The notes under the pieces: generated by a model
The model's input: only the letters and a program-made list of their open reading frames with translations
The model's database searches: none
What the model was told of the DNA's origin: nothing
Shown here: positions 1 through 64,000 of the stretch, in pieces
Numbering within the stretch: position 1 is the stretch's first letter
Layout of the letters: each line of letters opens with the position of its first letter
Position numbers and translations under genes: made by a program
Assembly: GCA_039587535.1 (NCBI GenBank)
Contig: JBDHIF010000011.1
Coordinates: forward strand, 1 to 64,000
From: Gemmatimonadota bacterium
GTDB taxonomy: Bacteria; Gemmatimonadota; Gemmatimonadetes; Longimicrobiales; Gaopeijiaceae
Length of the DNA stretch: 64,000 nucleotides
Reading direction: 5' to 3'

Positions 1-37
1 TCTGGTCGAGCATTACGAGGGGCTCAAGACGGTGTGA
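1..37 (+). CDS. 3' end (partial) of a paralogue of the 2TM/RCK channel gene found at 20730-22016; the last 12 codons (..LVEHYEGLKTV*) match
   Basis: nt 1-37 align at ~90% with 21980-22016 including the stop codon; the gene body lies upstream of the window. Confidence 0.5.
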   Translation, partial: LVEHYEGLKTV

Positions 38-262
38 CATTGGGCCCGATTCTGGGCCCATTGGACCCGGCAGCTTCCGACATCCATTCCTGGCAAGAAC
101 GGCAGATCGTGCGCTCCGCCTTGGATTTACACGGTTTCTTGCCGGATTTCGGCTAGGCTGCTGTCGGCCTGATAAGCGTGAGGTCGGTAGTTCAAATCTA
201 CCCAGGCCCACTTTGGGAAACGGAAGCCCCGCTTGGTCTTAGGTGACTGAGCGGGGCTTCTT
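38..262 (+). ncRNA. Copy 1 of a conserved structured 3'-UTR/tRNA-like RNA element (T-arm GGTAG-TTCAAAT-CTACC plus 6-bp acceptor-like helix GGCCTG/CAGGCC), ending in an intrinsic terminator hairpin (224-262)
   Basis: About 90% identical to 22017-22245. The internal stem GGCAAGAA...TTCTTGCC, the T-loop-like hairpin and the AAGCCCCGCTT..AAGCGGGGCTT terminator are visible directly. It is not foldable as a canonical cloverleaf. Confidence 0.5.
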
Positions 263-281
263 CGTGTTCGGTTGGCAGCGG

Positions 282-310
282 ATTCCCGCTGTTCATTCCC
301 GCTGTTCACG
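282..310. repeat. Tandem 13-bp direct repeat TTCCCGCTGTTCA x2, a candidate integrase arm-type site next to the att-like repeat
   Basis: Direct repeat seen in sequence. The same motif recurs at 4617-4646 and related ATTCCCGCCGTT units at 4153-4200. Confidence 0.4.
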
Positions 311-560
311 TTCCGCCCGCCGCCGTGCGCGCCAAGAGTGCGGCCCGGAGGCGCTCCTGATCGGGTCTCTGGTAGCACTCAACAATCGTCTGGGTGTTCT
401 TCCAACCGCCTAGGTCGGCCAACACCTTCAGCGGTTCATCCACCAGATCCGACGCGAACTTGCGGCGCAGTGAGTGCCAGCCCCGACCCTTCTTCGGCTC
501 CAGCCCAGCCTTCTCCTCGGCCCGCTCCCACCAGTCCCGTGCCAGGTGCCGAGAGACGCT
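306..560 (-). pseudogene. Truncated tyrosine recombinase/phage integrase, C-terminal catalytic fragment only (..GWHSLRRKFAS..LGGWKNTQTIVECYQ..)
   Basis: Only the last ~80 aa (the H-x-x-R and catalytic Tyr region) is integrase-like. The upstream part of the ORF is non-homologous and overlaps a comEA-like gene. It is paralogous to the fragment at 4642-4900. Confidence 0.6.
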
Positions 561-573
561 GTCAGACGGCTTC

Positions 574-846
574 TTAGGGGCAGGGAAGACCCTGAGCCTT
601 AATGTCCCGCAGACGGGCCGCCGCGATTCCGCGCACTCGGACGAGTTCGTCCACTGAGGCGAACCGGCGTTGCCTTCTCGGGGTGATGATTTGTCGAGCG
701 CGCTCAGGGCCGATGTGGATGATCCTGTCGAATTGGGCGGCAGACGCCGTGTTGATGTCCACGCACGCTTGAGCACTCCCTAATGAGGGCGAGAGCAGGA
801 CAAGCGTGAGGACTATGAACAGGGCCTCTTGCAGTCTCTGCCTCAT
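574..846 (-). CDS. comEA: ComEA-like helix-hairpin-helix DNA-binding protein with signal peptide
   Basis: ..VDINTASAAQFDRIIHIGPERARQIITPRRQRRFASVDELVRVRGIAAARLRDIKAQ.. matches the ComEA HhH motif pattern (NTAS..L..LPGIG...A..I...R..G.F.S.EEL..V.GIG). Confidence 0.55.
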   Translation of the reverse strand: MRQRLQEALFIVLTLVLLSPSLGSAQACVDINTASAAQFDRIIHIGPERARQIITPRRQRRFASVDELVRVRGIAAARLRDIKAQGLPCP

Positions 847-996
847 CAGCCTTTCCTCGCCCGGGAGAGGGTCACACGCTGCACCATAGACGCTTCCGCC
901 AGTGGAGGGGCCGGCCAACGCCTTCCCGGCGCAGAGCAGTTGGCTTACGCATGCCCAACGTCCTGGAAATCTGCTGCCGCAGCGGACTGGCTACCA

Positions 997-1383
997 TCAC
1001 CGACACCCGTCTCCGCAGGTGAGGATGAGGCCACCAAGGAAGACGAGTACACCCACCGCGGCGAGTCCAAGGGTACGCACCACCGCAACCCCTCTCCACT
1101 CTACGAGCCGAAGGTTCGCAAGAGCGAAGCTTACTGGCCGCGAATCCACAATACCGTGAAGCGTGTCACCTTCGACGCGAGGGGCGTCAAGGACAACCCC
1201 GGGGCCGTCCGAGGGAAGAACTCGAACGCGGTTCGGTAGGATCTGACGACCGTTGTCCAGGGCCACAACAACCGGCTCGTTCTGCCCGGAAGTCGGAGAG
1301 ACCACGGTGACCGGCTCCCAAGTCGAGCAGCCTGTGATGACGACTGTCAGCGCTATGACGCTGAACCGAAGCCTTGCGCACAT
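997..1383 (-). CDS. Hypothetical lipoprotein (lipobox ..VITGC|S) with C-terminal hydrophobic segment
   Basis: Signal peptide plus Cys lipobox after the M at 'MCARLRFSVIALTVVITGCS'. No recognisable family. Confidence 0.35.
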   Translation of the reverse strand: MCARLRFSVIALTVVITGCSTWEPVTVVSPTSGQNEPVVVALDNGRQILPNRVRVLPSDGPGVVLDAPRVEGDTLHGIVDSRPVSFALANLRLVEWRGVAVVRTLGLAAVGVLVFLGGLILTCGDGCR

Positions 1384-1403
1384 CCAGGACCTCCTTCGGA
1401 GTG

Positions 1404-1496
1404 TCCTAACGGATTGGAATTCTGCTGCGCGGCCCGTTAGATGACCAGCGCAGCGTATCAACTAGTCCTTCCGCGACTGCAGCAATTCCTTGTTAG
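1404..1496. repeat. MITE-like ~90-bp repeat (copy R1) with terminal inverted repeats CCTAAC..GGAATTCTGCTGC / GCAGCAATTCC..GTTAGG, 20 nt upstream of the lipoprotein start
   Basis: Sequence family is shared with 2172-2258 and 3012-3102. There is a partial copy at 953-990. Confidence 0.5.
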
Positions 1497-1879
1497 GGGG
1501 CGTGCCGCTTCGCTCTGAAGTTCACCGACTCGAGCCCCTCGAAATCTGCGTCCTGAGTCCATAGCTCAGCGTCGCTCGCCAGAGTGGTCGCATAGATGAC
1601 ACTGTCGGCCAGTGGGAGCTTGAGCGAGGCTCCCAACTCAGCAGCCTCAATTGCCAAGCCTTCATCCAGGTCCACCACTCGTCCCTGACGCATGGCCGCC
1701 GCCGCCTGAAGTGCGTCTTGTCTGCCACGCTGCCGCAGGACATACCGATAGACCTCGAGGACAGTGATTGACGGGACGATGAGGACACTGGCTTCGTTGA
1801 TCACCCGCCCAAACCACTTCGCGTTGGGGCCGTCGGCGAAGAACTCGATCCAGCCTGACGAGTCGATGACGACCTTCAA
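1493..1879 (-). CDS. vapC: Type II toxin VapC (PIN-domain ribonuclease)
   Basis: MKVVIDSSGWIEFF.. has the N-terminal Asp and the distal ..TQDADF acidic motif typical of PIN. There is a 4-nt overlap with the upstream antitoxin. Confidence 0.8.
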   Translation of the reverse strand: MKVVIDSSGWIEFFADGPNAKWFGRVINEASVLIVPSITVLEVYRYVLRQRGRQDALQAAAAMRQGRVVDLDEGLAIEAAELGASLKLPLADSVIYATTLASDAELWTQDADFEGLESVNFRAKRHAP

Positions 1880-2085
1880 AACTCGCGATCCGGCTCTCGT
1901 TCGAAGTTAGGGTCCATTCCCCTGAGGAATCCCCGCATCTCCGAGATCGGGCGGACCGGGACGAGCTCGATGCGGTCCCCGATCGCGAAGGCTTCGACCT
2001 TCTGGCCCGGCTTGATCTTCAACCGCTCACGGACGGCCTTTGGGATCACCACCTGGTATTTGCTGGAGATCGTAACTGTTGACAA
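1876..2085 (-). CDS. vapB: Antitoxin VapB (AbrB/MazE/SpoVT-type swapped-hairpin)
   Basis: MSTVTISSKYQVVIPKAVRERLKIKPGQKV.. is the classic AbrB/MazE-like N-terminus. It is 69 aa and is coupled to vapC. Confidence 0.75.
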   Translation of the reverse strand: MSTVTISSKYQVVIPKAVRERLKIKPGQKVEAFAIGDRIELVPVRPISEMRGFLRGMDPNFEREPDREF

Positions 2086-2171
2086 GACTATTCCTCCATC
2101 GATGTCCTATACGTCTTACGATAGAGGTACGTGGCCGCGGGCTCAAGAGTTCCGGGGTGGGCTCCTACGCC

Positions 2172-2258
2172 CCCTAACGTCTCGGAACTCTGCTGCCGCA
2201 CCGGCGCGTTACCAGACATACCGAACAGCCTACGCGGACAGCAGCAATTCCTTGTTAG
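2172..2258. repeat. MITE-like repeat copy R2 (more divergent core), upstream of vapB
   Basis: It shares the TIRs CCTAACGTCTCGGAACTCTGCTGC ... GCAGCAATTCCTTGTTAGG. Confidence 0.45.
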
Positions 2259-2992
2259 GTGGAACCCGCTTCCGACGCCACGTCGCCAGTCAGAAGCTCC
2301 AAGGCCCGGTCTATCTCTCCCATGGCCTCCTCCGCCATCGCTCTCAGCGCCGGAAGACTCTGCTGGCGGATCCGAAACGCTGTGGCTGCGTCATCGGTCA
2401 TCAGCCGAGTCAGGACCCTCTCGGCGGCCTCGTCGGGAAGGTCAACCGGCTGACAGATCAGTTCGGCCGCGCTGATGTTTGGGCACGCCTCACGAATCTG
2501 AAGAATGAGTTCTTGAGGAATCGCGCCGCGGACCCCCTTCAGGTACTCGTCACGATAAGGCGCCTGCTGGCTCTCCAAGTTCGACAAAGCCGCATATGCA
2601 CGCTGGATCGCTTCCCTCAGCGCGACAGGCGCAATGAGGTTGAGTCTTCCGGTGGAGATGACGTCGTCGTAGGTAGTGCGGTCAGGCTTCCGTGGATTGT
2701 CTCTTCCCATGTTGTACAACGCGACAATCAGCTCATCCGTACCTTCGGCTGGCGATCCGGTCTCGAAGTAACTCGAGGAAGCAGCCGCATACTCGATCGC
2801 TCTCAAGGCCGATCGGTGAACGCCCTCCACAAAGTCACGCGACTCGCGAAGCTCCGCCAACAGGCGGATTTCGTATTCGGAGCCCAGTGCACGGTCTCGT
2901 CGGTCAGCGCTCCAGGAGTCAACGCCAAGGGCGGCGAGCACACCGACCACGATGATGAGGAACTCGGAGGAGAGCCTCTTTGCCTGCCGCAT
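2255..2992 (-). CDS. Membrane-anchored hypothetical protein, paralogue A (N-terminal TM, ~220-aa extracytoplasmic domain)
   Basis: Start corrected to MRQAKRLSSEFLIIVVGVLAALGVDSW. It is paralogous to 3117-3839 (EFLLIFVGIVAALAVDRW). Confidence 0.5.
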   Translation of the reverse strand: MRQAKRLSSEFLIIVVGVLAALGVDSWSADRRDRALGSEYEIRLLAELRESRDFVEGVHRSALRAIEYAAASSSYFETGSPAEGTDELIVALYNMGRDNPRKPDRTTYDDVISTGRLNLIAPVALREAIQRAYAALSNLESQQAPYRDEYLKGVRGAIPQELILQIREACPNISAAELICQPVDLPDEAAERVLTRLMTDDAATAFRIRQQSLPALRAMAEEAMGEIDRALELLTGDVASEAGST

Positions 2993-3011
2993 GTTCCACC
3001 TCTCGGTTCCA

Positions 3012-3102
3012 CCTAACGTCCCGGAATTCTGCTGCACGGCCCGCCTCCGCACCAGCGCAGCGTATCAACTTGCTCTTCCGCGTCTGCAGCAATTCCTGGT
3101 TA
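3012..3102. repeat. MITE-like repeat copy R3, 20 nt upstream of the start of paralogue A
   Basis: CCTAACGTCCCGGAATTCTGCTGC...CCAGCGCAGCGTATCAACTTGCTCTTCCGCG...CTGCAGCAATTCCTGGTTAG. The core is near-identical to R1. Confidence 0.5.
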
Positions 3103-3116
3103 GACCGACTTCTACC

Positions 3117-3839
3117 CTACTGGTCAAGCGCTTCCCGCACCTCGGTCAGCAACCGTTCCGTGCGCTCACTCCATCGCCGAGCGATACCCTCCGCGGCGAT
3201 CGCATATTTTTCTTGGGAGTTGAGCATCCGCGCGATCTCAGGATCTTCGGTCAAGGTGGACCAGAGAGCGGTTGCATCGGGGGAAGAGGCCCGTTCACAG
3301 TCGAACGCCGGAATCTCCCTGGGACACGCGCGTCCTCGATACAGCTCCGCCGGGACGTACGCTTCACGGAAGGCCCTGAAGCCGAAATAGCTCGGATCCT
3401 CCAAGCGTCGCCGACCGTCAGGGAGGTCTTGAGTGAAGTAGGCCACGATGTGACCCCTGAGCGCGTGGTCCGAGATCAACCGGAGGTTTCCCGTCGCCTC
3501 CAAGTCCCTGAAGCTCGCCTCGCGAGTCGGCTGCTCGAAGCGCCAGCCCGCACGGGTCACGGCCACCATCAAGCCAAAATCTGACGGTCTCGTGTCCTCG
3601 CGGATAGCACTTTGGAGCGCTGCGGCGGCTTCCTGCGCGCGGACGGAGGCCGCGAGCATCTCGTCGAAGATGGCGGCGTTGGCCTCCAGGTCGCTCAGTA
3701 CGAAAGCGAGGTACTCCTCTTCAGCGCGCGACTCGTCGAGGCCTTGCACCCATCGATCCACCGCCAGGGCCGCGACAATCCCAACGAAGATAAGGAGGAA
3801 CTCCGCTACGACCCGCCTGCGGTTGGGCGATTCACTCAC
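3117..3839 (-). CDS. Membrane-anchored hypothetical protein, paralogue B
   Basis: N-terminal TM anchor. Paralogous to 2255-2992. No known family recognised. Confidence 0.5.
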   Translation of the reverse strand: MSESPNRRRVVAEFLLIFVGIVAALAVDRWVQGLDESRAEEEYLAFVLSDLEANAAIFDEMLAASVRAQEAAAALQSAIREDTRPSDFGLMVAVTRAGWRFEQPTREASFRDLEATGNLRLISDHALRGHIVAYFTQDLPDGRRRLEDPSYFGFRAFREAYVPAELYRGRACPREIPAFDCERASSPDATALWSTLTEDPEIARMLNSQEKYAIAAEGIARRWSERTERLLTEVREALDQ

Positions 3840-4152
3840 GAAAGCTCCTTCAGAAGTCGGTGTAACTCTACTTCTACGGACCCGCCGTAAGCCCTTACGG
3901 CGTCTTACGCGGATCCGAGTATGCGCCGCACTTTCCAGCCTGGCAACGCGAACTCCCGGAAGTGTGCGCTGGGGTCCTCAGCATACGCCGGTCCGCGTAA
4001 GTCCCTCGACGCACGAAGACCCCGACGGCGCACCGCCAAGAGGAACACTTTAAAAGTCTCTTTTCGATCCCCTCCCGAACGCTCGCGGAGGAGTCCCACC
4101 TCCTCCTATCGAAGGGGGCCCCTTGGGGGGGTCGTCGTCTCGGGCGGAGAGC

Positions 4153-4200
4153 GATTCCCGCTCTAATTCCCGCCGTTCCCTCCGTTATTCCCGCCGTTCG
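4153..4200. repeat. Cluster of ATTCCCGC(C/T)GTT-like direct repeats (candidate arm-type sites) immediately upstream of RNA-element copy 2
   Basis: gcgATTCCCGCTCTaATTCCCGCCGTTccctccgttATTCCCGCCGTTcgg. Confidence 0.35.
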
Positions 4201-4228
4201 GAGGCGGCATCTTCCGGCACCGTGAATT

Positions 4229-4388
4229 GGCAAGAGTGGCAGATCGTGCAGCCCATCAATGGTTTAGACGATTTCTTGCCGTGATTCGCGCGAAGCGCGA
4301 GGCGCCTGATAAGCGTGAGGTCGGTAGTTCAAATCTACCCAGGCCCACTGAGGCTCCTCGGTCGAGTGACCGAGGAGCCTCTTTCGTT
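4229..4388 (+). ncRNA. Copy 2 of the structured tRNA-like RNA element (diverged 5' half, identical 3' T-arm/acceptor end) with its own terminator hairpin (4351-4388)
   Basis: GGCAAGAG..TTCTTGCC stem, conserved GGCAGATCGTGC, CCTGATAAGCGTGAGGTCGGTAGTTCAAATCTACCCAGGCCCAC, then GAGGCTCCTCGG..CCGAGGAGCCTC-TTTCGTTC. Confidence 0.45.
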
Positions 4389-4523
4389 CAGGTTGGTCGA
4401 GAACTAACGACCTCACGGTCCCACTCAGCTGACTCGGTAGTTCACCCGGAGCGCGCGGTCAGCGCGCGGAGGGGAGCGAGGGCCGGTCAGGTACTGGCGA
4501 CAGCGCCAGCCCGGGAAGCCCGC

Positions 4524-4597
4524 AGCTCAAATCTACCCAGGCCCACTTTTTGGAAGTAGATGCCCCGCTTGGTCTTAGGTGACTGAGCGGGGCTTTT
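4524..4597 (+). repeat. Partial copy 3 of the RNA element (3' ~22 nt att-like core GCTCAAATCTACCCAGGCCCAC) plus a terminator hairpin identical to that of copy 1
   Basis: 4524-4650 is near-identical to 196-312 (core, terminator, 13-bp direct repeats). Confidence 0.5.
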
Positions 4598-4616
4598 GCG
4601 TGTCCGGGTGGCAACG

Positions 4617-4646
4617 GATTCCCGCTGTTCATTCCCGCTGTTCACC
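4617..4646. repeat. Tandem TTCCCGCTGTTCA x2 direct repeat (second copy of the 282-310 arm-type-like repeat)
   Basis: Identical motif and position relative to the integrase fragment. Confidence 0.4.
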
Positions 4647-4900
4647 CTCCACCTGCCGCCTCTCGTGCCGATAGTGCGGCCCTAGGGCGCTCCTGATCGG
4701 GTGTGTGATAGCACTCGACGATCGTCTGGGTGTTCTTCCAGCCACCAAGGTCGGCCGACACCTTCGACGGTTCATCCACCAGATTCGACGCGAACTTTCG
4801 TCGCAGGGAGTGCCAGCCCCCACCCCGCTTCGGCTCCACGCCAGCCGGGTCCTCGGCCTTGCGCCACCAGTCCCTGACCAGGTGCCTGGAACAAGGCCTA
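4642..4900 (-). pseudogene. Second truncated tyrosine integrase C-terminal fragment (..GGGWHSLRRKFASNLVDEPSKVSADLGGWKNTQTIVECYHTPDQE..)
   Basis: Paralogous to 306-560. The upstream part of the 277-aa ORF is low-complexity and non-homologous. Confidence 0.6.
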
Positions 4901-5637
4901 GTAGATGGGGCGCCGGGGGGATGTAGGAGTCCCCGATTCCAGGCGCGTGTCTCGCTACGGGCCTCCAGGGCCTCGTAAGCTCCCTCGGTGAGAGGCGTCA
5001 CACGCTCGAGACCAAGTTTGTCACTCTCAGTGCGCCAGCGGACGCTTCTCGCCCTCAAGTCCGCGTCCATTTCGGTCGTTGAGGCCGAAGGCGGCTGCTT
5101 TGTCGACTGGCGCGCAAGCTTCGAGGTGGCTGAGGGGCCGGCTGATGAGGCCTGCGGAATGATGAAGGGTGTGTATGAGGAAGGCATGTCTGCCCTGCGG
5201 GAGGCCCACGCCGGATGGGTACACCGGTCGACGTATGCGGGCGGGGCGGTAGGTACTGGATAGGTGGTGTCCGGTGCCCTCCCGTTCCCTTTGGCATGCA
5301 CCCCGACCCGCGTCTCACACATCTGTCCGCCACGTCTCACTCGGCTCGATCTGAAGGGCTTGGCGCGTTGGGATTGGACACGACAACCCGGGCACGGCCA
5401 GGACGACCGGTAGCCCAATGCCAATCCCAGCAACCGCGGCGTGAATCGGTCCGGACCCCGCTGTCTGACGGCCAAGCTGCGTCAGCAGCCATGCCGTTAT
5501 GGGGATTCCCAGGAAGGCACCCGTGCCCAGCTGAGCGATGGAGCGGCGACCACAGGTAAAGGCCAGACTGGAGTTGCGCGCTCCCACCACGGTTCGAACA
5601 CCGATCTCTCGGGTCCGCTCCGAAACCGAGAAGGAAG

Positions 5638-5669
5638 GGGTCTAGACGAGTTCTTGCCGTGATCCGCGA
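5638..5669 (+). repeat. Fragment of the RNA element 5' half (GGTCTAGACGAGTTCTTGCCGTGATCCGCG versus copy 2 GGTTTAGACGATTTCTTGCCGTGATTCGCG) upstream of amtB
   Basis: 28/30 nt match to 4261-4290, so this is an integration scar. Confidence 0.4.
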
Positions 5670-5775
5670 TATTACCGCTCGTTGATCAAGTGGACATAAT
5701 CGACGGGGCGCCGTAAGATCTTCCGCTCACGTATCAGCATGACTCCACCTCAACCCCGAGAAGGAACTGCTGCCC

Positions 5776-7077
5776 ATGGGCCTTGTTTCCTTTCTGGCCG
5801 CGGTGCAAGCCGAAGCGCCGATCCAGGATGCTCCCGCCTGGGACGCACTTAGCACGCTTTGGATCCTGATCGCGGCGATCCTTGTCTTCTTCATGCAGGC
5901 GGGGTTCAGCGTACTCGAGGCCGGACTGGTGCGAGCGAAGAACGCCGGGAATGTGCTGATGAAGAATCTCCTCGATTTTTCGTCGGCCACGCTGGGCTAC
6001 TTCGTCTTCGGGTACGCGATCATGTACGGCTCGGAGGGGCTTCTGTTCGGGACCGAGGGGTGGTTCCTCGCGGGTGTCGAGTCTCCGGTCGATGGTTTGC
6101 CTGTCGAAGTCTTTTGGCTCTTCCAAGCCATGTTCGCGGGTGCCGCTGCGACGATCGTCGCGGGTGCGGTCGCGGAGAGGATGAAGTTCACGTCCTACCT
6201 GGCCTACTCGTTCATCCTCTCGGCTTTCATTTACCCGATCGTCGGTCACTGGGTGTGGGGTGGCGGTTGGCTCGCCGGCCTCGGCTTCCACGATTTCGCC
6301 GGCTCGACGGTGGTGCATGCTGTGGGGGGCGTAACCGGGCTCGTGGCCGCATGGGTACTGGGTCCACGTTTCGGGAAGTTCAATAAGGACGGCTCGCCCA
6401 ATGCGATCGGGGGGCATAGCCTCCCGTTGGCCTCGCTCGGCGTCTTCATCCTCTGGTTTGGCTGGTATGGCTTCAACGCCGGATCGACCCTCGGAATGGG
6501 TGAGCCCGACGTCGTCGCCCGGATCGCCATCAACACGACGCTAGCTCCTGCCATCGGCGCGGTAATGGGCATGATCACGAGTTGGGTTCGCTATGGGAAG
6601 CCGGACCTTCTGTTGGCCCTGAACGGAGCTCTCGCAGGGCTGGTAGGGATTACCGCAGGTTGCGCCGCCGTGACTCCGGGAGCGGCGCTTTGGATCGGAG
6701 CGATCGCCGGGGTACTCTGTGTCTACGGAATCGCGTGGATCGACGCGATTCGAGTGGACGATCCGGTCGGGGCCGTGGCGGTACACGGGATCTGCGGCAT
6801 CTGGGGCACGCTGGCTGTCGGCCTCTGGGGCCGGGAGACGTTCGGCGCGACCGGCGACGGCCTCTTCATGGGCGGGGGCTTCGGCGCGTTGGGCATTCAG
6901 ATGCTGGGTGTGATCGCGTGCCTCGGGTTCACGGCGATCGCGATGTGGATCGTGTTCACGGCGATCGACTCGGTCCTCGGCCTGCGCGTCTCGCACGAGA
7001 CGGAGCTGCGCGGCCTCGACATCGATGAGCACGGGATCGAGTCGTACGCCGGGTTCCAGATCTTCACCACCGACTGA
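5776..7077 (+). CDS. amtB: Ammonium transporter (Amt/MEP family)
   Basis: 433 aa. It has 11-12 TM helices and an Amt signature region (..FFMQAGFSVLEAGLVRAKN..), followed by a P-II gene. Confidence 0.9.
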   Translation: MGLVSFLAAVQAEAPIQDAPAWDALSTLWILIAAILVFFMQAGFSVLEAGLVRAKNAGNVLMKNLLDFSSATLGYFVFGYAIMYGSEGLLFGTEGWFLAGVESPVDGLPVEVFWLFQAMFAGAAATIVAGAVAERMKFTSYLAYSFILSAFIYPIVGHWVWGGGWLAGLGFHDFAGSTVVHAVGGVTGLVAAWVLGPRFGKFNKDGSPNAIGGHSLPLASLGVFILWFGWYGFNAGSTLGMGEPDVVARIAINTTLAPAIGAVMGMITSWVRYGKPDLLLALNGALAGLVGITAGCAAVTPGAALWIGAIAGVLCVYGIAWIDAIRVDDPVGAVAVHGICGIWGTLAVGLWGRETFGATGDGLFMGGGFGALGIQMLGVIACLGFTAIAMWIVFTAIDSVLGLRVSHETELRGLDIDEHGIESYAGFQIFTTD

Positions 7078-7091
7078 GGCGAGTTCTTGCC

Positions 7092-7427
7092 ATGAAGATG
7101 ATCATCGCGGTGATCAAGGCGGAGCAGCTACCTGCCGTGAAACAGGCGCTGTTTGACGCCGAGATCAGACACATGACGGCCACATCCGTCCTGGGAACTG
7201 CGCCGCGTACAGAGCAGCAGATGTACCGTGGTGTGAAGAAGGAGGTTTCGCTCTTCAAGCGGGTTCGCCTGGAGGTGGCGGTCAATGACGCCAACGTGGA
7301 GCGCGCCATCGAGGCCATATCCCGCGGATGTATGGAGTCGGGCGGCGCCGGGAAGATCTTCGTGACCGAGCTGCACGACGTCGTCACTGTGTGGACCGGC
7401 GAGCGCGGTTCGCGAGCACTGTACTGA
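7092..7427 (+). CDS. glnK: Nitrogen regulatory protein P-II (GlnK-type, divergent T-loop)
   Basis: MKMIIAVIKAEQLPAVKQAL.. is a P-II fold of 111 aa. The T-loop reads GTAPRTEQQMYRGVKKE (Tyr retained, RQKGH replaced). Confidence 0.8.
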   Translation: MKMIIAVIKAEQLPAVKQALFDAEIRHMTATSVLGTAPRTEQQMYRGVKKEVSLFKRVRLEVAVNDANVERAIEAISRGCMESGGAGKIFVTELHDVVTVWTGERGSRALY

Positions 7428-7434
7428 GGGCGTC

Positions 7435-8871
7435 ATGTCGAAACGACCTACCAGCCCTCGCGACGTCGTCGGGATGATCAAGGATCGCGACATTGCATTT
7501 CTCGATCTGAAGTTCGTCGACCTGTTCGGAACGCTGCAGCACCTGACGTTGCCCGCCGAGCTGGTCGACGAGGCGCTCTTCCGGAATGGGATGGCGTTCG
7601 ACGGTTCCTCGGTGCGCGGATTCACCCGGATCAACCAGAGCGACATGCTCCTGATCCCGGATGCATCGTCGGTTTTCCAGGACCCATTCTTCGACGACCC
7701 TGCGTTGTCGGTCTTCTGCGACATCGTCGATCCGAACGGACGTTACACCTTCTCCCGTGATCCCCGTTCGGTCGCTCGGCGGGCCGAGCAGCTCGTCCGT
7801 TCGCTGGGGATTGCGGACACGGCGTTCTTCGGTCCGGAGATCGAGTTCTTCATCTTCGACGACGTGCGCTTCGACCAGGCCACGCAGCACGGCTATTACT
7901 TCCTGAACAGCGCGGCGGCGTCGTGGGCCACGGGTGAGACGGGAGAAGGTTCGAACCTCGGCCACCGAGCGGCGCAGAAGGGCGCCTACTTCTCGGCGCC
8001 GCCCGTGGACCAATACAACAATCTTCGATCGAAGATCTCCCATGTGCTGCGGAGCGTTGGATTACAGCCAGAACTGCACCATCACGAGGTCGGGGCGGCG
8101 GGCCAGTCCGAGATCGGGTTCCGTTTTGGACCACTCCTCCATCAGGCGGACGCGTCGATCAAATACAAGTACGTCGTCAAGAACGTCGTAAACCGCTACG
8201 GGAAGACCGCCACCTTCATGCCCAAGCCGCTTCTCCAGGAGAACGGCTCCGGAATGCACCACAACATCAGTCTGGCGAAGGATGGTAAGAACGTCTTCTA
8301 CGAACCCGGGACCTATGGAGACTTGAGCGCCCTCGCGGTGCACTTCATCGGTGGGTTGCTCGAGCACGCAGCGGCGCTCTGCGCGATCTGCTGTCCGACG
8401 ACGAACTCCTATCGGCGCCTCGTGCCGGGATACGAGGCACCGATGAACCTTCTTTACTCTGGTCGAAATCGAAGCGCCTGTGTGCGCATACCAACCATGA
8501 CCGGGGGACCCAAGTCGAAGCGGATCGAGTTCCGCACACCGGACCCCTCGTGCAACCCGTATCTCAGCTTCGCCGCCATCATGTGTGCCGGTATCGACGG
8601 CATTCGGCGGAAGATCGTGCCGGCGGATCCCGTCGATGAGGACATCTACGAGCTCGCGGCATCTGAGAGCGGTCGAGAAATCGAGCGGACACCGGGCACG
8701 CTCGACGAGGCGATCAGTGCGCTCGAGCAGGATCACGACTTCCTCGTTCAGGACGGGGTCTTCACACCCGACTTCGTCGAGACCTGGGTCGATCTGAAGA
8801 GAACGAAGGAAATCGACTTTGTCCGGCTTCGCCCGCACCCGGGCGAGTTCTCCCTTTACTTCAACGCGTAG
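7435..8871 (+). CDS. glnA: Glutamine synthetase type I
   Basis: 478 aa with the GS beta-grasp and catalytic domain motifs. It sits in an amtB-glnK-glnA arrangement. Confidence 0.9.
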   Translation: MSKRPTSPRDVVGMIKDRDIAFLDLKFVDLFGTLQHLTLPAELVDEALFRNGMAFDGSSVRGFTRINQSDMLLIPDASSVFQDPFFDDPALSVFCDIVDPNGRYTFSRDPRSVARRAEQLVRSLGIADTAFFGPEIEFFIFDDVRFDQATQHGYYFLNSAAASWATGETGEGSNLGHRAAQKGAYFSAPPVDQYNNLRSKISHVLRSVGLQPELHHHEVGAAGQSEIGFRFGPLLHQADASIKYKYVVKNVVNRYGKTATFMPKPLLQENGSGMHHNISLAKDGKNVFYEPGTYGDLSALAVHFIGGLLEHAAALCAICCPTTNSYRRLVPGYEAPMNLLYSGRNRSACVRIPTMTGGPKSKRIEFRTPDPSCNPYLSFAAIMCAGIDGIRRKIVPADPVDEDIYELAASESGREIERTPGTLDEAISALEQDHDFLVQDGVFTPDFVETWVDLKRTKEIDFVRLRPHPGEFSLYFNA

Positions 8872-8891
8872 CGGCTGCAGAAGGATCGATC

Positions 8892-10196
8892 ATGGACCAA
8901 GCACAGCTCATTGGGATCTACCTGGGCGTCGGCGCACTCGCGATCCTCGCGCTCGTGATCTTCGTCAAGGCGAACATCGTGATCTGCGCCCCGAACGAGG
9001 TGGTGATCATCTCGGGCCGGAAGCGGAAGACGAAGGACGGAACCGTCGTCGGCTACCGGCTGATTCGAGGCGGCAGGGGCTTCAAGTGGCCTCTCCTGGA
9101 ATCGGCGCGCCGTCTGCCGCTCACGACGCGCACCGTAGAGATTCGGCCGCACAGGGCCTTGTGCCAGGGAATGATTCCTGTGGATATCGAGGGGCGCGCC
9201 AATGTCAAGCTCGCGGGGCGTGAAGAGGATGGCCTCGAAGCGGGGATCGAGCGATTCCTCGGAAAGGGTGTGGAGGCGATCGACAAGACGGCTCAGCAAG
9301 TGCTCGAGGGTGCGCTACGGGGAGTGATCGCGGGTGTTCGCCCGGAAGAAGCAAACGAGCGCCGGCTCGAGCTGGCGCAGGACGTCGCTCAAAGGGCGCG
9401 TTCCGAGCTGTCTGGTCTGGGCATCGTCCTGGACTTCTTCCAGATCCAAGACCTCTCCGACGGGGCTGGCTATCTGGAGGCGATCGGACGCCGGCGAAAT
9501 GCCGAGGTTCAGCGTGATGCGCAAATCGCCGAGGCAGAGGCCGATGCCGAGGCACGGCAGGTTTCGGCCGAACAGAAGCGGCTCGGCCGTGAGGCCGAGA
9601 TCGCGGCCGAGCAGCTGGTCATCCAGAAAGAGAACGCGCTCGAAGTGCAGCGCGCGAATCTCGCTGCGCTCGAGAACGAGGCCAAGGAGCGGGCGTCGGT
9701 CGCCGGTCACATCGCCCGTGTCGATCGTGAGGTCGAGCTGGAGACGAGAAGGGCTGAGCTCAGCGAGAAGAAGCATGCCGCCGACACCGTCATACCGGCG
9801 CGCGCGCGCTCCGAGGCGGACCGACTGGAGGCGGAGGGGCGAGCCGCCCGGATCCGAGAGGAGGGACGGGCGACCGCCGAGGCCGTGCATGTGATGCGCG
9901 AAGAATGGGATGGCGGCGCAGCGCAGGATCTCTTCATGATTCGTATGTTCCCGGAACTGGTCGACAAAGTGACTCGAGTGGTGGCTGAGAACCTTCGTGT
10001 CGACAAGCTGACGATCCTCGATGGTGGTGGTGACGGTGGTGGAGACGGGTTGCCCAATTACGTCCGAAATCTCACGGGCAGCGCGGTAGCGATGATGGAG
10101 CAGATGAAGAACGCCACGGGGGTCGATCTCGCACGGATTGCGGAACGGGGCCGAGAGGGGCAGTCTCGGGCGGATGTGCCGAGCGAGCTGGACTGA
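8892..10196 (+). CDS. Flotillin-like SPFH/band-7 domain protein (FloT/YqiK family)
   Basis: N-terminal TM, an SPFH domain, a long EA-rich coiled coil (flotillin repeats) and a Gly-rich tail. Confidence 0.75.
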   Translation: MDQAQLIGIYLGVGALAILALVIFVKANIVICAPNEVVIISGRKRKTKDGTVVGYRLIRGGRGFKWPLLESARRLPLTTRTVEIRPHRALCQGMIPVDIEGRANVKLAGREEDGLEAGIERFLGKGVEAIDKTAQQVLEGALRGVIAGVRPEEANERRLELAQDVAQRARSELSGLGIVLDFFQIQDLSDGAGYLEAIGRRRNAEVQRDAQIAEAEADAEARQVSAEQKRLGREAEIAAEQLVIQKENALEVQRANLAALENEAKERASVAGHIARVDREVELETRRAELSEKKHAADTVIPARARSEADRLEAEGRAARIREEGRATAEAVHVMREEWDGGAAQDLFMIRMFPELVDKVTRVVAENLRVDKLTILDGGGDGGGDGLPNYVRNLTGSAVAMMEQMKNATGVDLARIAERGREGQSRADVPSELD

Positions 10197-10220
10197 ACCT
10201 CAAGGTCCTGGAGGCTGCGG

Positions 10221-10628
10221 GTGCATGACATGACGGAAAGCGATTCGGCGGCGCGCAAGGTCGAGGAGGTCCTCAGGCACCACGGACTGTCGCGGGACAG
10301 TGTGCTGTATCGGGAATCTCTTGAGACCTTCGTCGAACGGGATGACGACGGGCATGAGACGGTCACGGCCAATGCTGATCCGTCGGAGGCGGTCGTGAAC
10401 GTCTACGAGGGCGGTCATGTCGCGCTTGCGGCTCAGATCGGAGCGGGGCTCGCGTTCAATGAGCGACGAGACAACCAGTGGCGTGAGGAAGGTCGGGTGA
10501 CCGTGGCCGTGCGGCTCGGAGACGTGCTTGACCAGGGGGGGATGCTGTACCCGGTCGAGTCGGTGATCACTGAGCCCGTCTGGTACGTGACGTTGCCGGC
10601 AGGACGAGTCCGCGTGACACGAACCTAG
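10221..10628 (+). CDS. Hypothetical protein (135 aa), abutting the downstream sensor gene
   Basis: Stop at 10628 and GTG start of the next gene at 10629. No family recognised. Confidence 0.4.
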   Translation: MHDMTESDSAARKVEEVLRHHGLSRDSVLYRESLETFVERDDDGHETVTANADPSEAVVNVYEGGHVALAAQIGAGLAFNERRDNQWREEGRVTVAVRLGDVLDQGGMLYPVESVITEPVWYVTLPAGRVRVTRT

Positions 10629-12497
10629 GTGGCGCTCTCTTTGATACAGGATCGGTCGATCCGAGTCCGCGTCTTCGTCGTCCTCGCCGCCGTCGCGGTT
10701 CTATCCATTGGTGTGGTGGCGGCGGTGTCCTACCGCCTGGGATTGGCCACCCTCGAGCAGCAGGCGTTCGACCGCCTCACCTCGGTGCGTGAGTTGAAGG
10801 GGCGTCAGGTCGAGGGATATTTCCGCACGATCCGAGACCAGGTCGTCACGCACGCCGAGAATCGTATGACCATCGACGCGGTGCGTGAGTTCACGGCCGC
10901 CGCCACGACCCTGGAAGCAGAGCTGGGGGTGCCCGACGCGAGCGAGCGCGAGCTCTCTCTGCGGCTCTACTACCAGGATGAGTTTCTCCCCCGTCTCGGG
11001 GAGCGCGCTGCAGATGCCGGTGCTCTGTCCGCCTACTGGCCCGAGGACGCTCTGGCGCGCTCACTCCAGTACCTGTTCATCAGCGCCAGCCCGTTCGCCG
11101 TCGGTTCGAAGCAACTTCTGGACGATTCGGGTGCCGGGGTCCGGTACGATGACGTTCACGGGCGCTATCACCCCCTTTTCCGGAGTTTTCTCGAGCGGTT
11201 CGGCTACTATGACATCTTCCTCGTGGACGCGGCGACCGACCGAATCGTGTACTCGGTGTTCAAGGAGATCGACTTCGGCACGTCCCTCGAACGGGGTCCG
11301 CATCGAAGCTCGAACCTCGCGGCAGCATACCGAGCGGCACGAGATTCGGGGGTAGACTCATTCACCCACCTGGAGGACTTCGAACCGTATGCGCCATCGT
11401 ATGGTGCTCAAGCTTCCTTCATCGCATCTCCGATCTTCGACGGGGACGAAATCCTGGGCATTCTCGTCTTCCAGCTCCCGCTGGACCGTATCAACGAGTT
11501 GATGACGAGCGAGCGCGCCTGGCGGGACGTGGGGTTGGGGGCGTCGGGCGAAACGTACGTGGTCGGTTCGGACCAGAGGCTTCGAACCGAATCTCGCTTT
11601 CTCATAGAAGATCGCGAGGAGTACCTGGGTGCGATCGAGAGGGGTGGCCTCGACGAGCGTATCGTGCGGTCGATCGAGGCGCAGGGCAGCGCCATCGGGC
11701 TTCAACCGGTCCAGACAAACGGGGTGGAACGAGCGCTTGGGGGTGAAACGGGAACCGACCGCTTCCCCGACTATCGGGGCGCCGAGGTGTTCTCCAGCTA
11801 CCGACCTCTCACGATCCCAGATCTCGAGTGGGTGCTCATGAGCGAGATCGATTCGAGCGAAGCCCTCGCGCCGCTCGTTGCGCAGCGGAACCGTATGCTC
11901 GTGGCGCTGGCCATATTCCTGCCGCTGATCGGCGGACTGGCACTGTGGTTCGCCGGGAATCTCGTTCGCCCCATCGAGGCCCTGTCTCGGAGGGCCGAGG
12001 AACTCGCCAGGGGAGAGCTCGATCACGAGGTCGACATCTCGCGTGGCGACGAGATCGGTGAGCTCGCGCGCAGCTTCGAAGCGATGCGCGTGGCGTTGCG
12101 CGATCAAATCGATCGACAGAATCGTTCGATCGACGCCTTGTCCACGCCCCTGATCCCGATCCATGACGACGTCGTGGTCATGCCGCTCGTGGGTGAGCTC
12201 GACGAGGCGCGATGCGAGAGGGTTCGAGAGTCGCTCACGGCTCAGCTCCACAGCAATGGAGCGCGGTCGGTGATCCTGGATCTTACTGGAGTCTTGCGAC
12301 TGGATGACGATGTGGCGCGCGGGCTGATTCGGATTGCGCGAACTGCCCGTCTCGTGGGCGCGCAGGCCATCGTGTCGGGCGTCCGACCCGAACTCGCTGC
12401 TCAGCTGGCGGACGGCGACGTCGATACACAGGGCATCGTGACGGTGCGCACATTGAGAGACGCGATCGAGAGCGCCACGATGCACCGTGACGGGTGA
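10629..12497 (+). CDS. Membrane sensor with a periplasmic Cache-like domain, HAMP and C-terminal STAS (RsbR-like) domain
   Basis: TM1 and a ~380-aa periplasmic region are followed by TM2, a HAMP helix (..IEALSRRAEELARGELDHEVDISRGDEIGELARSFEAMRVAL..) and STAS (..VVVMPLVGELDEARCERV..ILDLTGV..VSGVRPELA..). Confidence 0.65.
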   Translation: MALSLIQDRSIRVRVFVVLAAVAVLSIGVVAAVSYRLGLATLEQQAFDRLTSVRELKGRQVEGYFRTIRDQVVTHAENRMTIDAVREFTAAATTLEAELGVPDASERELSLRLYYQDEFLPRLGERAADAGALSAYWPEDALARSLQYLFISASPFAVGSKQLLDDSGAGVRYDDVHGRYHPLFRSFLERFGYYDIFLVDAATDRIVYSVFKEIDFGTSLERGPHRSSNLAAAYRAARDSGVDSFTHLEDFEPYAPSYGAQASFIASPIFDGDEILGILVFQLPLDRINELMTSERAWRDVGLGASGETYVVGSDQRLRTESRFLIEDREEYLGAIERGGLDERIVRSIEAQGSAIGLQPVQTNGVERALGGETGTDRFPDYRGAEVFSSYRPLTIPDLEWVLMSEIDSSEALAPLVAQRNRMLVALAIFLPLIGGLALWFAGNLVRPIEALSRRAEELARGELDHEVDISRGDEIGELARSFEAMRVALRDQIDRQNRSIDALSTPLIPIHDDVVVMPLVGELDEARCERVRESLTAQLHSNGARSVILDLTGVLRLDDDVARGLIRIARTARLVGAQAIVSGVRPELAAQLADGDVDTQGIVTVRTLRDAIESATMHRDG

Positions 12498-12559
12498 GGG
12501 ACGGGCCGGCGCTGCGTTGGGGATTCGCGACAGACTGACTTAACACTTCGTAGAGGCGC

Positions 12560-13444
12560 ATGATGCACACCAATCACATCGACTATCGAGAGCTGCTGAC
12601 GCTCTATCGTATCACCGACGCTGATCTTCGGCGCATCGAGGCGTTCGGGGTTCAGGCCGTGAAACGGATGGATGAGCTGGTGGAGCGCTGGTACGCCTGG
12701 CTCGAGGTGTTGCCCGACTACGAAGACTTCTTCAGCGACCCCGAGACTCTGGCCCGAGTCCAGAAACTCCAGGACGGTTACTGGGATTTCTTCATGAAGG
12801 CCGCGGTCGACGACGAGTACGTGTCACGGCGGGTGCTCGTCGGTGAGGCGCACGCTCGAATCGGGCTATCGCTGAACACCTACTTCGCGGGCATGAACAT
12901 GTTTCAGGAGCTCTTCAGCGAGGTCGTACGCGACGGCGATTTCGAGGAAGGCGAGCGTCAGGCCACGATCGATTCCGTCTCCAAACTCCTCCACTTCGAC
13001 ACCGCCATCGTCGTCGATACCTACAACCGGCTGGTGGAGCAGACACTCACGGCTCAGTCGCGGGCGCTCATGGAGATGTCGACACCGGTCACGGAGATAT
13101 GGGAGGGCCTCCTGTTCCTGCCCATCGTCGGGATCATCGACTCGCGCCGGTCGCGCGACATCATGAACGCGACCTTGAGCAAGATCGCGGACACACAGGC
13201 ACGGGTATTCATTCTCGACATCAGCGGGGTCGGTGTGGTGGACACGGCAGTGGCGAACCACCTCATCAAGATTACCCGGGCGACCAAGCTCATGGGTTGT
13301 GAGACCACGATCTCGGGGGTCTCGCCGGCCATCGCTCAGACGATTGTCGATCTGGGTATCGACGTCGGCGAAGTGAAGACGACCGCGACCATGCGCGACG
13401 CTCTGGCCGACGCGGTCGAGCTCGTCCGGCAGGGCCGTCGGTGA
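12560..13444 (+). CDS. rsbR: Stressosome sensor RsbR-like (N-terminal non-haem globin-like domain plus STAS)
   Basis: N-terminal helical sensor domain, then STAS with ..LLFLPIVGIIDSRRSRD..ILDISGVGVVDTAVANHL..ISGVSPAIAQ.. Confidence 0.7.
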   Translation: MMHTNHIDYRELLTLYRITDADLRRIEAFGVQAVKRMDELVERWYAWLEVLPDYEDFFSDPETLARVQKLQDGYWDFFMKAAVDDEYVSRRVLVGEAHARIGLSLNTYFAGMNMFQELFSEVVRDGDFEEGERQATIDSVSKLLHFDTAIVVDTYNRLVEQTLTAQSRALMEMSTPVTEIWEGLLFLPIVGIIDSRRSRDIMNATLSKIADTQARVFILDISGVGVVDTAVANHLIKITRATKLMGCETTISGVSPAIAQTIVDLGIDVGEVKTTATMRDALADAVELVRQGRR

Positions 13445-13458
13445 GTGTGGCGTAGGCG

Positions 13459-13953
13459 ATGACGGATCGCGGCGCCCGGATTCCGCTCCAGCTTGCGCAG
13501 CAGTGCGTGGTGGCGTCGATCCAGGTGGACCTGGACGACCGAGTGCTGGCTGCGTTTCGGGCGGAACTCCTGGAGTTCCTGCGACGCTCCGGCGCGCGCG
13601 GAGTCATTCTCGACTTGTCGGGGGCTGCGGTGATGGACAGAGAGGAGTTCGGCGCTCTCCGAGACACGATGCGCATGGCGCTCCTAATGGGCGCAACGAC
13701 CATCGTTTCGGGGATGCGGCCGGGCGTGGTGTCCGCTCTGATCGACCTCGAGGCCGACACCGACGGGGTGCTGGCGACGGCGACACTCGACGATGCGTTC
13801 GACTTGATGCGAGAGACTCAGTCCGACAGGCACAGAGACGAGGAAGATGAGGTCGGGGAGGTCGACGAACCCCTCGAGGGTACCGGCGCGGAGGCCGTCC
13901 AACGCGATGAGACCGGACCCCACGCGCAGGTGAGTGCGTCGCCCGAACCATGA
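13459..13953 (+). CDS. rsbS: Stressosome scaffold RsbS-like (single STAS domain with acidic tail)
   Basis: ..VVASIQVDLDDRVLAAFRAELLEF..VILDLSGAAVMD..VSGMRPGVV.. Confidence 0.7.
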   Translation: MTDRGARIPLQLAQQCVVASIQVDLDDRVLAAFRAELLEFLRRSGARGVILDLSGAAVMDREEFGALRDTMRMALLMGATTIVSGMRPGVVSALIDLEADTDGVLATATLDDAFDLMRETQSDRHRDEEDEVGEVDEPLEGTGAEAVQRDETGPHAQVSASPEP

Positions 13954-15053
13954 GTCCTCGGTCGGTCAAGCGAATCCGGAGCGATCCGGACGTGAGTCAT
14001 GCGGTGATCGCGGCGTCGGATTTCGCGCGTCGACTCGACTTCAGTGAACTCGACAGTCGCTCCATCGGCACCGTCGTGTCGGAGCTAGCCACCAACATCA
14101 TCAAGTACGCGGTGGACGGCCGAGTAGTGATCGAAGAGGTGACCGCAGGCGACCGTCATGGGATTCAGGTCACCGTAGCCGATCGCGGCCCCGGGATCCC
14201 TAACATTCGTGAGGCACTTCAGGATCACTTCAGTTCGAGCGGGACGCTCGGCCTCGGCCTGCCTGGCGTCAGGCGCATGGTGGACGACTTCGACATCCAA
14301 TCGGAAGTGGGCCGAGGGACCACGGTGGTCGTCCGCAAGTGGCTGGGCGGGCCCTCACCGCGTGCTCGTAGGGCAGAGCTCTTGCAAGGCTCGTCGGCGA
14401 GCGCCGCATTCGCCGAGCGAGGCACCGATCGGGGGAGGGAAAGCTACGAGGCACCGAACGAGCCGGGGAGGCGGTTGCAGATCGGGTACGTGAACCGACC
14501 TTGCAGAGGTGAGCTGCTGAGCGGCGACGGTGTGCTCGTGACCGAGCTCGATGGTGCGGCGCTGATTGTGGTGGTCGATGGGTTGGGGCATGGCCGGGAC
14601 GCGCACGAGGCAGCGAAGGCGGCGACCCGGCTTGTTCGCAAGGAGCCGAACCTCGACCTTTCGGACCTGATGAGGCGGTTGGACGTCCGGTTGCAGGGAA
14701 CCGTCGGCGCGGCACTGTCGTTGTGCTCCATCGATCTCGATTCCGGCCTCGTTCGATACGTTGCGGTCGGGAACACCGTGTTGCGCATCGAGGGTGAGCG
14801 ATCGCGACGAGTCGGAGCCATGACAGGCACTGTCGGTAGTCGGCTCAAGGCGCCGAGGGTCGAGACCGCCGAGCTCTCATCGGAGGATGTGCTCCTGATT
14901 CACACGGATGGGATCTCGGAGCGCCTCACGCTGGAAGACTATCCGCAACTCCGATATCAGAGCCCCCAGACCGTGGCCGAGACGATCTTGTCCCGCTACG
15001 GAAAGAAGCACGACGACGCGACGGTGCTCGCCGCCAGATTCGAAGACTCATGA
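13950..15053 (+). CDS. Fusion of an RsbT-like GHKL serine kinase (HATPase_c) and a PP2C/SpoIIE phosphatase (RsbX-like)
   Basis: The N-terminal ..VSELATNIIKYA..VADRGPGIP..GLGLPGV.. is an anti-sigma-type kinase. The C-terminal PP2C has ..SGDGVL..VVVDGLGHG.. Its start shares ATGA with the rsbS stop. Confidence 0.65.
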   Translation: MSPRSVKRIRSDPDVSHAVIAASDFARRLDFSELDSRSIGTVVSELATNIIKYAVDGRVVIEEVTAGDRHGIQVTVADRGPGIPNIREALQDHFSSSGTLGLGLPGVRRMVDDFDIQSEVGRGTTVVVRKWLGGPSPRARRAELLQGSSASAAFAERGTDRGRESYEAPNEPGRRLQIGYVNRPCRGELLSGDGVLVTELDGAALIVVVDGLGHGRDAHEAAKAATRLVRKEPNLDLSDLMRRLDVRLQGTVGAALSLCSIDLDSGLVRYVAVGNTVLRIEGERSRRVGAMTGTVGSRLKAPRVETAELSSEDVLLIHTDGISERLTLEDYPQLRYQSPQTVAETILSRYGKKHDDATVLAARFEDS

Positions 15054-16729
15054 TCGAGCTCGGCACGATCACGGGGGGAGCGGAGGGTGCCGTTCGGGAC
15101 GCGCGCAGGAAGGTTCACGCGGCTCTCGAGCGGTTGACGGCGGATGACATGCTGGCCAGTCGGATCGCTTCGGTCACCTCCCAGATCTTTCGGGCGATCG
15201 AGCGCGGTGCGAATCCAGGCAGGATCATCGTTCGCTTCGATGAGGCGGGAGCCCAGCCTACGTTCGTTCTCGACCTGATCGGTGTCGGCGGTGAGGTCGA
15301 CGAGGCGACGGCCGCATCGTTCTTCGATCAGGTCGTTTGGGTTCGGGTCGGCGATGTACCGTGCCTGCGGCTTGGTCTCTACATCCACATCGCCCCGGGA
15401 TTGGAGCTTACCGAGCGCCGCGTCGCGGAATTGCGCGGCGTGATCGAGCAGAAGGGGAGGGATGCGCTGATGCAGGAGCTCACCCTGAAGAACCGGGAGC
15501 TCCAGGATTCGTTCGACAACCTCCGTCGGACCACCACGGCCAAAGAGCGGATGGAGAGCGAGCTCAACATCGGTCGGGACATCCAGATGAGCATGCTGCC
15601 GCTCGAATTTCCGGCGTTCCCGCACCGCACCGACTTTACGGTATTCGCTACCCTCGAGCCTGCGCGGGAGGTCGGAGGGGATTTCTACGACTTCTTCCTC
15701 CTCGACGAGGATCGCTTCTGTTTCTGTGTTGGAGATGTCTCCGGCAAAGGGGTGCCTGCGGCACTCTTCATGGCCGTCACCAAGACGCTTATCAAGTCGC
15801 GCGCGACCAACGATTTCTCACCAGCCAGCATTCTCACGCACGTCAACGACGAGATCTCGACCAACAACGACTCGGCGATGTTTGTGACGCTCTGGCTGGG
15901 CATCCTGGACGTGACGTCCGGAGCGCTGGAGTACACGAACGCCGGACATAACCCGCCTTATCTCCTGCGCCACACGGGGGAGGTGGTGCGGTTGGACGAG
16001 CGGCACGGTCCCGTGCTCGGTGCTGTGGACGGACTCGTCTATTCCGAGGGCTCCGGTCAGTTGGAGCGCGGTGACGTCGTCTTCGTGTACACCGACGGTG
16101 TCACCGAGGCGATGGACCCGGACGGGCAGCTCTACGAGGAGGACCGCCTCGTTGAGGTCCTTCGGGCGAGCGATATCGATTCGGTGGAGTCTTTGGTTCG
16201 TGCATCGACCGACGACGTGTGGCGTTTTCAGGCCGACGCGGAACAGGCCGACGACGTCACCGTGCTGGCGGTCGAGTTCTCCGGCCGGCCCGGTGGCTCC
16301 GAAGGCGTCCACATTCTCGAGCTGTCAGTTGCGAATCGACTCGAAGAGATCGACTCCGTCAACGAATCCTTCGAGGCGTTCGCAGCCGAGCACGGGCTCC
16401 CGGAGAAGGTCCGGAGAAGTATGAAGCTCGTTTTCGACGACTTGTTGAACAACGTGATCTCGTACGCATACGAGGACGAAGAGGAGCATCGCATCGGCGT
16501 GCGCGTCGAGTTGTCCTCCGATCGGGTCGCCGTACGCATCAGTGACGACGGGCACCCGTTCAATCCTTTCGGCCGGAATGCGCCGGACACGGCGCTGGCC
16601 CTGGGTGCGAGGGAGATTGGAGGTCTCGGTATCCACCTCGTGCAGAACCTGATGGACGAGGTCTCGTACACGCGGCGAACCGATGAAAACGTCGTTCTGC
16701 TGGTGAAATACCTATCAAATTCGGAATGA
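15050..16729 (+). CDS. RsbU-like PP2C phosphatase fused to a C-terminal RsbW-like GHKL kinase domain (N-terminal regulatory domain plus coiled coil)
   Basis: The PP2C has ..GGDFYDFF..CVGDVSGKGVPAALFMA..YTDGVTEA.. The C-terminal HATPase_c has ..DDLLNNVISYAY..ISDDGHPFNPF..GLGIHLV.. Confidence 0.65.
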   Translation: MIELGTITGGAEGAVRDARRKVHAALERLTADDMLASRIASVTSQIFRAIERGANPGRIIVRFDEAGAQPTFVLDLIGVGGEVDEATAASFFDQVVWVRVGDVPCLRLGLYIHIAPGLELTERRVAELRGVIEQKGRDALMQELTLKNRELQDSFDNLRRTTTAKERMESELNIGRDIQMSMLPLEFPAFPHRTDFTVFATLEPAREVGGDFYDFFLLDEDRFCFCVGDVSGKGVPAALFMAVTKTLIKSRATNDFSPASILTHVNDEISTNNDSAMFVTLWLGILDVTSGALEYTNAGHNPPYLLRHTGEVVRLDERHGPVLGAVDGLVYSEGSGQLERGDVVFVYTDGVTEAMDPDGQLYEEDRLVEVLRASDIDSVESLVRASTDDVWRFQADAEQADDVTVLAVEFSGRPGGSEGVHILELSVANRLEEIDSVNESFEAFAAEHGLPEKVRRSMKLVFDDLLNNVISYAYEDEEEHRIGVRVELSSDRVAVRISDDGHPFNPFGRNAPDTALALGAREIGGLGIHLVQNLMDEVSYTRRTDENVVLLVKYLSNSE

Positions 16730-16745
16730 AGGAGTATTACGGATC

Positions 16746-17078
16746 ATGAACATCTCGGTCAGCGTCAACGGAGACGTCACTGTCGTCGGCTTCGAGGGGA
16801 ATCTCGACACGAACACGGCGCCCGAAGCGGAAGCGCGCCTGGATGAGCTGGCGAGTGGGGGGGGCGGCAAGATCCTGATCGACTTCGCCGATCTCGACTA
16901 CATCTCTAGCGCCGGGCTTCGAGTGCTTCTGGCGACCGCGAAGAAGCTGCGTGGTGCAGGAGGCAACCTTCGACTGTGCAGCCTCAACGAGATGGTTTCG
17001 GAGGTATTCGAGATCTCGGGCTTCAGCACGATCTTCGCGGTGTTCCCAACGGAAGCGGAGGCGCTGGAGGGCTTCTGA
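16746..17078 (+). CDS. Anti-sigma-factor antagonist-like STAS protein (RsbV/SpoIIAA family)
   Basis: 110 aa with ..KILIDFADLDYISSAGLRVLL.. and a conserved Ser in DYISS. Confidence 0.75.
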   Translation: MNISVSVNGDVTVVGFEGNLDTNTAPEAEARLDELASGGGGKILIDFADLDYISSAGLRVLLATAKKLRGAGGNLRLCSLNEMVSEVFEISGFSTIFAVFPTEAEALEGF

Positions 17079-17197
17079 TGGTCGATGCTCATTTGGGTTC
17101 GCATAGTGCATCGCCGGGTGTCGTCTCCGAGGAATCGCGCACTCTGTGACATCGTAGTCGTGTCTAGTCGGACGGCTGCATTTTTCGGGAGTCTGCT

Positions 17198-19786
17198 GTG
17201 AATATCGTTATTGCGGACAGCGTCGTTCGTGGAACGCTGAGCCCGGAGCGGCAGTTCCACGGCATTCCCTCGAACCTCGGTGCCCGCGAGATCGCCCGGC
17301 TCATGGGCCGGGGTCGAGCATATGGCGAAGGCCCCCTGCCGTCGATTATCCGAGCAGCGGCGGCATCAGGCGGGCGCACGGGTCTCGTGCTGCTCCGTGA
17401 GGTGGCACCGCAGGACGAGGCAGGCGCGTCGAACGGTGTATCGGGAGCTCGTGAGGCGCTCGCGGAATGGGTCGACCCGGTTCGATCCGTAGCCGCTGCG
17501 GCATCGGCGCTCGATTGCGCTCCCGGGCGAATTCCCTGGCGCACGCTGATCAAAAGGATCGCCGGCGTGGCGGGTGTCGAAGAGAGTTCCGTAGCCGACG
17601 GTATCGCCGACCTCGGCTTCCTCGTGGTGGGATGCCAAACGGAGGAGCGGATCCAGGCGATCGCGACATTCCTGAGGACTGTCCTCGGTTTCGAGCGCGT
17701 CGCTGTAAGTCCCCACCTCGTAGGGAGTGCCACGGCCGAAGCGCACTACGCGGTGCTACGCCACAACCTGCCTCGGTCCGGCGTGAACGTACTTCTCGAT
17801 CTGGGTGAGGCAGCCAGGTGGGTCGACATCGATCCCGATCGTGCCGGGCTCGCGGGAGGTGCGCCTTGCGTGATCGGGCCGCGTGAAGCTCGCGAGCAGA
17901 TGGAGGCCGACGCCCAGCGCATCGTCCAATTGATCTGCATGCACTGGACGAGGGCGAAACTGCGCGCTCTGGCAGGAGGGTTCAGCGGGAGTCTGCTTTT
18001 CCTCGCCGAGGGCTTGAAGGGCGAGGCGCGGACTGAGCCGATGGTGATCAAGATCGACGCCTTCGCTCAGATGCGACGTGAGCTCGACGGCTACCATCAG
18101 GTGAAGGACCTCTTTGGCAAGCACGTGCCCACGTTCGGGTACCCGGTCCGTCAGGGCAGCCTGCTCGGTGTCGGGATGGAGCTGGCAGCGATGAAGGGCG
18201 ACCCAACTACGCTGCAGGACGACTTCGAGAAGGCGGACTCAGAGTCTCTGCTGGTACGCTTTCTCACCCGGCTCGAGAAATCTCTGGACCTCCTGTCTGA
18301 AAAGCTCTACGGCAACACGCTAGAGCGTGGCAGCGTCGCCCCGTTCCGGATTTTCGGGCTGCACTCGGCTCAACAGATCGTGTGGCTGAGGGAGAACGCT
18401 ACGATCATTCAAGGCTATTTCGATGAGTCCAGCCACTCCGTTGAAAACGTCGATCTGGACCAGCTCGAGAATGTGGCACGCTTGATAACGCGGAATCCCG
18501 ATGCGGTCCAGTCCGAGCTCTGTCTGCAGCACGGCGACCTGAATCTCGCCAACGTCATCTGCGACGAAGGCGACAACGTGTGGTTCATCGACTGGACGCA
18601 CAGTGGAATCCACCCGCTGGAACTCGACTTCGCGAAGCTCGAGAACGACGTGAAGTTCGTGATGAGCAAGGACTTCGATGTCGATGATCTACCCCGGCTG
18701 CACGCATTCGAAGAGTACCTTCTCAACCAGAGGATCCCGGGTTCCGCAGAAGAGCTTCCGGACGCGTTGAAGTTCGCGAAGTGGGATCTGCGCTTCCGGA
18801 AGATCCTCGCCGCCGTGCGTCTGATTCGTCAGCGCTGTGACCGGCTCAAAGAGGGTGATGATTGGCTGGTCTATCGGGTGGCCTTGCTGCGATATGCCAT
18901 GCACACGCTCAGCTTCGATCAGCGCAGGGGAGGGGGTGAGTGTGACGAGACTCAGCTCATGTATGCCCTGTACTCGTGCGAGTCGCTCTCGCTTTCGCTC
19001 GTTGCCGACGATTTTCACCTCAAAATTCGCGCCGAGCGGCCCGCGTCGTACCCCGAACGCCAGCGCATCTCGATCGACGAGTCGCTGTGGCTTCTGGATT
19101 GCGAAGATTACGCCCCTCCCTACCACGTCGATCAGACCGTGTTGGAAGCGGCGGGTGATCGCGGCGACAAGGGGTGGGCGGATCCGGAAGAGGTGGACTC
19201 TGCCGTGCTGGCCGAGCGACCGGCACGCTTCCGGGACGATGAGGGACGGCCGCTGAACCCGCGTGGCCGCACGGGGATCGCTGGCCGGGGACTTCTGGGC
19301 CTATGGGGCGCCAACGCGTCGGTCGTGGGTGTCGTGCTGCGTACCAGCGCGGTGACGGGTGAACTCCAGATCCTGCTCGGTTCCAGCGAGGACGACCCGA
19401 CGCTCCAGGTGCCGAAGGGGTTCCTCTTCCCGGACGAACAACCAGAAGACGGTCTTCTCCGCGTCATGCAGGTGGAAGCCGGTTGGCGACCTCAGGGGGC
19501 GCCGATCCCGTTGAGTGACGGCTACGCGTACGACGCCCGCCAGACGGACCACGCCTGGGTCGAGCAGCGAGCGTATCTGTTCGACCCTGCGGAGGAGGAC
19601 GTTCCGGATCTCTTCGACCCGGCGGGTGATCTCGACGAGGTCTCGTGGTGGCCCCTGGATGTGGAGACGATGACCCGGATTCCGGCGGGTCAGGCTCCGG
19701 TGATCAACGAGGCGCTGGAAGCCGCACGCGGGGCGGGGCGGCTCGACGAAGAGCTGGCGGGGCGACTGATCCGCAGGGCCGTCTGA
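17198..19786 (+). CDS. Three-domain protein combining an N-terminal isochorismatase-like domain, a choline/ethanolamine-kinase (APH-fold) domain and a C-terminal NUDT9-like Nudix domain with a degenerate Nudix box
   Basis: The kinase region has HGDLNLANVICDEGDNVWFIDWTHSG (Brenner motif plus DxE/W). The Nudix region has ..NPRGRTGIAGRGLLGLWGANASVVGVV.. (NUDT9 signature) and the box GFLFPDE-x7-RVMQVEAGW (REx2EE degraded to RVMQVE). The N-terminal region has ..LVVGCQTEERIQAI.. resembling the G-x-C/T-D motif region of cysteine hydrolases but lacking the Cys. Confidence 0.5.
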   Translation: MNIVIADSVVRGTLSPERQFHGIPSNLGAREIARLMGRGRAYGEGPLPSIIRAAAASGGRTGLVLLREVAPQDEAGASNGVSGAREALAEWVDPVRSVAAAASALDCAPGRIPWRTLIKRIAGVAGVEESSVADGIADLGFLVVGCQTEERIQAIATFLRTVLGFERVAVSPHLVGSATAEAHYAVLRHNLPRSGVNVLLDLGEAARWVDIDPDRAGLAGGAPCVIGPREAREQMEADAQRIVQLICMHWTRAKLRALAGGFSGSLLFLAEGLKGEARTEPMVIKIDAFAQMRRELDGYHQVKDLFGKHVPTFGYPVRQGSLLGVGMELAAMKGDPTTLQDDFEKADSESLLVRFLTRLEKSLDLLSEKLYGNTLERGSVAPFRIFGLHSAQQIVWLRENATIIQGYFDESSHSVENVDLDQLENVARLITRNPDAVQSELCLQHGDLNLANVICDEGDNVWFIDWTHSGIHPLELDFAKLENDVKFVMSKDFDVDDLPRLHAFEEYLLNQRIPGSAEELPDALKFAKWDLRFRKILAAVRLIRQRCDRLKEGDDWLVYRVALLRYAMHTLSFDQRRGGGECDETQLMYALYSCESLSLSLVADDFHLKIRAERPASYPERQRISIDESLWLLDCEDYAPPYHVDQTVLEAAGDRGDKGWADPEEVDSAVLAERPARFRDDEGRPLNPRGRTGIAGRGLLGLWGANASVVGVVLRTSAVTGELQILLGSSEDDPTLQVPKGFLFPDEQPEDGLLRVMQVEAGWRPQGAPIPLSDGYAYDARQTDHAWVEQRAYLFDPAEEDVPDLFDPAGDLDEVSWWPLDVETMTRIPAGQAPVINEALEAARGAGRLDEELAGRLIRRAV

Positions 19787-19788
19787 TC

Positions 19789-20733
19789 GTGTCTCTCCTG
19801 AACCAAGAACGCGCCGCGCTCGACGGATTCCGCTCCGCGCGGCCTCTGGTGACGAGGTCCGACGCCCTCGAGGAGGCTGCAGCGAATCGAGCTGATACGG
19901 ATCGACCGGTGGAGGAGCTCGTGTGGACGACGTTCCTCCTGCGTACGGTGCTCGAGGCGGGTCGGACCGTCCGCGCCGTACCTCCGTCCGTGTTGGAGCT
20001 CAAGCGAGACGGGTCACCGGTGACCGCGCTCGAGCGTGACATCGAGCTCGAAATCAAAGAGGCTCTCGAGGTGTTCGAACCCGAGGCGGTCTTCGTAGGT
20101 GAGGAAAGTGGCGGGTGGCTGCACGACGCGGGTTGGACACTCAGCATCGATCCCATCGATGGCACGTGGGCGTTCCTCTCGCACACGGAGACATTCTCCG
20201 TGGTGATGAACCTCTTTCTAGAAGGCCAGCCCTTCATGGGCGTCGTGGCGAGTCCGTTGACCGGTGAGATCGGTTACGCGGCAGCGGGTGGAGGGACCCG
20301 GCTCGTGCGCCTCGACGTCCTCGGCGAAGGCGACCAGGGGTTCGCGCTACCGTTGGGCGATCGAGACTCCAAGAAGACCCTCGTGAACTTGCACCCGGCC
20401 GAACGAGGCTCGCGGCTGGTGTCGGCCTTCTACGAAGCATGGGAACGACGGGACGTCCGTATGGTCCGTGCGCCCGGTGGATCCCCGTCGTGGGCCATGC
20501 TCGAGGCGGCGCGGGGACACTTCACTTATGTGAACGAGTGGGCCAAGTCCGCAGCGGATCCGTGGGATCTGGCTGCAGGCGTCCTCCTCGTGAACGGAGC
20601 GGGCGGCGTGGTCGTGGATCTCGACGGCCAACCGATCGATCCCGTGGGCCACATCGGCCCATTCGTCGCCAGCGTGTCCGAGCAGCAGTGCTCACGCGTC
20701 TTGTCGATCGTACGCGAGGCCTTAAGCCCATGA
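19789..20733 (+). CDS. Inositol monophosphatase / CysQ-family phosphatase (3'(2'),5'-bisphosphate nucleotidase-like)
   Basis: It has ..FVGEESG.., DPIDGT and WDLAAG motifs. The start was moved to GTG 19789, just after the upstream stop, because the upstream part of the 19645 ORF overlaps the previous gene. Confidence 0.65.
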   Translation: MSLLNQERAALDGFRSARPLVTRSDALEEAAANRADTDRPVEELVWTTFLLRTVLEAGRTVRAVPPSVLELKRDGSPVTALERDIELEIKEALEVFEPEAVFVGEESGGWLHDAGWTLSIDPIDGTWAFLSHTETFSVVMNLFLEGQPFMGVVASPLTGEIGYAAAGGGTRLVRLDVLGEGDQGFALPLGDRDSKKTLVNLHPAERGSRLVSAFYEAWERRDVRMVRAPGGSPSWAMLEAARGHFTYVNEWAKSAADPWDLAAGVLLVNGAGGVVVDLDGQPIDPVGHIGPFVASVSEQQCSRVLSIVREALSP

Positions 20734-22016
20734 GTTTTTGGCGGACCTCCGAGACGCCACCGGTGTCGACCGGCGCCAGACTGAGAATCGTCGGCGTCGT
20801 CCTCGTCTTTGTCCTCGTTGCAGGGTCCTTCCTCGCCGGAGTCGAAACCTCGGGCCTCGAAGCGACGGAGGCGGGCTCGATTCTCGCGTGGATCTACTAC
20901 GCAGCGGGGCTGTTCGTCTTCGGTGGATTGGATCTCGGCACTCCGATCGGTGGGCCAATCGCTGCGCGAGGGATGCTGTGGGTTGCGTACTTCTTGGCGC
21001 CCGCGATCACGACGACCACGGTTGTGGAAGCAGTCATTAGGCTCGTCCGCCCGGCTCGGTCGCCGGCAGCATCGGTCACGGGCCACCTGATCCTGGTCGG
21101 GGCCGGCCCGATCGGCCTGGCGTACCTCAAGGCCGTTCGTCGGGTCGATCCTGATGTCCCAGTGCTCATCGTGGATCGCTTCGAGGGTGAGGTGACACTT
21201 GCCGAGGTCGAGCGCTTGGGTGGGGTTCATCCCGTTTCCGTGGATCCACGGCGGCCGGCGGCCCTCGAAGTCGTGGGGTTGGAGCGTGCCGATCGGATGG
21301 TCGTGGTGACGGACGACGACCTCACCAATCTCGAGGTGGCATGGGCGGCGCGGGCAGCTCGGGCGGACCTCCCCATCGCCGTGCATGTGGCCGACCTCAC
21401 CCTGCTTCGGCCCGTCAATCGGCTCGTGCGGGACCAAGCCCGAGCCGCGGATCCGGGCGGAGCACCGCCCCTGGTGTTCAACACCCACAGGATCGGAGCA
21501 CTGCACCTGTACGAGCGCTTCCTCCACCCGCATTTCGAGGGTACACGGTACGAGGACGTTGTCGTGCTCGGCGGATTCGGGCGCTTCTCGCAGACCATCC
21601 TGGAGCTCTTGAGGGTGACGGCTGCGGATGAAATCGAGCGATTGGTCGTGGTCGACCCCGATGCATCGAGGAAGGTACGTCAATTCGCGGTGGACGTACC
21701 CCTGGAAGTCCTGAGTTTCACGACGGTGGACGGCGACCTCGAAGACCCCGGGACGTGGGCACGGGTCGACGATGAGGTCGCGGGGCTCGAGGCCACTCCG
21801 GTGTATCTGCTCGCCTCGTCCGACGAGGTCGTGAACTTCCGGGCTGCCATGCTCCTGCGGGCCCGCTCGAGGGAGCCGCGGGTCTTCGCTCGGTGCTTCC
21901 ACCGCGGCCAGTTTGCAGAGTCACTCGCGGAGCAGCGTGATTTCGAACTGCTCGCGTTCGAGGACGTTCTTCGCGATGCCCTGGTCGAACACTACGAGGG
22001 GCTCAAGACGGTGTGA
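20730..22016 (+). CDS. 2TM pore-loop ion channel with two C-terminal RCK/TrkA-N (NAD-binding Rossmann) domains and a non-canonical filter (..FVFGGLDLG..)
   Basis: TM1, a pore-helix-like AWIYYAAGLFVFGG and TM2 are followed by two GxGxxG Rossmann domains (LILVGAGPIGLAY.., VVVLGGFGRFS..). The start overlaps the IMPase stop (ATGA). The 3' end is duplicated at window start. Confidence 0.6.
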   Translation: MSFWRTSETPPVSTGARLRIVGVVLVFVLVAGSFLAGVETSGLEATEAGSILAWIYYAAGLFVFGGLDLGTPIGGPIAARGMLWVAYFLAPAITTTTVVEAVIRLVRPARSPAASVTGHLILVGAGPIGLAYLKAVRRVDPDVPVLIVDRFEGEVTLAEVERLGGVHPVSVDPRRPAALEVVGLERADRMVVVTDDDLTNLEVAWAARAARADLPIAVHVADLTLLRPVNRLVRDQARAADPGGAPPLVFNTHRIGALHLYERFLHPHFEGTRYEDVVVLGGFGRFSQTILELLRVTAADEIERLVVVDPDASRKVRQFAVDVPLEVLSFTTVDGDLEDPGTWARVDDEVAGLEATPVYLLASSDEVVNFRAAMLLRARSREPRVFARCFHRGQFAESLAEQRDFELLAFEDVLRDALVEHYEGLKTV

Positions 22017-22245
22017 CATTGGGCCGGTTCTTGGGCCCACTCGACCCGGTAGCTTCCGACGTCACATTCCGGCAAGAACGGCAGATCGTGCGCCCCGCCT
22101 TGGGTTTACACGGTTTCTTGCCGGAATTCGGCTAAGCTGCTATCGGCCTGATGAGCGTGAGGTCGGTAGTTCAAATCTACCCAGGCCCACTTTTGGAAGT
22201 GATGGCCCCGCTTGGCTTTGGATGGCCAAGCGGGGCTTCTTCGTT
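22017..22245 (+). ncRNA. Copy 4 (best-context copy) of the structured tRNA-like 3'-UTR RNA element with terminator (22204-22244), immediately downstream of the channel gene
   Basis: Same architecture as copy 1 with ~90% identity over ~225 nt. Confidence 0.5.
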
Positions 22246-22320
22246 GCTCGTCGGGACGTCGGTCCCGTCCTCCCGGGCGGTTCGCGGCCGGAGGCATCCG
22301 CGCGCTCGCGACCCGGCGTC

Positions 22321-23629
22321 TCAGTCCGCCCCAGGGCGCAGGGTCAGGCGATGCATGAGCACCGCGGCGCGCTTGGTCTGCACCGCAAGAGTCGGGAGAT
22401 CGATCCACTCGTCGACGGTGTGGTCGCTGCCGCCGCCGGGTCCGAGCCCGTCGATCGCGGTATCTACGTACCCCGCGGTGAACGATACGTCCGCCGCTCC
22501 GGCGTTTCGGGGGTCGACGGCCGTCACTTCGCCAAACCCGAGGTCCTGGCTGGCCTGGCTGAACATGGCCAGGAGCCGGTGGTTCCCGTCGGTGGGCGCG
22601 AGCGGCGGGTAGCCTTCAGCGAAGGAGAGGGTCGCGGAGGTGCCCGGGCGGTTCTGCCCGGCTACGAATCGCATGACCGCCTGGGTCCGCTCCACCTGCT
22701 CCAGGGAAATGGCCCGCAGGTCGCCCGTGACGACAGCGCTCTGCGCCACGACGTTGTTCTTCCCGAATGCCGAGCCCCCGGCGGAGACTTCGTCGTAGGT
22801 GACGTCCGTCCCTCCCAGGATCAAGCCAGGGTTGAAAGTCAGTAGCGGCTCGCCGGCCAACCCATCGTAGAATTCGTGGAGGATTCGCGATGCCTCGTAG
22901 ATGGCTCCGGCCCCGATCTCCGGCTGGAAGATCTGCGAGGAGTGTGCAGGCGTGCCGGTCACGTCGAGCCGCCAGCCCAGCGAGCCTCTGCGCGCCACCA
23001 CGGCCGTCGCCGGGTTGCTGTCCCCGTTCTCGAACGCGAGGACGACATCCGCCTGTTCCGCCGCCTGCACGAGGGCCGCGCGGGCCAGCTCCAGGGGACG
23101 GCCACTCCGTTCCTCGTCGCCCGTCATCACGACCGTGATGCTCATCTCGTCGAGGCGACCGGCCGCCTCGAGGGCCTGGAGCGCGTGCACGATGGCCACG
23201 TCTCCGCCCTTCATGTCCACGACCCCGGGGCCGCCAGCCCGGTCGCCTTCCCGGGCGAAGCGCTGCAGGGGGCTGCTGGGCTCGAACACCGTGTCCAGAT
23301 GGCCGATCAAGAGCAGACGGGGGCCCACCCCGTTCCGCCGGGCGACCAGGTGTCCGGCCCGTTCCCATGCGGCACCGTCGATCCACTCGGTGTCGAAGCC
23401 CAGCGCGTCGAACTCCGCGCGGAACAGGGTCCCGACCTCGCGCACCCCCTCGAAGTTCATCGTGCCGCTGTTGATGTTCACGGCGCGCTCCAGGAGCGCG
23501 ATGGCGTCGTCGGCGCCGGCGTCCACCGCGCTTGCGATCCGCTGCTCGACGGTCGAGAGGGACTGGGCCTGGACGAGCGTGGGTGCGAAAGCGCCGAGCA
23601 CTACGAATAGGGCGGCGATGCGGTTCATC
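22321..23629 (-). CDS. M20 family metallopeptidase (carboxypeptidase G2-like), secreted
   Basis: Signal peptide MNRIAALFVVLGAFAPTLVQA. M20 motifs ..LIGHLDTV.., ..VVDMKGG.., ..GDEE.. The start was trimmed from the ORF track. Confidence 0.75.
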
Positions 23630-23839
23630 GGTCGAGCTTTCCTGAGCAGGAGTCGTTTGGCGGGGTCGTTGGGTGTCCCACAATGACCGTCCCCGCCCCC
23701 GCGCGCCACGTCTTCGGTCAATTCCGGCGCGGTTCACTCCGCGACCTCCGAACGTGTTGGCTCCGGTACAAAACAAGAGGCCCTGGGCCGCGGCCCAGGG
23801 CCTCTTCTGTATTCGATGAGCCAAACAGCCCGGCCCGGG

Positions 23840-25639
23840 TCAGCGGAAATCGATGGTCACTTCCATACACGTAGAGGGGGTGTCCTCGTAGGTATCACTG
23901 GTGGTGCTGGCTGCACACACCTTGACGTCGTAGGTGGCCCTGCCCTTGCCGCCCGTGTAGAGCGCAGATGTCGACCCGGTCGCGGTGGTGTAGTGCGACC
24001 AAACCTGCTGTGACGCGGTATCCGTCACTTGCATGAAGACCCGCTCAGAACTCTTGCTGGCAAGCCCGATCCCGTGCTCGCCCTGGCGCTTGAAGAGGGC
24101 AAGTGTAGCCGAGAACTCGCCCGACGGAGATGCGATAACGGTGACTGACTGGGAGGAGGTGGCGGTCGCAGCGCCGTCGTACACGGTCAGGGTCACCGTG
24201 TAGGTGTCGGGTGCGCCGTAGGTGTACCCGGGATCTTCCAAATCCGACGACCCTTGCCCGTCCCCGAAGTCCCACGAGTAGGTCAACGCGGCAGGGCCGT
24301 CAGCATCTTCGCTGGTGGACGTGAACGTGCATGTGAGACCGGAGCAGTCAAAAGTGAAGCCAGCCTCGGGTGCGTTGTTGCCACCACCAACGTCACCACC
24401 TGTCAGGGTCTCGTCGACGTAAAGAAGAAGGTTGGGGCTGGAATCCATTGCCCCGCAGACGGTTCTCGGTGGCCCTCCCCCCGTGATCCGAGAACATTCG
24501 GTGATCGCATCGAACGTTGCATCGCCCGTGAGCGCGTTCGCGACCTGCGTGGGCGTCATGGTGTCATCAACGTCCAACCACAGCGCTGCCGCCCCAGCGA
24601 CGTGCGGCGATGCCATCGATGTGCCGCTGATCGTGTTGGTCGCCGAGGTGCTCGTATACCAGGCCGAGGTGATGCCACTCCCGGGTGCGAAGATGTCCAC
24701 GCACGAACCAAAGTTCGAGTACGAGGCGCGCTCATCATTCGAGGTGGTCGCGCCTACCGTGATGGCCTCGGGAGCGGCGGCAGGGCTGGCACCGCAAGCA
24801 TTCGCGTTGGAGTTTCCGGCAGCCACCACGACGGTGACCCCGGCCGTGTGCATCCGCTCTACCGCGTCATCCACCGGGTCGTACTGCCCACCGCCCAGCG
24901 ACATGTTGGCGACAGAGGGGCCGAAGGCATTCCCGGCAACATGGTCCATTCCTGCGATAACGCCGGAAAAGGTACCCGAGCCTGAGCAGTCCAGGACTCG
25001 GACGGGGATCAGGGTGACGCCTTTGGCAACACCCCACTCAGAGCCGCCCACAGTCCCCGCGACGTGTGTTCCATGACCGTCGCAATCTTCCGTGCCGTTA
25101 CCGTCCTTGATGGCGTCGAACCCACGCGTGAAGTCGACTCTACCACCGAAATCAAGGTGGCCCGAAAGAATCCCGGTATCGAGGATCCACGCATCCACTC
25201 CGGCACCGGTGGCACCGTACGAGTAGGCACCGTTCAGAGGCAGAGAAGGCTGGTCGATCCGGTCCAGGCCCCATGTCGCGCCCGTCTGGGTGGCGGCGCT
25301 CTTCGTCACGACGCCATCCTGTTCGATCGAGGCGACGAGCGGGTTGCGCTGGATGGCCGTCAGGGTCTCGGCCGGGAGCGTGGCCGCGAAGCCCTTGAAG
25401 ACGTTCTCGTACGTGAAGTGGACCTCACCGCGAAGCCCCCGCATCATCGTCGCCGAAGCCGCGGCCGCGCTCGGCACATCGTCATTCAATCTAACGACGT
25501 AGCGATTCGGGATCGGCGCATCCACGGAGGAGACGGCCGCGAAGTTCGGCGAAGACTCTACGCCCAAAGGGGTCTCGACGTCGCAGGCAGCAACGGAGAC
25601 CAGGGCAAGCAGCGCAAGGAGTCTCGTACTCTGATTCAT
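23840..25639 (-). CDS. Secreted subtilisin-like serine protease (S8, proteinase-K-like) with I9 propeptide and C-terminal PKD domain
   Basis: Asp/His/Ser triad context (DTGI.., HGTHVAGT.., GTSMASPH..) and a PKD-like ..YSWDFGDG..YTVTLTVYD.. Confidence 0.8.
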   Translation of the reverse strand: MNQSTRLLALLALVSVAACDVETPLGVESSPNFAAVSSVDAPIPNRYVVRLNDDVPSAAAASATMMRGLRGEVHFTYENVFKGFAATLPAETLTAIQRNPLVASIEQDGVVTKSAATQTGATWGLDRIDQPSLPLNGAYSYGATGAGVDAWILDTGILSGHLDFGGRVDFTRGFDAIKDGNGTEDCDGHGTHVAGTVGGSEWGVAKGVTLIPVRVLDCSGSGTFSGVIAGMDHVAGNAFGPSVANMSLGGGQYDPVDDAVERMHTAGVTVVVAAGNSNANACGASPAAAPEAITVGATTSNDERASYSNFGSCVDIFAPGSGITSAWYTSTSATNTISGTSMASPHVAGAAALWLDVDDTMTPTQVANALTGDATFDAITECSRITGGGPPRTVCGAMDSSPNLLLYVDETLTGGDVGGGNNAPEAGFTFDCSGLTCTFTSTSEDADGPAALTYSWDFGDGQGSSDLEDPGYTYGAPDTYTVTLTVYDGAATATSSQSVTVIASPSGEFSATLALFKRQGEHGIGLASKSSERVFMQVTDTASQQVWSHYTTATGSTSALYTGGKGRATYDVKVCAASTTSDTYEDTPSTCMEVTIDFR

Positions 25640-26180
25640 GCGAATGGGCCAGTGGAAGACTTGTGTGACAACCCTTAATTGATGCTACAGGCCACGAGCC
25701 TGTCCTGTCCAGAAGAAAATTTGGTTGATCGCGCCGCATCGGTGACGTACGGCGTGCGTGCGGAGTGCGAGCGTTCGCTCAGCACGCTCTGCGACGGCAT
25801 CTCTTAGCAGGAGGGCCGACAACGCCGCTGGGCCGGTGCCGTTCATCTCGGGTGTCGGCGTCCACCGTGAGGGTGGGCTTGGGAGGAGCTCGGCAGGCGT
25901 GGCTTGCCGCTCTGATTCAGGCCGAGTTCGAAGAGCAGTACCGAAGCCGTCTGACCGTTCGCACCGAGATGGTCAGACTCACACACACCGGTCTCCGATG
26001 GACCCGGCGCGGTTCACTCCGACGGAGTCGTCGGCGTCGGAGGTCCGCGACCGTGCCTCGCGTCGCACGGTTGTGTTGACAACCGCATCCGACCGGCCTC
26101 CTATGCGATGTCGGCCACGACCGACCCTTCCGAGCCGGGTCACCGCCGGAAACAGCCCTTCACCAAGGAGCCCTGCTCAA

Positions 26181-28466
26181 ATGAACCGCGCCGCGACCTA
26201 CACGATCTCTTTCGCGCTCGCCATGTTGCTGGCCGTCCCGCTCACCGCACAGCAGTTCGGTGGATCGGTCGCCGTGAGCGGCGACCTCGTCTTCGTCGGG
26301 GAGGCTGGAAATCAAACTCTGTCGGGTATCGTCTACGTGTTCGGCGAGACGAACGGCGCATGGAGTGAGATCGACCAGATTCGGGTGACCGACGTGACTC
26401 GCGCGCCGGACGGGTTCGGCCGGGCGATCGCGGCGGACGCCGCGACGCTCCTGGCCGGGGCACCCATCGAGGGCACCGCGTACGTATTCGAGCGGACCGG
26501 CGAGGACGCGTGGAGCGAATCGGCGCGGCTCGCGGGGCCACCCGACTCGGACTTCGGAGCCGCGGTCGCCCTGACCGACCGCTTCGTGATCGTCGCGGCA
26601 CCGTCCGAGGGTAGGGGCGTGGTCTACGTGTACGATCGCTCCTCGTTGAATGCCCCTAGCAGGTTGGCCGCACCGGCGGATGTGGGCGAGACCTTCGGCG
26701 CCACGCTGGCCACCGACGGTGTTCATCTGCTCGTCGGGGCTGCCACCTCTGGGAGGACGACCGGTTCGGTCCATGCGTACAGGATGGACGGTCTGGAGCC
26801 GCTCGGTGAGCTCTCGGCCGAAGGCCTTCCGGAGCGTTCCGGGTATGGAAGCGCTCTGGCCGTGCACGACGGCCTCGCTTACGTCGGCGTCCCGGGTTTC
26901 GACAATGGCGTCGGTGCCGTCTTCGTGTTCGAGCTCGGTGACGACGGGTGGACGGCGGGCGCTCCGCTTCGGCCAACCCTCGCTGCCCGGAATACACAGT
27001 TCGGCGCGTCGATCGCGGCAAGCGCCGGCGGGCTTCTCGTCGGCGCCCCGGGGGCCGACGGGGGAGCTGGCGCCCTGTACCAGCTGGACGCGACGGATGG
27101 CGTGACGCAGGTGACCATCACGGGGAGCGAGACGGCGGGCGAAGGCGCGGGATTCGGCGGGTCGGTGGCAGCCGTAGAAGGCGTCCTGGCGGTGGGGGCG
27201 CTCAGTGTGGACGAGGGCGCGGGGGCCACCGTGATCTTCGATGAATGGACCGAGCAGACCACGGTCGTCAACGAGGCCCGGGGCTTCCCAGCCATCACGG
27301 GCGGCGAGATCGAGTGCGCCGAGGGGCAAGCCGACATCTTCGAATGCGAGGGCGTCAACATCATCTCCTTCGTGCCCATCAACGAGATCGGTGGCGTTCG
27401 CGGCACGCGGGTGAACGACATCTGGGGATGGACCGACCCGGAGACGGGCACGGAGTACGCCATCGTGGGTCGCACGAACGGAACGTCGTTCATCGACCTC
27501 AGCGATCCGTCCCGCCCGGTCTACGTCGGTGATCTCCCGAAGACCCCAGGCTCGCGCAGCGCCATCTGGCGAGACATGAAGGTCTACCGGGATCACGTGT
27601 ACGTCGTGGCCGACGGAGCCGGCGCCCACGGCGTCCAGGTCCTCGACCTCCGGGAGCTGCGCCGCTTCCAGGGGGAGCCCATCACGTTCGAGGAGACCTT
27701 CCACTACGACGGGATCTACAGCGCGCACAACATCGTGATCAACGAGGAGACCGGGTTCGCCTACACGGTGGGGAACAGTGCGGGGGGTGAGACGTGCGGC
27801 GGCGGACTCCACATGCTCAACCTCGAGGACCCCGCGCGCCCCACGTTCGACGGCTGTTACGCGGATACCGCCACGGGCCGTAGCCTGACCGGGTATGCGC
27901 ACGATGCCCAGTGCGTGATCTACCGTGGTCCGGACGCCGAGCACGTGGGCAGGGAGATCTGTCTCGGATCCAACGAGACCGCGTTGAGCATCGCGGACGT
28001 CACGGACAAGAGTGCGCCCGTCACCCTGGCGAGCGCGAGCTACCCGAACGTCGCCTACGCGCATCAGGGCTGGCTCACCGAGGACCACCGCTACTTCTAC
28101 ATGAACGATGAAGGTGACGAGCCCAGCGGTCTGGTCGAGGGAACGCGGACGCTCGTGTGGGACGTGCAGGATCTCGACGACCCGATCCTCGTGCACGAGT
28201 ACATCGCGGAGACCAGCGCCACCGACCACAACCTCTATATCGTCGGCGACGTCATGTACCAGTCGAACTACGACGCCGGCTTCCGGGTCATCGACATCTC
28301 CGAGCCCGAGCGTCCGGTTGAGATCGGATACTTCGACACCTCCCCGTACCGTGGAGGGGCCTCGTGGAGCAATTACCCGTTCTTCGAGAGCGGCATCATC
28401 GCGGTCACCGGCACGGGCGACGGGCTCTTCATCCTCAGAGACGTGTCGAGGCGGTTGATCAGCTGA
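26181..28466 (+). CDS. Secreted FG-GAP-repeat (integrin-alpha-like beta-propeller) protein with a C-terminal LVIVD-repeat / choice-of-anchor-B-like propeller
   Basis: The start was moved to the signal peptide MNRAATYTISFALAMLLAVPLTAQQ, because the upstream 141 codons are Arg/Ser-rich GC artefact. There are repeated FG..A..GD...VGAP..G.VYVF units. Confidence 0.6.
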   Translation: MNRAATYTISFALAMLLAVPLTAQQFGGSVAVSGDLVFVGEAGNQTLSGIVYVFGETNGAWSEIDQIRVTDVTRAPDGFGRAIAADAATLLAGAPIEGTAYVFERTGEDAWSESARLAGPPDSDFGAAVALTDRFVIVAAPSEGRGVVYVYDRSSLNAPSRLAAPADVGETFGATLATDGVHLLVGAATSGRTTGSVHAYRMDGLEPLGELSAEGLPERSGYGSALAVHDGLAYVGVPGFDNGVGAVFVFELGDDGWTAGAPLRPTLAARNTQFGASIAASAGGLLVGAPGADGGAGALYQLDATDGVTQVTITGSETAGEGAGFGGSVAAVEGVLAVGALSVDEGAGATVIFDEWTEQTTVVNEARGFPAITGGEIECAEGQADIFECEGVNIISFVPINEIGGVRGTRVNDIWGWTDPETGTEYAIVGRTNGTSFIDLSDPSRPVYVGDLPKTPGSRSAIWRDMKVYRDHVYVVADGAGAHGVQVLDLRELRRFQGEPITFEETFHYDGIYSAHNIVINEETGFAYTVGNSAGGETCGGGLHMLNLEDPARPTFDGCYADTATGRSLTGYAHDAQCVIYRGPDAEHVGREICLGSNETALSIADVTDKSAPVTLASASYPNVAYAHQGWLTEDHRYFYMNDEGDEPSGLVEGTRTLVWDVQDLDDPILVHEYIAETSATDHNLYIVGDVMYQSNYDAGFRVIDISEPERPVEIGYFDTSPYRGGASWSNYPFFESGIIAVTGTGDGLFILRDVSRRLIS

Positions 28467-28618
28467 GGAGGGGGGGCGGGGCAGCGCGGGAGAAGTCTCG
28501 GAGAATGGGGGATCGCGACCTATTGGATCCCGGCCGCTTGTGACTCGCATCCCGTCTTCCTAGCGTGCACGGCGAAAAGCGCCGCCTTACGAACGTCCCC
28601 CACTCCGACAGCCCCTCC

Positions 28619-29515
28619 ATGGTATCCGAGATCTTTGACGCGTCCGCCTGGCAGGAAGTCCCCGGCTTCGAGGACCTGAGCGACATCACGTATCACCGCA
28701 CCCTGGACGGGAAGACGGTCCGGGTCGCCTTCGACCGCCCCGACTGCCGCAACGCATTCCGCCCTCGGACCGTCGACGAGTTGTTCCGCACTTTGGAGCA
28801 TGCCCGGACCTCCTCGCAGGTCGGGTGCGTTCTCCTGACCGGGAACGGACCGTCACCGAAGGACGGTGGCTGGGCGTTCTCGTCCGGGGGCGATCAGCGC
28901 ATTCGCGGCGCGGACGGCTACAAGTACGAAGGAGAGGAAGGCGCGGTTGATCCCGCGAGGCTCGGGCGCCTCCACATCCTGGAGGTCCAGCGCCTCATCC
29001 GGTTCATGCCGAAGATCGTCATCGCGGTCGTCCCTGGCTGGGCCGCGGGCGGTGGGCACAGCCTCCACGTCGTCTGCGACCTCACGCTCGCGAGCAGGGA
29101 ACACGCGCGGTTCAAGCAGACGGATCCCGATGTCGCGAGCTTCGACAGCGGATTCGGATCGGCGTATCTCGCTCGCATGGTCGGCCAGAAGCGAGCCCGT
29201 GAGATCTTCTTCCTCGGGTTCGACTACTCCGCCGACGAAGCGCTGGCGATGGGAATGGTGAATGCCTCGATCCCACATGCGGAGCTCGAGCAGACCGCCT
29301 TGAGCTGGGCGAAGACGATCAACGAGAAGAGCCCGACCGCGATGCGCATGCTCAAGTACGGGTTCAACCTCATCGACGACGGCCTGGTCGGGCAGCAGCT
29401 GTTCGCCGGCGAGGCCACCCGCCTTGCCTACGGGACGGAGGAAGCTCGGGAAGGACGGGACGCGTTCGTCGAAAAGCGTGACAAGGACTTCTCCCGCTTT
29501 CCCTGGCACTACTGA
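28619..29515 (+). CDS. menB: 1,4-dihydroxy-2-naphthoyl-CoA synthase (crotonase superfamily)
   Basis: ..VLLTGNGPSPKDGGWAFSSGGDQR.., ..AVVPGWAAGGGHSLHVVCDLTLAS.. and a C-terminal ..FVEKRDKDFSRFPW.. typical of MenB. Confidence 0.8.
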   Translation: MVSEIFDASAWQEVPGFEDLSDITYHRTLDGKTVRVAFDRPDCRNAFRPRTVDELFRTLEHARTSSQVGCVLLTGNGPSPKDGGWAFSSGGDQRIRGADGYKYEGEEGAVDPARLGRLHILEVQRLIRFMPKIVIAVVPGWAAGGGHSLHVVCDLTLASREHARFKQTDPDVASFDSGFGSAYLARMVGQKRAREIFFLGFDYSADEALAMGMVNASIPHAELEQTALSWAKTINEKSPTAMRMLKYGFNLIDDGLVGQQLFAGEATRLAYGTEEAREGRDAFVEKRDKDFSRFPWHY

Positions 29516-29982
29516 GACGACGCTCAGCCGTCGTGCGGCAGCCCCCTCGGTGATGACGCTCATCATGCCGTGGGGGAGGTTCGCGATTCCACCCATGACG
29601 ACCGTGCCCCCGCAACGAGGGTCGGCCGGGGCAACGTGGTCGGCCCGGGCCTGCTCGATGAATGCCTCCACCTGCGGCAAGACCTCACCACAAAACGGAT
29701 CGTCTGTCGCTGCCACGCTCCGGCCGTCGCCTCCGCAGGCCGCGATGGCCATCGCCGCCAGGACGAGCATTCGCCTTGGGTGGAGGGAGGGTTGGATGCT
29801 GGGTAGGTGGCGGTTGACGAGGGAGCAGGGCATGGCGCGTGTCGTTGGGAGGGAGGGGCATGTCGGGTCGCACCTCTCCCACCCCGCAAGCACTGCCCGT
29901 GAAGCCGGTTGGCTGGAGGGAGATGCGGAGCGTAGGATTGCTGGTGTTTCGTCCGATCAGCGCCTCCAGCGAGTAGCCACGC

Positions 29983-31173
29983 ATGGACATCGACCCGCCC
30001 CCTCCAAGAGGATCCTCCGGCCCGCTCGCGGGCCTACGCGTGCTCGAGCTGGGACACATCGCCGCCGGCCCGTTCGCCGGGTCACTCTTCGCAGACCTGG
30101 GCGCGGACGTCGTGAAGGTCGAGCGCCCGGGCGTCGGGGACGGCATGCGTGGCTGGCCGCCGCTCTCCGAGAATGAGGACGGGGTGGAGTTCAGTGAGAA
30201 CTTTGCGTCGTTGAACCGAAACAAGCGCAGCGTCGTCGTCGACCTCGGAGATGCTGCCGAAGTCGAGCGACTTCGGGCGCTGTGTGCTCGCGCCGACGTG
30301 CTCGTGGAGAACTTCCGGCCGGGTGCGCTCGAGCGAGCGGGTCTCGGATACGCGGAGCTGTCCAAGACGAATCCGGCACTCGTGTACCTGTCCATCTCGG
30401 GGTACGGGCAGACCGGGCCGTATGCCGAAAAGGGCGCGTTCGACGTCACGGTTCAGGCGCTCAGCGGCGTGATGAGCGTGACCGGTGAGGACGGAGCCCC
30501 TCCCGTGAAGTGTGGGGTGCCGGTTGGCGACTTCTGTGCCGGGCTTTACGGGGCGTTCACTGCGTTGGCCCTGGTGTGGGAGCGCCAGCGGACCGGACGC
30601 GGCGGGTACGTCGATTGCTCGATGCTCGGTAGCCTCCTCGGCATCTCGGCGCTGCAGACGAGCGAGTTCTTCGGAACCGGCGTGACACCGAGAGCTCTCG
30701 GATCGGCTCATCCGCGAAACGCCCCCTATCAGGCGTTTCGGGCGCGCGATGCCCACTTCGCCATGGCCGCGGGGAACGACAAGCTCTGGGGCGCGGTGTG
30801 CGCGGCGGTCGAGCGCCCGGATCTCGTGGACGATGAACGCTTCAGGACCCAAGGGGCGCGTGCCCGGAACCAGAACGAGCTCCTGAGCCTGCTGGAGCCG
30901 ATCTTCAGGGGACGGGACGTGGCCTTCTGGCTCCGGGAGCTTGACGCCCTGGGGGTGCCGTGCGCACCCATCAACGACTACGCGAGCGTGCTCTCCGATC
31001 CCCAGGTGGAGCATCTGGGCCACGTTCAGCCACTTGAGCTACCGAATGGCGTCCAAACCCGGACCGTGGCGTTCCCGGTCAGGGTCTCCGGTCAGACACC
31101 GGGCGTTCGTTCGGGCCCGCCCGAGCTCGGACAGCATACCGAGGACGTCATGACCGAGTGGCTCGCCGATTAG
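29983..31173 (+). CDS. CoA-transferase family III (CaiB/BaiF-type)
   Basis: ..LRVLELGHIAAGPFAGSLFADLGADVVKVERPGVGD.. and a conserved Asp region, 396 aa. Confidence 0.75.
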   Translation: MDIDPPPPRGSSGPLAGLRVLELGHIAAGPFAGSLFADLGADVVKVERPGVGDGMRGWPPLSENEDGVEFSENFASLNRNKRSVVVDLGDAAEVERLRALCARADVLVENFRPGALERAGLGYAELSKTNPALVYLSISGYGQTGPYAEKGAFDVTVQALSGVMSVTGEDGAPPVKCGVPVGDFCAGLYGAFTALALVWERQRTGRGGYVDCSMLGSLLGISALQTSEFFGTGVTPRALGSAHPRNAPYQAFRARDAHFAMAAGNDKLWGAVCAAVERPDLVDDERFRTQGARARNQNELLSLLEPIFRGRDVAFWLRELDALGVPCAPINDYASVLSDPQVEHLGHVQPLELPNGVQTRTVAFPVRVSGQTPGVRSGPPELGQHTEDVMTEWLAD

Positions 31174-31180
31174 GGGCGGG

Positions 31181-31765
31181 TTAGCCCTTCCAGAGATTCG
31201 GGATCGTCTCATTCGAGTACCCCGACACGAAAGCCTTTTTCTCGCCCGTGTCAGGGTCGTAGACGTGTCGAGCGACCCGGCCGATGTTCGCTCCGTAGAC
31301 GTGGATGCTGATGGAGGGGTCGTCCGGGTCGGCGTTCGCCACTTCGTGAATGTCCCCGACCGTCGGTGACACTCGATCCACCTCGCCGGGGGTGCACACG
31401 TGCTCGTCCTCCTGGACGGGTGGCTCACCCTCCCCGCCGAGCCGGAGCGTCCTTACCCGCTCCCGGCCCCGGAGTATCCCGACGAGACCCCAAACCGTGT
31501 GATCGTGGATCGGGGTCGTATGTCCGGGTCCCCAGACGAAGCTCACCACGCTGAAACGCTCCTGAGGATCGCAGTGGAGCAGATACTGTTGATAGTGATC
31601 GGGGTGAGTCGCGGCGTAGGCGTCGGGCAGCCAATCGTCGTGGGCGACAAGGTCCGAGAGTAGGCGTCCCCCCCGTTCCAAGATGCGAGGCTCGTCCTCT
31701 CCGACCTCGTCGACCAGGGCCGTGAAGTCCTGCACGAACTGGGTCAGTCTGCGCAACGTGCTCAT
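31181..31765 (-). CDS. Cupin-fold protein, cysteine dioxygenase type I-like
   Basis: ..RFSVVSFVWGPGHTTPIHDHTVWGLVGIL.. plus downstream His. The start was trimmed to MSTLRRL. Confidence 0.5.
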   Translation of the reverse strand: MSTLRRLTQFVQDFTALVDEVGEDEPRILERGGRLLSDLVAHDDWLPDAYAATHPDHYQQYLLHCDPQERFSVVSFVWGPGHTTPIHDHTVWGLVGILRGRERVRTLRLGGEGEPPVQEDEHVCTPGEVDRVSPTVGDIHEVANADPDDPSISIHVYGANIGRVARHVYDPDTGEKKAFVSGYSNETIPNLWKG

Positions 31766-31853
31766 CGTCTGGCGGTCTGTCTGGGGTGGTCGAACGGGCT
31801 GCGGTAGGATGGGCTTTTGGACTCGCCCAGGCCAGCCGGCGCCCATTCCGGTA

Positions 31854-33296
31854 TCAGTCGCCGAAGTAGGGTTCGAGCGCGCTCGGCGGTGGCGGGGCGG
31901 TCAGTAGGCTCACGAGAATGAAGAGGACGGCGCTGGCGACGAACCCGGGTAGCACCGGCTCGATGGAAGGCGATCCGAACACCTCCCAGGCAAACGTGAC
32001 GGCCACACCTCCGATCATCGCAGCAGCAGCGCCTTCCTTGGTCGCACGACGCCACACGACCCCGCCCACGACCGGCATCACGAACGCCGTGGCCATCAGC
32101 GCCGTGAAGAGCAGCACGATGAACTGGACGAGCTCGCCCTGACCGACTCCGCTCAGCAGCAGCATGACCGGCACGGAGCCTACGACCAGGATGCCGATCC
32201 GGTCCACCCACAACCTTCGACGCTGCGTCACCTCGGGGTGGATGAGGTTTTGGTAGATGTCCACCGAGAGTGCCGAGCCTGCGACGATCAGAAGCGAATC
32301 GACGGTCGACATCATCGCGGCCGTGATGGCGGCGAGCATCACGGCGCCGAGCGTGGCAGGGAGCACGGCGCTCGCGACCATGGGCATCGCGAGGTCGCCC
32401 GTGGGAAGCTGAGGGAACAGCACGACCGCGGAGAGCGCGAGCACGAACACGAGCAAGTTCAGTCCGAGAATCATGATGATGGCGAACAGGATCCCACGCC
32501 GGACCGTCCGCATGTCTTTCATGGCGTAGAGCCGGATCAGCTTCTCCGGGGTGGCGATGCCTCCGAGGAAGAACGAAAGCCCCATGGTGAGGAGAAGCAC
32601 GCCGGGCATCGTCTCCCATGTGAACACGAGGGGATGAGCCGATTCGGCCAGGCTCAGCAGTCCACCCATTCCGTCCACCTGCCGGAGCGCCAAGGGGACC
32701 GCGAACACCGCGCCGAGTCCCATCACCACGAGCTGGAACGCGTCGGTGTAGACGACGGCGACCATTCCGCCCACGACCGTATAGATCAGCAGGATCGCGG
32801 TGAACCCGACCATCCCGACGGTCGTCGGGACCCCGAAGACCGTGTTGGCGATGAGTCCTCCCGCCACGATCTGCGCCTGGATGTACACGATGGTCGCAAT
32901 CAGGATGATGCCTGCGGCCAGGCCCCGGATTCCCTTGCCGTAATAGCGGGTCTCCATGAAGGCCGGGAGCGTAAGCTCCTTTTGGCGAGTGAACCGTGGG
33001 GCCAGGACCGCGACCATGAACCAGTAGGAGAGTGGGATGGCCAACAGGACCCACCCGAAGGACCAGCCGGCCGTATACATGACCCCGATGGTGCCGACGA
33101 ACGTCCCGGCCGATGTGTGTGTGGCGGCCATGGTGGCGCCGCCGGTGAACCAGCCCAGGTTCCCGCCCGCGATCCAGTAATCGGTCTCGCTGTGCGTGGC
33201 CCGAAGGCTGTACCAGCCGATGGCGAAGACGACGAGGAAGTAACCGATGAAGACCCACATCTGCGCGGTCATCGGCGCTCCTCCCACCACATCCAC
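31854..33296 (-). CDS. Sodium:solute symporter family (SSS) transporter
   Basis: 13 TM, 480 aa, SSS N-terminal pattern ..YWIAGGNLGWFTGGATMAATHTSAGTFVG.. Confidence 0.8.
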   Translation of the reverse strand: MDVVGGAPMTAQMWVFIGYFLVVFAIGWYSLRATHSETDYWIAGGNLGWFTGGATMAATHTSAGTFVGTIGVMYTAGWSFGWVLLAIPLSYWFMVAVLAPRFTRQKELTLPAFMETRYYGKGIRGLAAGIILIATIVYIQAQIVAGGLIANTVFGVPTTVGMVGFTAILLIYTVVGGMVAVVYTDAFQLVVMGLGAVFAVPLALRQVDGMGGLLSLAESAHPLVFTWETMPGVLLLTMGLSFFLGGIATPEKLIRLYAMKDMRTVRRGILFAIIMILGLNLLVFVLALSAVVLFPQLPTGDLAMPMVASAVLPATLGAVMLAAITAAMMSTVDSLLIVAGSALSVDIYQNLIHPEVTQRRRLWVDRIGILVVGSVPVMLLLSGVGQGELVQFIVLLFTALMATAFVMPVVGGVVWRRATKEGAAAAMIGGVAVTFAWEVFGSPSIEPVLPGFVASAVLFILVSLLTAPPPPSALEPYFGD

Positions 33297-33370
33297 AGGG
33301 CGAAGAGGAGCACGATCACGCCGCAGGCGAGGAATAGCCCCCAGAAAATGAACCCAGGTCCTTCGCTCAT
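33269..33370 (-). CDS. Small membrane protein (33 aa) coupled upstream of the SSS transporter (DUF3311-like arrangement)
   Basis: MSEGPGFIFWGLFLACGVIVLLFALWMWWEERR. It overlaps the SSS start. Confidence 0.35.
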   Translation of the reverse strand: MSEGPGFIFWGLFLACGVIVLLFALWMWWEERR

Positions 33371-34062
33371 GCCGCCACCTTGCGGAGGTGGATCCAGCCC
33401 TGATAGCCGAAGGCGAGGAGGACCACCATGGCGAGAAGGTCGAGTCCGAGGGGCAAGCCCGGGCGCCACACGCCGTCCGCCCGCGCTCGCACGCTCACGA
33501 GTGCGGGAACGACGGCGAGCGTCGTGCCGTAGGTTCCGTCTTCGAGGCGGCGAAGGCCCGTCGGGAATCCCTCCGAGACCGCCCAGTCGGGAGGGACGCT
33601 GAGCTCGGCGCTGAAGAGGTCGGAGACGGCCTCCGTGGGCGGTAGCGAAACCGATAGCACCGGGATTCGGGCGTGCAGCGCGCCTTCGTCGTCTTCCACC
33701 GCGTTCCGGACAAGGTAGGTCAGCCGGACGACATCCGCGGTCAGGAGGCTCGAGGCGGGGATGGTGGCGCTCCGGCGCGAGCCGGATAGGGTGACGAGCT
33801 CGGTCGCGCCTCCGATTCCGTCGATTTCGAACTCCGATACGGTCGCATCGGCGAAGCCCAGGACCTGAACGTCGACGTCGATAGGGGCTTCCAGGGAGAG
33901 CCGGTACTCGATGCGTACCAGGGCGGTCCGGTCCTGCGCGGAGAACTCCGCGCTCAGGTGGGCCGACTCCACCACGCCCTGCGCGAGCGCGGCCCCCGGG
34001 TGCAGGCCGGCACTCCAAGCCGTAAGGGCCGCCGTCACTACGAGCGCACGATTCAGGCCCAC
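33367..34062 (-). CDS. Hypothetical exported protein with C-terminal TM anchor (start uncertain, probably non-ATG)
   Basis: Signal-like ..LNRALVVTAALTAWSAGLHPGAALAQG, C-terminal ..LDLLAMVVLLAFGYQGW. Confidence 0.35.
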   Translation of the reverse strand: MGLNRALVVTAALTAWSAGLHPGAALAQGVVESAHLSAEFSAQDRTALVRIEYRLSLEAPIDVDVQVLGFADATVSEFEIDGIGGATELVTLSGSRRSATIPASSLLTADVVRLTYLVRNAVEDDEGALHARIPVLSVSLPPTEAVSDLFSAELSVPPDWAVSEGFPTGLRRLEDGTYGTTLAVVPALVSVRARADGVWRPGLPLGLDLLAMVVLLAFGYQGWIHLRKVAA

Positions 34063-35267
34063 GCCTCCTTCATCACGCGTAGCGCGTTCCCTCCCATCAC
34101 CTTCTCGATGTCCTCGTCGGCGTAACCCTCCTTGACGAGCCATCGGACGATGTTGTGGGACCCTTCCGTCGGATTCTCGAGGCCCTCTACGTACTCGACC
34201 TCGTCGAACTGTTGGTCGGGCTTTCCTTTCCCTCGTGACTCCTTGATCGAGAGATTGGCCATGTACGTGTGGTGAAGCCCGACGTGATCGCCGTAGACCG
34301 TGTCGGGTCCGAACCCCACGTGATCAATGCCGACCAGCCCCTTCACGTATTCGAAATGCTCCATGAAGGCGGCGATGTCGTGGACGCGCCGGTTTTTCGT
34401 CAGCGTCGTATGCGGGGCGCACTCGATCCCGATCACGCCGCCCTTGGCCGCGACCGCTTCGAGCACTTCGTCTGGCGCAAGCCGGTTCGAGTCCCAAAGC
34501 GCTCGGGCTCCGATGTGGGAGAGCACGATCGGCTTCTCGCTGTGCTCCACCGTGTCGAGGGTCGTCTGGTCACCGCAGTGGGAGCAGTCGATCAGCAGCC
34601 CGACCTTGTTCATGCGTCGGACAGCCTTCTGGCCGAATTTCGTCAGGCCGCCGTCCCGGTCCTCCTTCAGTCCGTTGCCGAGCGCGTTCGACTCCGAGTA
34701 CGTGACTCCGAGCGCCCGGACTCCGAATCCATGCAGCAGGTCGATCCGGTCGAGATCGTGCTCGATCATGGCCGCGCCCTCCATCGATGCGATCCACGCC
34801 ACCCGGCCCTCGTCATGGGCTCGCTGCACGTCCTCGACGCGACGGCAGTGGATGAGGAAGTCCTGGTGCGCGAGGTCGCAGAGTCTCATCCCGAGGTCGT
34901 GGAGCACGTCGTCCCACTGCCAGCCCGATCTCGAATGGATCGTGCAGATGCCGTCCATGAGATTGTCGAAGACCGCATCCCAGTGCGAGGCGGCGAGTCC
35001 CTCGAAGGCGGTGGCCATACGCCCATGGCGCACATACTCGGGCGTCTCCTCGATGCGGTCCGGGAAGACACCCAGGTGCTCGTGCATCGAGACGAACAGA
35101 CAGTCGTCGACGAGTCTCGATACGCGCTCCTCTTCCTGCTCGGTCAGGGGCACGACGAAGGCAGGAACCCGTTCGACCTGCCGGGCAAGCCTGAACGGCT
35201 TGTAGTCGGTGTCGGGCTCCAGGTAGGAGAAGGACTCGTAGCCGTCCCAGTTCTTCTGGCGTCCCAT
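34053..35267 (-). CDS. Membrane dipeptidase (peptidase family M19, renal dipeptidase-like)
   Basis: ..HEHLGVFPD.., ..GLTKFGQKAVRRMNKVGLLIDCSHCGDQT.., ..VGFGPD.. are M19 metal-binding motifs. Confidence 0.75.
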   Translation of the reverse strand: MGRQKNWDGYESFSYLEPDTDYKPFRLARQVERVPAFVVPLTEQEEERVSRLVDDCLFVSMHEHLGVFPDRIEETPEYVRHGRMATAFEGLAASHWDAVFDNLMDGICTIHSRSGWQWDDVLHDLGMRLCDLAHQDFLIHCRRVEDVQRAHDEGRVAWIASMEGAAMIEHDLDRIDLLHGFGVRALGVTYSESNALGNGLKEDRDGGLTKFGQKAVRRMNKVGLLIDCSHCGDQTTLDTVEHSEKPIVLSHIGARALWDSNRLAPDEVLEAVAAKGGVIGIECAPHTTLTKNRRVHDIAAFMEHFEYVKGLVGIDHVGFGPDTVYGDHVGLHHTYMANLSIKESRGKGKPDQQFDEVEYVEGLENPTEGSHNIVRWLVKEGYADEDIEKVMGGNALRVMKEAWA

Positions 35268-35446
35268 CGAGTAGGCTCCGTGCCGTGGATATGGGTGCTA
35301 AAAAGTCAGGAGGCTAAGGGAGCGACCCGCGTGCTCCTGCGCCAGGGGTGCGTAGTCCACAGGGAGAGAGATCGGAGTTGGATCTTCCTGGCCCGGGATG
35401 TCGACCCCGTCGAGGAGGGTCTGGTCTCACACCGCTTCGCGGTGAC

Positions 35447-36127
35447 TCAACGCCCGACCGCCAGCTCCCACCCCAGGCGGATGAACCAGGGGCGCGGGCG
35501 AAGCCGAACGACCTCGCTACTCTGCAGCTCGTCGTCGTCGGTCTCCCGGTAGATCCAGGTTTCGCGGGTCACGTCGTAGGCGAGGTTCCAGAGCTCGACG
35601 TCGAGGACCACGGCCTGCCGTCCGAGCCCGTAGCGAAGCCCGGCGCCCACGGTCCATGTCCAAAGGTCCTTGGTCCAGAGCCGGCCGCCTGTCACCCGCA
35701 CGAGCGGGCTCACGGGTCCTGCCGTCCAAGGGGTCAGCACCGCTCCGATCCGGCCTGCCCAGAACGTCTCTCCCGGGATCCTCGGCCCCACCGATGTACG
35801 TCGGTAGGTCGCACCATCCATCGGAGCGGGGAGGCTGAGGGCGTCGTTCGCCTCCGTACAGGAGGAGGCGAACGAGCCCGTCCAGGTCAGGCTGCCCTCG
35901 ATGGCCACGAGGTTGGACCAGGACCGACCCGCGCCGACGTTGAACCCGACGTAGCGACCCTCGCAGCCCCCACTCTCGAACTCGTCCGGATAAGCCGTGA
36001 TCGGGCCGACCCCGATCCCGACCGTCGTGCCGGAGGGTTGAGCAGACAGGGAAGGGGCAGCGACCGTCGCGAGGACGAGAAGCGCGATCGCTGCAGGAAG
36101 GAAGCGAAGGTGGTGACGCCGGGTCAT
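35447..36127 (-). CDS. Outer-membrane beta-barrel protein (OmpW/OmpA-beta-barrel-like), signal peptide
   Basis: Signal MTRRHHLRFLPAAIALLVLATVAAPSLSAQ, alternating amphipathic strands, C-terminal ..WFIRLGWELAVGR. Confidence 0.45.
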   Translation of the reverse strand: MTRRHHLRFLPAAIALLVLATVAAPSLSAQPSGTTVGIGVGPITAYPDEFESGGCEGRYVGFNVGAGRSWSNLVAIEGSLTWTGSFASSCTEANDALSLPAPMDGATYRRTSVGPRIPGETFWAGRIGAVLTPWTAGPVSPLVRVTGGRLWTKDLWTWTVGAGLRYGLGRQAVVLDVELWNLAYDVTRETWIYRETDDDELQSSEVVRLRPRPWFIRLGWELAVGR

Positions 36128-36336
36128 AGGGGCTCCTTCTGGCATGAACCGAAAGCGGATCGGCTGGAGGTCGAGCGTGCCTCAAGAAACGATCCGCAGG
36201 GTGGAGACGTGACCTTCGAGCGGTCGTCATGCGCCCCTCCACGTATGGCGCCCGAGCGGCTTAGGCGCTATCTCGTAGCGCACTTACTGAGGCGGCTGAT
36301 GCTGTCTGAAAGCCATTCTGCATCCCGGAGGATCCC

Positions 36337-37758
36337 GTGCCAGACTTCACGACACTCGATGGCGACATCGTCACCCTTGCGGACGTCTCGGTGGCTTCCC
36401 TCTCGGAGTCACTCGACGGCGAGGTCATGACACCCTCCAGCGCGGGCTATGACGAGGCGCGATCGATCTGGAACGACATGATCGATCGGCGGCCCGGCCT
36501 GATCGTCATGTGTGAGAGCGCGGAGGATGTGGCCAGGGGGGTGCGCTTCGCAGCCGAGCACCGCGTCCTCCTGTCCATACACGGCGCCGGCCACAACATC
36601 GCGGGCAACGCCGTGTGTGACGGAGGTGTCGTGATCTCCTTCGCGCGAATGAAGGACGTCGCGGTCGATCCAGCGTCGCGCACCGTACGTGTCCAGCCTG
36701 GGGCGACGCTCGGGGACCTCGATGCGGCGACGCAAGTCCACGGCCTTGCCGTGCCCACCGGGATCAACTCGACGACCGGCATCGCGGGGCTGACGCTCGG
36801 TGGAGGATTCGGATGGCTGAGTCGGAAGCACGGGATGACGGTCGACAACCTGCTGTCCGCCGACGTCGTTCTCGCGGATGGGTCTTCGGTGGTGGCGAGC
36901 GAGACGGAACACACGGACCTCTTCTGGGGACTCCGCGGTGGGGGCGGCAACTTCGGTGTCGTGACGTCGTTCGAGTTCCAGGCGCATCCCATCGGGCCCG
37001 AGGTTCTGTCTGGGCTGATCGTCCACCCGTTCTCGGACGCCCCATCCGTGCTCCGGGCCTACCGTGACTACCTGAAGGGCGTGTCCGACGAGGTCACCGT
37101 GTGGGTCGTTTTGCGGAAGGCCCCGCCGCTGCCGTTCCTGCCGGAAGAAGTCCACGGGACGCCGGTCGTCGTCCTGGCGGCGATGTACGCGGGAGACATG
37201 GCTGAGGGCGAGGCCGCGCTCGCGCCCTTGCGCGCGATCGGAAATCCCATCGCAGACGTCATCGGACCGCACCCGTTCGCCGGGTGGCAACAGGCGTTCG
37301 ACCCGCTGTTGGAGCCGGGCGCGCGCAACTACTGGAAGACCCACGATTTCACCGAGATGAGCGACGAGGTGATCGACGCCGCCCTCGAGTTCGTTCCCAC
37401 GCTGCCTGATCCACAGTCAGAGGTCTTCTTCGCTCAACTGGGGGGAGCACAGGGACGTGTCGCCGACGACGCGACCGCATATCAGGGCCGGAGCGCAGGG
37501 TTCCTGATGAACGTCCACGGCCGGTGGAGCGACCCGGAGGCGGACGAACGCTGCATCGCGTGGTGTCGAGATCTCTACGAGCGGATGACTCCACTCGCGA
37601 CCGGCGAGGCGTACGTGAACTTCATGACCGAGGATGAGGGCGAACGGGTCGAAACGGCCTACGGGTCCAGCTACGCTCGCTTGGTCGACGTGAAGAACAC
37701 GTATGATCCGACCAATCTCTTCCGGATGAATCAGAACGTGGCTCCGACGGTCGGATAG
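36337..37758 (+). CDS. FAD-linked oxidase, berberine-bridge-enzyme-like (VAO family)
   Basis: FAD_binding_4 region (..RVLLSIHGAGHNIAGNAV..) and a C-terminal BBE motif ..YVNFMTEDEGERVETAYGSSYARLVDVKNTYDPTNLFRMNQNV. Confidence 0.75.
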   Translation: MPDFTTLDGDIVTLADVSVASLSESLDGEVMTPSSAGYDEARSIWNDMIDRRPGLIVMCESAEDVARGVRFAAEHRVLLSIHGAGHNIAGNAVCDGGVVISFARMKDVAVDPASRTVRVQPGATLGDLDAATQVHGLAVPTGINSTTGIAGLTLGGGFGWLSRKHGMTVDNLLSADVVLADGSSVVASETEHTDLFWGLRGGGGNFGVVTSFEFQAHPIGPEVLSGLIVHPFSDAPSVLRAYRDYLKGVSDEVTVWVVLRKAPPLPFLPEEVHGTPVVVLAAMYAGDMAEGEAALAPLRAIGNPIADVIGPHPFAGWQQAFDPLLEPGARNYWKTHDFTEMSDEVIDAALEFVPTLPDPQSEVFFAQLGGAQGRVADDATAYQGRSAGFLMNVHGRWSDPEADERCIAWCRDLYERMTPLATGEAYVNFMTEDEGERVETAYGSSYARLVDVKNTYDPTNLFRMNQNVAPTVG

Positions 37759-37803
37759 ACCGGGGAGCGTTTCGGGGGACCTGAGGCCCCGCCATGGAAC
37801 GCG

Positions 37804-37843
37804 GAAGCCCCGCTCGAGTCGACTGCCTCGAGCGGGGCTTGCT
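37804..37843. terminator. Bidirectional intrinsic terminator hairpin between the BBE oxidase (+) and HU (-)
   Basis: GAAGCCCCGCTCGAGTCGACTGCCTCGAGCGGGGCTTGC. Confidence 0.55.
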
Positions 37844-37956
37844 GCGTTCGTCCTCTGGCGGACTCCCGTGGGTCAAACCGGGACTCGCCTCAGGCGTTCA
37901 TGCCTGGGCGGTCGTTCCGATTATCTCGCGAGCCGGTCGGGTCGAAGGTCCTTGGG

Positions 37957-38250
37957 TCAGGTGCGGACGCGATCCTTGAGCCCCTTGCCGGCCTTGAAGG
38001 TCGGGACGGTCATGGCGGGGATCTGAATCGTCTCGCCCGTGCGGGGGTTACGGCCCTCACGCGCCTTCCGGCGCCGCGTGCCGAACGTGCCGAAGCCCGA
38101 GATCGTGAAGTCACGGCCGCCGTCCAACTCGACCGCGATGATCCCTTCCCTCGGCTCCGTCGAGAAGATGTGGTCGATCACCTCGCGAGCCTTGGCTTTG
38201 CTGAGGTCCGCCTTCTTGGCGAGCTTCGCCGAAAATTCGTCCTTGGTCAT
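37957..38250 (-). CDS. hup: Nucleoid-associated DNA-binding protein HU
   Basis: MTKDEFSAKLAKKADLSKAKAREVIDHIF...GFGTFGTRRRKAREGRNPRTGETIQIPA.. Confidence 0.85.
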   Translation of the reverse strand: MTKDEFSAKLAKKADLSKAKAREVIDHIFSTEPREGIIAVELDGGRDFTISGFGTFGTRRRKAREGRNPRTGETIQIPAMTVPTFKAGKGLKDRVRT

Positions 38251-38460
38251 CCTCGATCCTCCCCCTGCAATGGTGATAAACACAACGAATCCGAATGCTA
38301 GCAATTACGCACGATTCGGGGGGCTCGCAAGGGCTTGCACTTCATTGCCCGGCCAGAAGAGACGCGGGTTTCGTCGATTTCGACCCCAACCGGCGTGCTC
38401 GTGACGGGGTCGCCAGGAATGAATCCCGGCCCCGCTCGCATCACGAACGCTGACCTTTCC

Positions 38461-39015
38461 TCACTCGGCGGGGACAACCCCGCAGCTCTCATCGACCGCT
38501 CTCGAAATCTCGCTCGCGGTCACGCTGCCGTCGTCGAAGTATTCGTCCCGCAGCCTCTGGACGGTCCAGTCGCGGAGGCGCTCAGGGTCCGCCCCACGAC
38601 GCATGAGAACCGCCGATTCCGCGCATAGGGCTTGGGTTTCCAGCCTCAGGCGGCCCCGAGGCGTCACGGCCTGGCGGGCAAACTCCGTCGCCCCGAGAAG
38701 GTCGCATTGGTCGGCGTGGGCGGCTTCGTGGATGAAGGTGAGCTCTTCCTGTGAAGGGTGGAGCTCCTCGTCGAAACGCTGCAGCGGGCCGACGCCGGGC
38801 AGACACAGCGTGAGGGCCTCGGCCCCCTCGGGGATGGGCATGACATAGAACACCGACGGGATGAGCAGGACCAGGCTGGCGGCGGCGAGCAATATCACCG
38901 TAGCTCCGGCGGTGACGACTCCGGAGACCGTGGGCGGCGCCAGGCGCGCGGGGACTCCGGTTGCCGGCGCCTCCGTGGTGCTTTGACGCCCGTCAGGGGG
39001 GTGGGGCCGTCGCAT
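38461..39015 (-). CDS. Hypothetical membrane-anchored protein with an HExxH zinc-metallopeptidase-like motif (HEAAH)
   Basis: N-terminal TM, ..TFIHEAAHADQCDLLG.. Confidence 0.35.
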   Translation of the reverse strand: MRRPHPPDGRQSTTEAPATGVPARLAPPTVSGVVTAGATVILLAAASLVLLIPSVFYVMPIPEGAEALTLCLPGVGPLQRFDEELHPSQEELTFIHEAAHADQCDLLGATEFARQAVTPRGRLRLETQALCAESAVLMRRGADPERLRDWTVQRLRDEYFDDGSVTASEISRAVDESCGVVPAE

Positions 39016-39288
39016 CTGCGTCTCCGGGATTCCATGAACCGTCTGCCAGTCGGTTGATGGAAATTCCGGACCAGGGAGTCACGAAAGTCATAACTCATTG
39101 GCAATACGCGTCATGAGGCCACAGATGGGTATCCGGAGGTGTGGCGCATCCGGACCACCCTGATGTTTACGTGCTACAGTGGGCGACGGGACGCACGAGC
39201 CCACCCGAAAGATGTCGTGAATCCCTGAGGGATGTGCACTCGTAGGGGGAGTCAGCGAGGCTTCGTGGTCGTAGACGATTAGGGGGGC

Positions 39289-40206
39289 GTGATGCACGAC
39301 GAGTTCGAGAAGGCGGTGACGGGCGGCGCGACGAGGCGCGGGCTCTCTCCGATGGGATGGATCGTCCTTGCGGTGGCCTTCTTCGGGCTGGTGGGCACGC
39401 TGGGGGTCGGCTTCGTGGCCTACCGAGTCGCCAGTGGAGTAGGTGACGAGATCAGGAGCGCGGTGACCCGCGAGCTCGGCGCGACGCCCGGTGTGGTCGC
39501 GGCGAGAATGGCGTCACGCCTGGCCGGCGCCGACGAGCTTGTCTCGTTGGATCCCGAGGCCGGCTTGGCCCTCCTGTCGGACATGGACGGTGAAGACGCG
39601 CCGATGGACGTCCTGCGGACGATGGCCTCGCCGCTGGGGATGCCTGACGGATCTGCCCACCCCGACGCCCCGGAGGATGGGGGCGGGGCTTCCTTGCGTA
39701 TCAGATCCGGGGACAGCCGGGTTGCCTTCGATCTGAGCCGCACGGAAGACGGGGGCCTGCTCACCATCGACTCTGACGAGGGACGCGTAAACCTGCAGCT
39801 GGTGGAAGGCGACGGCGGGGGTCATCTCCGAATCCAGGCCGACCACAGAGACGTCGTAGTCTCGTTCGGCGGCGAGGCGGAGGGTGCGCCTCGGTGGGTC
39901 GATCGAGTGCGAGAGATTCCCGGACGAGCCCAACCGGTGGCATCCATCCGATCGGACCGGGGCCGTCTCGGCGCCGTGGCCTGGGAATCGTCCGAGGACC
40001 CATCCGAGCTCCTCGCGTCATGGGCCGAAGCGGTGGAGGCGGAAGGATACGAGGTGAAGGTCGAGCACCGTGTCCGTGATGGAGCGGAGGCGCACGGATC
40101 ACTCTGGGGCCGGCACGCGGTCGACGAGCGGATGATCTTCGTTGTCGCGCATCGAGACCACCGTGGGCGGTCGGGCGTGCTCGTGGGGTACGGCGAGAAG
40201 CGCTAG
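39289..40206 (+). CDS. Hypothetical membrane-anchored protein
   Basis: N-terminal TM (GWIVLAVAFFGLVGTLGVGFVAY). No family recognised. Confidence 0.35.
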   Translation: MMHDEFEKAVTGGATRRGLSPMGWIVLAVAFFGLVGTLGVGFVAYRVASGVGDEIRSAVTRELGATPGVVAARMASRLAGADELVSLDPEAGLALLSDMDGEDAPMDVLRTMASPLGMPDGSAHPDAPEDGGGASLRIRSGDSRVAFDLSRTEDGGLLTIDSDEGRVNLQLVEGDGGGHLRIQADHRDVVVSFGGEAEGAPRWVDRVREIPGRAQPVASIRSDRGRLGAVAWESSEDPSELLASWAEAVEAEGYEVKVEHRVRDGAEAHGSLWGRHAVDERMIFVVAHRDHRGRSGVLVGYGEKR

Positions 40207-40391
40207 CCAGGGTTCGTTCGGAGCACCGCTTCCCGCATCCTGGGGGCGATCCCGTCTCGAGTCCCGCGTCGGCTCGTGGCGCCGACCGAATCGCGACCCC
40301 TGTTTGTGTATCTTGGCGCGGGCCCCCACCGTGAGCGAAGCTTCCCGACGAGGGTGCCTCTCCTTGAACGCCCTGGAGGCTGGCGCCCCCC

Positions 40392-41087
40392 ATGCAGGTT
40401 ACGACAGCCTTTCAGGACGATCCGATGAATCTCCTCCGCTCCCGCGATTTCTGGTGGGACATGGGTCGGCTGCAGGTGGGCCTCTTCCTGTTCGGTTTGG
40501 CCGTCGCGCTGATGCTCGAAGCCCGGATCGGCCTGGATCCTTGGTCCGCGTTCCACGAGATCGTGAGCATACGCTCCGGATTGAGTTTCGGTCGTATCTC
40601 GCAGGGCGTGGGGCTGATGCTGATCGTGTTCAGCAGGCTCGTGTTGGCGGTTCGTCCGGGGGTCGCGACGATCTGCAACATGCTGATCATCGGGCCGTGG
40701 GTGGACGTCCTCCGCCCGTGGGTGGCGTTCGGGGTCGAGGGCCTGCCTGGGACCATCCAGTTCGTATGCGGCATCCTGGTCTTGGGCATGGGAACCGCCG
40801 TCTACATCGGTGCGCGGCTCGGCGCTGGTCCTCGGGACGGGTTGGCCATGGGACTCGCCCGCCGCATCGGACGGAGTCTGCGTGCGGCGAGAATCGGCGT
40901 CGAGGTGACGGTGTTGGGTGTTGCGGCCCTCCTGGGAGGATTCATCGGGTGGGGCACCTTGATCTTCGCCGTGCTCATGGGTCCGACGATGCAAGCGAGC
41001 CTGAGATTGTTCGCGGTCTCGCACGACCCCTCGCCACAATACCGACGGTACGGAGTGCGTTCTCCTCACACGGGCGGCATCGGGTGA
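40392..41087 (+). CDS. YczE/YitT-like integral membrane protein
   Basis: Multi-TM, ..LGLDPWSAFHE.., ..GAGPRDGLAMGL.. Confidence 0.4.
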   Translation: MQVTTAFQDDPMNLLRSRDFWWDMGRLQVGLFLFGLAVALMLEARIGLDPWSAFHEIVSIRSGLSFGRISQGVGLMLIVFSRLVLAVRPGVATICNMLIIGPWVDVLRPWVAFGVEGLPGTIQFVCGILVLGMGTAVYIGARLGAGPRDGLAMGLARRIGRSLRAARIGVEVTVLGVAALLGGFIGWGTLIFAVLMGPTMQASLRLFAVSHDPSPQYRRYGVRSPHTGGIG

Positions 41088-41189
41088 GCTCCTGGCTTGC
41101 TGGCCGATACCGCGCATGGAGCCGCCTCAGGTATCGGGGGTGACCCTCCAGCGCGGGTGCGCCGCTTCCCGATCCGTCTGGCAAAGAAA

Positions 41190-41220
41190 GGGGTGGCGCC
41201 CCCGTACGGGGACGCCACCC
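41190..41220. terminator. Bidirectional terminator hairpin between the convergent YczE-like gene and katG
   Basis: GGGGTGGCGCCCCCGTACGGGGACGCCACCC. Confidence 0.45.
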
Positions 41221-41271
41221 TGAGCGCTCGAACCCGGTAGCCTTCTTCGCCGGACCGACCGTCGGCTCAGG

Positions 41272-43770
<2,499 letters not shown>

Positions 43771-44049
43771 TCAGGCCCGGGGGTCCGGGCTCTCGGAGGG
43801 GGGGGATGGGAGGGCGGCATCGGACCCTCCCTTTGGTGCGTCTTCCCCCGGCTCCAGGAGTGCTCGATAGAAATCCCGCTCCTCCTCGAGCCTCAGGACG
43901 CGCTGGTGGAGCTGTTCGACGGTCTCCGTCAGGCGCGAGGAGCCTTGATCCGACGGCGGCGTGGGCGCGGGACGCCCGACGCGAGCCTTGATCACCTCTC
44001 CGGCCGTGGCGACGATCACGATAACGATGACGAACTCGAAGATGCCCAC
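43771..44049 (-). CDS. Small membrane protein, PspB-like (TM plus coiled-coil LxxRVLRLEEERDFYRALL)
   Basis: MGIFEFVIVIVIVATAG.. TM followed by a heptad helix. Family assignment is tentative. Confidence 0.3.
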   Translation of the reverse strand: MGIFEFVIVIVIVATAGEVIKARVGRPAPTPPSDQGSSRLTETVEQLHQRVLRLEEERDFYRALLEPGEDAPKGGSDAALPSPPSESPDPRA

Positions 44050-44223
44050 CGAACCTCCTGCACCCTTTCACGGGTCGACCCCGTCCTCTGCTCGCTCCGA
44101 GACTAACCTGTCCTGCGGCTCCGGCCAACCGAGAAGTCGGCCTCCCTTTCTCTGCTTACGCGGGAACCCATGCCGGTTGGATGGGTGAGAGAACGCTCCA
44201 GCCCGGCTCGAACCACGGCCGCC

Positions 44224-45270
44224 ATGATACCCACATCCCGCTCGTCCGGATTCCTCTCGGCGGTGCTCGCCCTGACGGTCAGTGCAACGTGTGTGGCCGC
44301 TCAATCCATGAGCACGAAGGAGCAGGTCCGCTATCTGAACCCGCGCGATGGTACGGAACTCACGGCTTGGCTCGCCTTACCGGGAGGGCCGGGACCTCAC
44401 CCGGCGGTGGTGCTCCTGTCCGTGGCGGGCACAGACCCCCTCGTGCGTCGACTGATGGACGAAGGCTATGCCGTGCTCGAGCCCGCTCTACGAGGCTTCG
44501 TGGAGGTGGAGCCGCTCTTGCGGGCCAGCTATGAAGATCTGTCGGGTGACGTGTCGGCCAGCGTGGCCTATCTGAGATCCTTGTCCGCTGTCGACGGGGA
44601 GGCGGTGGCGCTCGTCGCTCAGGGAGACAACAGCCCGCAGGCCATGCTCCACGCAGCCGGTGCCGATCCCCCACTCCCCCTTGTCCTGCTGGCGCCTCCA
44701 GCGTTCCCCGGCATTGACGCGTTCGCGCTGGAGCAGCGCTGGATCGCGGAGAATCAGGGGGCCGGACCCGAGGATCTCGAAGCCTTGGATGCCTATGTTC
44801 GGGAGATCGGCGAGATCGCGACCGGCGTGAGCGATCCGTTCCGGCGCCAGGTCGCGCTGGAGGGGCTGCGGTCGCGCTCGGCGGTGCAGCTGCCCCGGAA
44901 CGCGGCGTTTCCGATGGATGAGGGACAGATGCGATTCCTGGCCAGCCGCATCTGGCACGACCGCTTGGCCTTCGAGCCCGAGCGGGCGCTGGCGGGCTTG
45001 ACGTCTCCGGTGCTGCTCCTGGTCGGAGCCGATGACGCGAACACGCCCACGGACCGCTACCTGGAAGCAGTCAGGCGCGGATTGGAGGGTGCCCGCACCG
45101 ACGACGCGACGGTATGCCGCGTGCCCGGCAGGACTCGGCACGCCTTCTCCAGAGCAGCGCTGGACGCCCTTGTCCATTGGCTCGTGGCGCAGGGGGATCC
45201 CGGTCGGGACTCCGTGCCCGCTTCGAGGTTGGGCTGTCTGGAGGACGAAGCCGAGCGATCGGCTGGCTGA
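44224..45270 (+). CDS. Secreted alpha/beta-hydrolase fold protein
   Basis: Signal peptide MIPTSRSSGFLSAVLALTVSATCVAAQS, ..LVAQGDNS.. nucleophile-elbow-like. Confidence 0.45.
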   Translation: MIPTSRSSGFLSAVLALTVSATCVAAQSMSTKEQVRYLNPRDGTELTAWLALPGGPGPHPAVVLLSVAGTDPLVRRLMDEGYAVLEPALRGFVEVEPLLRASYEDLSGDVSASVAYLRSLSAVDGEAVALVAQGDNSPQAMLHAAGADPPLPLVLLAPPAFPGIDAFALEQRWIAENQGAGPEDLEALDAYVREIGEIATGVSDPFRRQVALEGLRSRSAVQLPRNAAFPMDEGQMRFLASRIWHDRLAFEPERALAGLTSPVLLLVGADDANTPTDRYLEAVRRGLEGARTDDATVCRVPGRTRHAFSRAALDALVHWLVAQGDPGRDSVPASRLGCLEDEAERSAG

Positions 45271-45334
45271 CCATGCGCCCGTCCAGTGAGATATCTTCCA
45301 GGCACCCACGGGCCCATTTCCCAGGAGGTGCTGT

Positions 45335-45787
45335 GTGAAGGATGTCTTCGATCCCGGCGTAGCCCACGAGATCACGGAGCGGATCCGTGCGCTTCGACCC
45401 GGCACACAGCCCGCTTGGGGCAAGATGGACGTCGGCAAGATGTTGGCGCATTGCTGCGTGCCCTACGAGATGGCGCTGGAGGGCAAGCACCCCACGGCGG
45501 GCCGTGTCGCCAGGTTCTTCCTGAAGACTTTCGTGAAACGGGGCGTCGTCGGAGAGAAGCCCTACAGGAAGAACTCCCCGACGGCACCGGCCTTCAAGAT
45601 CACGGACGAGCGTGACTTCGAGCGGGAGCGGGACCGGCTCATCGAGTACGTGGAGCGTACCGCGGAGCTCGGAGGGGAGCATTTCGACGGTCTGGAGTCT
45701 CCCTCGTTCGGGCCCCTGACGCGGCTGGAGTGGAACAACCTGTTCTACAAGCACATCGACCACCACCTGACCCAGTTCGGGGTCTGA
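45335..45787 (+). CDS. DinB-like / DUF1569-family four-helix-bundle protein
   Basis: ..KMLAHCCVPYEMAL.. and C-terminal ..YKHIDHHLTQFG. Confidence 0.4.
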   Translation: MKDVFDPGVAHEITERIRALRPGTQPAWGKMDVGKMLAHCCVPYEMALEGKHPTAGRVARFFLKTFVKRGVVGEKPYRKNSPTAPAFKITDERDFERERDRLIEYVERTAELGGEHFDGLESPSFGPLTRLEWNNLFYKHIDHHLTQFGV

Positions 45788-45792
45788 GCGAC

Positions 45793-46419
45793 ATGCAGGC
45801 GTGGGTCGACCACCTGATCATCGCTGGTCCGAGCCTCGAGGCAGCCGTGGACCACGTACGAACGACGCTGGGCATCGACGCGTCGCCCGGAGGGGCGCAT
45901 CCGGGAGTCGGGACTAGGAACGCACTCGCCCGTCTCGGGCCGGGGGTCTACCTCGAGATCATCGGGCCGGACCCCGAACAACCGACCCCTGAGCTGCCGA
46001 GGTGGTTCGGGATCGATGAGCTCCGGGCTCCGCGGTTGGTCACCTGGTCCGCGCGAACCGACGACCTGGAGGGCGCGCGCTCGGCCATGCTCGGGGCCGG
46101 GGTGGATCCCGGCCCGATCTCGGGTGGAGGGCGTCGCCGCCCCGACGGTGTACATCTGACCTGGCGCGCCACCGATCCCAGAGCGGACCGACTGGGGGGT
46201 GTCGTTCCGTTCCTGATGGATTGGGGTGAGAGTGAGCACCCATCGGATGCGCTTTCTGGTGGGCTGGAGTTGCTCGGCGTCCGCTTGTACCACCCTCGGC
46301 CGGAGGCCGTGCGAGCCGTGACCGCCGCCCTCTCGCTTCCCGTGGACGTCGTCGGCCGGGGGGTGCCCGGGCTCGAATCGGACGTGCGCGCTCCTCACGG
46401 TGTAGTGACGCTTCGCTGA
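45793..46419 (+). CDS. VOC-family protein (Glyoxalase_3-like)
   Basis: MQAWVDHLIIAGPSLEAAVDHVRTTLGIDASPGGAHPGVGTRNALARLGPGVYLEIIGPD. Confidence 0.45.
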   Translation: MQAWVDHLIIAGPSLEAAVDHVRTTLGIDASPGGAHPGVGTRNALARLGPGVYLEIIGPDPEQPTPELPRWFGIDELRAPRLVTWSARTDDLEGARSAMLGAGVDPGPISGGGRRRPDGVHLTWRATDPRADRLGGVVPFLMDWGESEHPSDALSGGLELLGVRLYHPRPEAVRAVTAALSLPVDVVGRGVPGLESDVRAPHGVVTLR

Positions 46420-46778
46420 GGCCCGGCGGGTCGGGTCGCGAGCGCCCGGAAGTCCCGTATTCGTTTCCGGAGTCGGGACCTCGCTGCCGGACCGCGGGGC
46501 CCGAATCGCGTCACAGTTTTCCGGGATCTCTACCTGGGTGCTGTCCGGCGAAGTCCGCGAGCCACCATCCGTGGCCCCTTCGTGGCCGGCACGGGGTGGT
46601 TGTACATGTCTCTACCGTGTTCTACAGCAACATGTTGCGGGGGCACGGCTAGTCCGATGCGGCCGCCCGGGCGAGCGTCGGGGCACGCTTCCTGCGCTTT
46701 CCCGAAGCCGGAAACGCATGTGTGGCCCCCTCTCCAGGGATGGGGCCCGAAGGCAAGATCGACGCAAGGAGGACGAAC

Positions 46779-47135
46779 ATGTCCCGTATGCTTCTTATCG
46801 CGGCTTTCATGGCGGCGCCTATCGTGATGATCCCCTCCCAGGCCGATGCGCAGCAGCGTGGATCGGACAGAGCGAGGGCAGCCACGGTCAATGGAAATCC
46901 GGGTGCGGAGACGACCTCGAAGGGACGCGAAACGGCCCCCGAGGGGTTGAGAAGGGCGTGGGAAGGGCGTACGCCCCCACCGGCACTCCAGCGGCGCTTC
47001 CCGGGTCTGGCTACGCAGACGGTCCCTGAGCCCCCGTCAGAACCCGGCGACGACTGCCCGACGACGTTCGTGCTGGCACCGGACGGTACGTTGGTAGAGG
47101 TGGATTGCCACGGGATCGTGATCGGAGCCGATTAA
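46779..47135 (+). CDS. Small secreted hypothetical protein
   Basis: Strong RBS AAGGAGG 7 nt upstream of the ATG. Signal peptide MSRMLLIAAFMAAPIVMIPSQADA. Confidence 0.45.
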   Translation: MSRMLLIAAFMAAPIVMIPSQADAQQRGSDRARAATVNGNPGAETTSKGRETAPEGLRRAWEGRTPPPALQRRFPGLATQTVPEPPSEPGDDCPTTFVLAPDGTLVEVDCHGIVIGAD

Positions 47136-47152
47136 CGGCCCGGGCACGGTCG

Positions 47153-48058
47153 CTACCGACCGGTCACGGTGGGTCCCCGTCGGGGCAGGGCCGGGACCAG
47201 CGTGGTTCCACCGTTCCACCCGCGCACGTGGAAGCGGCGCGCCTTCGAGGTGGTCTCGCCGGTCTCGTCGTTGCGGACGGTCACGATGAGCCGATACGGG
47301 CCCTCGGGGAGTGCCGACTCGACCCGACGGAGCTCCGAGACAGTGCCGTCCGGGCCCGCCCCCGATTGGTCCGAGAAGATGGCCCGCACGGCGGGGGCTC
47401 GGGGTAGGGATTCCTGCTCAGCCCCCTCGAGCGAGACGATCGAGATCTCGGTCGAGTAGGGATCGCTCGTCGGCAGGTTGTAGATCTCGTAATAGACCTC
47501 GAACGCGCTCTCCGGAAATTGACTCGTGGGTAGCAGCGCGAGGGAGGCTCCACCTCGAGCCCATCCGTGGGCGCGGTCCGGGAGTCCCAGTGCGAGATCA
47601 CTGAGCATCAGGTCGGTACCGGAGTAGTCAGGCACGGGGTAAGGCGACTGATACATTTGGCCGACACCCGGTGTGCTGGCGTCGGTCATGATGACCCTCT
47701 GGTGGGTGGCCGATGTGGGCTCGGCGTCGAGCTCCACCCATGTATGCAGGAGGTGGTCCCCGTCCAGAGGGGCGCCGGAGGCCACGAACACCGAGTCGTC
47801 GCTCCGGGTGACGAGATGGCGCACGGTGTCCGTGAGCATGAACGTCACATCGAAGCGATAGCGGGAGGTCCCGTCCTCCGACGTCCGATGCAGCTCCCTG
47901 ACCGGGACCGCGAAAGACGCGACGACCCGCGTGGCCCCCTCTTCCCCTCGGAACGTGTAGAGGTCGTAGGCGAAGGGGAGCGGTCCCAGTCCCGACGCCG
48001 TACCTGCCGAGAGGAACAGAGCCAGCGCAGCGCCAACGGCCAGGGTCTTGCCGCTCAT
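47153..48058 (-). CDS. Secreted hypothetical protein
   Basis: Signal MSGKTLAVGAALALFLSAGTASG. Coupled to an upstream small lipoprotein gene. Confidence 0.4.
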   Translation of the reverse strand: MSGKTLAVGAALALFLSAGTASGLGPLPFAYDLYTFRGEEGATRVVASFAVPVRELHRTSEDGTSRYRFDVTFMLTDTVRHLVTRSDDSVFVASGAPLDGDHLLHTWVELDAEPTSATHQRVIMTDASTPGVGQMYQSPYPVPDYSGTDLMLSDLALGLPDRAHGWARGGASLALLPTSQFPESAFEVYYEIYNLPTSDPYSTEISIVSLEGAEQESLPRAPAVRAIFSDQSGAGPDGTVSELRRVESALPEGPYRLIVTVRNDETGETTSKARRFHVRGWNGGTTLVPALPRRGPTVTGR

Positions 48059-48063
48059 CGCTC

Positions 48064-48294
48064 TTAGCCTCCGATGCTGTCGTGAGCCTCGGCCCTGGCG
48101 GCCGCGGCGTCCCCGGCCCTCAGGGCGGCACCCACGGCGCCGGCGCCGGGGATCGGGAGGCTCGCCGTGATGCTGTCCCTTTGAGCGCGGCTGAGCGTGT
48201 CGGCGCCCGTGGACCGCTCGGGTTCGGGCGACCCGCAGGCCTGCATGCCTGCGGCGAGGATGGCGACTGTGAGACCGCGGGTCAGCGTCCGCAT
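48064..48294 (-). CDS. Small lipoprotein (76 aa)
   Basis: MRTLTRGLTVAILAAGMQAC|GS lipobox. Confidence 0.35.
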   Translation of the reverse strand: MRTLTRGLTVAILAAGMQACGSPEPERSTGADTLSRAQRDSITASLPIPGAGAVGAALRAGDAAAARAEAHDSIGG

Positions 48295-48295
48295 G

Positions 48296-49147
48296 TCACG
48301 ATCCCTCCCCCTGTGCGGCCTTCCAGGCGTCGTATCTCATCCTCAGCGTCCGCACGGGATTCGCGTCCTCGTGGGACTGGGTGTTCGCCGGCCAAACCGC
48401 GAGGTAGAGATGGTAGTCGCCGTTGTTGTAGGGCGCCCGAAGATCCTCCGGGTGGTTCACGTGGAAACGACCCATGGGATCCTCGGGATCCGCGGCGAGG
48501 ATGTACGCGACGTGAGAAGTCTTTCCAGTGCACTGCGCGCCAGGAAGCGGCTCGGTCTCGCAGGTGCAGCGGGCATCGCCCCCCAGCTCATCAGCCTTTT
48601 CCATCGCCACCATCACCCGCTCGACCATCTCGAGGTCGCTCTCCTGCATGATGCGGGCGGCTTCGGTCAGCGCTTCGGTCGTGGCGATGATGTTGCCCTG
48701 CACGGACCAGATGATTCCGGTTTCCGTCTCTCCGGACATATGCAGCGCCACTTCACGGTTGCTCTCCCCGGTATGGCCCGCGGACCGCCCGAGCATGTCC
48801 ACGATGCCGAACTGCCGCCGCTCGATGCTGGGATCCGACTCGAGCATCCGGATGATCTGCTCGGGATGGGTGCGTTTCGACATCTCTTCGAAGATGAGGC
48901 GATGGTTGGCCTGCGTCCGATCGACCCCCGCCTGGGCCGCCGCTACGCCGATTCCGGGAATCACGATGGCCTGGAGCAGCTTCAGCTGGTCGGGTCCCTG
49001 AGCTGCGCAGGTGGCCGACGCGATGACCACGCGCCCGGTGCTCCGGTCCATCGCCACGATGGACCAGGTGGCCGAAGCCGGGGTGGGTGGCGCCAGGGCC
49101 GTCAGGGTCAGAACACCCGTGAGCAGGATTCGGCTGACGATCTTCAT
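48296..49147 (-). CDS. DUF1028-family (Ntn-hydrolase-like) secreted protein
   Basis: After the signal peptide ..ATWSIVAMDRSTGRV.. matches the (T/S)FSIVA.D N-terminal nucleophile signature of DUF1028. Confidence 0.5.
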   Translation of the reverse strand: MKIVSRILLTGVLTLTALAPPTPASATWSIVAMDRSTGRVVIASATCAAQGPDQLKLLQAIVIPGIGVAAAQAGVDRTQANHRLIFEEMSKRTHPEQIIRMLESDPSIERRQFGIVDMLGRSAGHTGESNREVALHMSGETETGIIWSVQGNIIATTEALTEAARIMQESDLEMVERVMVAMEKADELGGDARCTCETEPLPGAQCTGKTSHVAYILAADPEDPMGRFHVNHPEDLRAPYNNGDYHLYLAVWPANTQSHEDANPVRTLRMRYDAWKAAQGEGS

Positions 49148-49258
49148 GGGTGTCTCGGGGATCGGGGAGCAAGCGGCGAAGCTCCGTGATGGTGCTCCGC
49201 GCAGGGCCGCTCTGTCAATCGGACGAGCGCCCCCGGAAATCTTGCACAGGCAGGGACC

Positions 49259-49735
49259 CTACCTACGGGACCGCAGCATACGGGTCAGCGTGCGGTCCAG
49301 AGTCCCCGCGAAGGCCTGCTTCTCCTTCTGCCCCCAAGCGCTGGGACCACCTGTATCCACCCCGGTGGCACGTAATCCGTCCATGAAGTCTCGAATGGAG
49401 AGGCGCTCGCCGATGTTCTCGCGCGTGTATTCCTCGCCCCTGGGGTCCAGCGTCACGACGCCCTTCTCGACGAGCCGGGCCGCCAGCGGTATGTCCGCCG
49501 TGACCGCCAGATCGCCGGGGGCTGCCTGCTCGGCAATGTGGTCGTCCGCGACGTCGGGGCCGCCGGCCACCCGGATTGCGGTGACAAAGGGATTGTTGGC
49601 CGGTGTCTGAAGCCGCTGGTTAGCCACGAGGTATGTCGTGAGCTCGAGGCGCAGGGCCGCGCGCGCCACGACGGTCTTCACGTCACCGGGTGCCGCGTCG
49701 GCGTCGATCCAGAGAGTGGGTGCGGTGTCCGTCAT
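49259..49735 (-). CDS. yaiI: UPF0178/YaiI (DUF188) family protein
   Basis: MTDTAPTLWIDADAAPGDVK..YLVANQ..AGDLAVTADIPLAARLVEKG..LDPRGEEYT..IRDFMDGLRATGVDTGGPS.. Confidence 0.8.
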   Translation of the reverse strand: MTDTAPTLWIDADAAPGDVKTVVARAALRLELTTYLVANQRLQTPANNPFVTAIRVAGGPDVADDHIAEQAAPGDLAVTADIPLAARLVEKGVVTLDPRGEEYTRENIGERLSIRDFMDGLRATGVDTGGPSAWGQKEKQAFAGTLDRTLTRMLRSRR

Positions 49736-49966
49736 GAAAGAATTCTCACGGGAGAGGGGGCTTTACGCTATCTTTCATTCCTGTGGGTCATCCCACTATG
49801 CGCCCGTGGGGTCGTGAGTTCACCGACCTGCACGGCGCCGTGAGGGTCGCCATCGCGATCCTCCGGAGCTTCTCCCCAGGGCGGCGCTCCGCCACCCGAC
49901 CTCGTGCTCGCGGATTCGCGCCGGATACTCCGGCCGGCCAGCTGAGCGCTCTTCAACGGACACTTC

Positions 49967-51277
49967 TTGGCTTTTTCTAAACTCCAGTTGCACCCGACGC
50001 TTCTCCGAGGCGTCGAGGACCTGGGCTTCAACAGCCCTACCCCAATTCAATCCGAAGCAATCCCCCACGCCCTGGAAGGGCGTGACCTGCTGGCCTGCGC
50101 GGCCACCGGGAGCGGCAAGACGGCCGCTTTCCTCCTGCCGATCCTGCACCACCTGCTGAGCGAGCCGCGGGGGACGACCCGTGCCCTTGTCATGGCCCCT
50201 ACGCGAGAGCTCGCCCTTCAGATCGTGGCTGATTTCGACGACCTGGCGCGCCACACGCCCTTGCGCGCCGCCACCATCTATGGTGGTGTCGGCATGAAGC
50301 CCCAGGAGCGAGCCTTCCGTGACGGCGTAGCCCTGATCGCGGCGACACCCGGCCGGTTGCTCGACCACTTCCAATACCCGTACGCGAAGCTGTCCGGACT
50401 CGAGTTCCTGGTGCTCGACGAGGCAGATCGAATGCTCGACATGGGATTCCTCCCGGATATCCGGAGGGTGCTGAAGCATGTCCCGCGGCCGAAGCAGACC
50501 TTTTTCTTCAGCGCGACCATGCCGCCGCCCATCGAGGCGCTCACGCGGGAGATATTGAGGGATCCGGCGACCATCGCCCTCCAGCGGAAAGCCCAGCCGG
50601 CCGAGGGGGTGGAGCAGTCCATCTACCCGGTTCCGGCCGACCTGAAGAGCGAGCTGTTGGTGTCGCTTCTGCAGCAGCGGGTGATTGACGACGCATTGGT
50701 CTTCACGCGGACCAAGCACCGGGCTAATCGACTCACCAAGGTGTTGGAGCGGAACGGCATCCCCGCGGAGCGAATCCACGGGAATCGCTCGCAGAAGCAG
50801 CGAACCAAGGCCCTCGCCGGCTTCAAAGAGGGCGCGTTCCGCGTGCTCGTGGCCACTGATGTCGCGGCAAGGGGCATCGACGTGGAGGCCCTGGGTCACG
50901 TAGTGAACTTCGATTTGCCGGGAGTCCCGGAGGACTACATTCACCGAGTCGGCCGGACGGGCCGAGCTGCCGCGACGGGCAGCGCGTTCAGCTTCGTTTC
51001 GCCACAGGAGGAGACCGATCTGGCGCGTATCGAGCGCGCCGTCGGCCAGAAGATCAAGCGCGTGAAGATGGATGGATTCGCCTACGGGGCCTCCGCGGAC
51101 GAACCTCTCGAGATTCCACGGGGCGAGCGTATCGCGGCGATCCGTGCCCGTAAGGCCGCGGACCGAGCGCGCGGGGCCGTGAAGGGTGGAAATGGTGCCG
51201 GCGGATCGCCGGGGCGGGGTGGGAGCGGGCGGTCGAAAGGCCGTCGGAGGCGGCGAAGGGGCGGCGGGGGCCGCTGA
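49967..51277 (+). CDS. DEAD-box ATP-dependent RNA helicase (RhlE-like) with RGG-rich C-terminal tail; probable TTG start
   Basis: Q-motif ..FNSPTPIQSEAIP.., AATGSGKT, DEAD, SAT, HRVGRTGRA. The N-terminal MAFSKLQLHPTLLRGVEDLGF matches family N-termini and begins at TTG. Confidence 0.85.
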   Translation: MAFSKLQLHPTLLRGVEDLGFNSPTPIQSEAIPHALEGRDLLACAATGSGKTAAFLLPILHHLLSEPRGTTRALVMAPTRELALQIVADFDDLARHTPLRAATIYGGVGMKPQERAFRDGVALIAATPGRLLDHFQYPYAKLSGLEFLVLDEADRMLDMGFLPDIRRVLKHVPRPKQTFFFSATMPPPIEALTREILRDPATIALQRKAQPAEGVEQSIYPVPADLKSELLVSLLQQRVIDDALVFTRTKHRANRLTKVLERNGIPAERIHGNRSQKQRTKALAGFKEGAFRVLVATDVAARGIDVEALGHVVNFDLPGVPEDYIHRVGRTGRAAATGSAFSFVSPQEETDLARIERAVGQKIKRVKMDGFAYGASADEPLEIPRGERIAAIRARKAADRARGAVKGGNGAGGSPGRGGSGRSKGRRRRRRGGGGR

Positions 51278-51312
51278 AGCAAAACCCCGGAGGGACGCGG
51301 AGTACGCCGTGC

Positions 51313-51341
51313 TTGACAGCAACGGCGCCCACGTGTCTAAT
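51313..51341 (+). promoter_or_regulatory. Candidate sigma70-type promoter (TTGACA-17-TCTAAT) driving a ~190-nt structured leader/sRNA
   Basis: cTTGACAgcaacggcgcccacgtgTCTAATcg. Confidence 0.35.
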
Positions 51342-51502
51342 CGTCATCATGCGCCCCGCGATCGACACCCGGCTTGCTGGCGTAACTCGCGACCTGTACC
51401 CCCCACGGGTCGAGCTTCCGGTTCGGAAGCTCGTCCGCGGGGGAGCGGGTCGCCGAGAGAGTGCGCCAGTGTAGGCTGCGACTCCCCTCGATTCGCGACA
51501 CC

Positions 51503-51535
51503 GGGACCCCTCTTCGGCGGAGGGGTCCTTTTTTT
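51503..51535 (+). terminator. Intrinsic terminator / attenuator hairpin with U-tract 22 nt upstream of the aminotransferase start
   Basis: GGGACCCCTCTTCGGCGGAGGGGTCC-TTTTTTT. Confidence 0.55.
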
Positions 51536-51557
51536 CACCCTTGGGAGAGCCTGAGAA

Positions 51558-52406
51558 ATGAGTGCAGCCTGGACCTACTTCGACGGTGCGTGGCAACCGG
51601 GGAACGTTCCCCTCATCGGATCCACGACCCAGGCCGTGTGGCTCGCCTCCATCGTATTCGACGGCGCCAGGGCCTTTGACGGTCTGGTGCCCGATCTCGA
51701 CCTCCACTCGGCGCGTGCCATCGAGTCCGCCCGCAAGATCGGTCTCGAGCCCAAGCAACAGGTCGACGAGATCGTGACGCTGGCACGGGAAGGCGTGAGG
51801 AAGTTCCCGGAGGGCACGGCGCTCTACATCCGGCCCATGTTCTTCGGAGAGGGTGGCTTCATCGTCCCGGAGCCGGAGAGCGCCCGGTTCGCCTTGGTGG
51901 TGCACGAGCTGCCGATGCCGGATGCCAGCGGGTTCAGCGCCTGCTTGTCCACGTTCCGGAGACCCTCTCCGGAGACGGCGGTGACGGACGCCAAGGCTTC
52001 GGCCCTCTACCCCAACGTGGCGCGCGCGCTGTCGGAGGCTCGCGACCGAGGATTCGAGAACGCCGTCAAGCTCGATCTGAACGGGAACGTGGCCGAGTTC
52101 TGCACGTCCAACCTGTTCATGGTGAAGGACGGCATCGTTCGGACGCCGGCGCCCAACGGGACCTTCCTGAACGGGATCACCAAGCAGCGAGTCCATCAGC
52201 TTCTGGCCGACGACGGGTACGAGGTGGTGGAGTGTCGCATCACCTGGAGCGAGCTGCTCGAAGCCGACGAGATATTCAGCACCGGCAACTACGGGAAGGT
52301 CGTACCGTGCGTGAAGCTCGAGGACCGGGCGATCGGCCGAGGGCCCGTAGGGGATCGGGCCCGTGCGCTCTACTTCGAGTTCGCGAAGGATCATCCGGTG
52401 GGCTGA
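51558..52406 (+). CDS. PLP fold-type IV aminotransferase (branched-chain / D-amino-acid aminotransferase family)
   Basis: 282 aa, ..AVKLDLNGNVAEFCTSNLFMVKDGIVRTPAPNGTFLNGITKQ.. (E..T.N.F class IV pattern). Confidence 0.7.
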   Translation: MSAAWTYFDGAWQPGNVPLIGSTTQAVWLASIVFDGARAFDGLVPDLDLHSARAIESARKIGLEPKQQVDEIVTLAREGVRKFPEGTALYIRPMFFGEGGFIVPEPESARFALVVHELPMPDASGFSACLSTFRRPSPETAVTDAKASALYPNVARALSEARDRGFENAVKLDLNGNVAEFCTSNLFMVKDGIVRTPAPNGTFLNGITKQRVHQLLADDGYEVVECRITWSELLEADEIFSTGNYGKVVPCVKLEDRAIGRGPVGDRARALYFEFAKDHPVG

Positions 52407-52579
52407 CGCCCTGCGGAGGTGCAGGGGGGCCTTTGGCTGAGGCCGAAGGTGCCCTGCGGCCGGGTCGGTCGGATCTCTGGTCCGGCCCCGGGCGTATGCG
52501 GAGATTCGAGAAGACTCCCCCCGGTCGCGGCCTGAGGGGGGGAGGCTGGACGTCACCGGGCCGAAGGGGGACGAGCGGG

Positions 52580-53188
52580 ATGTTCGATTGGCTTGCCTGG
52601 CGCCGTACCGCGGGCTTTTTGACCCTGGCGGTCGTCATGACGGGGCTCCCCCGATCCGCCGAGGCCCAGCGCCGGATCCAGCCCGTGGACTCGCTCCGCG
52701 AGATCCAGTCGATCTCCCCTCGGAGCGGGCCGATCGGAACGAGAGTCGAGATCTATTCCGACAACATGCCATTGGAGGCCACGTACCACGTCGGGGTCGG
52801 TGCCACACGGTCCGGGTTCGAATCCCTGTACGAGGCGACCCAGCTCGACCTCGGGACCATCTCCGTGACGCTTCCGATTCCTGAGGAGGTCGGCTGGGAC
52901 CGCGCCATCGTCTTCGTCGCGTTCAACGCGATCTTCAGCCCCATCGCGATGTCCAAGCCCTTCCACGTCACGGACGGGGACGGGCGAATCCAGCGCACGG
53001 GGACGGTGACCCGCACCGCGGGCCCTTGTGCGACGTTCCGCGACCTGGACCGTTTCGACTACGAGCTTACGGGTGAGACCGGCGGGCTCGAGATCGGTCA
53101 GGAGGCTGTGATCTCGGCGGAGTACCTGGGGGAGAGCGACTGCGTCGACGGGGCCGTGATCCGGGTCCTCGGGGTGAGCTCGCCCTGA
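52580..53188 (+). CDS. Secreted hypothetical protein
   Basis: Start trimmed to MFDWLAWRRTAGFLTLAVVMTGLPRSAEAQ. No family. Confidence 0.35.
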   Translation: MFDWLAWRRTAGFLTLAVVMTGLPRSAEAQRRIQPVDSLREIQSISPRSGPIGTRVEIYSDNMPLEATYHVGVGATRSGFESLYEATQLDLGTISVTLPIPEEVGWDRAIVFVAFNAIFSPIAMSKPFHVTDGDGRIQRTGTVTRTAGPCATFRDLDRFDYELTGETGGLEIGQEAVISAEYLGESDCVDGAVIRVLGVSSP

Positions 53189-53232
53189 GGCCGTAGCGAG
53201 TCGTTGCTCGCGCCCGGCGATGCCCGGGCCCC

Positions 53233-53272
53233 GAAGAGGCCGGTATCCGTCGAAAGGGTACCGGCCTCTTCG
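53233..53272. terminator. Strong bidirectional terminator hairpin between convergent genes
   Basis: GAAGAGGCCGGTATCCGTCGAAAGGGTACCGGCCTCTTC. Confidence 0.55.
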
Positions 53273-53297
53273 CTGCGCAGGACCCGCAAGGGGCGTC

Positions 53298-55058
53298 TCA
53301 GTTCATGCCGCCCATGGACGCGCGGATGGCGTCCGCGGTGACGCCGGCACGGAAGGCCACGATCTCACTCGCGAGATCGACGGCTCGACGGCGGTCGGCG
53401 ATGGAGACCCCGTTGATGTGCGCCTGTCGGGTGCGCAGTCGCTCCTCGTAGCGAACCGACGACGGATCCTGAACGAACATGTTCAACGTGATCACCGGAT
53501 CGTCGTGCAGGTTGTCGCTCTCACCAGGGACGAGGCCGCGCTCCCGCATGTGGGCTCTGACGCTGCGGTAGTCGTAGTACTCCGGAATGAAGTGCGCCGC
53601 CGCGCTCCCGGACCACGATGCGTTCAACCGCTGCGCCACCGCGTCCATGCCACGCTGGTTCCCGCCGCTGTCACCGATGAAGACCACGTGCTCGAAGCCG
53701 TGGGCCCGGAGGCTGTTCGCCATGTCCGTAAGTATGCCCTCGAAGGTCTCCTGCCGGACGCTGATCGTGCCGGGGCTGGTCATGTGTCCCGAGGGCGGCT
53801 CGATGCTTCCTTCCGGGACGAAGGGGATGACCGGCGCACAGAGGGCGTTCCCGAGCTCCCGGGCGATGGCGTCGCAGTTCGCAGTGAGGACGTAGTTGTG
53901 CTTCCCGGTGACGAGCCAGGGCCCGTTGGGCTCTAGGCCCCCCGTGGGGATGATGGCGGTCGTCTTGCCGTCCGCGAGGGCGTCGCGGACGTCCATCCAC
54001 GTCATCTCCTCGAGCCAGACGGTAGTGGCTGCCGGGAGCGGGTTCGGCGTATCCACGCAGTTGTACGCGTTGTCACGGCAATCCCCCCCGCCCATGGAGC
54101 GCGGGTCGGGTTCACGGCGTTGGAAGTTGCCACCCCCCGAGGGGCGCTCGCGAACGGGTGGTGGGAACGTGCCGCGATACGCGATCGCGTTGCGAATATG
54201 ACGCGCCGTTTCTCGGGCCCGGAAGTCGACGATCTCCCGGCCCCATTCCAGGGCCTGGGCTCGGTCGGCCAGCGAGACCCCGTTGATGGTGGCCAGCCCC
54301 GCTTCCACGCGCTCGTCATACCGGACGGAGTACGGGTCCGCCACGAACATGTTCAGAGTGATGATCGCATCGTCGTGGAGCTGGTCGCCATCGCCCTCTT
54401 CGAGGCCCCGGAAGGCCATGTAGTCCCGCACGGTACCGTAGTCGTAGTATCCCTGGACGTGGGCCACCACGGTGCCGTCCCAAATCTCGTTCAGCCGCTC
54501 GGCCACGGAACGCTGTCCGCCCTGGTTTCCACCGCTGTCCCCGATGAAGATGATGTTCCGGAACCCGTGGATCTTCAGGCTGTGGGCGATGTCCGTGAGA
54601 AGGGCCTCGTACGTATCCTGGGTCGCAGAGAGGGTCCCCGGACTCATCATATGTCCGCTGGGGGGATCGATCGAGCCCTCCGGCACGAGCTTCACGATGG
54701 GTGCGCACAGGGCGTCTCCGAGCTCGCGGGCGATGGCGTCACAGTTGGCGCGGAGCACATAGTTGTGCTTTCCCGTGGCAAGCCAGGGGCCGTTGGGCTC
54801 CACACCCCCTGTGGCGATGATGGCCGTGGTCTTGCCGTCCGCGAGGGCGTCGCGGACATCCATCCAGGTCATCTCCTCGATCCACACGGTGTTCGCCGGG
54901 GGAAGGGGATTCGGCGTGTCCGCACAGTTGTAGACGTTCTCGGCGCATTCCCCGCCACCCATCGAGCGGTTCGGCTCCTGGGCCCGCGCGTCCATGGGGG
55001 CCGGGGTGAGGAGAGCTCCGGTGAGGATCAGGGCAGCGACGTCACAGCGGGTCCGCAT
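53298..55058 (-). CDS. Secreted tandem-duplicated creatininase-family (creatinine-amidohydrolase-like) protein with substituted metal-ligand motifs
   Basis: Two ~290-aa repeats with ~70% identity (TVWIEEMTWMDVRDALADGKTTAIIATGGVEPNGPW.. / TVWLEEMTWMDVRDALADGKTTAIIPTGGLEPNGPW..). G.VEPNGPWL corresponds to family G.xEQHGPHLP, and IGDSGGN corresponds to NGHGGN. Confidence 0.45.
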   Translation of the reverse strand: MRTRCDVAALILTGALLTPAPMDARAQEPNRSMGGGECAENVYNCADTPNPLPPANTVWIEEMTWMDVRDALADGKTTAIIATGGVEPNGPWLATGKHNYVLRANCDAIARELGDALCAPIVKLVPEGSIDPPSGHMMSPGTLSATQDTYEALLTDIAHSLKIHGFRNIIFIGDSGGNQGGQRSVAERLNEIWDGTVVAHVQGYYDYGTVRDYMAFRGLEEGDGDQLHDDAIITLNMFVADPYSVRYDERVEAGLATINGVSLADRAQALEWGREIVDFRARETARHIRNAIAYRGTFPPPVRERPSGGGNFQRREPDPRSMGGGDCRDNAYNCVDTPNPLPAATTVWLEEMTWMDVRDALADGKTTAIIPTGGLEPNGPWLVTGKHNYVLTANCDAIARELGNALCAPVIPFVPEGSIEPPSGHMTSPGTISVRQETFEGILTDMANSLRAHGFEHVVFIGDSGGNQRGMDAVAQRLNASWSGSAAAHFIPEYYDYRSVRAHMRERGLVPGESDNLHDDPVITLNMFVQDPSSVRYEERLRTRQAHINGVSIADRRRAVDLASEIVAFRAGVTADAIRASMGGMN

Positions 55059-55130
55059 TCGATTCTCCAGCGAGCAGGGTGGGGGTCGAGGCGCACAGCA
55101 GAGTCGCGAGGCCGACGTACCGACGCCAGG

Positions 55131-57338
55131 TCAGAACGCCTTCAGGAAGGTCACCTTCACAACGCCGGTCCGCCGCTGCCACCTGGACGCGCGTGGGTCC
55201 AAGAGGTCTCCGGTCAGGTAGCCGGTGTCGAGCACCAGGAACAGATCCGAGCCGGGGGTATGGATCCAGTTGATGCGTATGCTCGCCTGGAGGGACTCCG
55301 AGACGTCGTCCCACTGGATGAGCGCGTTGGCGAACAGTGAGCGGGAGACCGCCCCGAGCACGTCGAGGCTGAGCACGTTGGTGTTGAACCTCCCGTCCGG
55401 GACAGGTAGGTCGATCTCGTTGCGGCTGGCGGAGCCCGAGAGCGTCAGGTGCGGGCCCGTTTTCCACATCAGTCCGCCGCCGTACTGCGTTCGCGTGCCG
55501 TTCCAGAAGTCACCGACCTGCAGGGAGATGTTGCCCGACAGGGTCCGACTCTGGTCCGTACGGATCGAGCCGTCCACCGAGGCGAACGTGTAGTCTCCGG
55601 CCGGTAGCGTCCGACTCTGGATGGTCGCGGCATCGGCCAGACGCTCCGAGCTCCGCCGCAGGTTCACCATGGCGAAGCCCCCGGCCTGGAAGGACAACAT
55701 GTTGTGGAGCAGCAGGCTCGACGACTGGCGGACACCGTCTTGCCCGTCGATCACGTCGCCGCCCAGGGAAGTCACCAGAGATCGAGCCCAGCCGCTGCCC
55801 TCGAACCGGGGGGTCCAGGCGACATTTCCGCCGAGCTTCACCATGTCCCTGCGGCGAACGAATCCCAGCTCGGGTCGGAAGTCCGCTCCGACGCTGAGGA
55901 AATCCGCGCTGGCGGACCACGATGATCTGGGCCGGATCTGAAGCGCGATGCTGCCGGCCCCGGCGGCGTTGCGCTCCGCGTCCCAAACGCCTGCGACCCA
56001 GGCGTCCAGAGCGCTGCTCCCCCAGAAACGGATCTGTGCGTCGACGCCTGCCGCTCGATTGTAGCTTCCGCCCCCCTGGAGGTTGGTGACGATGCCACCC
56101 ACGGTGCTCCTGGGTAGCACGTCCGCCTTCATGCGGACCACCGAGTGGTTCGCGCCGGGGATCGTGACGTCACCCAGGACGGTCTCTTCCGTCTGGAGGC
56201 TCAACGCGCCGATGGAAAACTTGCCCAATTGGCCCGTTACGCGCCCCCCACCCACGATCTGGCTGGTGAGCCCGATACGGCGGCTGAAGAAGAGCTCCGT
56301 ATCCCGCGCGTTCCCGAATCCGAACAGGCCCGCGCGCTCGAGGAAGAACTCGCGCTTCTCCGGAAAGAACAGATTGAAGCGCGTCAGGTTGACCTGAACG
56401 TTGTCCGACTCGACCTGGGCGAAATCCGTATTCCAGGTGAGGTCCATCGTGAGGTTCGACGTGATCGCGTACTTGAAGTCCACGCCTATGTCGCGTAGCA
56501 CGTCGGTCTCGGCACCTGACGAACCCTGGGCCCGCTGGGCACCCCCGATGGCGAAGGGCTTCAGCTCCATGTGTCGACCCCGTCGAAGCCCCTGGAGGCC
56601 GCTCAGGGCAGCGAACTGCGACACCTGGGTGATGCCAGCCCGGTACCGCTGCGGGATATGGGGCCAGAAGACCTGCTCGTTCTTTCGCCGGATCGCTCGT
56701 CGGATGGCGATCCCCATGGTCGGTGCGTCGGCGTCCGAGAAACGGATCGTGGTGAACGGGATGGCCACCTCAGCCGTCCATCCGTCCTCGTCGATACGCG
56801 CTTCGCTCTCGTAGACCCCCTCCCAGTTCCAGTCGTCCAAGACCAGGCTCTCGTCCGTGAAGAGCGCGTCACCCTGGGTGCCGAAGGGGTTGATCTCGAA
56901 GATGTAGGCGTTACGGCGGTCGTGGTACGTGTCCAGGACGATCCAGAAATGGTCGTCCTGATCGATGCGCCCTTCGCGATGGAGGATGCTCTTTCGGATG
57001 GCGGTTGGGTCGGAGTCGTGTAGGCGGAGGCCGAAATAGAGATGATCGGCGTCGTAGGCGATCCGGACCTCAGTGCGCTCCGTCGGGGTGCCGCCGTCCA
57101 CGGGATCCCGCTGACGGAACTCGGTGATGGGCTCGACGAGCTGCCAAGCGTCATCGTCGAGCACGCCGTCTACGACCGGTGGCGTGGTGACATGGGTCGC
57201 GGTCGCGGCCCGGTCGGTTACCCCGGCTTCCTGGGCGGCGACCGGGGCAGCCGCCAGGCATGCCAGCTGGAGGACAGTCACGCCCAGCGCCGCGCCGGGG
57301 CGCAGATCGGTTCGGCGTGTCTCTTGCTCCCCCATCAT
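55131..57338 (-). CDS. DUF5916 / CBM9-like-domain outer-membrane-associated protein
   Basis: Signal peptide. The N-terminal CBM9-like domain has ..IDGVLDDDAWQLVEPITEFRQRDPVDG..DHLYFGLRLHD.. and is followed by a large beta-rich C-terminal domain. Confidence 0.55.
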   Translation of the reverse strand: MMGEQETRRTDLRPGAALGVTVLQLACLAAAPVAAQEAGVTDRAATATHVTTPPVVDGVLDDDAWQLVEPITEFRQRDPVDGGTPTERTEVRIAYDADHLYFGLRLHDSDPTAIRKSILHREGRIDQDDHFWIVLDTYHDRRNAYIFEINPFGTQGDALFTDESLVLDDWNWEGVYESEARIDEDGWTAEVAIPFTTIRFSDADAPTMGIAIRRAIRRKNEQVFWPHIPQRYRAGITQVSQFAALSGLQGLRRGRHMELKPFAIGGAQRAQGSSGAETDVLRDIGVDFKYAITSNLTMDLTWNTDFAQVESDNVQVNLTRFNLFFPEKREFFLERAGLFGFGNARDTELFFSRRIGLTSQIVGGGRVTGQLGKFSIGALSLQTEETVLGDVTIPGANHSVVRMKADVLPRSTVGGIVTNLQGGGSYNRAAGVDAQIRFWGSSALDAWVAGVWDAERNAAGAGSIALQIRPRSSWSASADFLSVGADFRPELGFVRRRDMVKLGGNVAWTPRFEGSGWARSLVTSLGGDVIDGQDGVRQSSSLLLHNMLSFQAGGFAMVNLRRSSERLADAATIQSRTLPAGDYTFASVDGSIRTDQSRTLSGNISLQVGDFWNGTRTQYGGGLMWKTGPHLTLSGSASRNEIDLPVPDGRFNTNVLSLDVLGAVSRSLFANALIQWDDVSESLQASIRINWIHTPGSDLFLVLDTGYLTGDLLDPRASRWQRRTGVVKVTFLKAF

Positions 57339-57615
57339 CCCTCTCCCTGTTCATTTGCTGTGCGCGGTGGCGACGTCCGTTGACGGTTATCGCGCAACGT
57401 CACGATCACCGCTCCCGGGTCGTACGTCCATAGCAGATCCCTCGGGAAGGGGCGTACGTCACCCGTGCGTGTCCAGACACGGTGTCGCTCCCGGGCATCC
57501 GTGCGGGGGCAAGGAGCCGAGGGATCCGCCGTGCTCAGCCGCCGGTCAGGCACTCCGGGCGGCCCAGTCGGGTACGACGTCGAGCGCGCACGCCCAGCTT
57601 CCACCCATCATCCAG

Positions 57616-58806
57616 ATGACTCCCTCACTCGGCACCCGAATCCGACCGGGCCTCGTGGCTCTGACGCTCGTCCTCGGGATGCTGTCGACTTCCAAGCAGG
57701 ACGTCACGGCCCAGGCCCCGACGGCCGCGGACTCGGCGGCTGTCCTGCTACAGACCGCACGTGACTTCGAAGCCTCCGGCCGGGGTGAGGTCGCGGAGGC
57801 CCTGTATGCCTATATCGCCGAGCGCTTCAGCCAGACCTCGGCGGCGGCGGGTGCCCGTGCGGCCCTGGAGCGGTGGCAGGCGCAGCGCCCCCGTGAGAGT
57901 GGTCGGGTGGAGCTTCAGGTCTGGGGCACGCTCTACGGGCTCTGGCTCGGTCTGGCCGTGCCCACGGCGCTCGGTGCCGACGACACAGAGGCATACGGTG
58001 CGGGTATCCTACTCGGCGCTCCGGCTGGATTCCTCGCGGCGCGAGCCATGACGCGGACTCGAAGGCTCACGGAAGGCCAAACGCGGGCGATCACATGGGG
58101 CGGGACCTGGGGCACGTTCCAGGGGCTGGGATGGAGCCAGGTCCTGGACCTCGGCGAGGACCTCGTGTGCGTGGAGGACTTCTGCTACACGCAGGGTGAC
58201 CAAACGGAGGAGCAATTCGCTTCCATGGTCATCGGTGGGCTGGCCGGGGTCGTGGTCGGAGGTCTTCTTTCCCGTCGAGGGATCGATCCTGGCGTGGCGA
58301 CCGGTGCTCACTACGGATCGGTGCTCGGCACTTGGTTGGGCGTCGCCGGCGCGATCGTGGGTGGCATGGAGGACGACGACGACGTCTGGACGTCGACCCT
58401 GCTCGTGGGGAACGCGGGGCTGGTCGGCGGCGCGTGGGCGGCCGACCATTTCGGTTGGAGCCGGAACCGCGTGCGACTGATGGGGCTGGGCGCTCTCTTG
58501 GGTGGCCTGGCAGGTGTCGGCATCGATCTCCTGGTCCAACCCGATGATGAGGAGGCCGTGTTCGGGATCCCCCTTGCCACGAGCGTCGCGGGTCTCGGGG
58601 CCGGGATCTACCTGACCAGGAACTACGATCAGGGCCCGGGAACGGGGCCAGGCGGGATGGACGCACTCCTGAGCTTCCGCCGAGGGGGAGGGTGGGGCAG
58701 CGGAATCCCGGTGCCGGTGCCCACGCTCCTCCGGGTGCCCGACGGGACCGGTCGGGATCGGTTGAGCCCGGGTCTGCGCTTCACGCTGTTCACGGGGCGC
58801 TTCTGA
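57616..58806 (+). CDS. Hypothetical membrane protein with glycine-zipper TM segments
   Basis: Start trimmed to MTPSLGTRIR (the 57124 ORF overlaps the convergent gene). Repeated GxxxG-rich helices. Confidence 0.4.
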   Translation: MTPSLGTRIRPGLVALTLVLGMLSTSKQDVTAQAPTAADSAAVLLQTARDFEASGRGEVAEALYAYIAERFSQTSAAAGARAALERWQAQRPRESGRVELQVWGTLYGLWLGLAVPTALGADDTEAYGAGILLGAPAGFLAARAMTRTRRLTEGQTRAITWGGTWGTFQGLGWSQVLDLGEDLVCVEDFCYTQGDQTEEQFASMVIGGLAGVVVGGLLSRRGIDPGVATGAHYGSVLGTWLGVAGAIVGGMEDDDDVWTSTLLVGNAGLVGGAWAADHFGWSRNRVRLMGLGALLGGLAGVGIDLLVQPDDEEAVFGIPLATSVAGLGAGIYLTRNYDQGPGTGPGGMDALLSFRRGGGWGSGIPVPVPTLLRVPDGTGRDRLSPGLRFTLFTGRF

Positions 58807-58859
58807 GCGCTCCCCGGAGCGGGGGATCGCTCAAGGAAGCGGAGTCACTCGGCGACCGC

Positions 58860-59762
58860 TCAAAGGTCCTGCGACAAGGCTTCGATGAGGGGGCGGTATC
58901 CCTCGCGGAAGGTCGGAAACGCGAACCGGAACCCCGACGCTACCAGGCGATCGCTGGAACACCGTTTGTTGGATCGGCTCTTGGATCCAGTCGGTCGGCT
59001 GTCCGGGGCCCCTGCGTTTTCTGAGCCGGCGCAGGGATCCGGCGCACCCAACTGCTCGGCCACCCAGCCGTAAACCTCCCTCAACTGTGCCGGATCACGG
59101 TCCACTCCGAGGTAGAGTCGAGCGGGGTCCTCGAGGTTGAGGAGGTGCCGCGTCGCGCCGGCAGCGTCGTCTCGATGAATGCGGTTTCCGTATCGGTCCG
59201 GCTCCGGGCACCGGGCCGATCCGTCCGCGATCCGTCGCACTGTGCGGTCCCGGCCGGGTCCATAGATTCCGCCGAGTCGCAGGACTACACCGGTGCCCTC
59301 GAAGGCGTGGACCAGGGATTCACCCGCCAGCAGGGCGGCCCCTGTCTCGCCGGCGGGCTCCGGCGGTGTGCCCTCGTCGACGCGCGCTCCGTCGGTTTGG
59401 CCGAACGCCCCCGTGCTGGAGACGAGAACGAGGCGGCCGCGGAACGGATCTTCACCGGAGCCGGTGGCTCGGATGACGTTACGCAGCCCGTCTACGTACG
59501 CGTTTCGATATGCCGTGCCGCTCCGCTCCGCCGGTGAGACGGCGTAGACGACGGCATCGACCCGGGGAGGTAGTCGATCGAGGGTCGCCTGAACCAGGAC
59601 GTCACCGGCCAGCGGCTCGACGCCCTCGGGCAGCCCGGTCGGATGACGCTTGAGCCCTGTGACCCGGTGGCCATCGGCCACGAGCAGGCGTGCGAGGGCC
59701 TGTCCCACGTACCCGCAGCCCACCACGAGCACGTGGCCACGATATCGGTCCTTCGGCGTCAT
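58860..59762 (-). CDS. NAD-dependent epimerase/dehydratase (SDR-fold) protein
   Basis: ..HVLVVGCGYVGQALARLL.. Rossmann motif. Start trimmed from the 430-aa ORF. ATGA overlap with the upstream Usp gene. Confidence 0.65.
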   Translation of the reverse strand: MTPKDRYRGHVLVVGCGYVGQALARLLVADGHRVTGLKRHPTGLPEGVEPLAGDVLVQATLDRLPPRVDAVVYAVSPAERSGTAYRNAYVDGLRNVIRATGSGEDPFRGRLVLVSSTGAFGQTDGARVDEGTPPEPAGETGAALLAGESLVHAFEGTGVVLRLGGIYGPGRDRTVRRIADGSARCPEPDRYGNRIHRDDAAGATRHLLNLEDPARLYLGVDRDPAQLREVYGWVAEQLGAPDPCAGSENAGAPDSRPTGSKSRSNKRCSSDRLVASGFRFAFPTFREGYRPLIEALSQDL

Positions 59763-60645
59763 TCCTGCTTCGGCGGAGGGATCACGAAGACCGGGCACTT
59801 CGAAGCCTCGATGACCCGGCGGGAGACGCTGCCCACCATCATGGCCTGTCCGTGGGTCGTGCCGCGGCTGCCGATGACGATGAGCTCTGGCTCGAGAGCC
59901 TCCGCTGCTCCTACGATCACCTCCTCGGCCCGGCCGTATTCGGTGCGCGCGTCGAAACGCGACGAGGACAGTCCGGCTTTCTCCATGGCTCCGCGGACCC
60001 GCTCTCCGGCGCGCTCTTCCACCTTCGCCCGGGCACGCTCGTACTCCTCGGAAGAGCCGAAGAGGGCCTGGTCGACCGGGATACCTGGTGGCTCCACCGC
60101 GTGGACGACACGACCGGTGGCGCCGAAGTGCTCGGCCAGCGCGCGGGCCCATGACAGGACTTCCGGAGCGCTATCGGATTCGTCCACCGCCGCGAGGATC
60201 TTTCTCGGCGGGTGGTCCCTGAGCTCGTGTGCGATCAGCACCGGGATCGAGGCTTGTCCGAGGAGCGTCGAGTTCACGCGCCCCAGGAGCCCTCCCGCCA
60301 CAACCTCTTGATGGGCGCCCACGGCGATCGCGTCGACATTCAGCTCGGACGCCAGCCGGGCAAGCTCGACGCCAGCCGGGCCGTCCGAGAAGCGCACCTC
60401 CACCCGGTCCGGGCCATACGCATTCCTGAGCTCTGCCAGCCGCGCTCCGATCTCTCTCCGAATCTCCTCGGTTTTCCGCTCTGCCAGCGAAGGCGAGAAG
60501 AAGTTCAGGATCCGCCGGGTGTCCAGAGCATGAGCCAGGATGAGACGAGCTTCCGGAGCGAAGGCTCGGGCCGTCCAGGCTGCGCCCGCCACCGACGAAG
60601 GCGTCAGGTCGATGCCGATGAGGATCGTGTCGAGCTTGTGCGTCA
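59759..60645 (-). CDS. Universal stress protein, tandem UspA domains
   Basis: Two Usp modules (..ILIGIDLTPSS.., ..ILAAVDESDSA..G.HG....GSVS..V......PVLV). Confidence 0.7.
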
Positions 60646-60742
60646 TGGCGGGTACTCGGAGAAGGGGCGGGTGCAACGTGCTCACTACCGGGCCTGGAGG
60701 CACGGGTTCCTACGTCCAACGATATTGGCGGGCTGCCCCACG

Positions 60743-61588
60743 TCAGGGGGCTCCCACGAGGAGCTCCGTCAGGCGAGGTAGCGCCCGCCCGAGCTGCTCT
60801 TCGATCTTGCACGTGGCGTCCTCGTCGCCACGCGTCGGCCCCACGTTTACGATCGCCACCGGCTTTCCTTCGTCCCGGGCTCGGAGCACGAACCGGCGTC
60901 CGGAAAAGACCGTCAGTGAGGACCCGACCACCAGCAGTAGCTCACCTCGGTCGAAGATGGACCAGGCCCTCGTGAGTCGATTTTTCGGAACGTTCTCACC
61001 GAAGAATACCACGTGGGGCTTCAAGATGCCGCCGCAGGATCGGCATGGCGCCACGCGGAATCCCTCCTCGCTGCCGTCGGGGAGCTCGGCGTCACCGTCG
61101 GCGACGTAGTGGCCGGCGGTCGCGGCGAAGTCGGGGTTGAGCTTACGGAGCCGGTCCTGGACGAGGTCTCGCTCCTCGATGCGACCACAGGACATGCACA
61201 CGACCTTGGAGAGGCGGCCGTGGAGGTCCACCACGGAGCGACTCCCGGCCGCCTGATGGAGCTCGTCGACGTTCTGGGTGATGACGCCCTTGACGACGCC
61301 AGCGCGTTCCAGGCTGGCCAGTGCGTTGTGGGCCGCATTGGGTCGCGAGCGTGCGAAGCGGGGCCATCCGACCATGCTGCGTGCCCAGTACCTGGCCCGG
61401 GACGCCTCGCTCGCCATGAATTCCTGAAAGCGGATCGGCTCTCGTCCCTTGCGCAGCGATCCGCCGGGCCCCCGATAGTCGGGGATCCCCGACTCGGTGC
61501 TGCATCCCGCCCCCGACAGCACCACCGCCGTGTGTCGACGTAGGAGCTCTACCAGCTGCTCCGGCGTCCGCTTGGTATGGGTGGTCAT
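60743..61588 (-). CDS. NAD-dependent protein deacylase, Sir2 family (CobB-like) with Zn ribbon
   Basis: ..GAGCSTESGIPDYRG.., ..ITQNVDELH.., CMSCG...CRSCGG, ..VVGSSLTV.. Confidence 0.8.
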   Translation of the reverse strand: MTTHTKRTPEQLVELLRRHTAVVLSGAGCSTESGIPDYRGPGGSLRKGREPIRFQEFMASEASRARYWARSMVGWPRFARSRPNAAHNALASLERAGVVKGVITQNVDELHQAAGSRSVVDLHGRLSKVVCMSCGRIEERDLVQDRLRKLNPDFAATAGHYVADGDAELPDGSEEGFRVAPCRSCGGILKPHVVFFGENVPKNRLTRAWSIFDRGELLLVVGSSLTVFSGRRFVLRARDEGKPVAIVNVGPTRGDEDATCKIEEQLGRALPRLTELLVGAP

Positions 61589-61925
61589 GACTCTCCCCGG
61601 GCGTTCCATGTGCGTAGGACCGTGAGCCGGCGCCCCTGTCTCGCGGCCCCCGGTCGTACGGGGAGCCCGCGATCGAGCAAGTCGTCCAGCTCCAACCTGG
61701 CCGTCATACCCCGCGGGGATCCACGCCCGCCCGCCACTCAGAGCCCCGATCCGGTTGCTGGACCCGGGCTGCCGACCGTCCGGCGGACGCCCTCACGAGC
61801 GTCGCGACGACCAGGAGGTCGAGGGGCGACATCGCCGCCGATCGGCCTCCCCGTTGAATTCGGTGGGATTGAAGGTGAGCTTGAGCATCTCCGGAGCCTG
61901 AACGGCGAGTCACGAGAGCAAACGA

Positions 61926-63224
61926 ATGCGTCGGAATATTCTGCACGTCGGTGCAGCCAATCTGAAGTATGAGATCCGCGAGATCGTCACCGCGGCCCAT
62001 GAAGTCGAGGCCCTCGGACTCGAGATGACCTGGGAGAACATCGGGGATCCTGTGCACAAGGGCGAGATCCCTCCCCAGTGGATTCGCAACATCGTTTCGG
62101 ACCTCGTGCACGAGCAGGAGTCCTGGGGCTACTGTGACACGCAGGGCGTTCCCGAAGTCCGAGCCTTCCTGGCCGACGAGGTGAATCGTCGTGACGGGGT
62201 CCAGGTCACGGCCGATGAGATCATGTTCTTCAACGGCCTCGGCGACGCGATCGCCAAGGTCTACGGGTTCATGCGGCGTGAGGCACGGATCCTCGGACCC
62301 TCGCCGGCTTACTCCACGCACTCATCAGCGGAAGCCGCCCACTCCGGCTACAACCACGTCACCTATTCGCTGGACCCGGAGACGGGTTGGATGCCCGATG
62401 TCGAGGACATCCGGAACAAGGTCCGGTACAACGATTCCATCGCCGGAATCCTGCTCCTGTCGCCTGACAATCCGACGGGGGCCGTTTATCCCCGCGAGAT
62501 CCTGGAGGAGATCGCAGCCATCGCGGAAGAGCACGACATCTTCATCATCACCGACGAGATCTACGCGAACATCGTCTACAACGGACAGCCCGTGCTCCAC
62601 ATGAGTGAGTGGATCGGGAATGTGCCCGGCATCGCCATGAGGGGGATCAGCAAGGAGTACCCCTGGCCAGGCGCCCGTTGCGGTTGGCTCGAGATACTCA
62701 ACAAGAATAGCGATCCGGTGTTCGCGCAGTATGTGGACAGCCTCCTGGCGGCGAAGCGGCTCGAGGTCTCCTCGACCACGCTGCCTCAGCTCTCCATCCC
62801 CCGGGTCATGGGCGATCCCCGCTATCAGGAGCACCTCGAGCGTCGTCGTCTCATGTTCTCAGATCGAGCCGATGAGATGATGGCGGCGTTCGAGGGGTGT
62901 AGCCACGTGACCGTGAACAAGCCCGGTGGGGCGTTCTACTTCACCGTGCGGTTCGACGACGGCGTGCTCAACGGCGCTCAGACCCTACCCATCGATGACC
63001 CGCAGATCCGACGCGCGGTAGAGCGCCTGGTGGAAGGGGTCGAGCCGGACAAGCGGTTCGTCTACTACCTGATGGGTGCCACCGGGATCGTCGTGGTACC
63101 GCTCACGGGCTTCCAGAGCGATCACCACGGGTTCCGGGCCACGCTGCTCGAGACGGATGACGATCGTCGCTCCTGGGTGTTCCGTTCCCTTCGCGAGGCC
63201 GTCGACCAGTACGTCGGGAGCTGA
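61926..63224 (+). CDS. PLP-dependent aminotransferase class I/II (alanine-aminotransferase-like subfamily)
   Basis: 432 aa, ..SPDNPTGAVY.., ..SKEYPWPGARCGWL.. Lys-containing region. Confidence 0.7.
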   Translation: MRRNILHVGAANLKYEIREIVTAAHEVEALGLEMTWENIGDPVHKGEIPPQWIRNIVSDLVHEQESWGYCDTQGVPEVRAFLADEVNRRDGVQVTADEIMFFNGLGDAIAKVYGFMRREARILGPSPAYSTHSSAEAAHSGYNHVTYSLDPETGWMPDVEDIRNKVRYNDSIAGILLLSPDNPTGAVYPREILEEIAAIAEEHDIFIITDEIYANIVYNGQPVLHMSEWIGNVPGIAMRGISKEYPWPGARCGWLEILNKNSDPVFAQYVDSLLAAKRLEVSSTTLPQLSIPRVMGDPRYQEHLERRRLMFSDRADEMMAAFEGCSHVTVNKPGGAFYFTVRFDDGVLNGAQTLPIDDPQIRRAVERLVEGVEPDKRFVYYLMGATGIVVVPLTGFQSDHHGFRATLLETDDDRRSWVFRSLREAVDQYVGS

Positions 63225-63257
63225 CATCCCGACCGACCGAGCTCGGACCGCTGGGTT

Positions 63258-63689
63258 TCAGCGCTCTGCCGCGATGGTGAGCTTGAACCCGTCCGGATCG
63301 ATGACGGTGAAGGCCCTGGCGCCCCAGGGCATGTCGGTGGGGCCCTCGTGGAGCTCCACGCCACGTTCTCGGACGTACCCCGCCAGGACATCCACGTCTT
63401 GCGCGGTGCTCAGGTGCAGCCGGAAGCCCCGGCCTTTGATCCTGTCGGAGCCGGCCTTGCCGTCGTCCTCGGACAGAAGGAGCGTGACCGACCCGGCGAC
63501 CAGCGCGGCTCCTACGCGGCGCCCCTCATGTTCCCAGATCTCGTCGACGACGAAGCCCATGACGTCGCGGTAGAACTTCAGGCTCTCGTCTACGTCGCTC
63601 ACCGTGAAGGAGGGCGTGACGCGGCGCAGCCGGAGGGTCTCCGGAGAGCTCCGCTGCTTTAGCTCATGGGCCGGAACCTGGTCGGACAT
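63258..63689 (-). CDS. VOC-family (glyoxalase/bleomycin-resistance fold) protein
   Basis: ..FTVSDVDESLKFYRDVMGF..HLSTAQDVD.. Confidence 0.5.
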   Translation of the reverse strand: MSDQVPAHELKQRSSPETLRLRRVTPSFTVSDVDESLKFYRDVMGFVVDEIWEHEGRRVGAALVAGSVTLLLSEDDGKAGSDRIKGRGFRLHLSTAQDVDVLAGYVRERGVELHEGPTDMPWGARAFTVIDPDGFKLTIAAER

Positions 63690-63797
63690 GCTAACCTCCT
63701 CGGTTGGATCGGGCCGGTTCCCGAGCGAAACATACGGCGCAGCGTCTGTTCGTGCTCCTGGCCGCATCCACCCAGCTGTGGTCGCGCGTCCACGGGG

Positions 63798-64000
63798 TCA
63801 GGGAAGGGGACGGACTTCGGCGCCATGGCTGAGCGTCGCGGGAGGGAAGAGCACGACCTGGTCTCCCTCGACGAGGCCTTCGACGACCTCGGCGCGTTCG
63901 GCGTTTCGCAACCCGAGTGTGACCTCCCGGCGCACGGCCCGGCCGTTCACCACCGCGTAGACGGCCCATGCTCCGTCCGAGCGGAACAGGCCGGACGTGG
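63798..64000 (-). CDS. C-terminal fragment (partial; continues past window end) of an RND/efflux membrane-fusion (HlyD-family) periplasmic adaptor
   Basis: Minus-strand frame reads ..GAWAVYAVVNGRAVRREVTLGLRNAERAEVVEGLVEGDQVVLFPPATLSHG*. Confidence 0.5.
   Translation of the reverse strand, partial: TSGLFRSDGAWAVYAVVNGRAVRREVTLGLRNAERAEVVEGLVEGDQVVLFPPATLSHGAEVRPLP

Follow-up and report, generated by a model that had tools for sequence, protein, structure and literature searches.

A six-gene stress-signalling operon combining a predicted haem-sensing stressosome with a protein partner switch in an uncultured Gemmatimonadota bacterium

In a 64-kb stretch of DNA from an uncultured Gemmatimonadota bacterium, which we refer to as the window, the ORF listing contains six co-directional genes on the + strand at 10629-17078 that make up an operon for stress signalling; its general kind is known and pairs a predicted haem-sensing stressosome with a protein partner switch (Table 1). 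The intergenic gaps are 0–62 nt, two junctions have a 4-nt ATGA overlap, and the same operon is carried by three further JGI metagenome contigs and conserved in many MAGs. The original prediction, made from the sequence alone, had proposed this six-gene domain architecture, and it was borne out, with open reading frames exactly where they had been placed and with Pfam matches. In the literature searched we came across no description of three features of the operon: a sensor subunit that spans the membrane, a kinase fused to a phosphatase, and a putative docking domain derived from a dead kinase.

Table 1. Genes and signals of the operon and its surroundings, with domain layouts in residues
Feature	Position	Strand	Basis or remark	Layout (aa)
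Strong terminator-like hairpin, 13-bp stem	4562-4593	+	Consensus scan; upstream of cluster	
Promoter-like site	5691-5719	+	Consensus scan; after the 4562-4593 hairpin	
amt	5776-7077	+	Pfam	
P-II/glnK	7092-7427	+	Pfam	
glnA	7474-8871	+	Pfam	
Membrane SPFH/Band7	8892-10196	+	Pfam	
orf135, predicted protein	10221-10628	+	Stop abuts CHS start	
CHS, membrane Cache-HAMP-STAS protein, 622 aa	10629-12497	+	Pfam, hydropathy, STAS matches, phosphosite columns, alignment of 17 family members	TM1 ~9-42; periplasmic Cache-like ~43-420; TM2 421-446; HAMP 440-492; helical linker; STAS ~505-615
Globin-coupled RsbR, 294 aa	12560-13444	+	Pfam Protoglobin and STAS; match to 7o0i_B	
RsbS-like single STAS protein, 164 aa, acidic C-terminal tail	13459-13953	+	Solved-structure matches	
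RsbT-type Ser/Thr kinase::RsbX-type PP2C fusion, 367 aa	13950-15053	+	Pfam, conserved motifs, AF2 model	RsbT-type kinase 1-135; disordered linker ~136-160; RsbX-type PP2C ~170-367
Output effector, Un-coiled coil-PP2C-RsbW-type kinase, 559 aa	15050-16729	+	Pfam, fold evidence for Un	Un 1-~135; coiled-coil signalling helix ~137-181; PP2C 219-410; RsbW-type kinase/anti-sigma-like 428-553
RsbV/SpoIIAA-type single STAS protein, 110 aa	16746-17078	+	Pfam, NCBIfam, alignment to SpoIIAA and RsbV	
TCAD9/APH kinase-like + NUDIX protein	17198-19786	+	Pfam, JGI Pfam	
Inositol-monophosphatase-family protein	19789-20733	+	Pfam, JGI Pfam	
TM + TrkA_N protein	20763-22016	+	Pfam, JGI Pfam	
Strong terminator-like hairpin, 14-bp stem	22204-22237	+	Consensus scan; after last co-directional gene	

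The globin-coupled RsbR matches Protoglobin (9.8e-26) and STAS (4.6e-13) in Pfam and aligns ungapped over 282 aa with V. vulnificus RsbR (7o0i_B, E = 4.6e-97), with Listeria RsbR following at 9e-29. Its His98, in the motif GEAHARIGL, aligns with the histidine of the Vibrio GEIHARVGL motif and is the predicted haem proximal residue, and Ser195 and Thr229 correspond to Ser199 and Thr233 of the Vibrio protein (numbering from PMC9237108), at the positions of B. subtilis Thr171 and Thr205. A Ser or Thr is kept at both sites in 66–67 of 68 family members. Taken together, the alignments show an ortholog of the O2-sensing V. vulnificus RsbR with a predicted haem-type globin. The RsbS-like protein passes the Pfam STAS cut-off (2.8e-5, 24.3 bits vs 22.6) and finds its best solved-structure matches in V. 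vulnificus RsbS (7o0i_a, 4.8e-16), followed by those of Listeria (4e-15) and B. subtilis (2e-14), so that both proteins match parts of the solved Vibrio stressosome, in keeping with the predicted stressosome-type module. The alignment places Arg61 rather than a phosphorylatable Ser at the position of B. subtilis Ser59, and no more than 15 of the 81 family members have S/T in that column. Since Ser59 is likewise not conserved in Vibrio RsbS (PMC4976288), it would define the Bacillus type and not all stressosomes, and the Bacillus release mechanism is not directly transferable to an RsbS of this kind.

The kinase of the module is fused to a phosphatase (HATPase_c_2, 2.7e-13; SpoIIE/PP2C, 6.9e-13), and both halves appear intact, as the kinase N-box and G-boxes (N49, D78-G80-G82, G98-G103) and the PP2C metal motifs (D193, D210-G213-H214-G215, D320-G321, D355-D356) are invariant in 30 homologues. 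An AF2 model (pLDDT 89) has two folded domains joined by a low-confidence linker at 138-149. Over the kinase half the protein is 42% identical, ungapped, to what we take to be the B. subtilis RsbT sequence, a figure to be read as a lead only. The best solved match of the fused PP2C is Moorella MtX (3zt9, 5.7e-19), then B. subtilis RsbX (3w40, 3e-8), and by these matches it is of the feedback-phosphatase (RsbX) type, as had been anticipated. Fusions of this type are widespread, occurring in 233 species genomes, and among 80 related loci 49 have the fused gene and 30 have separate, adjacent rsbT and rsbX, which indicates that the fusion holds a known pair together. The original prediction had highlighted this fusion and that of the output effector; both are common across genomes, where databases annotate them generically, and neither is particular to this window.

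The output effector that follows carries strong matches to SpoIIE (9.6e-54) and HATPase_c_2 (1.8e-24), and invariant alignment columns retain the metal-binding Asp motifs of its PP2C and the N/G boxes of its RsbW-type kinase. It had been described as RsbU-like, an identity we discard for its N-terminus, because a Pfam search of 41 family members gave no RsbU_N match at E<=1, no RsbU_N chain appeared among the effector profile matches to solved structures, and the N-terminal 135 aa, which we call Un, have an RsbW-like fold in an AF2 model. From this modelled fold, Un is a degenerate RsbW/RsbT-like (GHKL) domain without an ATP site; the hhalign probability of Un against the RsbT domain is 88%, which is not decisive alone. 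Un was seen nowhere but at the very start (residue 1) of the gene that immediately follows rsbT/rsbX (69 of 69 cases), is always N-terminal in a library of 1.84 billion proteins, and carries interchangeable outputs, either PP2C-RsbW, PP2C alone or HisKA-HATPase-REC hybrids. The 110-aa protein encoded last is shown by its matches (Pfam STAS, 7.1e-22; NCBIfam anti-sigma factor antagonist, 2.5e-26, above cut-off) to be an RsbV-type STAS protein, with a predicted phosphorylatable residue in Ser55, the counterpart in the alignment of SpoIIAA Ser58, which is phosphorylated.

The first gene of the operon encodes CHS, whose layout, as the original prediction had stated, departs from that of a classical RsbR. 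Two hydrophobic segments in the hydropathy profile, at aa 9-42 and 421-446, flank a partial dCache_1 match, and directly after the second lies a full-length HAMP domain (residues 1-53/53, aa 440-492, 5.5e-17, 62.3 bits), followed by a helical linker that ends in LSTPLIPI and an RsbR-type STAS domain (1.1e-11). The earlier domain calls held in profile searches for STAS, HATPase_c, SpoIIE and HAMP, and dCache_1 (1.1e-10) came close, lying at 41.9 bits just under the 45-bit cut-off; relatives score 25–47 bits against the same profile. The STAS domain has its best match in Listeria RsbR (1.5e-20), then in V. vulnificus RsbR (2e-18) and in YtvA (1.5e-15), with RsbS and SpoIIAA behind, and is 33% identical to that of the neighbouring globin RsbR. 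Where B. subtilis RsbRA has Thr171 and Thr205, this domain has Glu526 and Asp560, and 21 of 22 CHS proteins have acidic or non-phosphorylatable residues at both sites, an apparent pattern like that of YtvA, which has E168 and E202 there (PMC3019169). Across 17 aligned family members the length of the HAMP-to-STAS linker is fixed save for insertions of 7 and 21 residues, both heptad multiples. On sequence grounds, CHS is shown to be a second, membrane-spanning RsbR paralogue, acidic at both phosphosites.

CHS is a consistent companion of the stressosome genes. Each of the 22 loci centred on the kinase fusion has it beside the genes for globin-RsbR, RsbS and RsbT, and in each of 11 loci retrieved independently by Cache-domain motifs it again lies next to the stressosome module (33/33 overall), in seven phyla (Gemmatimonadota, Acidobacteriota, Chloroflexota, Ignavibacteria, Armatimonadota, Desulfobacterota and Deinococcota). 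In a Trueperaceae locus a further, separate protein joins Cache-HAMP to an RsbR STAS of the canonical Thr/Thr type, and in other places PP2C or PP2C-RsbW effectors are attached straight to the Cache-HAMP sensor found in CHS. The genes around the operon are also conserved. Those upstream (5776-10628) keep their linkage to the module in Gemmatimonadota despite rearranged order (four loci) and in an Ignavibacteria locus, and those downstream (17198-22016) adjoin it in Gemmatimonadota, in the same Ignavibacteria locus and in a Fimbriimonadia locus. The consensus scan found no hairpin comparable to the two listed in Table 1 between 5.7 and 22.0 kb.

The absence of a nearby sigma factor gene, which had been predicted, was confirmed. 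No Sigma70 domain was detected by Pfam among the ~60 called or leftover ORFs of the window, six-frame phmmer/jackhmmer searches of the window with E. coli RpoS, RpoE and FliA gave no match even at E<=10, and across 85 related loci (flank <=10 kb) there were three sigma genes, none of them adjacent to the module. This is not new in itself, since sigma-less rsbRSTX modules whose RsbR is a globin protein and whose neighbouring genes are not sigma factors have already been published (PMC9237108, PMC4976288, PMC10014275). It had further been argued that a sigma factor could not be the output, which does not follow, because published PP2C::RsbW fusions act on sigma factors encoded elsewhere: HsbR and CrsR (REC-PP2C-kinase with a STAS partner) sequester RpoS, whose gene lies at another site (PMC6482189), and mycobacteria combine rsbR-S-T-X and rsbUW with a distant sigF (PMC8115616). 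By analogy, the final target most likely lies outside the operon and would probably be a sigma/anti-sigma pair encoded elsewhere, although this is the least certain step.

Among the closest known systems, the O2-sensing stressosome of V. vulnificus and V. brasiliensis (PMC9237108, PMC4976288) shares the globin RsbR ortholog with the same Ser/Thr sites, an RsbS without Ser59, RsbX directly after RsbT, the lack of sigB and an output encoded immediately downstream. Unlike that system (rsbR-rsbS-rsbT-rsbX + D1/D2), the operon described here has RsbT and RsbX on one polypeptide, a second, membrane-spanning RsbR paralogue, and a PP2C-RsbW output with a STAS partner in place of a two-component/c-di-GMP module, and it belongs to the phylum Gemmatimonadota. 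The M. marinum locus likewise has an RSTX set with a fused RsbU-RsbW, a separate RsbV and SigF encoded elsewhere (PMC8115616), but, compared by description only, its rsbT and rsbX are separate and no membrane RsbR is mentioned. HsbR-HsbA of P. aeruginosa and CrsR-CrsA of Shewanella similarly place an input, a PP2C and an RsbW-type kinase/anti-sigma domain on one protein with a STAS partner alongside, but their input is a phosphorelay-fed REC, whereas here it is a degenerate RsbW/RsbT-like domain presumably fed by the stressosome kinase. CHS resembles B. subtilis YtvA and Listeria RsbL (Lmo0799) as an accessory RsbR-type STAS that lacks the phosphosites and has its own sensor, and differs from YtvA, a soluble LOV photoreceptor, in being an integral membrane protein with periplasmic Cache and HAMP. 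The effector is like B. subtilis RsbU in having a PP2C that comes after a stressosome kinase and, by prediction, an RsbV-type STAS substrate and N-terminal regulation, and unlike it in having a GHKL/RsbW-like N-domain instead of RsbU_N and an RsbW-type kinase fused at its C-terminus. Moorella thermoacetica MtR-MtS-MtT-MtX is a sigma-independent RSTX system, as this one may be; there, MtX is a separate protein and the output is a diguanylate cyclase.

The reading we favour, with a probability of roughly 55%, is that the operon encodes a stressosome of the Vibrio type (globin-coupled, rsbRSTX) whose output is a fused partner switch. In such a system, globin-RsbR and RsbS would build a STAS core that holds the kinase-phosphatase fusion, and a CHS dimer would enter this core by way of its RsbR-type STAS, in the manner of YtvA in Bacillus, tethering the complex to the inner membrane and adding a periplasmic small-ligand input whose signal would travel down the continuous HAMP-to-linker helix. 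The placement of the CHS STAS in the core, and the fit of a membrane-anchored dimer in a closed pseudo-icosahedral assembly, are putative. Upon a change at the haem or in the Cache ligand, the kinase would phosphorylate RsbR Ser195/Thr229 and then leave, and the fused RsbX-type phosphatase would reset these sites at a fixed 1:1 stoichiometry. The freed RsbT domain may engage Un, its paralogue in the effector, and through the coiled coil switch on the PP2C, which would dephosphorylate Ser55 of the STAS protein against the C-terminal RsbW-type kinase, whereupon either the kinase domain or the STAS protein, now unphosphorylated, would change partners. In V. vulnificus an interaction of RsbT with the downstream protein D1 was not detected by the authors (PMC9237108), which advises caution over the idea that RsbT binds the effector N-domain stably.

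Alternative readings concern the place of CHS, the nature of the complex and the output. CHS might be a separate membrane antagonist instead of a stressosome subunit, with a phospho-mimic STAS that binds or releases RsbT::RsbX (or the RsbW-type domain) on periplasmic ligand, in parallel to a soluble globin-RsbR/RsbS core. Its lack of both phosphosites and its modest STAS identity to globin RsbR (33%) would suit this role, and the direct fusions of Cache-HAMP sensors to PP2C and PP2C-RsbW indicate that such sensors are able to drive partner switches without a stressosome. We nevertheless consider it unlikely, because the CHS STAS, including the LSTPLIP linker, is RsbR-type and not RsbV/SpoIIAA-type, because the literature counts YtvA, with the same acidic substitutions, among the RsbR paralogues in the stressosome pathway of Bacillus (PMC3019169, PMC9237108), and because in the loci examined the CHS gene is always directly upstream of rsbR-rsbS and never alone. 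Still less probable is an arrangement of small STAS-kinase-phosphatase complexes in a linear chain, stressosome-like in sequence only. An RsbS without the canonical phospho-Ser and a kinase bearing a bulky fused phosphatase could be accommodated by it, but RsbR and RsbS are close kin of the V. vulnificus proteins that form the cryo-EM complex 7o0i (PMC9237108).

A non-sigma output, in which the partner switch acts on its neighbours, either the TCAD9 kinase-like/NUDIX, IMPase-family and TrkA_N proteins or Amt/GlnK/GlnA nitrogen assimilation, would give the original prediction a concrete form and strikes us as unlikely. In its favour, no sigma gene lies in the window or adjacent to the module in relatives' flanks, the neighbours remain linked to the module across rearrangements and three phyla, and strong terminator-like hairpins bracket amt to trkA_N as a single co-directional block. 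Loci that have no stressosome (seven examples) also show TCAD9-kinase proteins and Amt next to this Cache sensor, and HsbA is reported to bind proteins other than sigma factors, namely FlgM and the cyclase HsbD (PMC6482189). However, Halieaceae have the same five-gene module (RsbR, RsbS, T::X, Un-PP2C-RsbW and V) with none of these neighbours, which suggests that the neighbours track the Cache sensor and not the partner switch, and gene linkage is no demonstration of a protein-protein target.

Returning to the favoured stressosome with a fused partner-switch output, amt adjoins non-STAS versions of the CHS Cache sensor as well, and because of this recurrent association the Cache input may be tied to ammonium or nitrogen status. 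More broadly, we tentatively propose that stressosomes in at least seven phyla may use an integral-membrane RsbR paralogue as a Cache small-molecule input and membrane anchor, and that their kinase may signal through a previously unrecognised dead-kinase receiver, related to RsbT/RsbW as a paralogue, that takes the place of RsbU_N and is found fused to phosphatase and histidine-kinase outputs alike.

The six plus-strand ORFs at 10629–17078 are spaced 0–62 nt apart, with ATGA stop/start overlaps at two junctions, and Pfam bears out the domains that the original prediction had named from the sequence, the Cache-like region scoring slightly below its cut-off. An identical 559-aa protein occurs in the same gene order on other JGI metagenome contigs, and, judged by the 367-aa protein (89% and 77% identity), the closest genome relatives are metagenome-assembled genomes (MAGs) of Gemmatimonadota/Longimicrobiales. 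The domain calls, the recurring gene order and these MAG relatives establish that the module is real and no chance pattern. NCBIfam offered none of the six proteins a specific family beyond the generic anti-sigma-factor antagonist, Rfam and tRNA scans of the 64-kb window found nothing, and our literature search found no work on stressosomes in Gemmatimonadota.

Features of the stressosome module and its surroundings
Feature	Coordinates (strand)	Pfam content or remark
622-aa Cache-HAMP-STAS protein (CHS)	10629-12497 (+)	HAMP 5.5e-17; STAS 1.1e-11; Cache-like region 41.9 bits vs dCache_1 cut-off of 45 bits
294-aa globin RsbR	12560-13444 (+)	Protoglobin; STAS
164-aa RsbS-like protein	13459-13953 (+)	STAS
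367-aa RsbT::RsbX fusion	13950-15053 (+)	HATPase_c_2; SpoIIE/PP2C
559-aa effector	15050-16729 (+)	SpoIIE/PP2C; HATPase_c_2
110-aa RsbV-type protein	16746-17078 (+)	STAS
Co-directional block		amt, glnK, glnA, Band7/SPFH, orf135, six genes, TCAD9/APH kinase-like + NUDIX, IMPase-family, TM + TrkA_N
Strong terminator-like hairpins	4562-4593 and 22204-22237	sole two; bracket the co-directional block
amt, glnK, glnA and on to CHS	5776-10628	
SPFH/Band7 gene and on to CHS	8892-10628	membrane, flotillin-like
Trio downstream of the module	17198-22016	862-aa protein (TCAD9/APH kinase-like, NUDT9-like NUDIX); IMPase-family; TM + TrkA_N
Phage-integrase-family fragments	306-776 and 4642-5475 (both -)	
PIN-domain gene	1493-1879 (-)	

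The core follows known stressosomes closely. The globin RsbR gives a gap-free alignment of 282 residues with RsbR of the V. vulnificus stressosome solved by cryo-EM (7o0i_B; E 4.6e-97), its His98 (GEAHARIGL) lies opposite the Vibrio GEIHARVGL motif, and its Ser195 and Thr229 correspond to Ser199 and Thr233 of VvRsbR (sites as discussed in PMC9237108). The best matches of the 164-aa protein are RsbS of Vibrio, Listeria and Bacillus, with an Arg at the position of the phosphorylated Ser59 of B. subtilis RsbS. We rejected this missing serine as a novelty, as only 15 of 81 family members carry S/T in that column and Jia et al. reported that Vibrio does not conserve the RsbS sites known from Bacillus (PMC4976288). 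The same protein bears an acidic C-terminal tail of ~45 residues (aa 120–164) past the STAS domain; RsbS genes called in two Halieaceae loci (L004, L005) are also long, at 147 and 155 aa, and solved RsbS chains have 115–123 aa.

Neither the Pfam survey, in which none of ~60 called or leftover ORFs of the window gave a Sigma70-family match, nor six-frame phmmer/jackhmmer searches with E. coli RpoS, RpoE and FliA, which matched nothing there at a threshold as loose as E ≤ 10, revealed a sigma factor near the module, and we rejected this possibility. The window holds only 10.6 kb upstream of the module, and the upstream flanks of three orthologous loci on long contigs (L010, L012, L013) likewise contain no sigma factor; when 85 related loci were searched together with flanks of up to 10 kb, the same three queries found only three sigma genes, all non-adjacent. 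The predicted absence of a neighboring sigma gene is thus borne out, but a sigma-factor-less stressosome is no novelty, because Heinz et al. described rsbRSTX modules whose RsbR is globin-coupled from many lineages of Gram-negative bacteria, with eleven downstream architectures that include PP2C phosphatases and in none of which sigB occurs (PMC9237108). Nor was it justified to conclude that the output must be something other than a sigma factor, since systems of the same layout act on sigma factors encoded elsewhere. HsbR–HsbA and CrsR–CrsA, which share with the 559-aa effector an input domain, a PP2C, an RsbW-type kinase and a STAS partner, sequester an RpoS encoded elsewhere (PMC6482189), and in mycobacteria a fused rsbUW accompanies rsbR, S, T and X, sigF being located elsewhere (PMC8115616). 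A globin stressosome that lacks a sigma gene and has a PP2C/RsbW/RsbV output combines published parts. Three features of the module go beyond these parts.

The RsbT::RsbX fusion is the first of these new features, and it is common to many uncultured relatives. Among 30 homologues, the N and G boxes of the kinase half and the metal-binding motifs SGD, DGLGHG, TDG and HDD of the PP2C half are invariant, and the PP2C half matches the Moorella stressosome phosphatase MtX over its full length (5.7e-19), followed by B. subtilis RsbX; motifs and matches together support the proposal that the feedback phosphatase resides on the same polypeptide as the kinase. As a lead rather than a database result, an ungapped comparison put the kinase half at 42% identity with a B. 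subtilis RsbT sequence. An AF2 model of the protein (pLDDT 89, pTM 0.61) has two domains of high confidence and, between them, a linker of low confidence. Both halves are present in 118 of the best 120 database relatives, relatives occur in 233 species genomes, and we therefore rejected the idea of a unique double fusion; the layout of the 559-aa protein likewise recurs in its 120 best relatives. At 80 loci we counted 49 fusions and 30 cases of adjacent rsbT and rsbX ORFs, some of which could result from frameshifts in MAGs; isolate or complete genomes, among them Spirulina subsalsa and a Trueperaceae chromosome, also show the split state. NCBI names the fusion protein only “ATP-binding SpoIIE family protein phosphatase”, and we found no published description of it in the literature searched.

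The second new feature, also common to many uncultured relatives, is a membrane Cache-HAMP RsbR paralogue without phosphosites. Hydrophobic segments (aa 9–42 and 421–446) lie on both sides of the Cache region of CHS, and its STAS domain with the LSTPLIPI linker ranks Listeria RsbR (1.5e-20) ahead of Vibrio RsbR (2e-18), YtvA (1.5e-15), RsbS (2e-11) and SpoIIAA (1e-5). Glu526 and Asp560 occupy the positions of RsbRA Thr171 and Thr205; S/T is missing at both phosphosites in 21 of 22 CHS family members and kept in 66–67 of 68 globin RsbRs. YtvA resembles CHS in its RsbR-type STAS domain and in its acidic residues, E168 and E202, at these two sites (PMC3019169). Judged by sequence, CHS would be a YtvA-like accessory RsbR paralogue that is integral to the membrane and may be incorporated into the stressosome core. 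Family members share 41–76% identity across seven phyla, the periplasmic domain is very conserved, and the HAMP-to-STAS linker has a fixed length except for insertions of +7 and +21 residues. A metagenome scan keyed to Cache-domain motifs rather than stressosome genes gave more than 481 relatives, most with other outputs (PP2C, PP2C-RsbW + STAS, PAS-HK-REC), and the STAS-bearing ones lie directly 5′ of globin-RsbR, RsbS and RsbT(X) in 11 of 11 cases. On a Trueperaceae chromosome (CP070651.1; L073:12487-14424), a gene downstream of the module encodes a Cache-HAMP sensor fused to a canonical RsbR STAS domain, which keeps both Thr phosphosites, is close to that of the window's globin RsbR and follows a linker 21 residues longer; its sequence points to a second, independent fusion of this sensor to a stressosome STAS. 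The searchable literature yielded no description of a membrane RsbR, and the Pané-Farré 2005/2017 phylogenomic surveys, outside that search, could mention such proteins.

The third new feature appears to be a dead RsbW/RsbT-like receiver domain that replaces RsbU_N, again in many uncultured relatives. The 559-aa effector has an intact PP2C domain, for which P. aeruginosa RssB is the best solved match, and an RsbW-type kinase domain, and Ser55 of its 110-aa STAS partner aligns with SpoIIAA Ser58. The N-terminus of this effector, whose phosphatase part the original prediction called RsbU-like, is not RsbU_N: none of 41 aligned members matched this family in the first ~135 residues at E ≤ 1, and we rejected that assignment. 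Instead, profile-profile comparison aligned this domain to the RsbT half of the preceding 367-aa protein (probability 88%, E 3e-6), with the ATP-lid deleted and the N-box Asn replaced by Ala, and an AF2 model (pLDDT 87) has the same strand and helix order as the RsbT domain. A conserved coiled coil comes after the globular part. In all 69 occurrences in the fetched loci, the domain opens, from residue 1 on, the product of the gene that immediately follows rsbT/rsbX, and the fused outputs are PP2C-RsbW + STAS in Gemmatimonadota and Halieaceae, PP2C alone in cyanobacteria, and also HisKA-HATPase-REC hybrid kinases. A word-indexed search with the 184-aa domain alone gave only 7 matches, so we used an exhaustive representative search, which found the domain, always N-terminal, in 56 cluster representatives, a lower bound on family size given the single-sequence query. 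We infer that the stressosome kinase has its receiver in this domain, in keeping with the remark of Heinz et al. that RsbU_N is missing from most proteins encoded after globin-type rsbRSTX modules; that they detected no interaction between VvRsbT and D1 (VV2_0077), the protein encoded downstream of V. vulnificus rsbRSTX, counsels caution (PMC9237108). The literature searched contained nothing relevant on a dead-kinase or pseudokinase link to RsbT. In loci from Methylococcales, Burkholderiales and Deefgea (L043, L044, L050, L083), RsbT::RsbX, split in Deefgea, precedes large HisKA-HATPase-REC-REC-Hpt hybrid kinases, in whose N-terminal ~170–250 residues single-sequence phmmer detected no dead-kinase domain.

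The linkage of the co-directional block is kept in Gemmatimonadota even when rearranged, and Ignavibacteria and Fimbriimonadia share parts of the block. Since Halieaceae have the five cytoplasmic genes only, the extra neighbors go with the Cache sensor and not with the partner switch. An amt gene is found within 6 kb at 6 of the 50 Cache-anchored loci and at 7 of the 12 that are anchored on the kinase-phosphatase fusion; in several of those six it is directly upstream of non-STAS sensor versions (Cache-HAMP-PAS-HK hybrids), a weak hint that the input is nitrogen-related or that the sensor is functionally linked to Amt. The amt gene, here with glnK and glnA, adjoins this sensor family both in stressosome operons and at non-STAS loci (L109, L112, L118, L151, L157, L161). 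Directly upstream of the CHS gene, a membrane SPFH/Band7 gene recurs in Gemmatimonadota and Fimbriimonadia (L041, L039, L094), and in Gemmatimonadota a 135-aa ORF with no family match intervenes, its stop abutting the CHS start. The trio is conserved on the downstream side of the module across three phyla. At loci that lack a stressosome (L107:335-3256, L161:1551-3914), other TCAD9-kinase proteins stand beside the same Cache sensor, with DSP-type phosphatase, rubrerythrin or isochorismatase-like domains as fusion partners. A nucleotide or NAD/ADP-ribose related function is possible, and a search for TCAD9 literature found only plant CAD genes. Directly upstream of amt, the integrase-family fragments flank the PIN-domain gene and ORFs without a family match. 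The first ~20 kb of the window, which include the whole cluster, have a G+C content of 0.61–0.64 vs 0.65–0.69 in the rest, and these observations could point to a mobile-element remnant or an acquired island.

The least certain points are whether CHS assembles into the core, whether RsbT touches the receiver and what the output finally targets, and the basic picture of the stressosome is unchanged by these features. Without RsbU_N, how RsbT reaches its downstream proteins has been unexplained, and the dead RsbW/RsbT-like domain, carried in this family by each effector encoded after rsbT/rsbX, is a concrete and testable candidate. The 1:1 lock of kinase and phosphatase in the fusion provides a natural experiment on feedback. 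It has long been asked what stressosomes sense and how they are connected to the membrane, and only for YtvA (blue light) and for the haem RsbR of Vibrio is the activating signal known (PMC9237108); the highly conserved periplasmic Cache domain of CHS can be expressed and screened for ligands, and CHS would link the envelope directly to the complex.

Follow-up and report, generated by a model that had tools for sequence, protein, structure and literature searches.

Three adjacent genes, G1, G2 and G3, close an array of 15 genes on one strand (amtB to G3, 5776-22016) and raise the question of whether an enzyme, a phosphatase and a channel form one signalling unit. The original prediction takes them for a candidate undescribed output system with TRPM2-like logic divided among three proteins: G1 would make or sense an ADP-ribose (ADPR)- or NAD-derived molecule, to be trimmed by G2 and read through the RCK ring of G3. 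We find that the three genes are uncharacterised, that the conserved unit is G1 plus the phosphatase with a partner switch, and that the channel is a lineage-specific addition to the same switch. All evidence is MAG and metagenome sequence, in which domain identities, catalytic residues kept or lost and gene linkages are observed directly. The predicted coupling is present in the sequence: the in-frame GTG of G2 at 19789 lies two bases past the G1 stop (TGA, 19784-19786), and G3 starts with an ATG at 20730 that shares bases with the stop codon of G2 (ATGA). Domain calls on the upstream genes also place the three directly downstream of partner-switching genes, as proposed. The hairpin ~190 nt past G3 is likely the end of the array, and the whole array is possibly on an integrative island, given its integrase-like ORF, att-like repeats and lower GC.

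Table 1. Features of the array in the window (the whole 64,000-nucleotide stretch analysed).
Feature	Position	Strand	Description
amtB	5776-7077	+	First gene of nitrogen-assimilation block
glnK/P-II	7092-7427	+	
glnA	7435-8871	+	
Flotillin/SPFH	8892-10196	+	
s135	10221-10628	+	135 aa, HopF/AvrPphF-ORF2-like (ADP-ribosyltransferase-fold), invariant YR31
dCache-HAMP-STAS	10629-12497	+	Membrane sensor
Protoglobin-STAS	12560-13444	+	RsbR-like sensor
STAS protein	13459-13953	+	RsbS-like
HATPase-PP2C	13950-15053	+	RsbT-like HATPase fused to PP2C domain
PP2C-HATPase_c_2	15050-16729	+	PP2C (SpoIIE) fused to RsbW-like kinase; catalytic motifs present
Single-domain STAS	16746-17078	+	RsbV/SpoIIAA-like; phosphorylatable Ser54 in DYISSAGL
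G1	17198-19786	+	862 aa; isochorismatase/nicotinamidase-fold, TCAD9/APH-type kinase and NUDT9-like with cap
G1 N-terminal domain	17198-17932	+	Isochorismatase/nicotinamidase fold, aa 1-245
G1 kinase core	17933-18997	+	aa ~246-600; GGxSGS loop, K285, E295, H445-G-D447-L-N...N452, I-D465-W-T-H
G1 NUDT9-like domain with cap	19010-19783	+	aa ~605-862
Degenerate Nudix box	19418-19486	+	G741-x5-E747-x7-R755-V-M-Q-V-E-A-G-W
G2	19789-20733	+	314 aa IMPase-family phosphatase, metal and catalytic motifs intact
G3	20730-22016	+	428 aa pore-loop channel with two Rossmann-type RCK lobes
Filter-position motif FGGLDLG	20919-20939	+	G3 aa 64-70
Terminator-like hairpin	22204-22237	+	14-bp stem, 10 GC pairs

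The domain assignments made earlier stand for all three proteins. For G1, Pfam (TCAD9/APH kinase and NUDIX), profile searches against the PDB and the fold agree with the proposed isochorismatase-like, choline-kinase-fold and NUDT9-like makeup. The kinase scores 85 bits against TCAD9 (PF19974; cut-off 40), and its motifs are invariant in 113 homologues. No PDB homologue of the kinase was detectable by profile search. Judging from its sequence, G1 is predicted to be a catalytically competent small-molecule-type kinase.

The Nudix box reads RILRQE in human TRPM2 versus REFGEE in NUDT9. In the profile search, G1 aa 616-843 match human NUDT9 (1q33, E 7e-23) and TRPM2 NUDT9-H domains, aligning through the N-terminal cap and the motifs GRTGxxGRGxLGxWGxN and DxRxTDxAW, and the longer signatures PRGRTGxAGRGxLGxWGxN and YDxRQTDHAWVE are conserved. 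Unlike in these proteins, the domain shares its chain with a kinase and an isochorismatase fold and not with a channel; in the profile alignment it also lacks the insertion found after the Nudix box of NUDT9. The TRPM2-like decay claimed for the G1 box (RVMQVEAGW, aa 755-763) is real: R-V-[LM]-x-x-E replaces REUxEE in 113/113 homologues, the 'RE' Glu is Val or Ile in 108 and Glu in none, and conservation is also lost at the first Glu of 'EE'. The N-terminal domain has no detectable sequence similarity to PncA and other isochorismatase-like cysteine hydrolases, and their nucleophilic Cys is apparently replaced by Arg151 (107/113), an equivalence drawn from motif position that an alignment tool did not confirm. 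We identified no conserved catalytic Lys in this domain. Precomputed Pfam annotation of a relative (P0339) reads 'Isochorismatase (weak) + TCAD9'. Both flanking domains appear to have lost key catalytic residues. Since the Nudix box keeps its last Glu in 88/113 homologues and the N-terminal domain keeps Asp7, although not invariant, in 95/113, residual or altered catalysis is possible.

G2 is a phosphatase of the CysQ/IMPase family, as claimed, at the superfamily level (Inositol_P, 106 bits). It shares the fold and intact metal-binding motifs (GEE, DPIDGT, WDxAAG) with SuhB, CysQ, HisN and archaeal NADP phosphatase, but its scores stay far under the equivalog cut-off set for each named subfamily (NCBIfam: HisN, 83 versus 275 bits; CysQ, 69 versus 229 bits; and SuhB). 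It also differs in a ~50-aa N-terminal extension and in its seemingly obligate pairing with the G1 kinase.

The predicted 2TM channel with tandem RCK domains and an FGGLDLG filter was recovered in G3. Pfam finds two TrkA_N domains, and the AF2 model contains TM1 (aa 14-35), a pore helix (51-64), the loop FGGLDLGTPIGGP, TM2 (77-106) and two Rossmann lobes. Among PDB entries, Foldseek matches the model best to a TrkA ring, full-length GsuK (4gx1/4gx5, E about 1e-9), Slo1 and MthK. Like the RCK-gated 2TM K+ channels GsuK and MthK, G3 carries the whole pore unit and both lobes in one chain; unlike them, it has FGGLDLG rather than TVGYGD at the filter position, its clade is tied to STAS/RsbW genes, and Pfam detects no TrkA_C lobe and does not recognise the pore as Ion_trans_2. 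The form [FL]GG[LMTV]D[LIV]G occurs in 93/93 relatives examined. We also considered an ordinary TrkA subunit and rejected it, because G3 has its own pore within the chain.

Of the 63 informative G1 loci, spread over about ten phyla, 58 have an IMPase gene, which in 52 comes next after G1 in the same orientation; such recurrence argues against a chance architecture. The kinase-phosphatase pairing is robust. For instance, a relative without the NUDT9 domain still has the IMPase next downstream, and in a locus without IMPase (L009) G1 is followed by a paralogue with a C-terminal CX5R phosphatase motif. The small protein s135 also belongs to this module: where G3 is absent it comes straight after the IMPase, and in one case (L044) the two form a fusion ORF, although it lies within 8 kb in only 9/33 well-flanked G1 loci. 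Its family (534 members; PF09143 matched by 8/10) resembles the HopF/AvrPphF-ORF2 type III effector ADP-ribosyltransferases, with a profile colinear with HopF1 (1s21, E 5e-7) in two blocks that include the YR motif. It differs in being 135 rather than about 200 aa long, in a variable acidic catalytic position, and in occurring outside a secretion context in non-pathogen MAGs.

Genes for PP2C, RsbW-like kinase and STAS proteins are the usual neighbours of the G1-IMPase pair. Within 8 kb of G1, 28/33 loci have a partner-switch gene (5/33 have none), and the order RsbW-STAS-(K+ channel)-G1-IMPase is found in Gemmatimonadota, Acidobacteriota, Bacteroidota, Planctomycetota, Acidimicrobiia and Myxococcota. 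A single-domain STAS gene directly precedes G1 or the K+ channel gene in more than 30 related loci. The upstream genes resemble the RsbRST stressosome and RsbU/V/W of Bacillus, Vibrio vulnificus and Moorella in their RsbR-like globin-STAS, RsbS-like STAS, RsbT-like HATPase, PP2C domains, RsbW-like HATPase_c_2 and RsbV-like STAS with a phosphorylatable Ser. They differ in the pairwise fusion of kinases and phosphatases, in the lack of a sigma factor in the 15-gene array, and in having G1-IMPase and ion channels as conserved neighbours. Described partner-switch outputs are sigma factors, two-component systems and diguanylate cyclases; neither G1-IMPase nor ion channels were found among them in the literature searched. 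Our literature search found no description of the system, as the original prediction supposed, and no experimental precedent for RsbW or STAS binding directly to a channel or to G1.

The best explanation, which we hold with a little less than even confidence, is a stressosome-type cascade without a sigma output (dCache-HAMP-STAS, globin-STAS, STAS, RsbT-like-PP2C, PP2C-RsbW and RsbV-like STAS), tied to a conserved core of G1, G2 and s135 and, separately, to G3. Here all the binding events, the substrate of the kinase and the way the signal flows are inferred. In this reading the G1 flanks descend from enzymes that degrade both NAD+ cleavage products (nicotinamidase acting on nicotinamide, NUDT9 on ADP-ribose) and would now bind nicotinamide/NAD and ADP-ribose as sensor or substrate-holding domains. 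The kinase would phosphorylate an ADPR- or NAD-derived nucleotide (a protein substrate is less likely), G2 would strip off the phosphate that G1 adds, and s135 is possibly the source of ADP-ribosylation chemistry.

The signal could instead run in reverse, with G1-IMPase as the input: G1 would sense NAD+/ADPR and phosphorylate or control STAS/PP2C, and the outputs would be channels and nitrogen-assimilation genes. More than 15 loci have STAS as the gene just before G1, G3 is the sole non-switch gene in minimal clusters, and a K+ channel, amtB, glnK and glnA recur in the G1 neighbourhood. We consider this unlikely, however, since the locus already has three dedicated sensors (Cache-HAMP, globin and RsbT-like), RsbW is itself the STAS kinase, and small molecules are the commoner substrate of the APH/choline-kinase-like fold. 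In addition, Bacteroidota loci contain only RsbW, STAS, G1, IMPase and PP2C, adjoining flotillin-glnA-glnK-amtB, and G1-IMPase are the only non-switch genes of their own operon.

Less likely again is an ordinary metabolic operon, co-regulated with nitrogen and devoid of signalling, in which G1 and G2 serve NAD(P)/ADP-ribose recycling or a pathway with a phosphorylated intermediate. Both enzymes have intact active sites, the IMPase family includes NADP and pAp phosphatases (by NCBIfam names), and amtB-glnK-glnA adjoin; with flotillin, this block (5776-10196) is found again next to G1 loci from six phyla. Against it, both NAD-related domains lack canonical catalytic residues family-wide, the PP2C/RsbW/STAS linkage would be unusual for a salvage pathway, a kinase and a phosphatase acting on the same phosphate form a regulatory rather than a pathway pattern, and other pathway enzymes are not conserved in the neighbourhood.

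The split-TRPM2 reading is improbable and ranks below the metabolic one. In its favour are the decayed Nudix box, the ATGA overlap and the G1-G2-G3 order in 14 Gemmatimonadota loci and in metagenome loci L079, L080, L086 and L154. Both RCK lobes keep GxGxx[GA] and an acidic residue after beta2, and GsuK, the closest solved architecture, was crystallised with ADP and NAD, according to PDB entry titles. Choanoflagellate TRPM/TRPV channels with NUDIX and isochorismatase-like domains (bioRxiv 10.64898/2026.06.15.732245) also fit it. However, the gene-neighbourhood check spoke against the three-gene unit: G3 follows G1-G2 in only 14/44 informative loci, all Gemmatimonadota, and is missing from the other 30 and from every other phylum, where the G1 cluster has a cNMP-gated K+ channel instead of an RCK channel. 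The RCK fingerprints are ancestral to the entire channel family and lost in one STAS-linked subclade, and therefore do not track G1. Among G3 relatives of at least 44% identity, 31/35 lie by G1/IMPase (18) or by STAS/RsbW/Cache-STAS without G1 (13), whereas either linkage is found in 2/58 below 44%. Unbiased clustering of neighbouring ORFs gave STAS as the commonest neighbour, and the same linkage was seen in 3/5 individually inspected contexts. The original prediction is thus partly supported: the domains, the Nudix decay and a G1-G2 pair tied to partner switching hold, whereas a unit of all three genes and a TRPM2-like logic divided among them are not supported.

Two parallel partners of the switch appear to be present instead. 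In the cascade that we favour, the second partner would be G3, an RCK-gated channel of the pore-loop type that resembles GsuK and has a predicted non-K+ filter. Because its clade travels with RsbW/STAS pairs without G1/G2, G3 is most simply a direct switch target, perhaps one whose RCK ring is bound by the RsbW-like or the STAS protein, and not a reader of a G1 product.

A mobile conflict or defence island, whose abortive-infection effectors would be an ART that consumes NAD+, a TCAD9 kinase and a membrane channel, is very unlikely. In its favour, the kinase-like TCAD9 domain takes its Pfam name from 'ternary complex' conflict systems, distant two-domain relatives adjoin LSDAT_prok, PRK and NUDIX genes, and the cluster has a HopF-like ART fold and the island features noted above, but PADLOC matches 0/6 proteins, the proteins are strongly conserved across phyla (66% mean column identity) instead of diversifying fast, and the array keeps company with the housekeeping genes amtB-glnK-glnA and a stressosome that senses stress. 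As for TCAD9 itself, relatives join an isochorismatase-like domain to it, but the G1 clade has an extra NUDT9 domain, lies with partner-switch and IMPase genes and shows no MoxR-vWA ternary systems in the loci inspected.

The tight G2/G3 overlap in the 14 Gemmatimonadota loci counts against the favoured cascade, since a shared-ligand model predicts it too.

The window's array runs from amtB through glnK, glnA, a flotillin gene, s135 (encoding a HopF-like protein), six stressosome and partner-switch genes, G1 (isochorismatase-fold, kinase and NUDT9-like domains), G2 (a phosphatase) and G3 (an RCK channel). All genes share one strand and are at most 62 nt apart, save for the 119 nt that precede G1. 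The original prediction described this stretch accurately, and its gene bounds, the coupling of the last three genes, the motifs RVMQVEAGW and FGGLDLG, and the switch genes upstream were all confirmed.

Features of the amtB-to-G3 array and its surroundings in the window
Feature	Position	Strand	Remarks
46-nt direct repeats	167-212, 4304-4349, 22146-22191		three copies
Integrase-like ORF	4645-5475	-	adjoins the middle repeat copy
Promoter-like site	5691		upstream of the array that amtB opens
amtB	start 5776		first of the array; then glnK, glnA and flotillin, block 5776-10196
s135	10221-10628		between flotillin and the six switch genes
Six switch genes			in order: dCache-HAMP-STAS, protoglobin-STAS, STAS, HATPase-PP2C, PP2C-HATPase_c_2, 110-aa STAS
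G1	17198-19786		862 aa; TGA stop at 19784-19786
G2	19789-20733		in-frame GTG start two bases past the G1 stop, backed by tblastn alignments to related loci
G3	20730-22016		ATG start overlapping the G2 stop (ATGA)
Terminator-like hairpin	22204-22237		strong; after G3

Partner-switching cascades and stressosomes are widespread, and to our knowledge their outputs are mostly unknown outside the sigma-B paradigm. In the window, a STAS protein with a phosphorylatable serine, a HATPase_c_2 serine kinase and a PP2C phosphatase are encoded together, as in RsbV/RsbW/RsbU modules. The serine of the 110-aa STAS protein is Ser54, within DYISSAGL, and PP2C and RsbW both retain their motifs. In appearance the cascade is a canonical stressosome with a partner switch, and between 5776 and 22016 there is no sigma factor gene whose product the switch could sequester.

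G1 is recognized by Pfam as TCAD9 (85 bits), APH (36 bits) and NUDIX, and PF25969 is found in the precomputed annotation of its homologues. In a search of the PDB with a profile of 28 homologues, residues 616-843 matched human NUDT9 (1q33, E 6.6e-23) and the NUDT9-H domain of TRPM2 (E 1e-19 to 3e-14), with the N-terminal cap included as well as the core. The NUDT9 signature motifs are essentially invariant among 113 full-length homologues. Active Nudix hydrolases carry the box GX5EX7REUXEEXGU, with three glutamates in REUXEE, and this box is degraded throughout the G1 family; the original prediction had described it as degraded in the window's protein. Position 756, the glutamate of 'RE', is Val in 99 of the 113 homologues, Ile in nine and Glu in none; position 759 is variable, and only the glutamate at 760 is kept (88/113). 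REFGEE of NUDT9 aligns with R-V-[LM]-x-x-E.

The N-terminal domain has the three-layer alpha/beta fold of the isochorismatase/nicotinamidase family. When the Asp-Lys-Cys triad was mapped by motif, Asp7 was found in 95 of 113 homologues, no Lys was seen to be invariant, and Arg occupied position 151, that of the putative nucleophile, in 107. This mapping sets VVG145-C-x-T148-x-x-R151 against the PncA motif GIATDHC138. Comparison of the domain profile by hhalign with M. tuberculosis PncA gave nothing useful, so the triad mapping rests on motifs; we infer that Arg151 is the counterpart of the PncA nucleophile cysteine. Between the two outer domains, GGxSGS, K285, E295, HGDLN..N452 and IDWTH are invariant in 113/113 homologues, and supply the Gly-rich loop, beta3 Lys, alphaC Glu, HxDxxxxN motif and metal-binding Asp of APH-fold/TCAD9 kinases. 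A profile search of the PDB returned zero matches to the kinase core. Judged by its conserved residues, G1 is an active-looking kinase between two NAD-catabolite enzyme domains, of which the NUDT9-like one is decayed and the N-terminal one probably so.

A scan for G1 with one genome per species gave 69 loci, all from metagenome-assembled genomes save one from Kitasatospora, which matched the NUDT9 region alone and was left out of the neighbourhood counts. The loci belong to Gemmatimonadota, Acidobacteriota, Planctomycetota, Gamma-, Alpha- and Deltaproteobacteria, Myxococcota, Bacteroidota, Acidimicrobiia, Verrucomicrobiota and Armatimonadota. Of 63 informative loci, 58 include an IMPase gene, and in 52 it is the next gene downstream of G1, in the same orientation. 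Of 33 well-flanked loci, 28 have a PP2C, RsbW-like or STAS gene no more than 8 kb from G1. A relative of G1 without the NUDT9 domain still has an IMPase gene next downstream, and at locus L009, which has no IMPase gene, G1 precedes a paralogue that ends in an HCxxGxxRS phosphatase motif. Taken together, these last two cases make the pairing of kinase and phosphatase the most robust feature of the system. The L009 paralogue (10552-12918) has the same kinase, and its isochorismatase-like N-domain shows a QNDF motif that looks canonical; a C-terminal CX5R motif takes the place of NUDT9, and the locus is among the few without an IMPase gene. Two-domain relatives, isochorismatase-like plus TCAD9 and without NUDT9, were seen at L155 (beside an IMPase), L156 (beside an LSDAT_prok/SLOG protein) and L158 (beside PRK, NUDIX and WLM proteins). 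These contexts point to wider nucleotide-centred settings of the G1 kinase family.

The phosphatase itself, G2, had been assigned to CysQ/IMPase, and the broader half of that name holds. Its Pfam Inositol_P score of 106 bits is above threshold and the GEE, DPIDGT and WDxAAG motifs are intact, but it reaches just 68.6 bits against the NCBIfam CysQ equivalog TIGR01331 (cut-off 228.8). Against the HisN model it scores 83.5 (cut-off 275), and the SuhB cut-off is also far from reached.

The protein encoded by s135 belongs to a family of 534 members of about 135 aa, remotely homologous to HopF/AvrPphF. The family profile matches HopF1/AvrPphF-ORF2 (1s21; E 5e-7) in two colinear blocks that include an invariant YR motif. 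PF09143 matches eight of ten members, and the window protein itself stays just under the Pfam cut-off (23.6 bits against 25). Arg31 is invariant, and the acidic position (E113) is Glu in seven of ten members. The protein has an ADP-ribosyltransferase fold and is a candidate transferase. In loci without G3, s135 sits immediately downstream of the IMPase gene, and at L044 (3802-5118) the two are fused in one 438-aa ORF, a single instance from a metagenome-assembled genome.

G3 has two TrkA_N lobes according to Pfam. Its AF2 monomer model (pLDDT 89) places TM1 at 14-35, a pore helix at 51-64, a loop at 65-76 and TM2 at 77-106, followed by two Rossmann lobes, which is the predicted arrangement of an RCK-gated channel with two transmembrane helices and a re-entrant pore helix. 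Foldseek matched the model to the TrkA ring, full-length GsuK, Slo1 and MthK. All 93 relatives examined share [FL]GG[LMTV]D[LIV]G in the loop, and the K+-selective filter T-[VI]-G-[YF]-G occurs in neither G3 nor any of them. On this evidence G3, as modelled, is an RCK channel of the pore-loop type whose filter is not that of K+ channels, as first described. The other candidate, a TrkA subunit (soluble, poreless and partnered with TrkH or KtrB), was rejected, since G3 carries a pore helix between TM1 and TM2 and the array has no TrkH or KtrB gene.

In 80 loci from a metagenome scan, combined with motif tabulation, the neighbourhoods of G3 split sharply at 44% identity. Among relatives at or above this value 31 of 35 are linked to a switch or to G1 (18 by G1/IMPase, 13 by STAS, RsbW or Cache-STAS without G1), whereas below it only 2 of 58 have such a link. 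Unbiased clustering found STAS to be the commonest neighbour, and of five distant homologues inspected singly, three lie beside STAS and two of those also beside an RsbW-like gene, all without G1 or IMPase. The G3 clade travels with RsbW and STAS. One STAS/RsbW-linked subclade (L071, L082, L083, L085, L087 and L088) has LIGSSNAA in place of the RCK1 glycine loop; its pore motif and RCK2 loop are retained. The idea that the RCK1 GxGxxG loop is kept solely in G1-linked channels was rejected, as RCK fingerprints occur throughout the family irrespective of linkage to G1. At L094 (2-1422), two convergent G3-like genes adjoin a fragment resembling the G1 N-domain.

We tentatively favour, at somewhat below even chances, a reading in which the switch is tied to a nucleotide module of G1, IMPase and s135 and, separately, to G3. 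The switch proteins would have as partners G1 and, independently, the RCK ring of G3. The two outer domains of G1 would bind nicotinamide or NAD and ADP-ribose, its kinase would phosphorylate a nucleotide derived from ADP-ribose or NAD, and G2 would take the phosphate off, while s135 may generate ligands through ADP-ribosylation. That signals flow through the same components in the opposite direction is unlikely, and that the genes form a plain metabolic operon is slightly more so. The original prediction saw in G1, G2 and G3 a TRPM2-like unit split over three polypeptides, which we now consider improbable. The association of G1 with IMPase and the switch is indeed conserved, but the three-gene unit is not: of 44 informative loci, only 14 have G3 after G1 and IMPase, and every one of these is from Gemmatimonadota. 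The conserved unit is the switch, G1 and IMPase (with s135), and the channel is a lineage-specific addition linked to the switch independently. A defence island is very improbable, with zero PADLOC matches for G1, G2, G3, s135, the 110-aa STAS protein and PP2C-RsbW.

The amtB-to-G3 array may lie within an integrative island. A 30-nt sequence resembling the 3' half of a tRNA (T-arm and acceptor strand) occurs in three exact copies, where zero are expected by chance, each within one of the 46-nt direct repeats. A longer repeat of 264 nt (2-265 and 21981-22244) takes in the final 36 nt of G3. Neither Rfam (gathering threshold on 1-24000, E-value threshold on 21850-22350) nor ARAGORN found an RNA gene, so the tRNA-like repeats are not an annotated tRNA or tmRNA. 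L159 and L160 have two repeat copies upstream of amtB with the same 4137-nt spacing. The GC content of the window is 62-68%, with 0.62-0.635 across 1-20 kb and 0.65-0.68 beyond. A 310-aa ORF at 21913-22845 (+) is probably not a gene, as it has no Pfam match, covers the G3 end together with the repeat and hairpin, and lies opposite an M20 peptidase gene (22321-23721, -).

A fuller version of the favoured reading, rather unlikely as a whole, would be a mobile island of 15 genes in which the target of a stressosome switch is not a sigma factor but machinery of the membrane and of metabolism. Binding of RsbW or STAS would directly gate a new GGxDxG family of RCK channels. The switch would also control a kinase that reads nicotinamide and ADP-ribose, the two products of NAD+ cleavage, both perhaps made by the HopF-like transferase, with the IMPase-type enzyme resetting a phospho-ADP-ribose-like second messenger, and stress and NAD status would be coupled to ion and ammonium fluxes. 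If true, bacteria would have a signalling pathway based on ADP-ribose, and partner switches a new class of outputs.

Each part comes from a known superfamily (NUDT9, isochorismatase, PKL/TCAD9, IMPase, RCK channels, HopF transferases and Rsb proteins), and we found no description in the literature of the gene combination or of the two proposed switch partners. The new aspect would be partner switching with new outputs. Two concrete candidates, conserved over about ten phyla, are a phosphatase-paired kinase built from two apparently disabled NAD-catabolite enzymes and a family of pore-loop channels whose filter is unusual. If the proposed ligands are right, G1 would be a bacterial signalling enzyme that senses ADP-ribose and nicotinamide and uses NUDT9 decay as in TRPM2, which would bear on how eukaryotic TRP channels acquired sensor domains of the NUDT9-H and isochorismatase-like kinds. 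In choanoflagellates, TRPM channels are reported to carry NUDIX domains, and TRPV channels isochorismatase-like ones (2026 preprint, bioRxiv 10.64898/2026.06.15.732245), a parallel that is suggestive and not evidence.

Unbiased ORF clustering provided further recurrent neighbours of G1, s135 among them. In 26 loci from several phyla (e.g., L011 802-2181), a gene between STAS and G1 encodes a 6TM K+ channel that has a canonical TVGYGD filter and, at its C-terminus, a cNMP-binding domain; this gene is absent from the window, where just the gap at 17079-17197 separates STAS from G1. The amtB-glnK-glnA-flotillin block is near G1 in about 15 loci of six phyla (Gemmatimonadota, Acidobacteriota, Gamma- and Deltaproteobacteria, Bacteroidota and Planctomycetota), among them L004, L009, L028, L041, L045, L046, L054, L056, L057, L067 and L068 besides the window. 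The recurrent linkage to amtB-glnK-glnA and K+ channels suggests an unexplored regulatory layer in the ammonium and cation homeostasis of sediment bacteria. AmtB genes also occur near relatives of G3, at L077, L083, L106 and L109.

Follow-up and report, generated by a model that had tools for sequence, protein, structure and literature searches.

The gene at 53298..55058 on the minus strand of the window (the whole stretch of DNA analyzed, 64,000 nt) raised the question of what a creatininase-like protein does when it carries a predicted export signal, contains the fold twice and has replaced most of the residues that bind the metals in creatininase. Its sequence pointed to what is probably a periplasmic hydrolase, built as a covalent pseudo-dimer, which would act with a mononuclear metal on a nitrogen-containing substrate. 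All features of the gene described below lie on the minus strand.

Gene and domain architecture

The gene was complete and consisted of one uninterrupted open reading frame of 586 codons plus stop, as shown by the ORF list, the Pfam PF02633 match and a protein in public data (P0001) that was 100% identical to the encoded 586-aa protein. It began with ATG, and a Shine-Dalgarno-like GGAGA motif, seen directly in the sequence, was located 5 nt 5' of this codon (55064..55068). The original prediction had placed the protein in the creatininase family, and the Pfam search confirmed this with a match to PF02633 (Creatininase) of 183 bits against a gathering cut-off of 31.3 (E=8e-54), which fell into two stretches. 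The predicted 3D fold also superposed on solved structures of the family.

The creatininase-fold domain of repeat 1 covered aa 33-293 (54180..54962), as delimited by half-versus-half BLASTP, the Pfam stretch and pLDDT, which was mostly 81-98 in 10-residue blocks of the AF2 model. Repeat 2 covered aa 322-586 (53301..54095) according to Pfam, BLASTP, the AF2 model and phmmer against 1q3k/1j2t. The two were joined by a Pro/Gly/Arg-rich linker of aa 294-321 (54096..54179), recognized from a dip in pLDDT (block mean of 52 at aa 301-310, and values under 50 at aa 307-311) and from the consensus sequence; together with this linker, repeat 1 spanned aa 33-321. The linker ended in PDPRS, a motif that also stands before repeat 1 in homologues. 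Both repeats opened with MGGGxC..YNCxDTPNPLP, which in repeat 1 forms an N-terminal extension, and they were 67% identical over 261 aa (BLASTP, E=8e-133) and 72% identical in DNA over ~705 nt (blastn). This agreed with the predicted internal duplication, in which two repeats of ~290 aa and about 70% identity were said to share this opening. The pTM of 0.89 of the AF2 model suggested that the arrangement of the two domains is fixed.

Predicted export signal and cysteines

A predicted Sec signal peptide occupied aa 1-26 (54981..55058), with MRTR, a hydrophobic core and ARA before Q, based on sequence, pLDDT and a heuristic. The N-terminus MRTRCDVAALILTGALLTPAPMDARA/QEP, in which the stroke marks the end of the predicted signal, had the three regions (n, h and c) typical of Sec signal peptides, and the AF2 model was disordered over aa 1-28 (pLDDT <50). 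The heuristic was our own rather than a dedicated predictor and demanded that a hydrophobic segment precede the start of the conserved domain. It flagged signal-like N-termini in 115 of 118 tandem members and 57 of 67 single-domain relatives, while the cytoplasmic creatininase control was negative. The N-termini of homologues were of the classic MK..hydrophobic..AxA type. An export-signal-like N-terminus is present, as had been claimed, and we infer that the protein is exported by Sec and is periplasmic or secreted.

Four cysteines per domain were invariant in 239-240 of the 240 tandem-family domains. Among clade domains, C74 and C86 occurred together in 45, were both missing in 114 and were mixed in only 4. 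Such paired, covarying residues would be expected to form disulfides in the tandem protein.

A rebuilt active site

Residues were mapped to creatininase 1j2t by phmmer, hmmsearch and hhalign, with the sequence and numbering of 1j2t verified. Metal 1 is reportedly bound by Glu34, Asp45 and His120, and metal 2 by His36, Asp45 and Glu122 (structures of Yoshimoto 2004 and Beuth 2003). The alignments revealed that Glu34 and His178 were the only active-site residues of creatininase kept in the tandem protein. In repeat 1, the EPNG motif (aa 87-90, 54789..54800), invariant in 240/240 tandem-family domains, kept E87 at the position of E34 and had N89 in place of H36. The GKHN motif (54762..54773) placed H98 at the position of the bridging ligand D45, where 94% of clade domains have His. 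The GDSGGN motif (aa 173-178, 54525..54542) placed D174 at G119, S175 at H120 and G177 at E122; the position of D174 held Asp in 89% of clade domains and Glu in another 6%. The LHDD motif (54369..54380) placed H228 on H178 with an hhalign probability of 98.7%. The same pattern was found in repeat 2, with EPNG (aa 376-379, 53922..53933; E376 and N378), GKHN (53895..53906; H387), GDSGGN (aa 462-467, 53658..53675; D463, S464 and G466) and LHDD (53499..53510), whose H518 also aligned with H178 by hhalign. Histidine was present at this last position in 92-100% of domains.

The replacements H36->N, D45->H, H120->S and E122->G, together with a new invariant Asp at creatininase position 119, were thus common to both halves. 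The metal-1 set retained its Glu (E87/E376) and had H98/H387 for Asp45 and S175/S464 for His120, the metal-2 set was replaced entirely, and four of the five ligand positions of the binuclear centre were changed. With these ligands replaced in both halves, a binuclear metal centre seems unlikely to form, and what each half still has is a Glu/His/Asp (+His) site. D174/D463 may serve as a metal ligand, a role put forward only by inference because the ungapped alignment places the Asp at G119 and not at ligand position 120. The original prediction had described EPNG and GDSGGN motifs with lost His ligands, and both motifs and both losses were found in each half. The extent of the change was understated, since Asp45 and Glu122 were also replaced and an Asp was gained at 119. 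The site looks rebuilt, possibly as a mononuclear one, rather than simply deprived of two histidines.

Age and distribution of the tandem family

Repeat 1 shared 74.9% identity with repeat 1 of homologues and repeat 2 shared 74.5% with repeat 2, while repeat 1 and repeat 2 shared 63-65%. Since orthologous halves (~75%) were closer than paralogous halves (~64%), the duplication is old. The tandem architecture, at 583-622 aa, was found in more than 110 clusters from independent assemblies, complete chromosomes included. Relatives were present in 473 species-level genomes, and the best 80 loci among them all came from MAGs (Gemmatimonadota, Acidobacteriota and sponge-associated). A wider clade with the remodelled site and signal-like N-termini contained 302 clusters (50% identity, E<1e-30), most of them made up of proteins of 280-330 aa with one domain. 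The earlier argument that creatininase-family enzymes are normally cytoplasmic and single-domain, which made the tandem protein seem a rarity, was right in that an export-like signal and altered motifs are present, but overstated how peculiar they are to this protein, because the two features define a large and mostly single-domain clade. Literature searches on the clade, its export and its FA_hydroxylase fusions returned nothing relevant and no characterized member. The tandem protein is a member of a widespread, uncharacterized enzyme group of uncultured soil and marine bacteria.

Gene neighborhood

The upstream neighbor on the same strand, separated by a 72-nt gap, was a gene for a secreted protein with DUF5916 and CBM9 domains (55131..57338, minus strand; Pfam). 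The two genes may be co-transcribed. No promoter or terminator consensus was found between them, and a promoter/terminator scan around the tandem gene performed no better than shuffles. The DUF5916 gene was not counted as a functional partner because its adjacency was kept only in the closest relatives (loci L001, L002, L006, L007 and L009). A second 735-aa ORF of the window (41272-43479), considered as a relative of the DUF5916 gene, was unrelated and is a catalase-peroxidase.

Gene context was not conserved across the tandem family. A flavin amine oxidase with a Tat signal lay directly upstream on the same strand in 19 of the 80 related loci, and an amidase with a Tat signal (NF006006, above cut-off) lay directly downstream on the same strand, likewise in 19/80, the two neighbors being counted separately. 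A secreted single-domain paralogue, an SSS transporter, a TonB receptor and a tricorn-amidohydrolase were also found nearby in related loci. Within the window there was no amine oxidase, amidase, single-domain paralogue, TonB receptor or tricorn-amidohydrolase, and the only partner-like gene was a distant SSS homologue 20 kb away. In one protein (P0130), a single N-terminally truncated representative, a creatininase-like domain was fused to a related amidase (40% identity, E 9e-64).

Conservation and alternative explanations

The E, H, D and H residues of the site, two Arg and the four Cys were ~100% conserved in the tandem family (240/240 domains, both halves). In 163 divergent clade domains, E was kept in 97%, H66 in 94%, D142 in 89% (with Glu in a further 6%), H197 in 92% and R215 in 92%. 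A different metal or substrate, or a function in binding, as first suggested, would be consistent with the data, and the conservation favors catalysis over mere binding.

The serine of GDSGGN, found at the former H120 position in 78% of clade domains, could instead make the protein a metal-independent serine hydrolase, with S175/S464 as the nucleophile, H228/H518 as the base and D229 or E87 completing the triad. GDSGG does match G-x-S-x-G, the “nucleophile elbow” that links a strand to a helix, and in the AF2 model the motif of repeat 1 sits in a strand-turn-helix (strand 168-173, helix 176-192). However, 24 of 95 complete clade domains had another residue in place of the Ser, and the E/H/D/H quartet was intact in 18 of these 24. 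We down-weighted this mechanism to an improbable one because the Ser is dispensable in those 18 domains.

A periplasmic pseudo-enzyme or protein that only binds a ligand, with the fold retained but catalysis and the binuclear site both gone, has a similarly low probability. The replaced positions hold near-invariant ionizable residues (H66, D142 and H197 above, D142 reaching 95% with Glu), and these are strictly conserved in both halves despite the old duplication, whereas in the clade's other two-domain architectures just one half is intact and the other has decayed. The amine oxidase and amidase genes in flanking positions and the amidase fusion also suggest an enzymatic step.

It is very unlikely that the protein is a true creatinine amidohydrolase, or an enzyme of the MftE, IolN or ArfB type, that is merely exported. 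Public annotation does name it [quoted passage not shown], and its best sequence and structure matches are still creatininase, but the identity is only 17-22% and the equivalog scores fell far below their cut-offs: 71.4 bits against 235 for creatininase (TIGR04448), 68.2 against 245 for IolN (NF041098) and 62.4 against 172 for MftE (TIGR03964). With four of five ligand positions changed as well, the tandem protein is almost certainly not a creatininase. No mycofactocin (mft), inositol or riboflavin genes were found among the neighbors, which argues against the other three types. Finally, a frameshift or assembly error that fused two adjacent paralogous genes can be dismissed with near certainty, as can a duplication that is local and recent, and the single gene originally proposed stands, since the frame is intact, the length is kept across the homologous clusters of independent assemblies, the linker is conserved, orthologous halves are closer than paralogous ones and the halves are only 72% identical in DNA.

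Proposed mechanism

The evidence tips somewhat in favor of an exported, disulfide-stabilized pseudo-dimer that carries a rebuilt single-metal site and hydrolyzes C-N bonds. An ancient tandem duplication put two creatininase-fold domains into one polypeptide. The PDB entries of solved family members contain 3, 6 or 12 chains (6 for creatininase, which is a homo-hexamer), consistent with homo-oligomers. In the tandem protein, the two domains probably pack as a covalent pseudo-dimer in place of the usual homo-oligomer of the fold. Each domain holds the same rebuilt site, in which E87/E376 and a second-shell or catalytic H228/H518 are retained, H98/H387 replaces the bridging Asp45, D174/D463 is gained beside the former His120, and the metal-2 ligands His36 and Glu122 are gone. 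A single metal ion held by Glu/His/Asp may activate a water molecule for hydrolysis of a C-N bond of the amide, lactam or formamide type, with the conserved His as a possible proton shuttle. Each polypeptide would thus have two independent sites. The substrate would be other than creatinine, probably a small nitrogen-containing compound handled outside the cytoplasm. Members of the PF02633 fold hydrolyze diverse C-N and C-C bonds (PMC10885120, PMC9478397), so a new substrate is plausible.

A broader proposal is offered tentatively, and we doubt that it will hold in full. The exported EQNG/GKHN/GDSGGN clade might be an unrecognized enzyme class in which the change of Asp45 to His and the Asp gained beside the former His120 turn the binuclear site into one that is mononuclear or metal-free. 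Its tandem members might then be covalent two-site pseudo-dimers working in a hitherto undescribed periplasmic route of nitrogen-compound catabolism with the Tat amine oxidase and amidase of uncultured Gemmatimonadota and Acidobacteriota.

Databases file hundreds of proteins of this clade as “creatininase family” or “creatinine amidohydrolase”, and such labels can make metabolic reconstructions of soil, marine and sponge-associated MAGs report creatinine degradation falsely. The altered binuclear ligand set corrects this annotation. The clade is also a clean natural case of active-site remodelling on a fixed fold (Asp to His, an Asp gained, one metal site probably lost), together with a probable move into the periplasm and the fusion of gene copies of an enzyme that normally forms oligomers. 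Should the substrate be found, the nitrogen metabolism of abundant uncultured phyla would gain an extracytoplasmic C-N hydrolase step, which some lineages would couple to an amine oxidase and an amidase that are exported as well.

Comparison with known systems

Creatininase (Pseudomonas putida CrnA; PDB 1J2T, 1Q3K and 3A6x; EC 3.5.2.10) was ~20% identical to the tandem protein. It is cytoplasmic with one chain per subunit, whereas the tandem protein is predicted to be exported and has two fused domains. The PDB entries of creatininase contain a Mn/Zn binuclear centre, in contrast to the replacements at H36, D45, H120 and E122 described above, and the tandem protein has in addition an N-terminal Cys-containing extension and a second Cys pair per domain. 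3NO4 (Nostoc punctiforme) and 3LUB (Bacteroides fragilis), uncharacterized “creatinine amidohydrolases” from structural genomics, each have a single domain (254-267 residues). They shared 18-21% identity with the tandem protein, and the sequence matches covered the N-terminal half only. MftE (mycofactocin peptidase), IolN (3-dehydro-scyllo-inosose hydrolase) and the ArfB/BrbF-type formamide hydrolases, which are cytoplasmic and single-domain, share PF02633 with the tandem protein. The uncharacterized single-domain exported paralogues with EQNG, GKHN and GDSGGN motifs (~298 aa, for example at 9559-10455 of locus L014) had the same remodelled site, a predicted signal peptide and the C74/C86 pair. 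They were ~47% identical to each tandem half, but contained one domain and lacked the MGGGxC..YNC extension. In other genomes, these paralogues were often located 2-4 kb from the tandem gene.

Sequence, fold, and family membership of the tandem protein

The tandem gene was one ORF of 586 codons (53298-55058, minus strand) with an ATG start and a GGAGA motif 5 nt upstream of it. In the encoded protein, an N-terminal segment, MRTRCDVAALILTGALLTPAPMDARA|QEP, preceded repeat 1 (residues 33-321) and repeat 2 (residues 322-586). The two repeats shared 67% identity over 261 residues (E=8e-133) and 72% in their DNA. Each repeat opened with MGGGxC..YNCxDTPNPLP and contained all four of the motifs EPNG, GKHN, GDSGGN, and LHDD. 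The original prediction of a duplicated creatininase-family protein with altered motifs was accurate, as Pfam PF02633 (Creatininase) matched the protein in two stretches (E=8e-54) and the repeats lay in a single ATG-initiated frame, not in two separate genes.

The AlphaFold2 model, computed from 63 aligned tandem-family sequences, was confident (mean pLDDT 87.5, pTM 0.89), with pLDDT below 50 only at residues 1-28 and 307-311. Foldseek returned 24 significant matches in the PDB, all of them creatininase-family chains with a probability of 1.00 each, and the protein truly belongs to this fold. The NCBIfam equivalog scores were far below the cut-offs for creatininase (71 versus 235), the 3-dehydro-scyllo-inosose hydrolase IolN (68 versus 245), and the mycofactocin peptidase MftE (62 versus 172), so these three identities were rejected. 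The tandem protein is outside every characterised enzyme group of the fold, and a search for literature on an exported creatininase-fold clade found none.

Predicted export, duplication, and related proteins of the clade

Repeat 2, used as the query of a full HMMER scan, retrieved 3339 clusters (50% identity) with E<1e-3, of which 302 had E<1e-30. These relatives were mostly single-domain proteins of 280-330 residues with signal-like N-termini, and most carried the signature E-x-N-G / GKHN / GDSGGN. The original interpretation, a secreted, duplicated creatininase-family protein with replaced metal-binding residues, was essentially right; because the single-domain proteins mostly share the predicted export and the ligand replacement, these are traits of a large, unnamed subfamily and not of the tandem gene alone. 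Every homologue inspected had a classic MK-hydrophobic-AxA start. An earlier, looser export heuristic was dropped since it failed the cytoplasmic creatininase control; the one retained, which asked for a hydrophobic stretch ahead of the conserved domain, was negative for that control and positive for 115 of 118 tandem proteins and 57 of 67 single-domain relatives. Each domain of the tandem family had four invariant cysteines, and C74 and C86 covaried across the clade (both present in 45 domains, neither in 114, mixed in 4). Together with the signal-like N-termini, these results make the predicted export of the tandem protein well supported, though not proven.

The tandem architecture (583-622 residues) was found in more than 110 clusters (90% identity), and relatives were encoded in 473 species-level genomes. 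The best 80 of these loci were all from MAGs. Most of these were Longimicrobiales or other Gemmatimonadota; the rest were Acidobacteriota (Vicinamibacterales and Terriglobia) and MAGs from sponges that were labelled Gammaproteobacteria. Since orthologous halves from different phyla (74.9% identity for repeat 1, 74.5% for repeat 2) were more alike than repeat 1 and repeat 2 within a protein (63-65%), the duplication, judged from these identities, is older than the spread of the family. Solved creatininase-family structures contained 3, 6, or 12 chains per PDB entry, as homo-oligomers would give, and in other two-domain clade proteins the conserved histidines were lost in one half while the other was intact. 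These observations and the pTM of 0.89 suggest that the tandem may be a covalent pseudo-dimer; the tandem family kept both sites. The half-degenerate proteins included P0122, P0186, P0192, and P0213 (cluster representatives), which suggests that a degenerate partner domain was used repeatedly in the clade.

Membrane FA_hydroxylase (di-iron) domains were a recurrent fusion partner of clade domains, in either order (P0136, P0185, P0207, and P0230), which hints that some members act on lipid-like substrates. Other partners were amidase-signature, HpcH-type aldolase, and RcpC domains. In P0164, a sigma-54 response regulator (REC-AAA-HTH) apparently carried a creatininase-like domain at its C-terminus, either as a genuine fusion or through an error of gene calling or assembly.

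Genomic context

Directly upstream of the tandem gene, after a 72-nt gap, was a gene for a secreted DUF5916 and CBM9 protein of 735 residues (55131-57338, minus strand), an adjacency whose conservation was limited to the closest relatives (L001, L002, L007, and L009; on the other side in L006). A catalase-peroxidase with two peroxidase-domain stretches (41272-43479, minus strand) matched this protein in length (735 residues) but was unrelated to it. Convergent with the tandem gene was a gene for a hypothetical, putatively secreted protein of 202 residues with a signal-like N-terminus (52583-53188, plus strand), which had no match in Pfam and whose counterparts beside the tandem gene (L001, L002, and L007-L009) were 62-100% identical; a class IV aminotransferase gene lay beyond it, downstream of the tandem gene. 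These neighbours were common only to the closest relatives.

Elsewhere in the window, a dCache-HAMP-STAS protein (10629-12497, plus strand) and a SpoIIE phosphatase fused to a HATPase_c_2 anti-sigma-type kinase (15050-16729, plus strand) belonged to a stretch (10629-16729) that looks like a partner-switching regulatory module. In an 862-residue protein (17198-19786, plus strand), a NUDIX domain and an APH-type kinase region accompanied TCAD9 (ternary-complex-associated domain 9), an architecture linked to systems with a predicted role in conflict or signalling. The G+C content showed a modest step, from 61-64% in the first ~20 kb to 63-69% beyond.

Clustering of the neighbour genes over the 80 best-matching loci revealed a recurrent arrangement that differed from that of the window and occurred in one subclade of Longimicrobiales and sponge MAGs. 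A Tat-signal flavin amine oxidase lay directly upstream of the tandem gene in 19 of the 80 loci, and a Tat-signal amidase (NF006006 above cut-off) directly downstream on the same strand, also in 19. A secreted single-domain paralogue of the clade was also part of the arrangement; 31 of the loci had an additional family member nearby, in most cases a protein of ~298 residues with the clade signature. A tricorn-amidohydrolase was present in 16, an SSS transporter in 15, a TonB-dependent receptor in 14, and a GMC oxidoreductase in 13. In L010-L027 and L003, which had a matching layout, the GMC oxidoreductase, tricorn-amidohydrolase, amine oxidase, tandem gene, and amidase were accompanied by the paralogue and the receptor, and this cluster may serve the use of nitrogen compounds in the periplasm. 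In one representative, P0130, an amidase 40% identical to the neighbouring amidase (E 9e-64) was fused to a creatininase-like domain. The recurrent neighbours and this fusion would link part of the family to extracytoplasmic C-N bond catabolism; none of the recurrent partners was found in the present window.

The rebuilt active site

Residues were mapped onto Pseudomonas putida creatininase, whose sequence and numbering were checked against 1J2T, and phmmer, a profile of 34 clade domains, and hhalign (probability 98.7%, 232 columns) all gave the same mapping. Glu34 (E87 in repeat 1, E376 in repeat 2) and His178 (H228, H518) were kept; His36 was replaced by N89 and N378, Asp45 by H98 and H387, Gly119 by D174 and D463, His120 by S175 and S464, and Glu122 by G177 and G466. 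Creatininase binds metal 1 through Glu34, Asp45, and His120 and metal 2 through His36, Asp45, and Glu122, as is established from its structures (Beuth 2003; Yoshimoto 2004; Yamashita 2010). Titles of PDB entries among the Foldseek matches ("Creatininase Mn"; "E122Q mutant, Zn-Zn type") agreed with these roles. A binuclear centre is very unlikely in the tandem protein because both ligands specific to metal 2 were lost and the bridging carboxylate was replaced by an imidazole.

According to the alignments, a Glu/His/Asp set and the His178 equivalent are left at the site, and these residues were 100% conserved across 240 tandem-family domains, in both repeats alike. Among 163 wider-clade domains from 50%-identity representatives, conservation was 97% for Glu, 94% for His66, 89% for Asp142 (plus 6% Glu), 92% for His197, and 92% for Arg215; the former His36 position was Asn in 83%, and the former His120 position was Ser in 78% and still His in 10%. 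By this measure, the four residues are not drifting. The rebuilt site is most likely mononuclear.

As a minor alternative, confined to the tandem family itself, the serine of GDSGG could be the nucleophile of a serine hydrolase, since the motif matches G-x-S-x-G and lies in a modelled strand-turn-helix (strand 168-173, helix 176-192) like a nucleophile elbow. However, this serine was absent from 24 of 95 complete clade domains, and because 18 of the 24, among them intact halves of other two-domain families, retained the Glu/His/Asp/His quartet, the serine, on present alignments, is not the essential residue of the clade.

With a mononuclear site preferred, the tandem protein is a probably exported, anciently duplicated creatininase-fold member, probably a pseudo-dimer, and our best guess is that it would hydrolyse a small nitrogen-containing compound as its periplasmic substrate. 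The main immediate value of the analysis is that a misleading annotation is corrected and a tractable case of active-site remodelling is flagged: compared with creatininase, the tandem protein has His in place of the bridging Asp45 and Asp at Gly119, and lacks His36 and Glu122.
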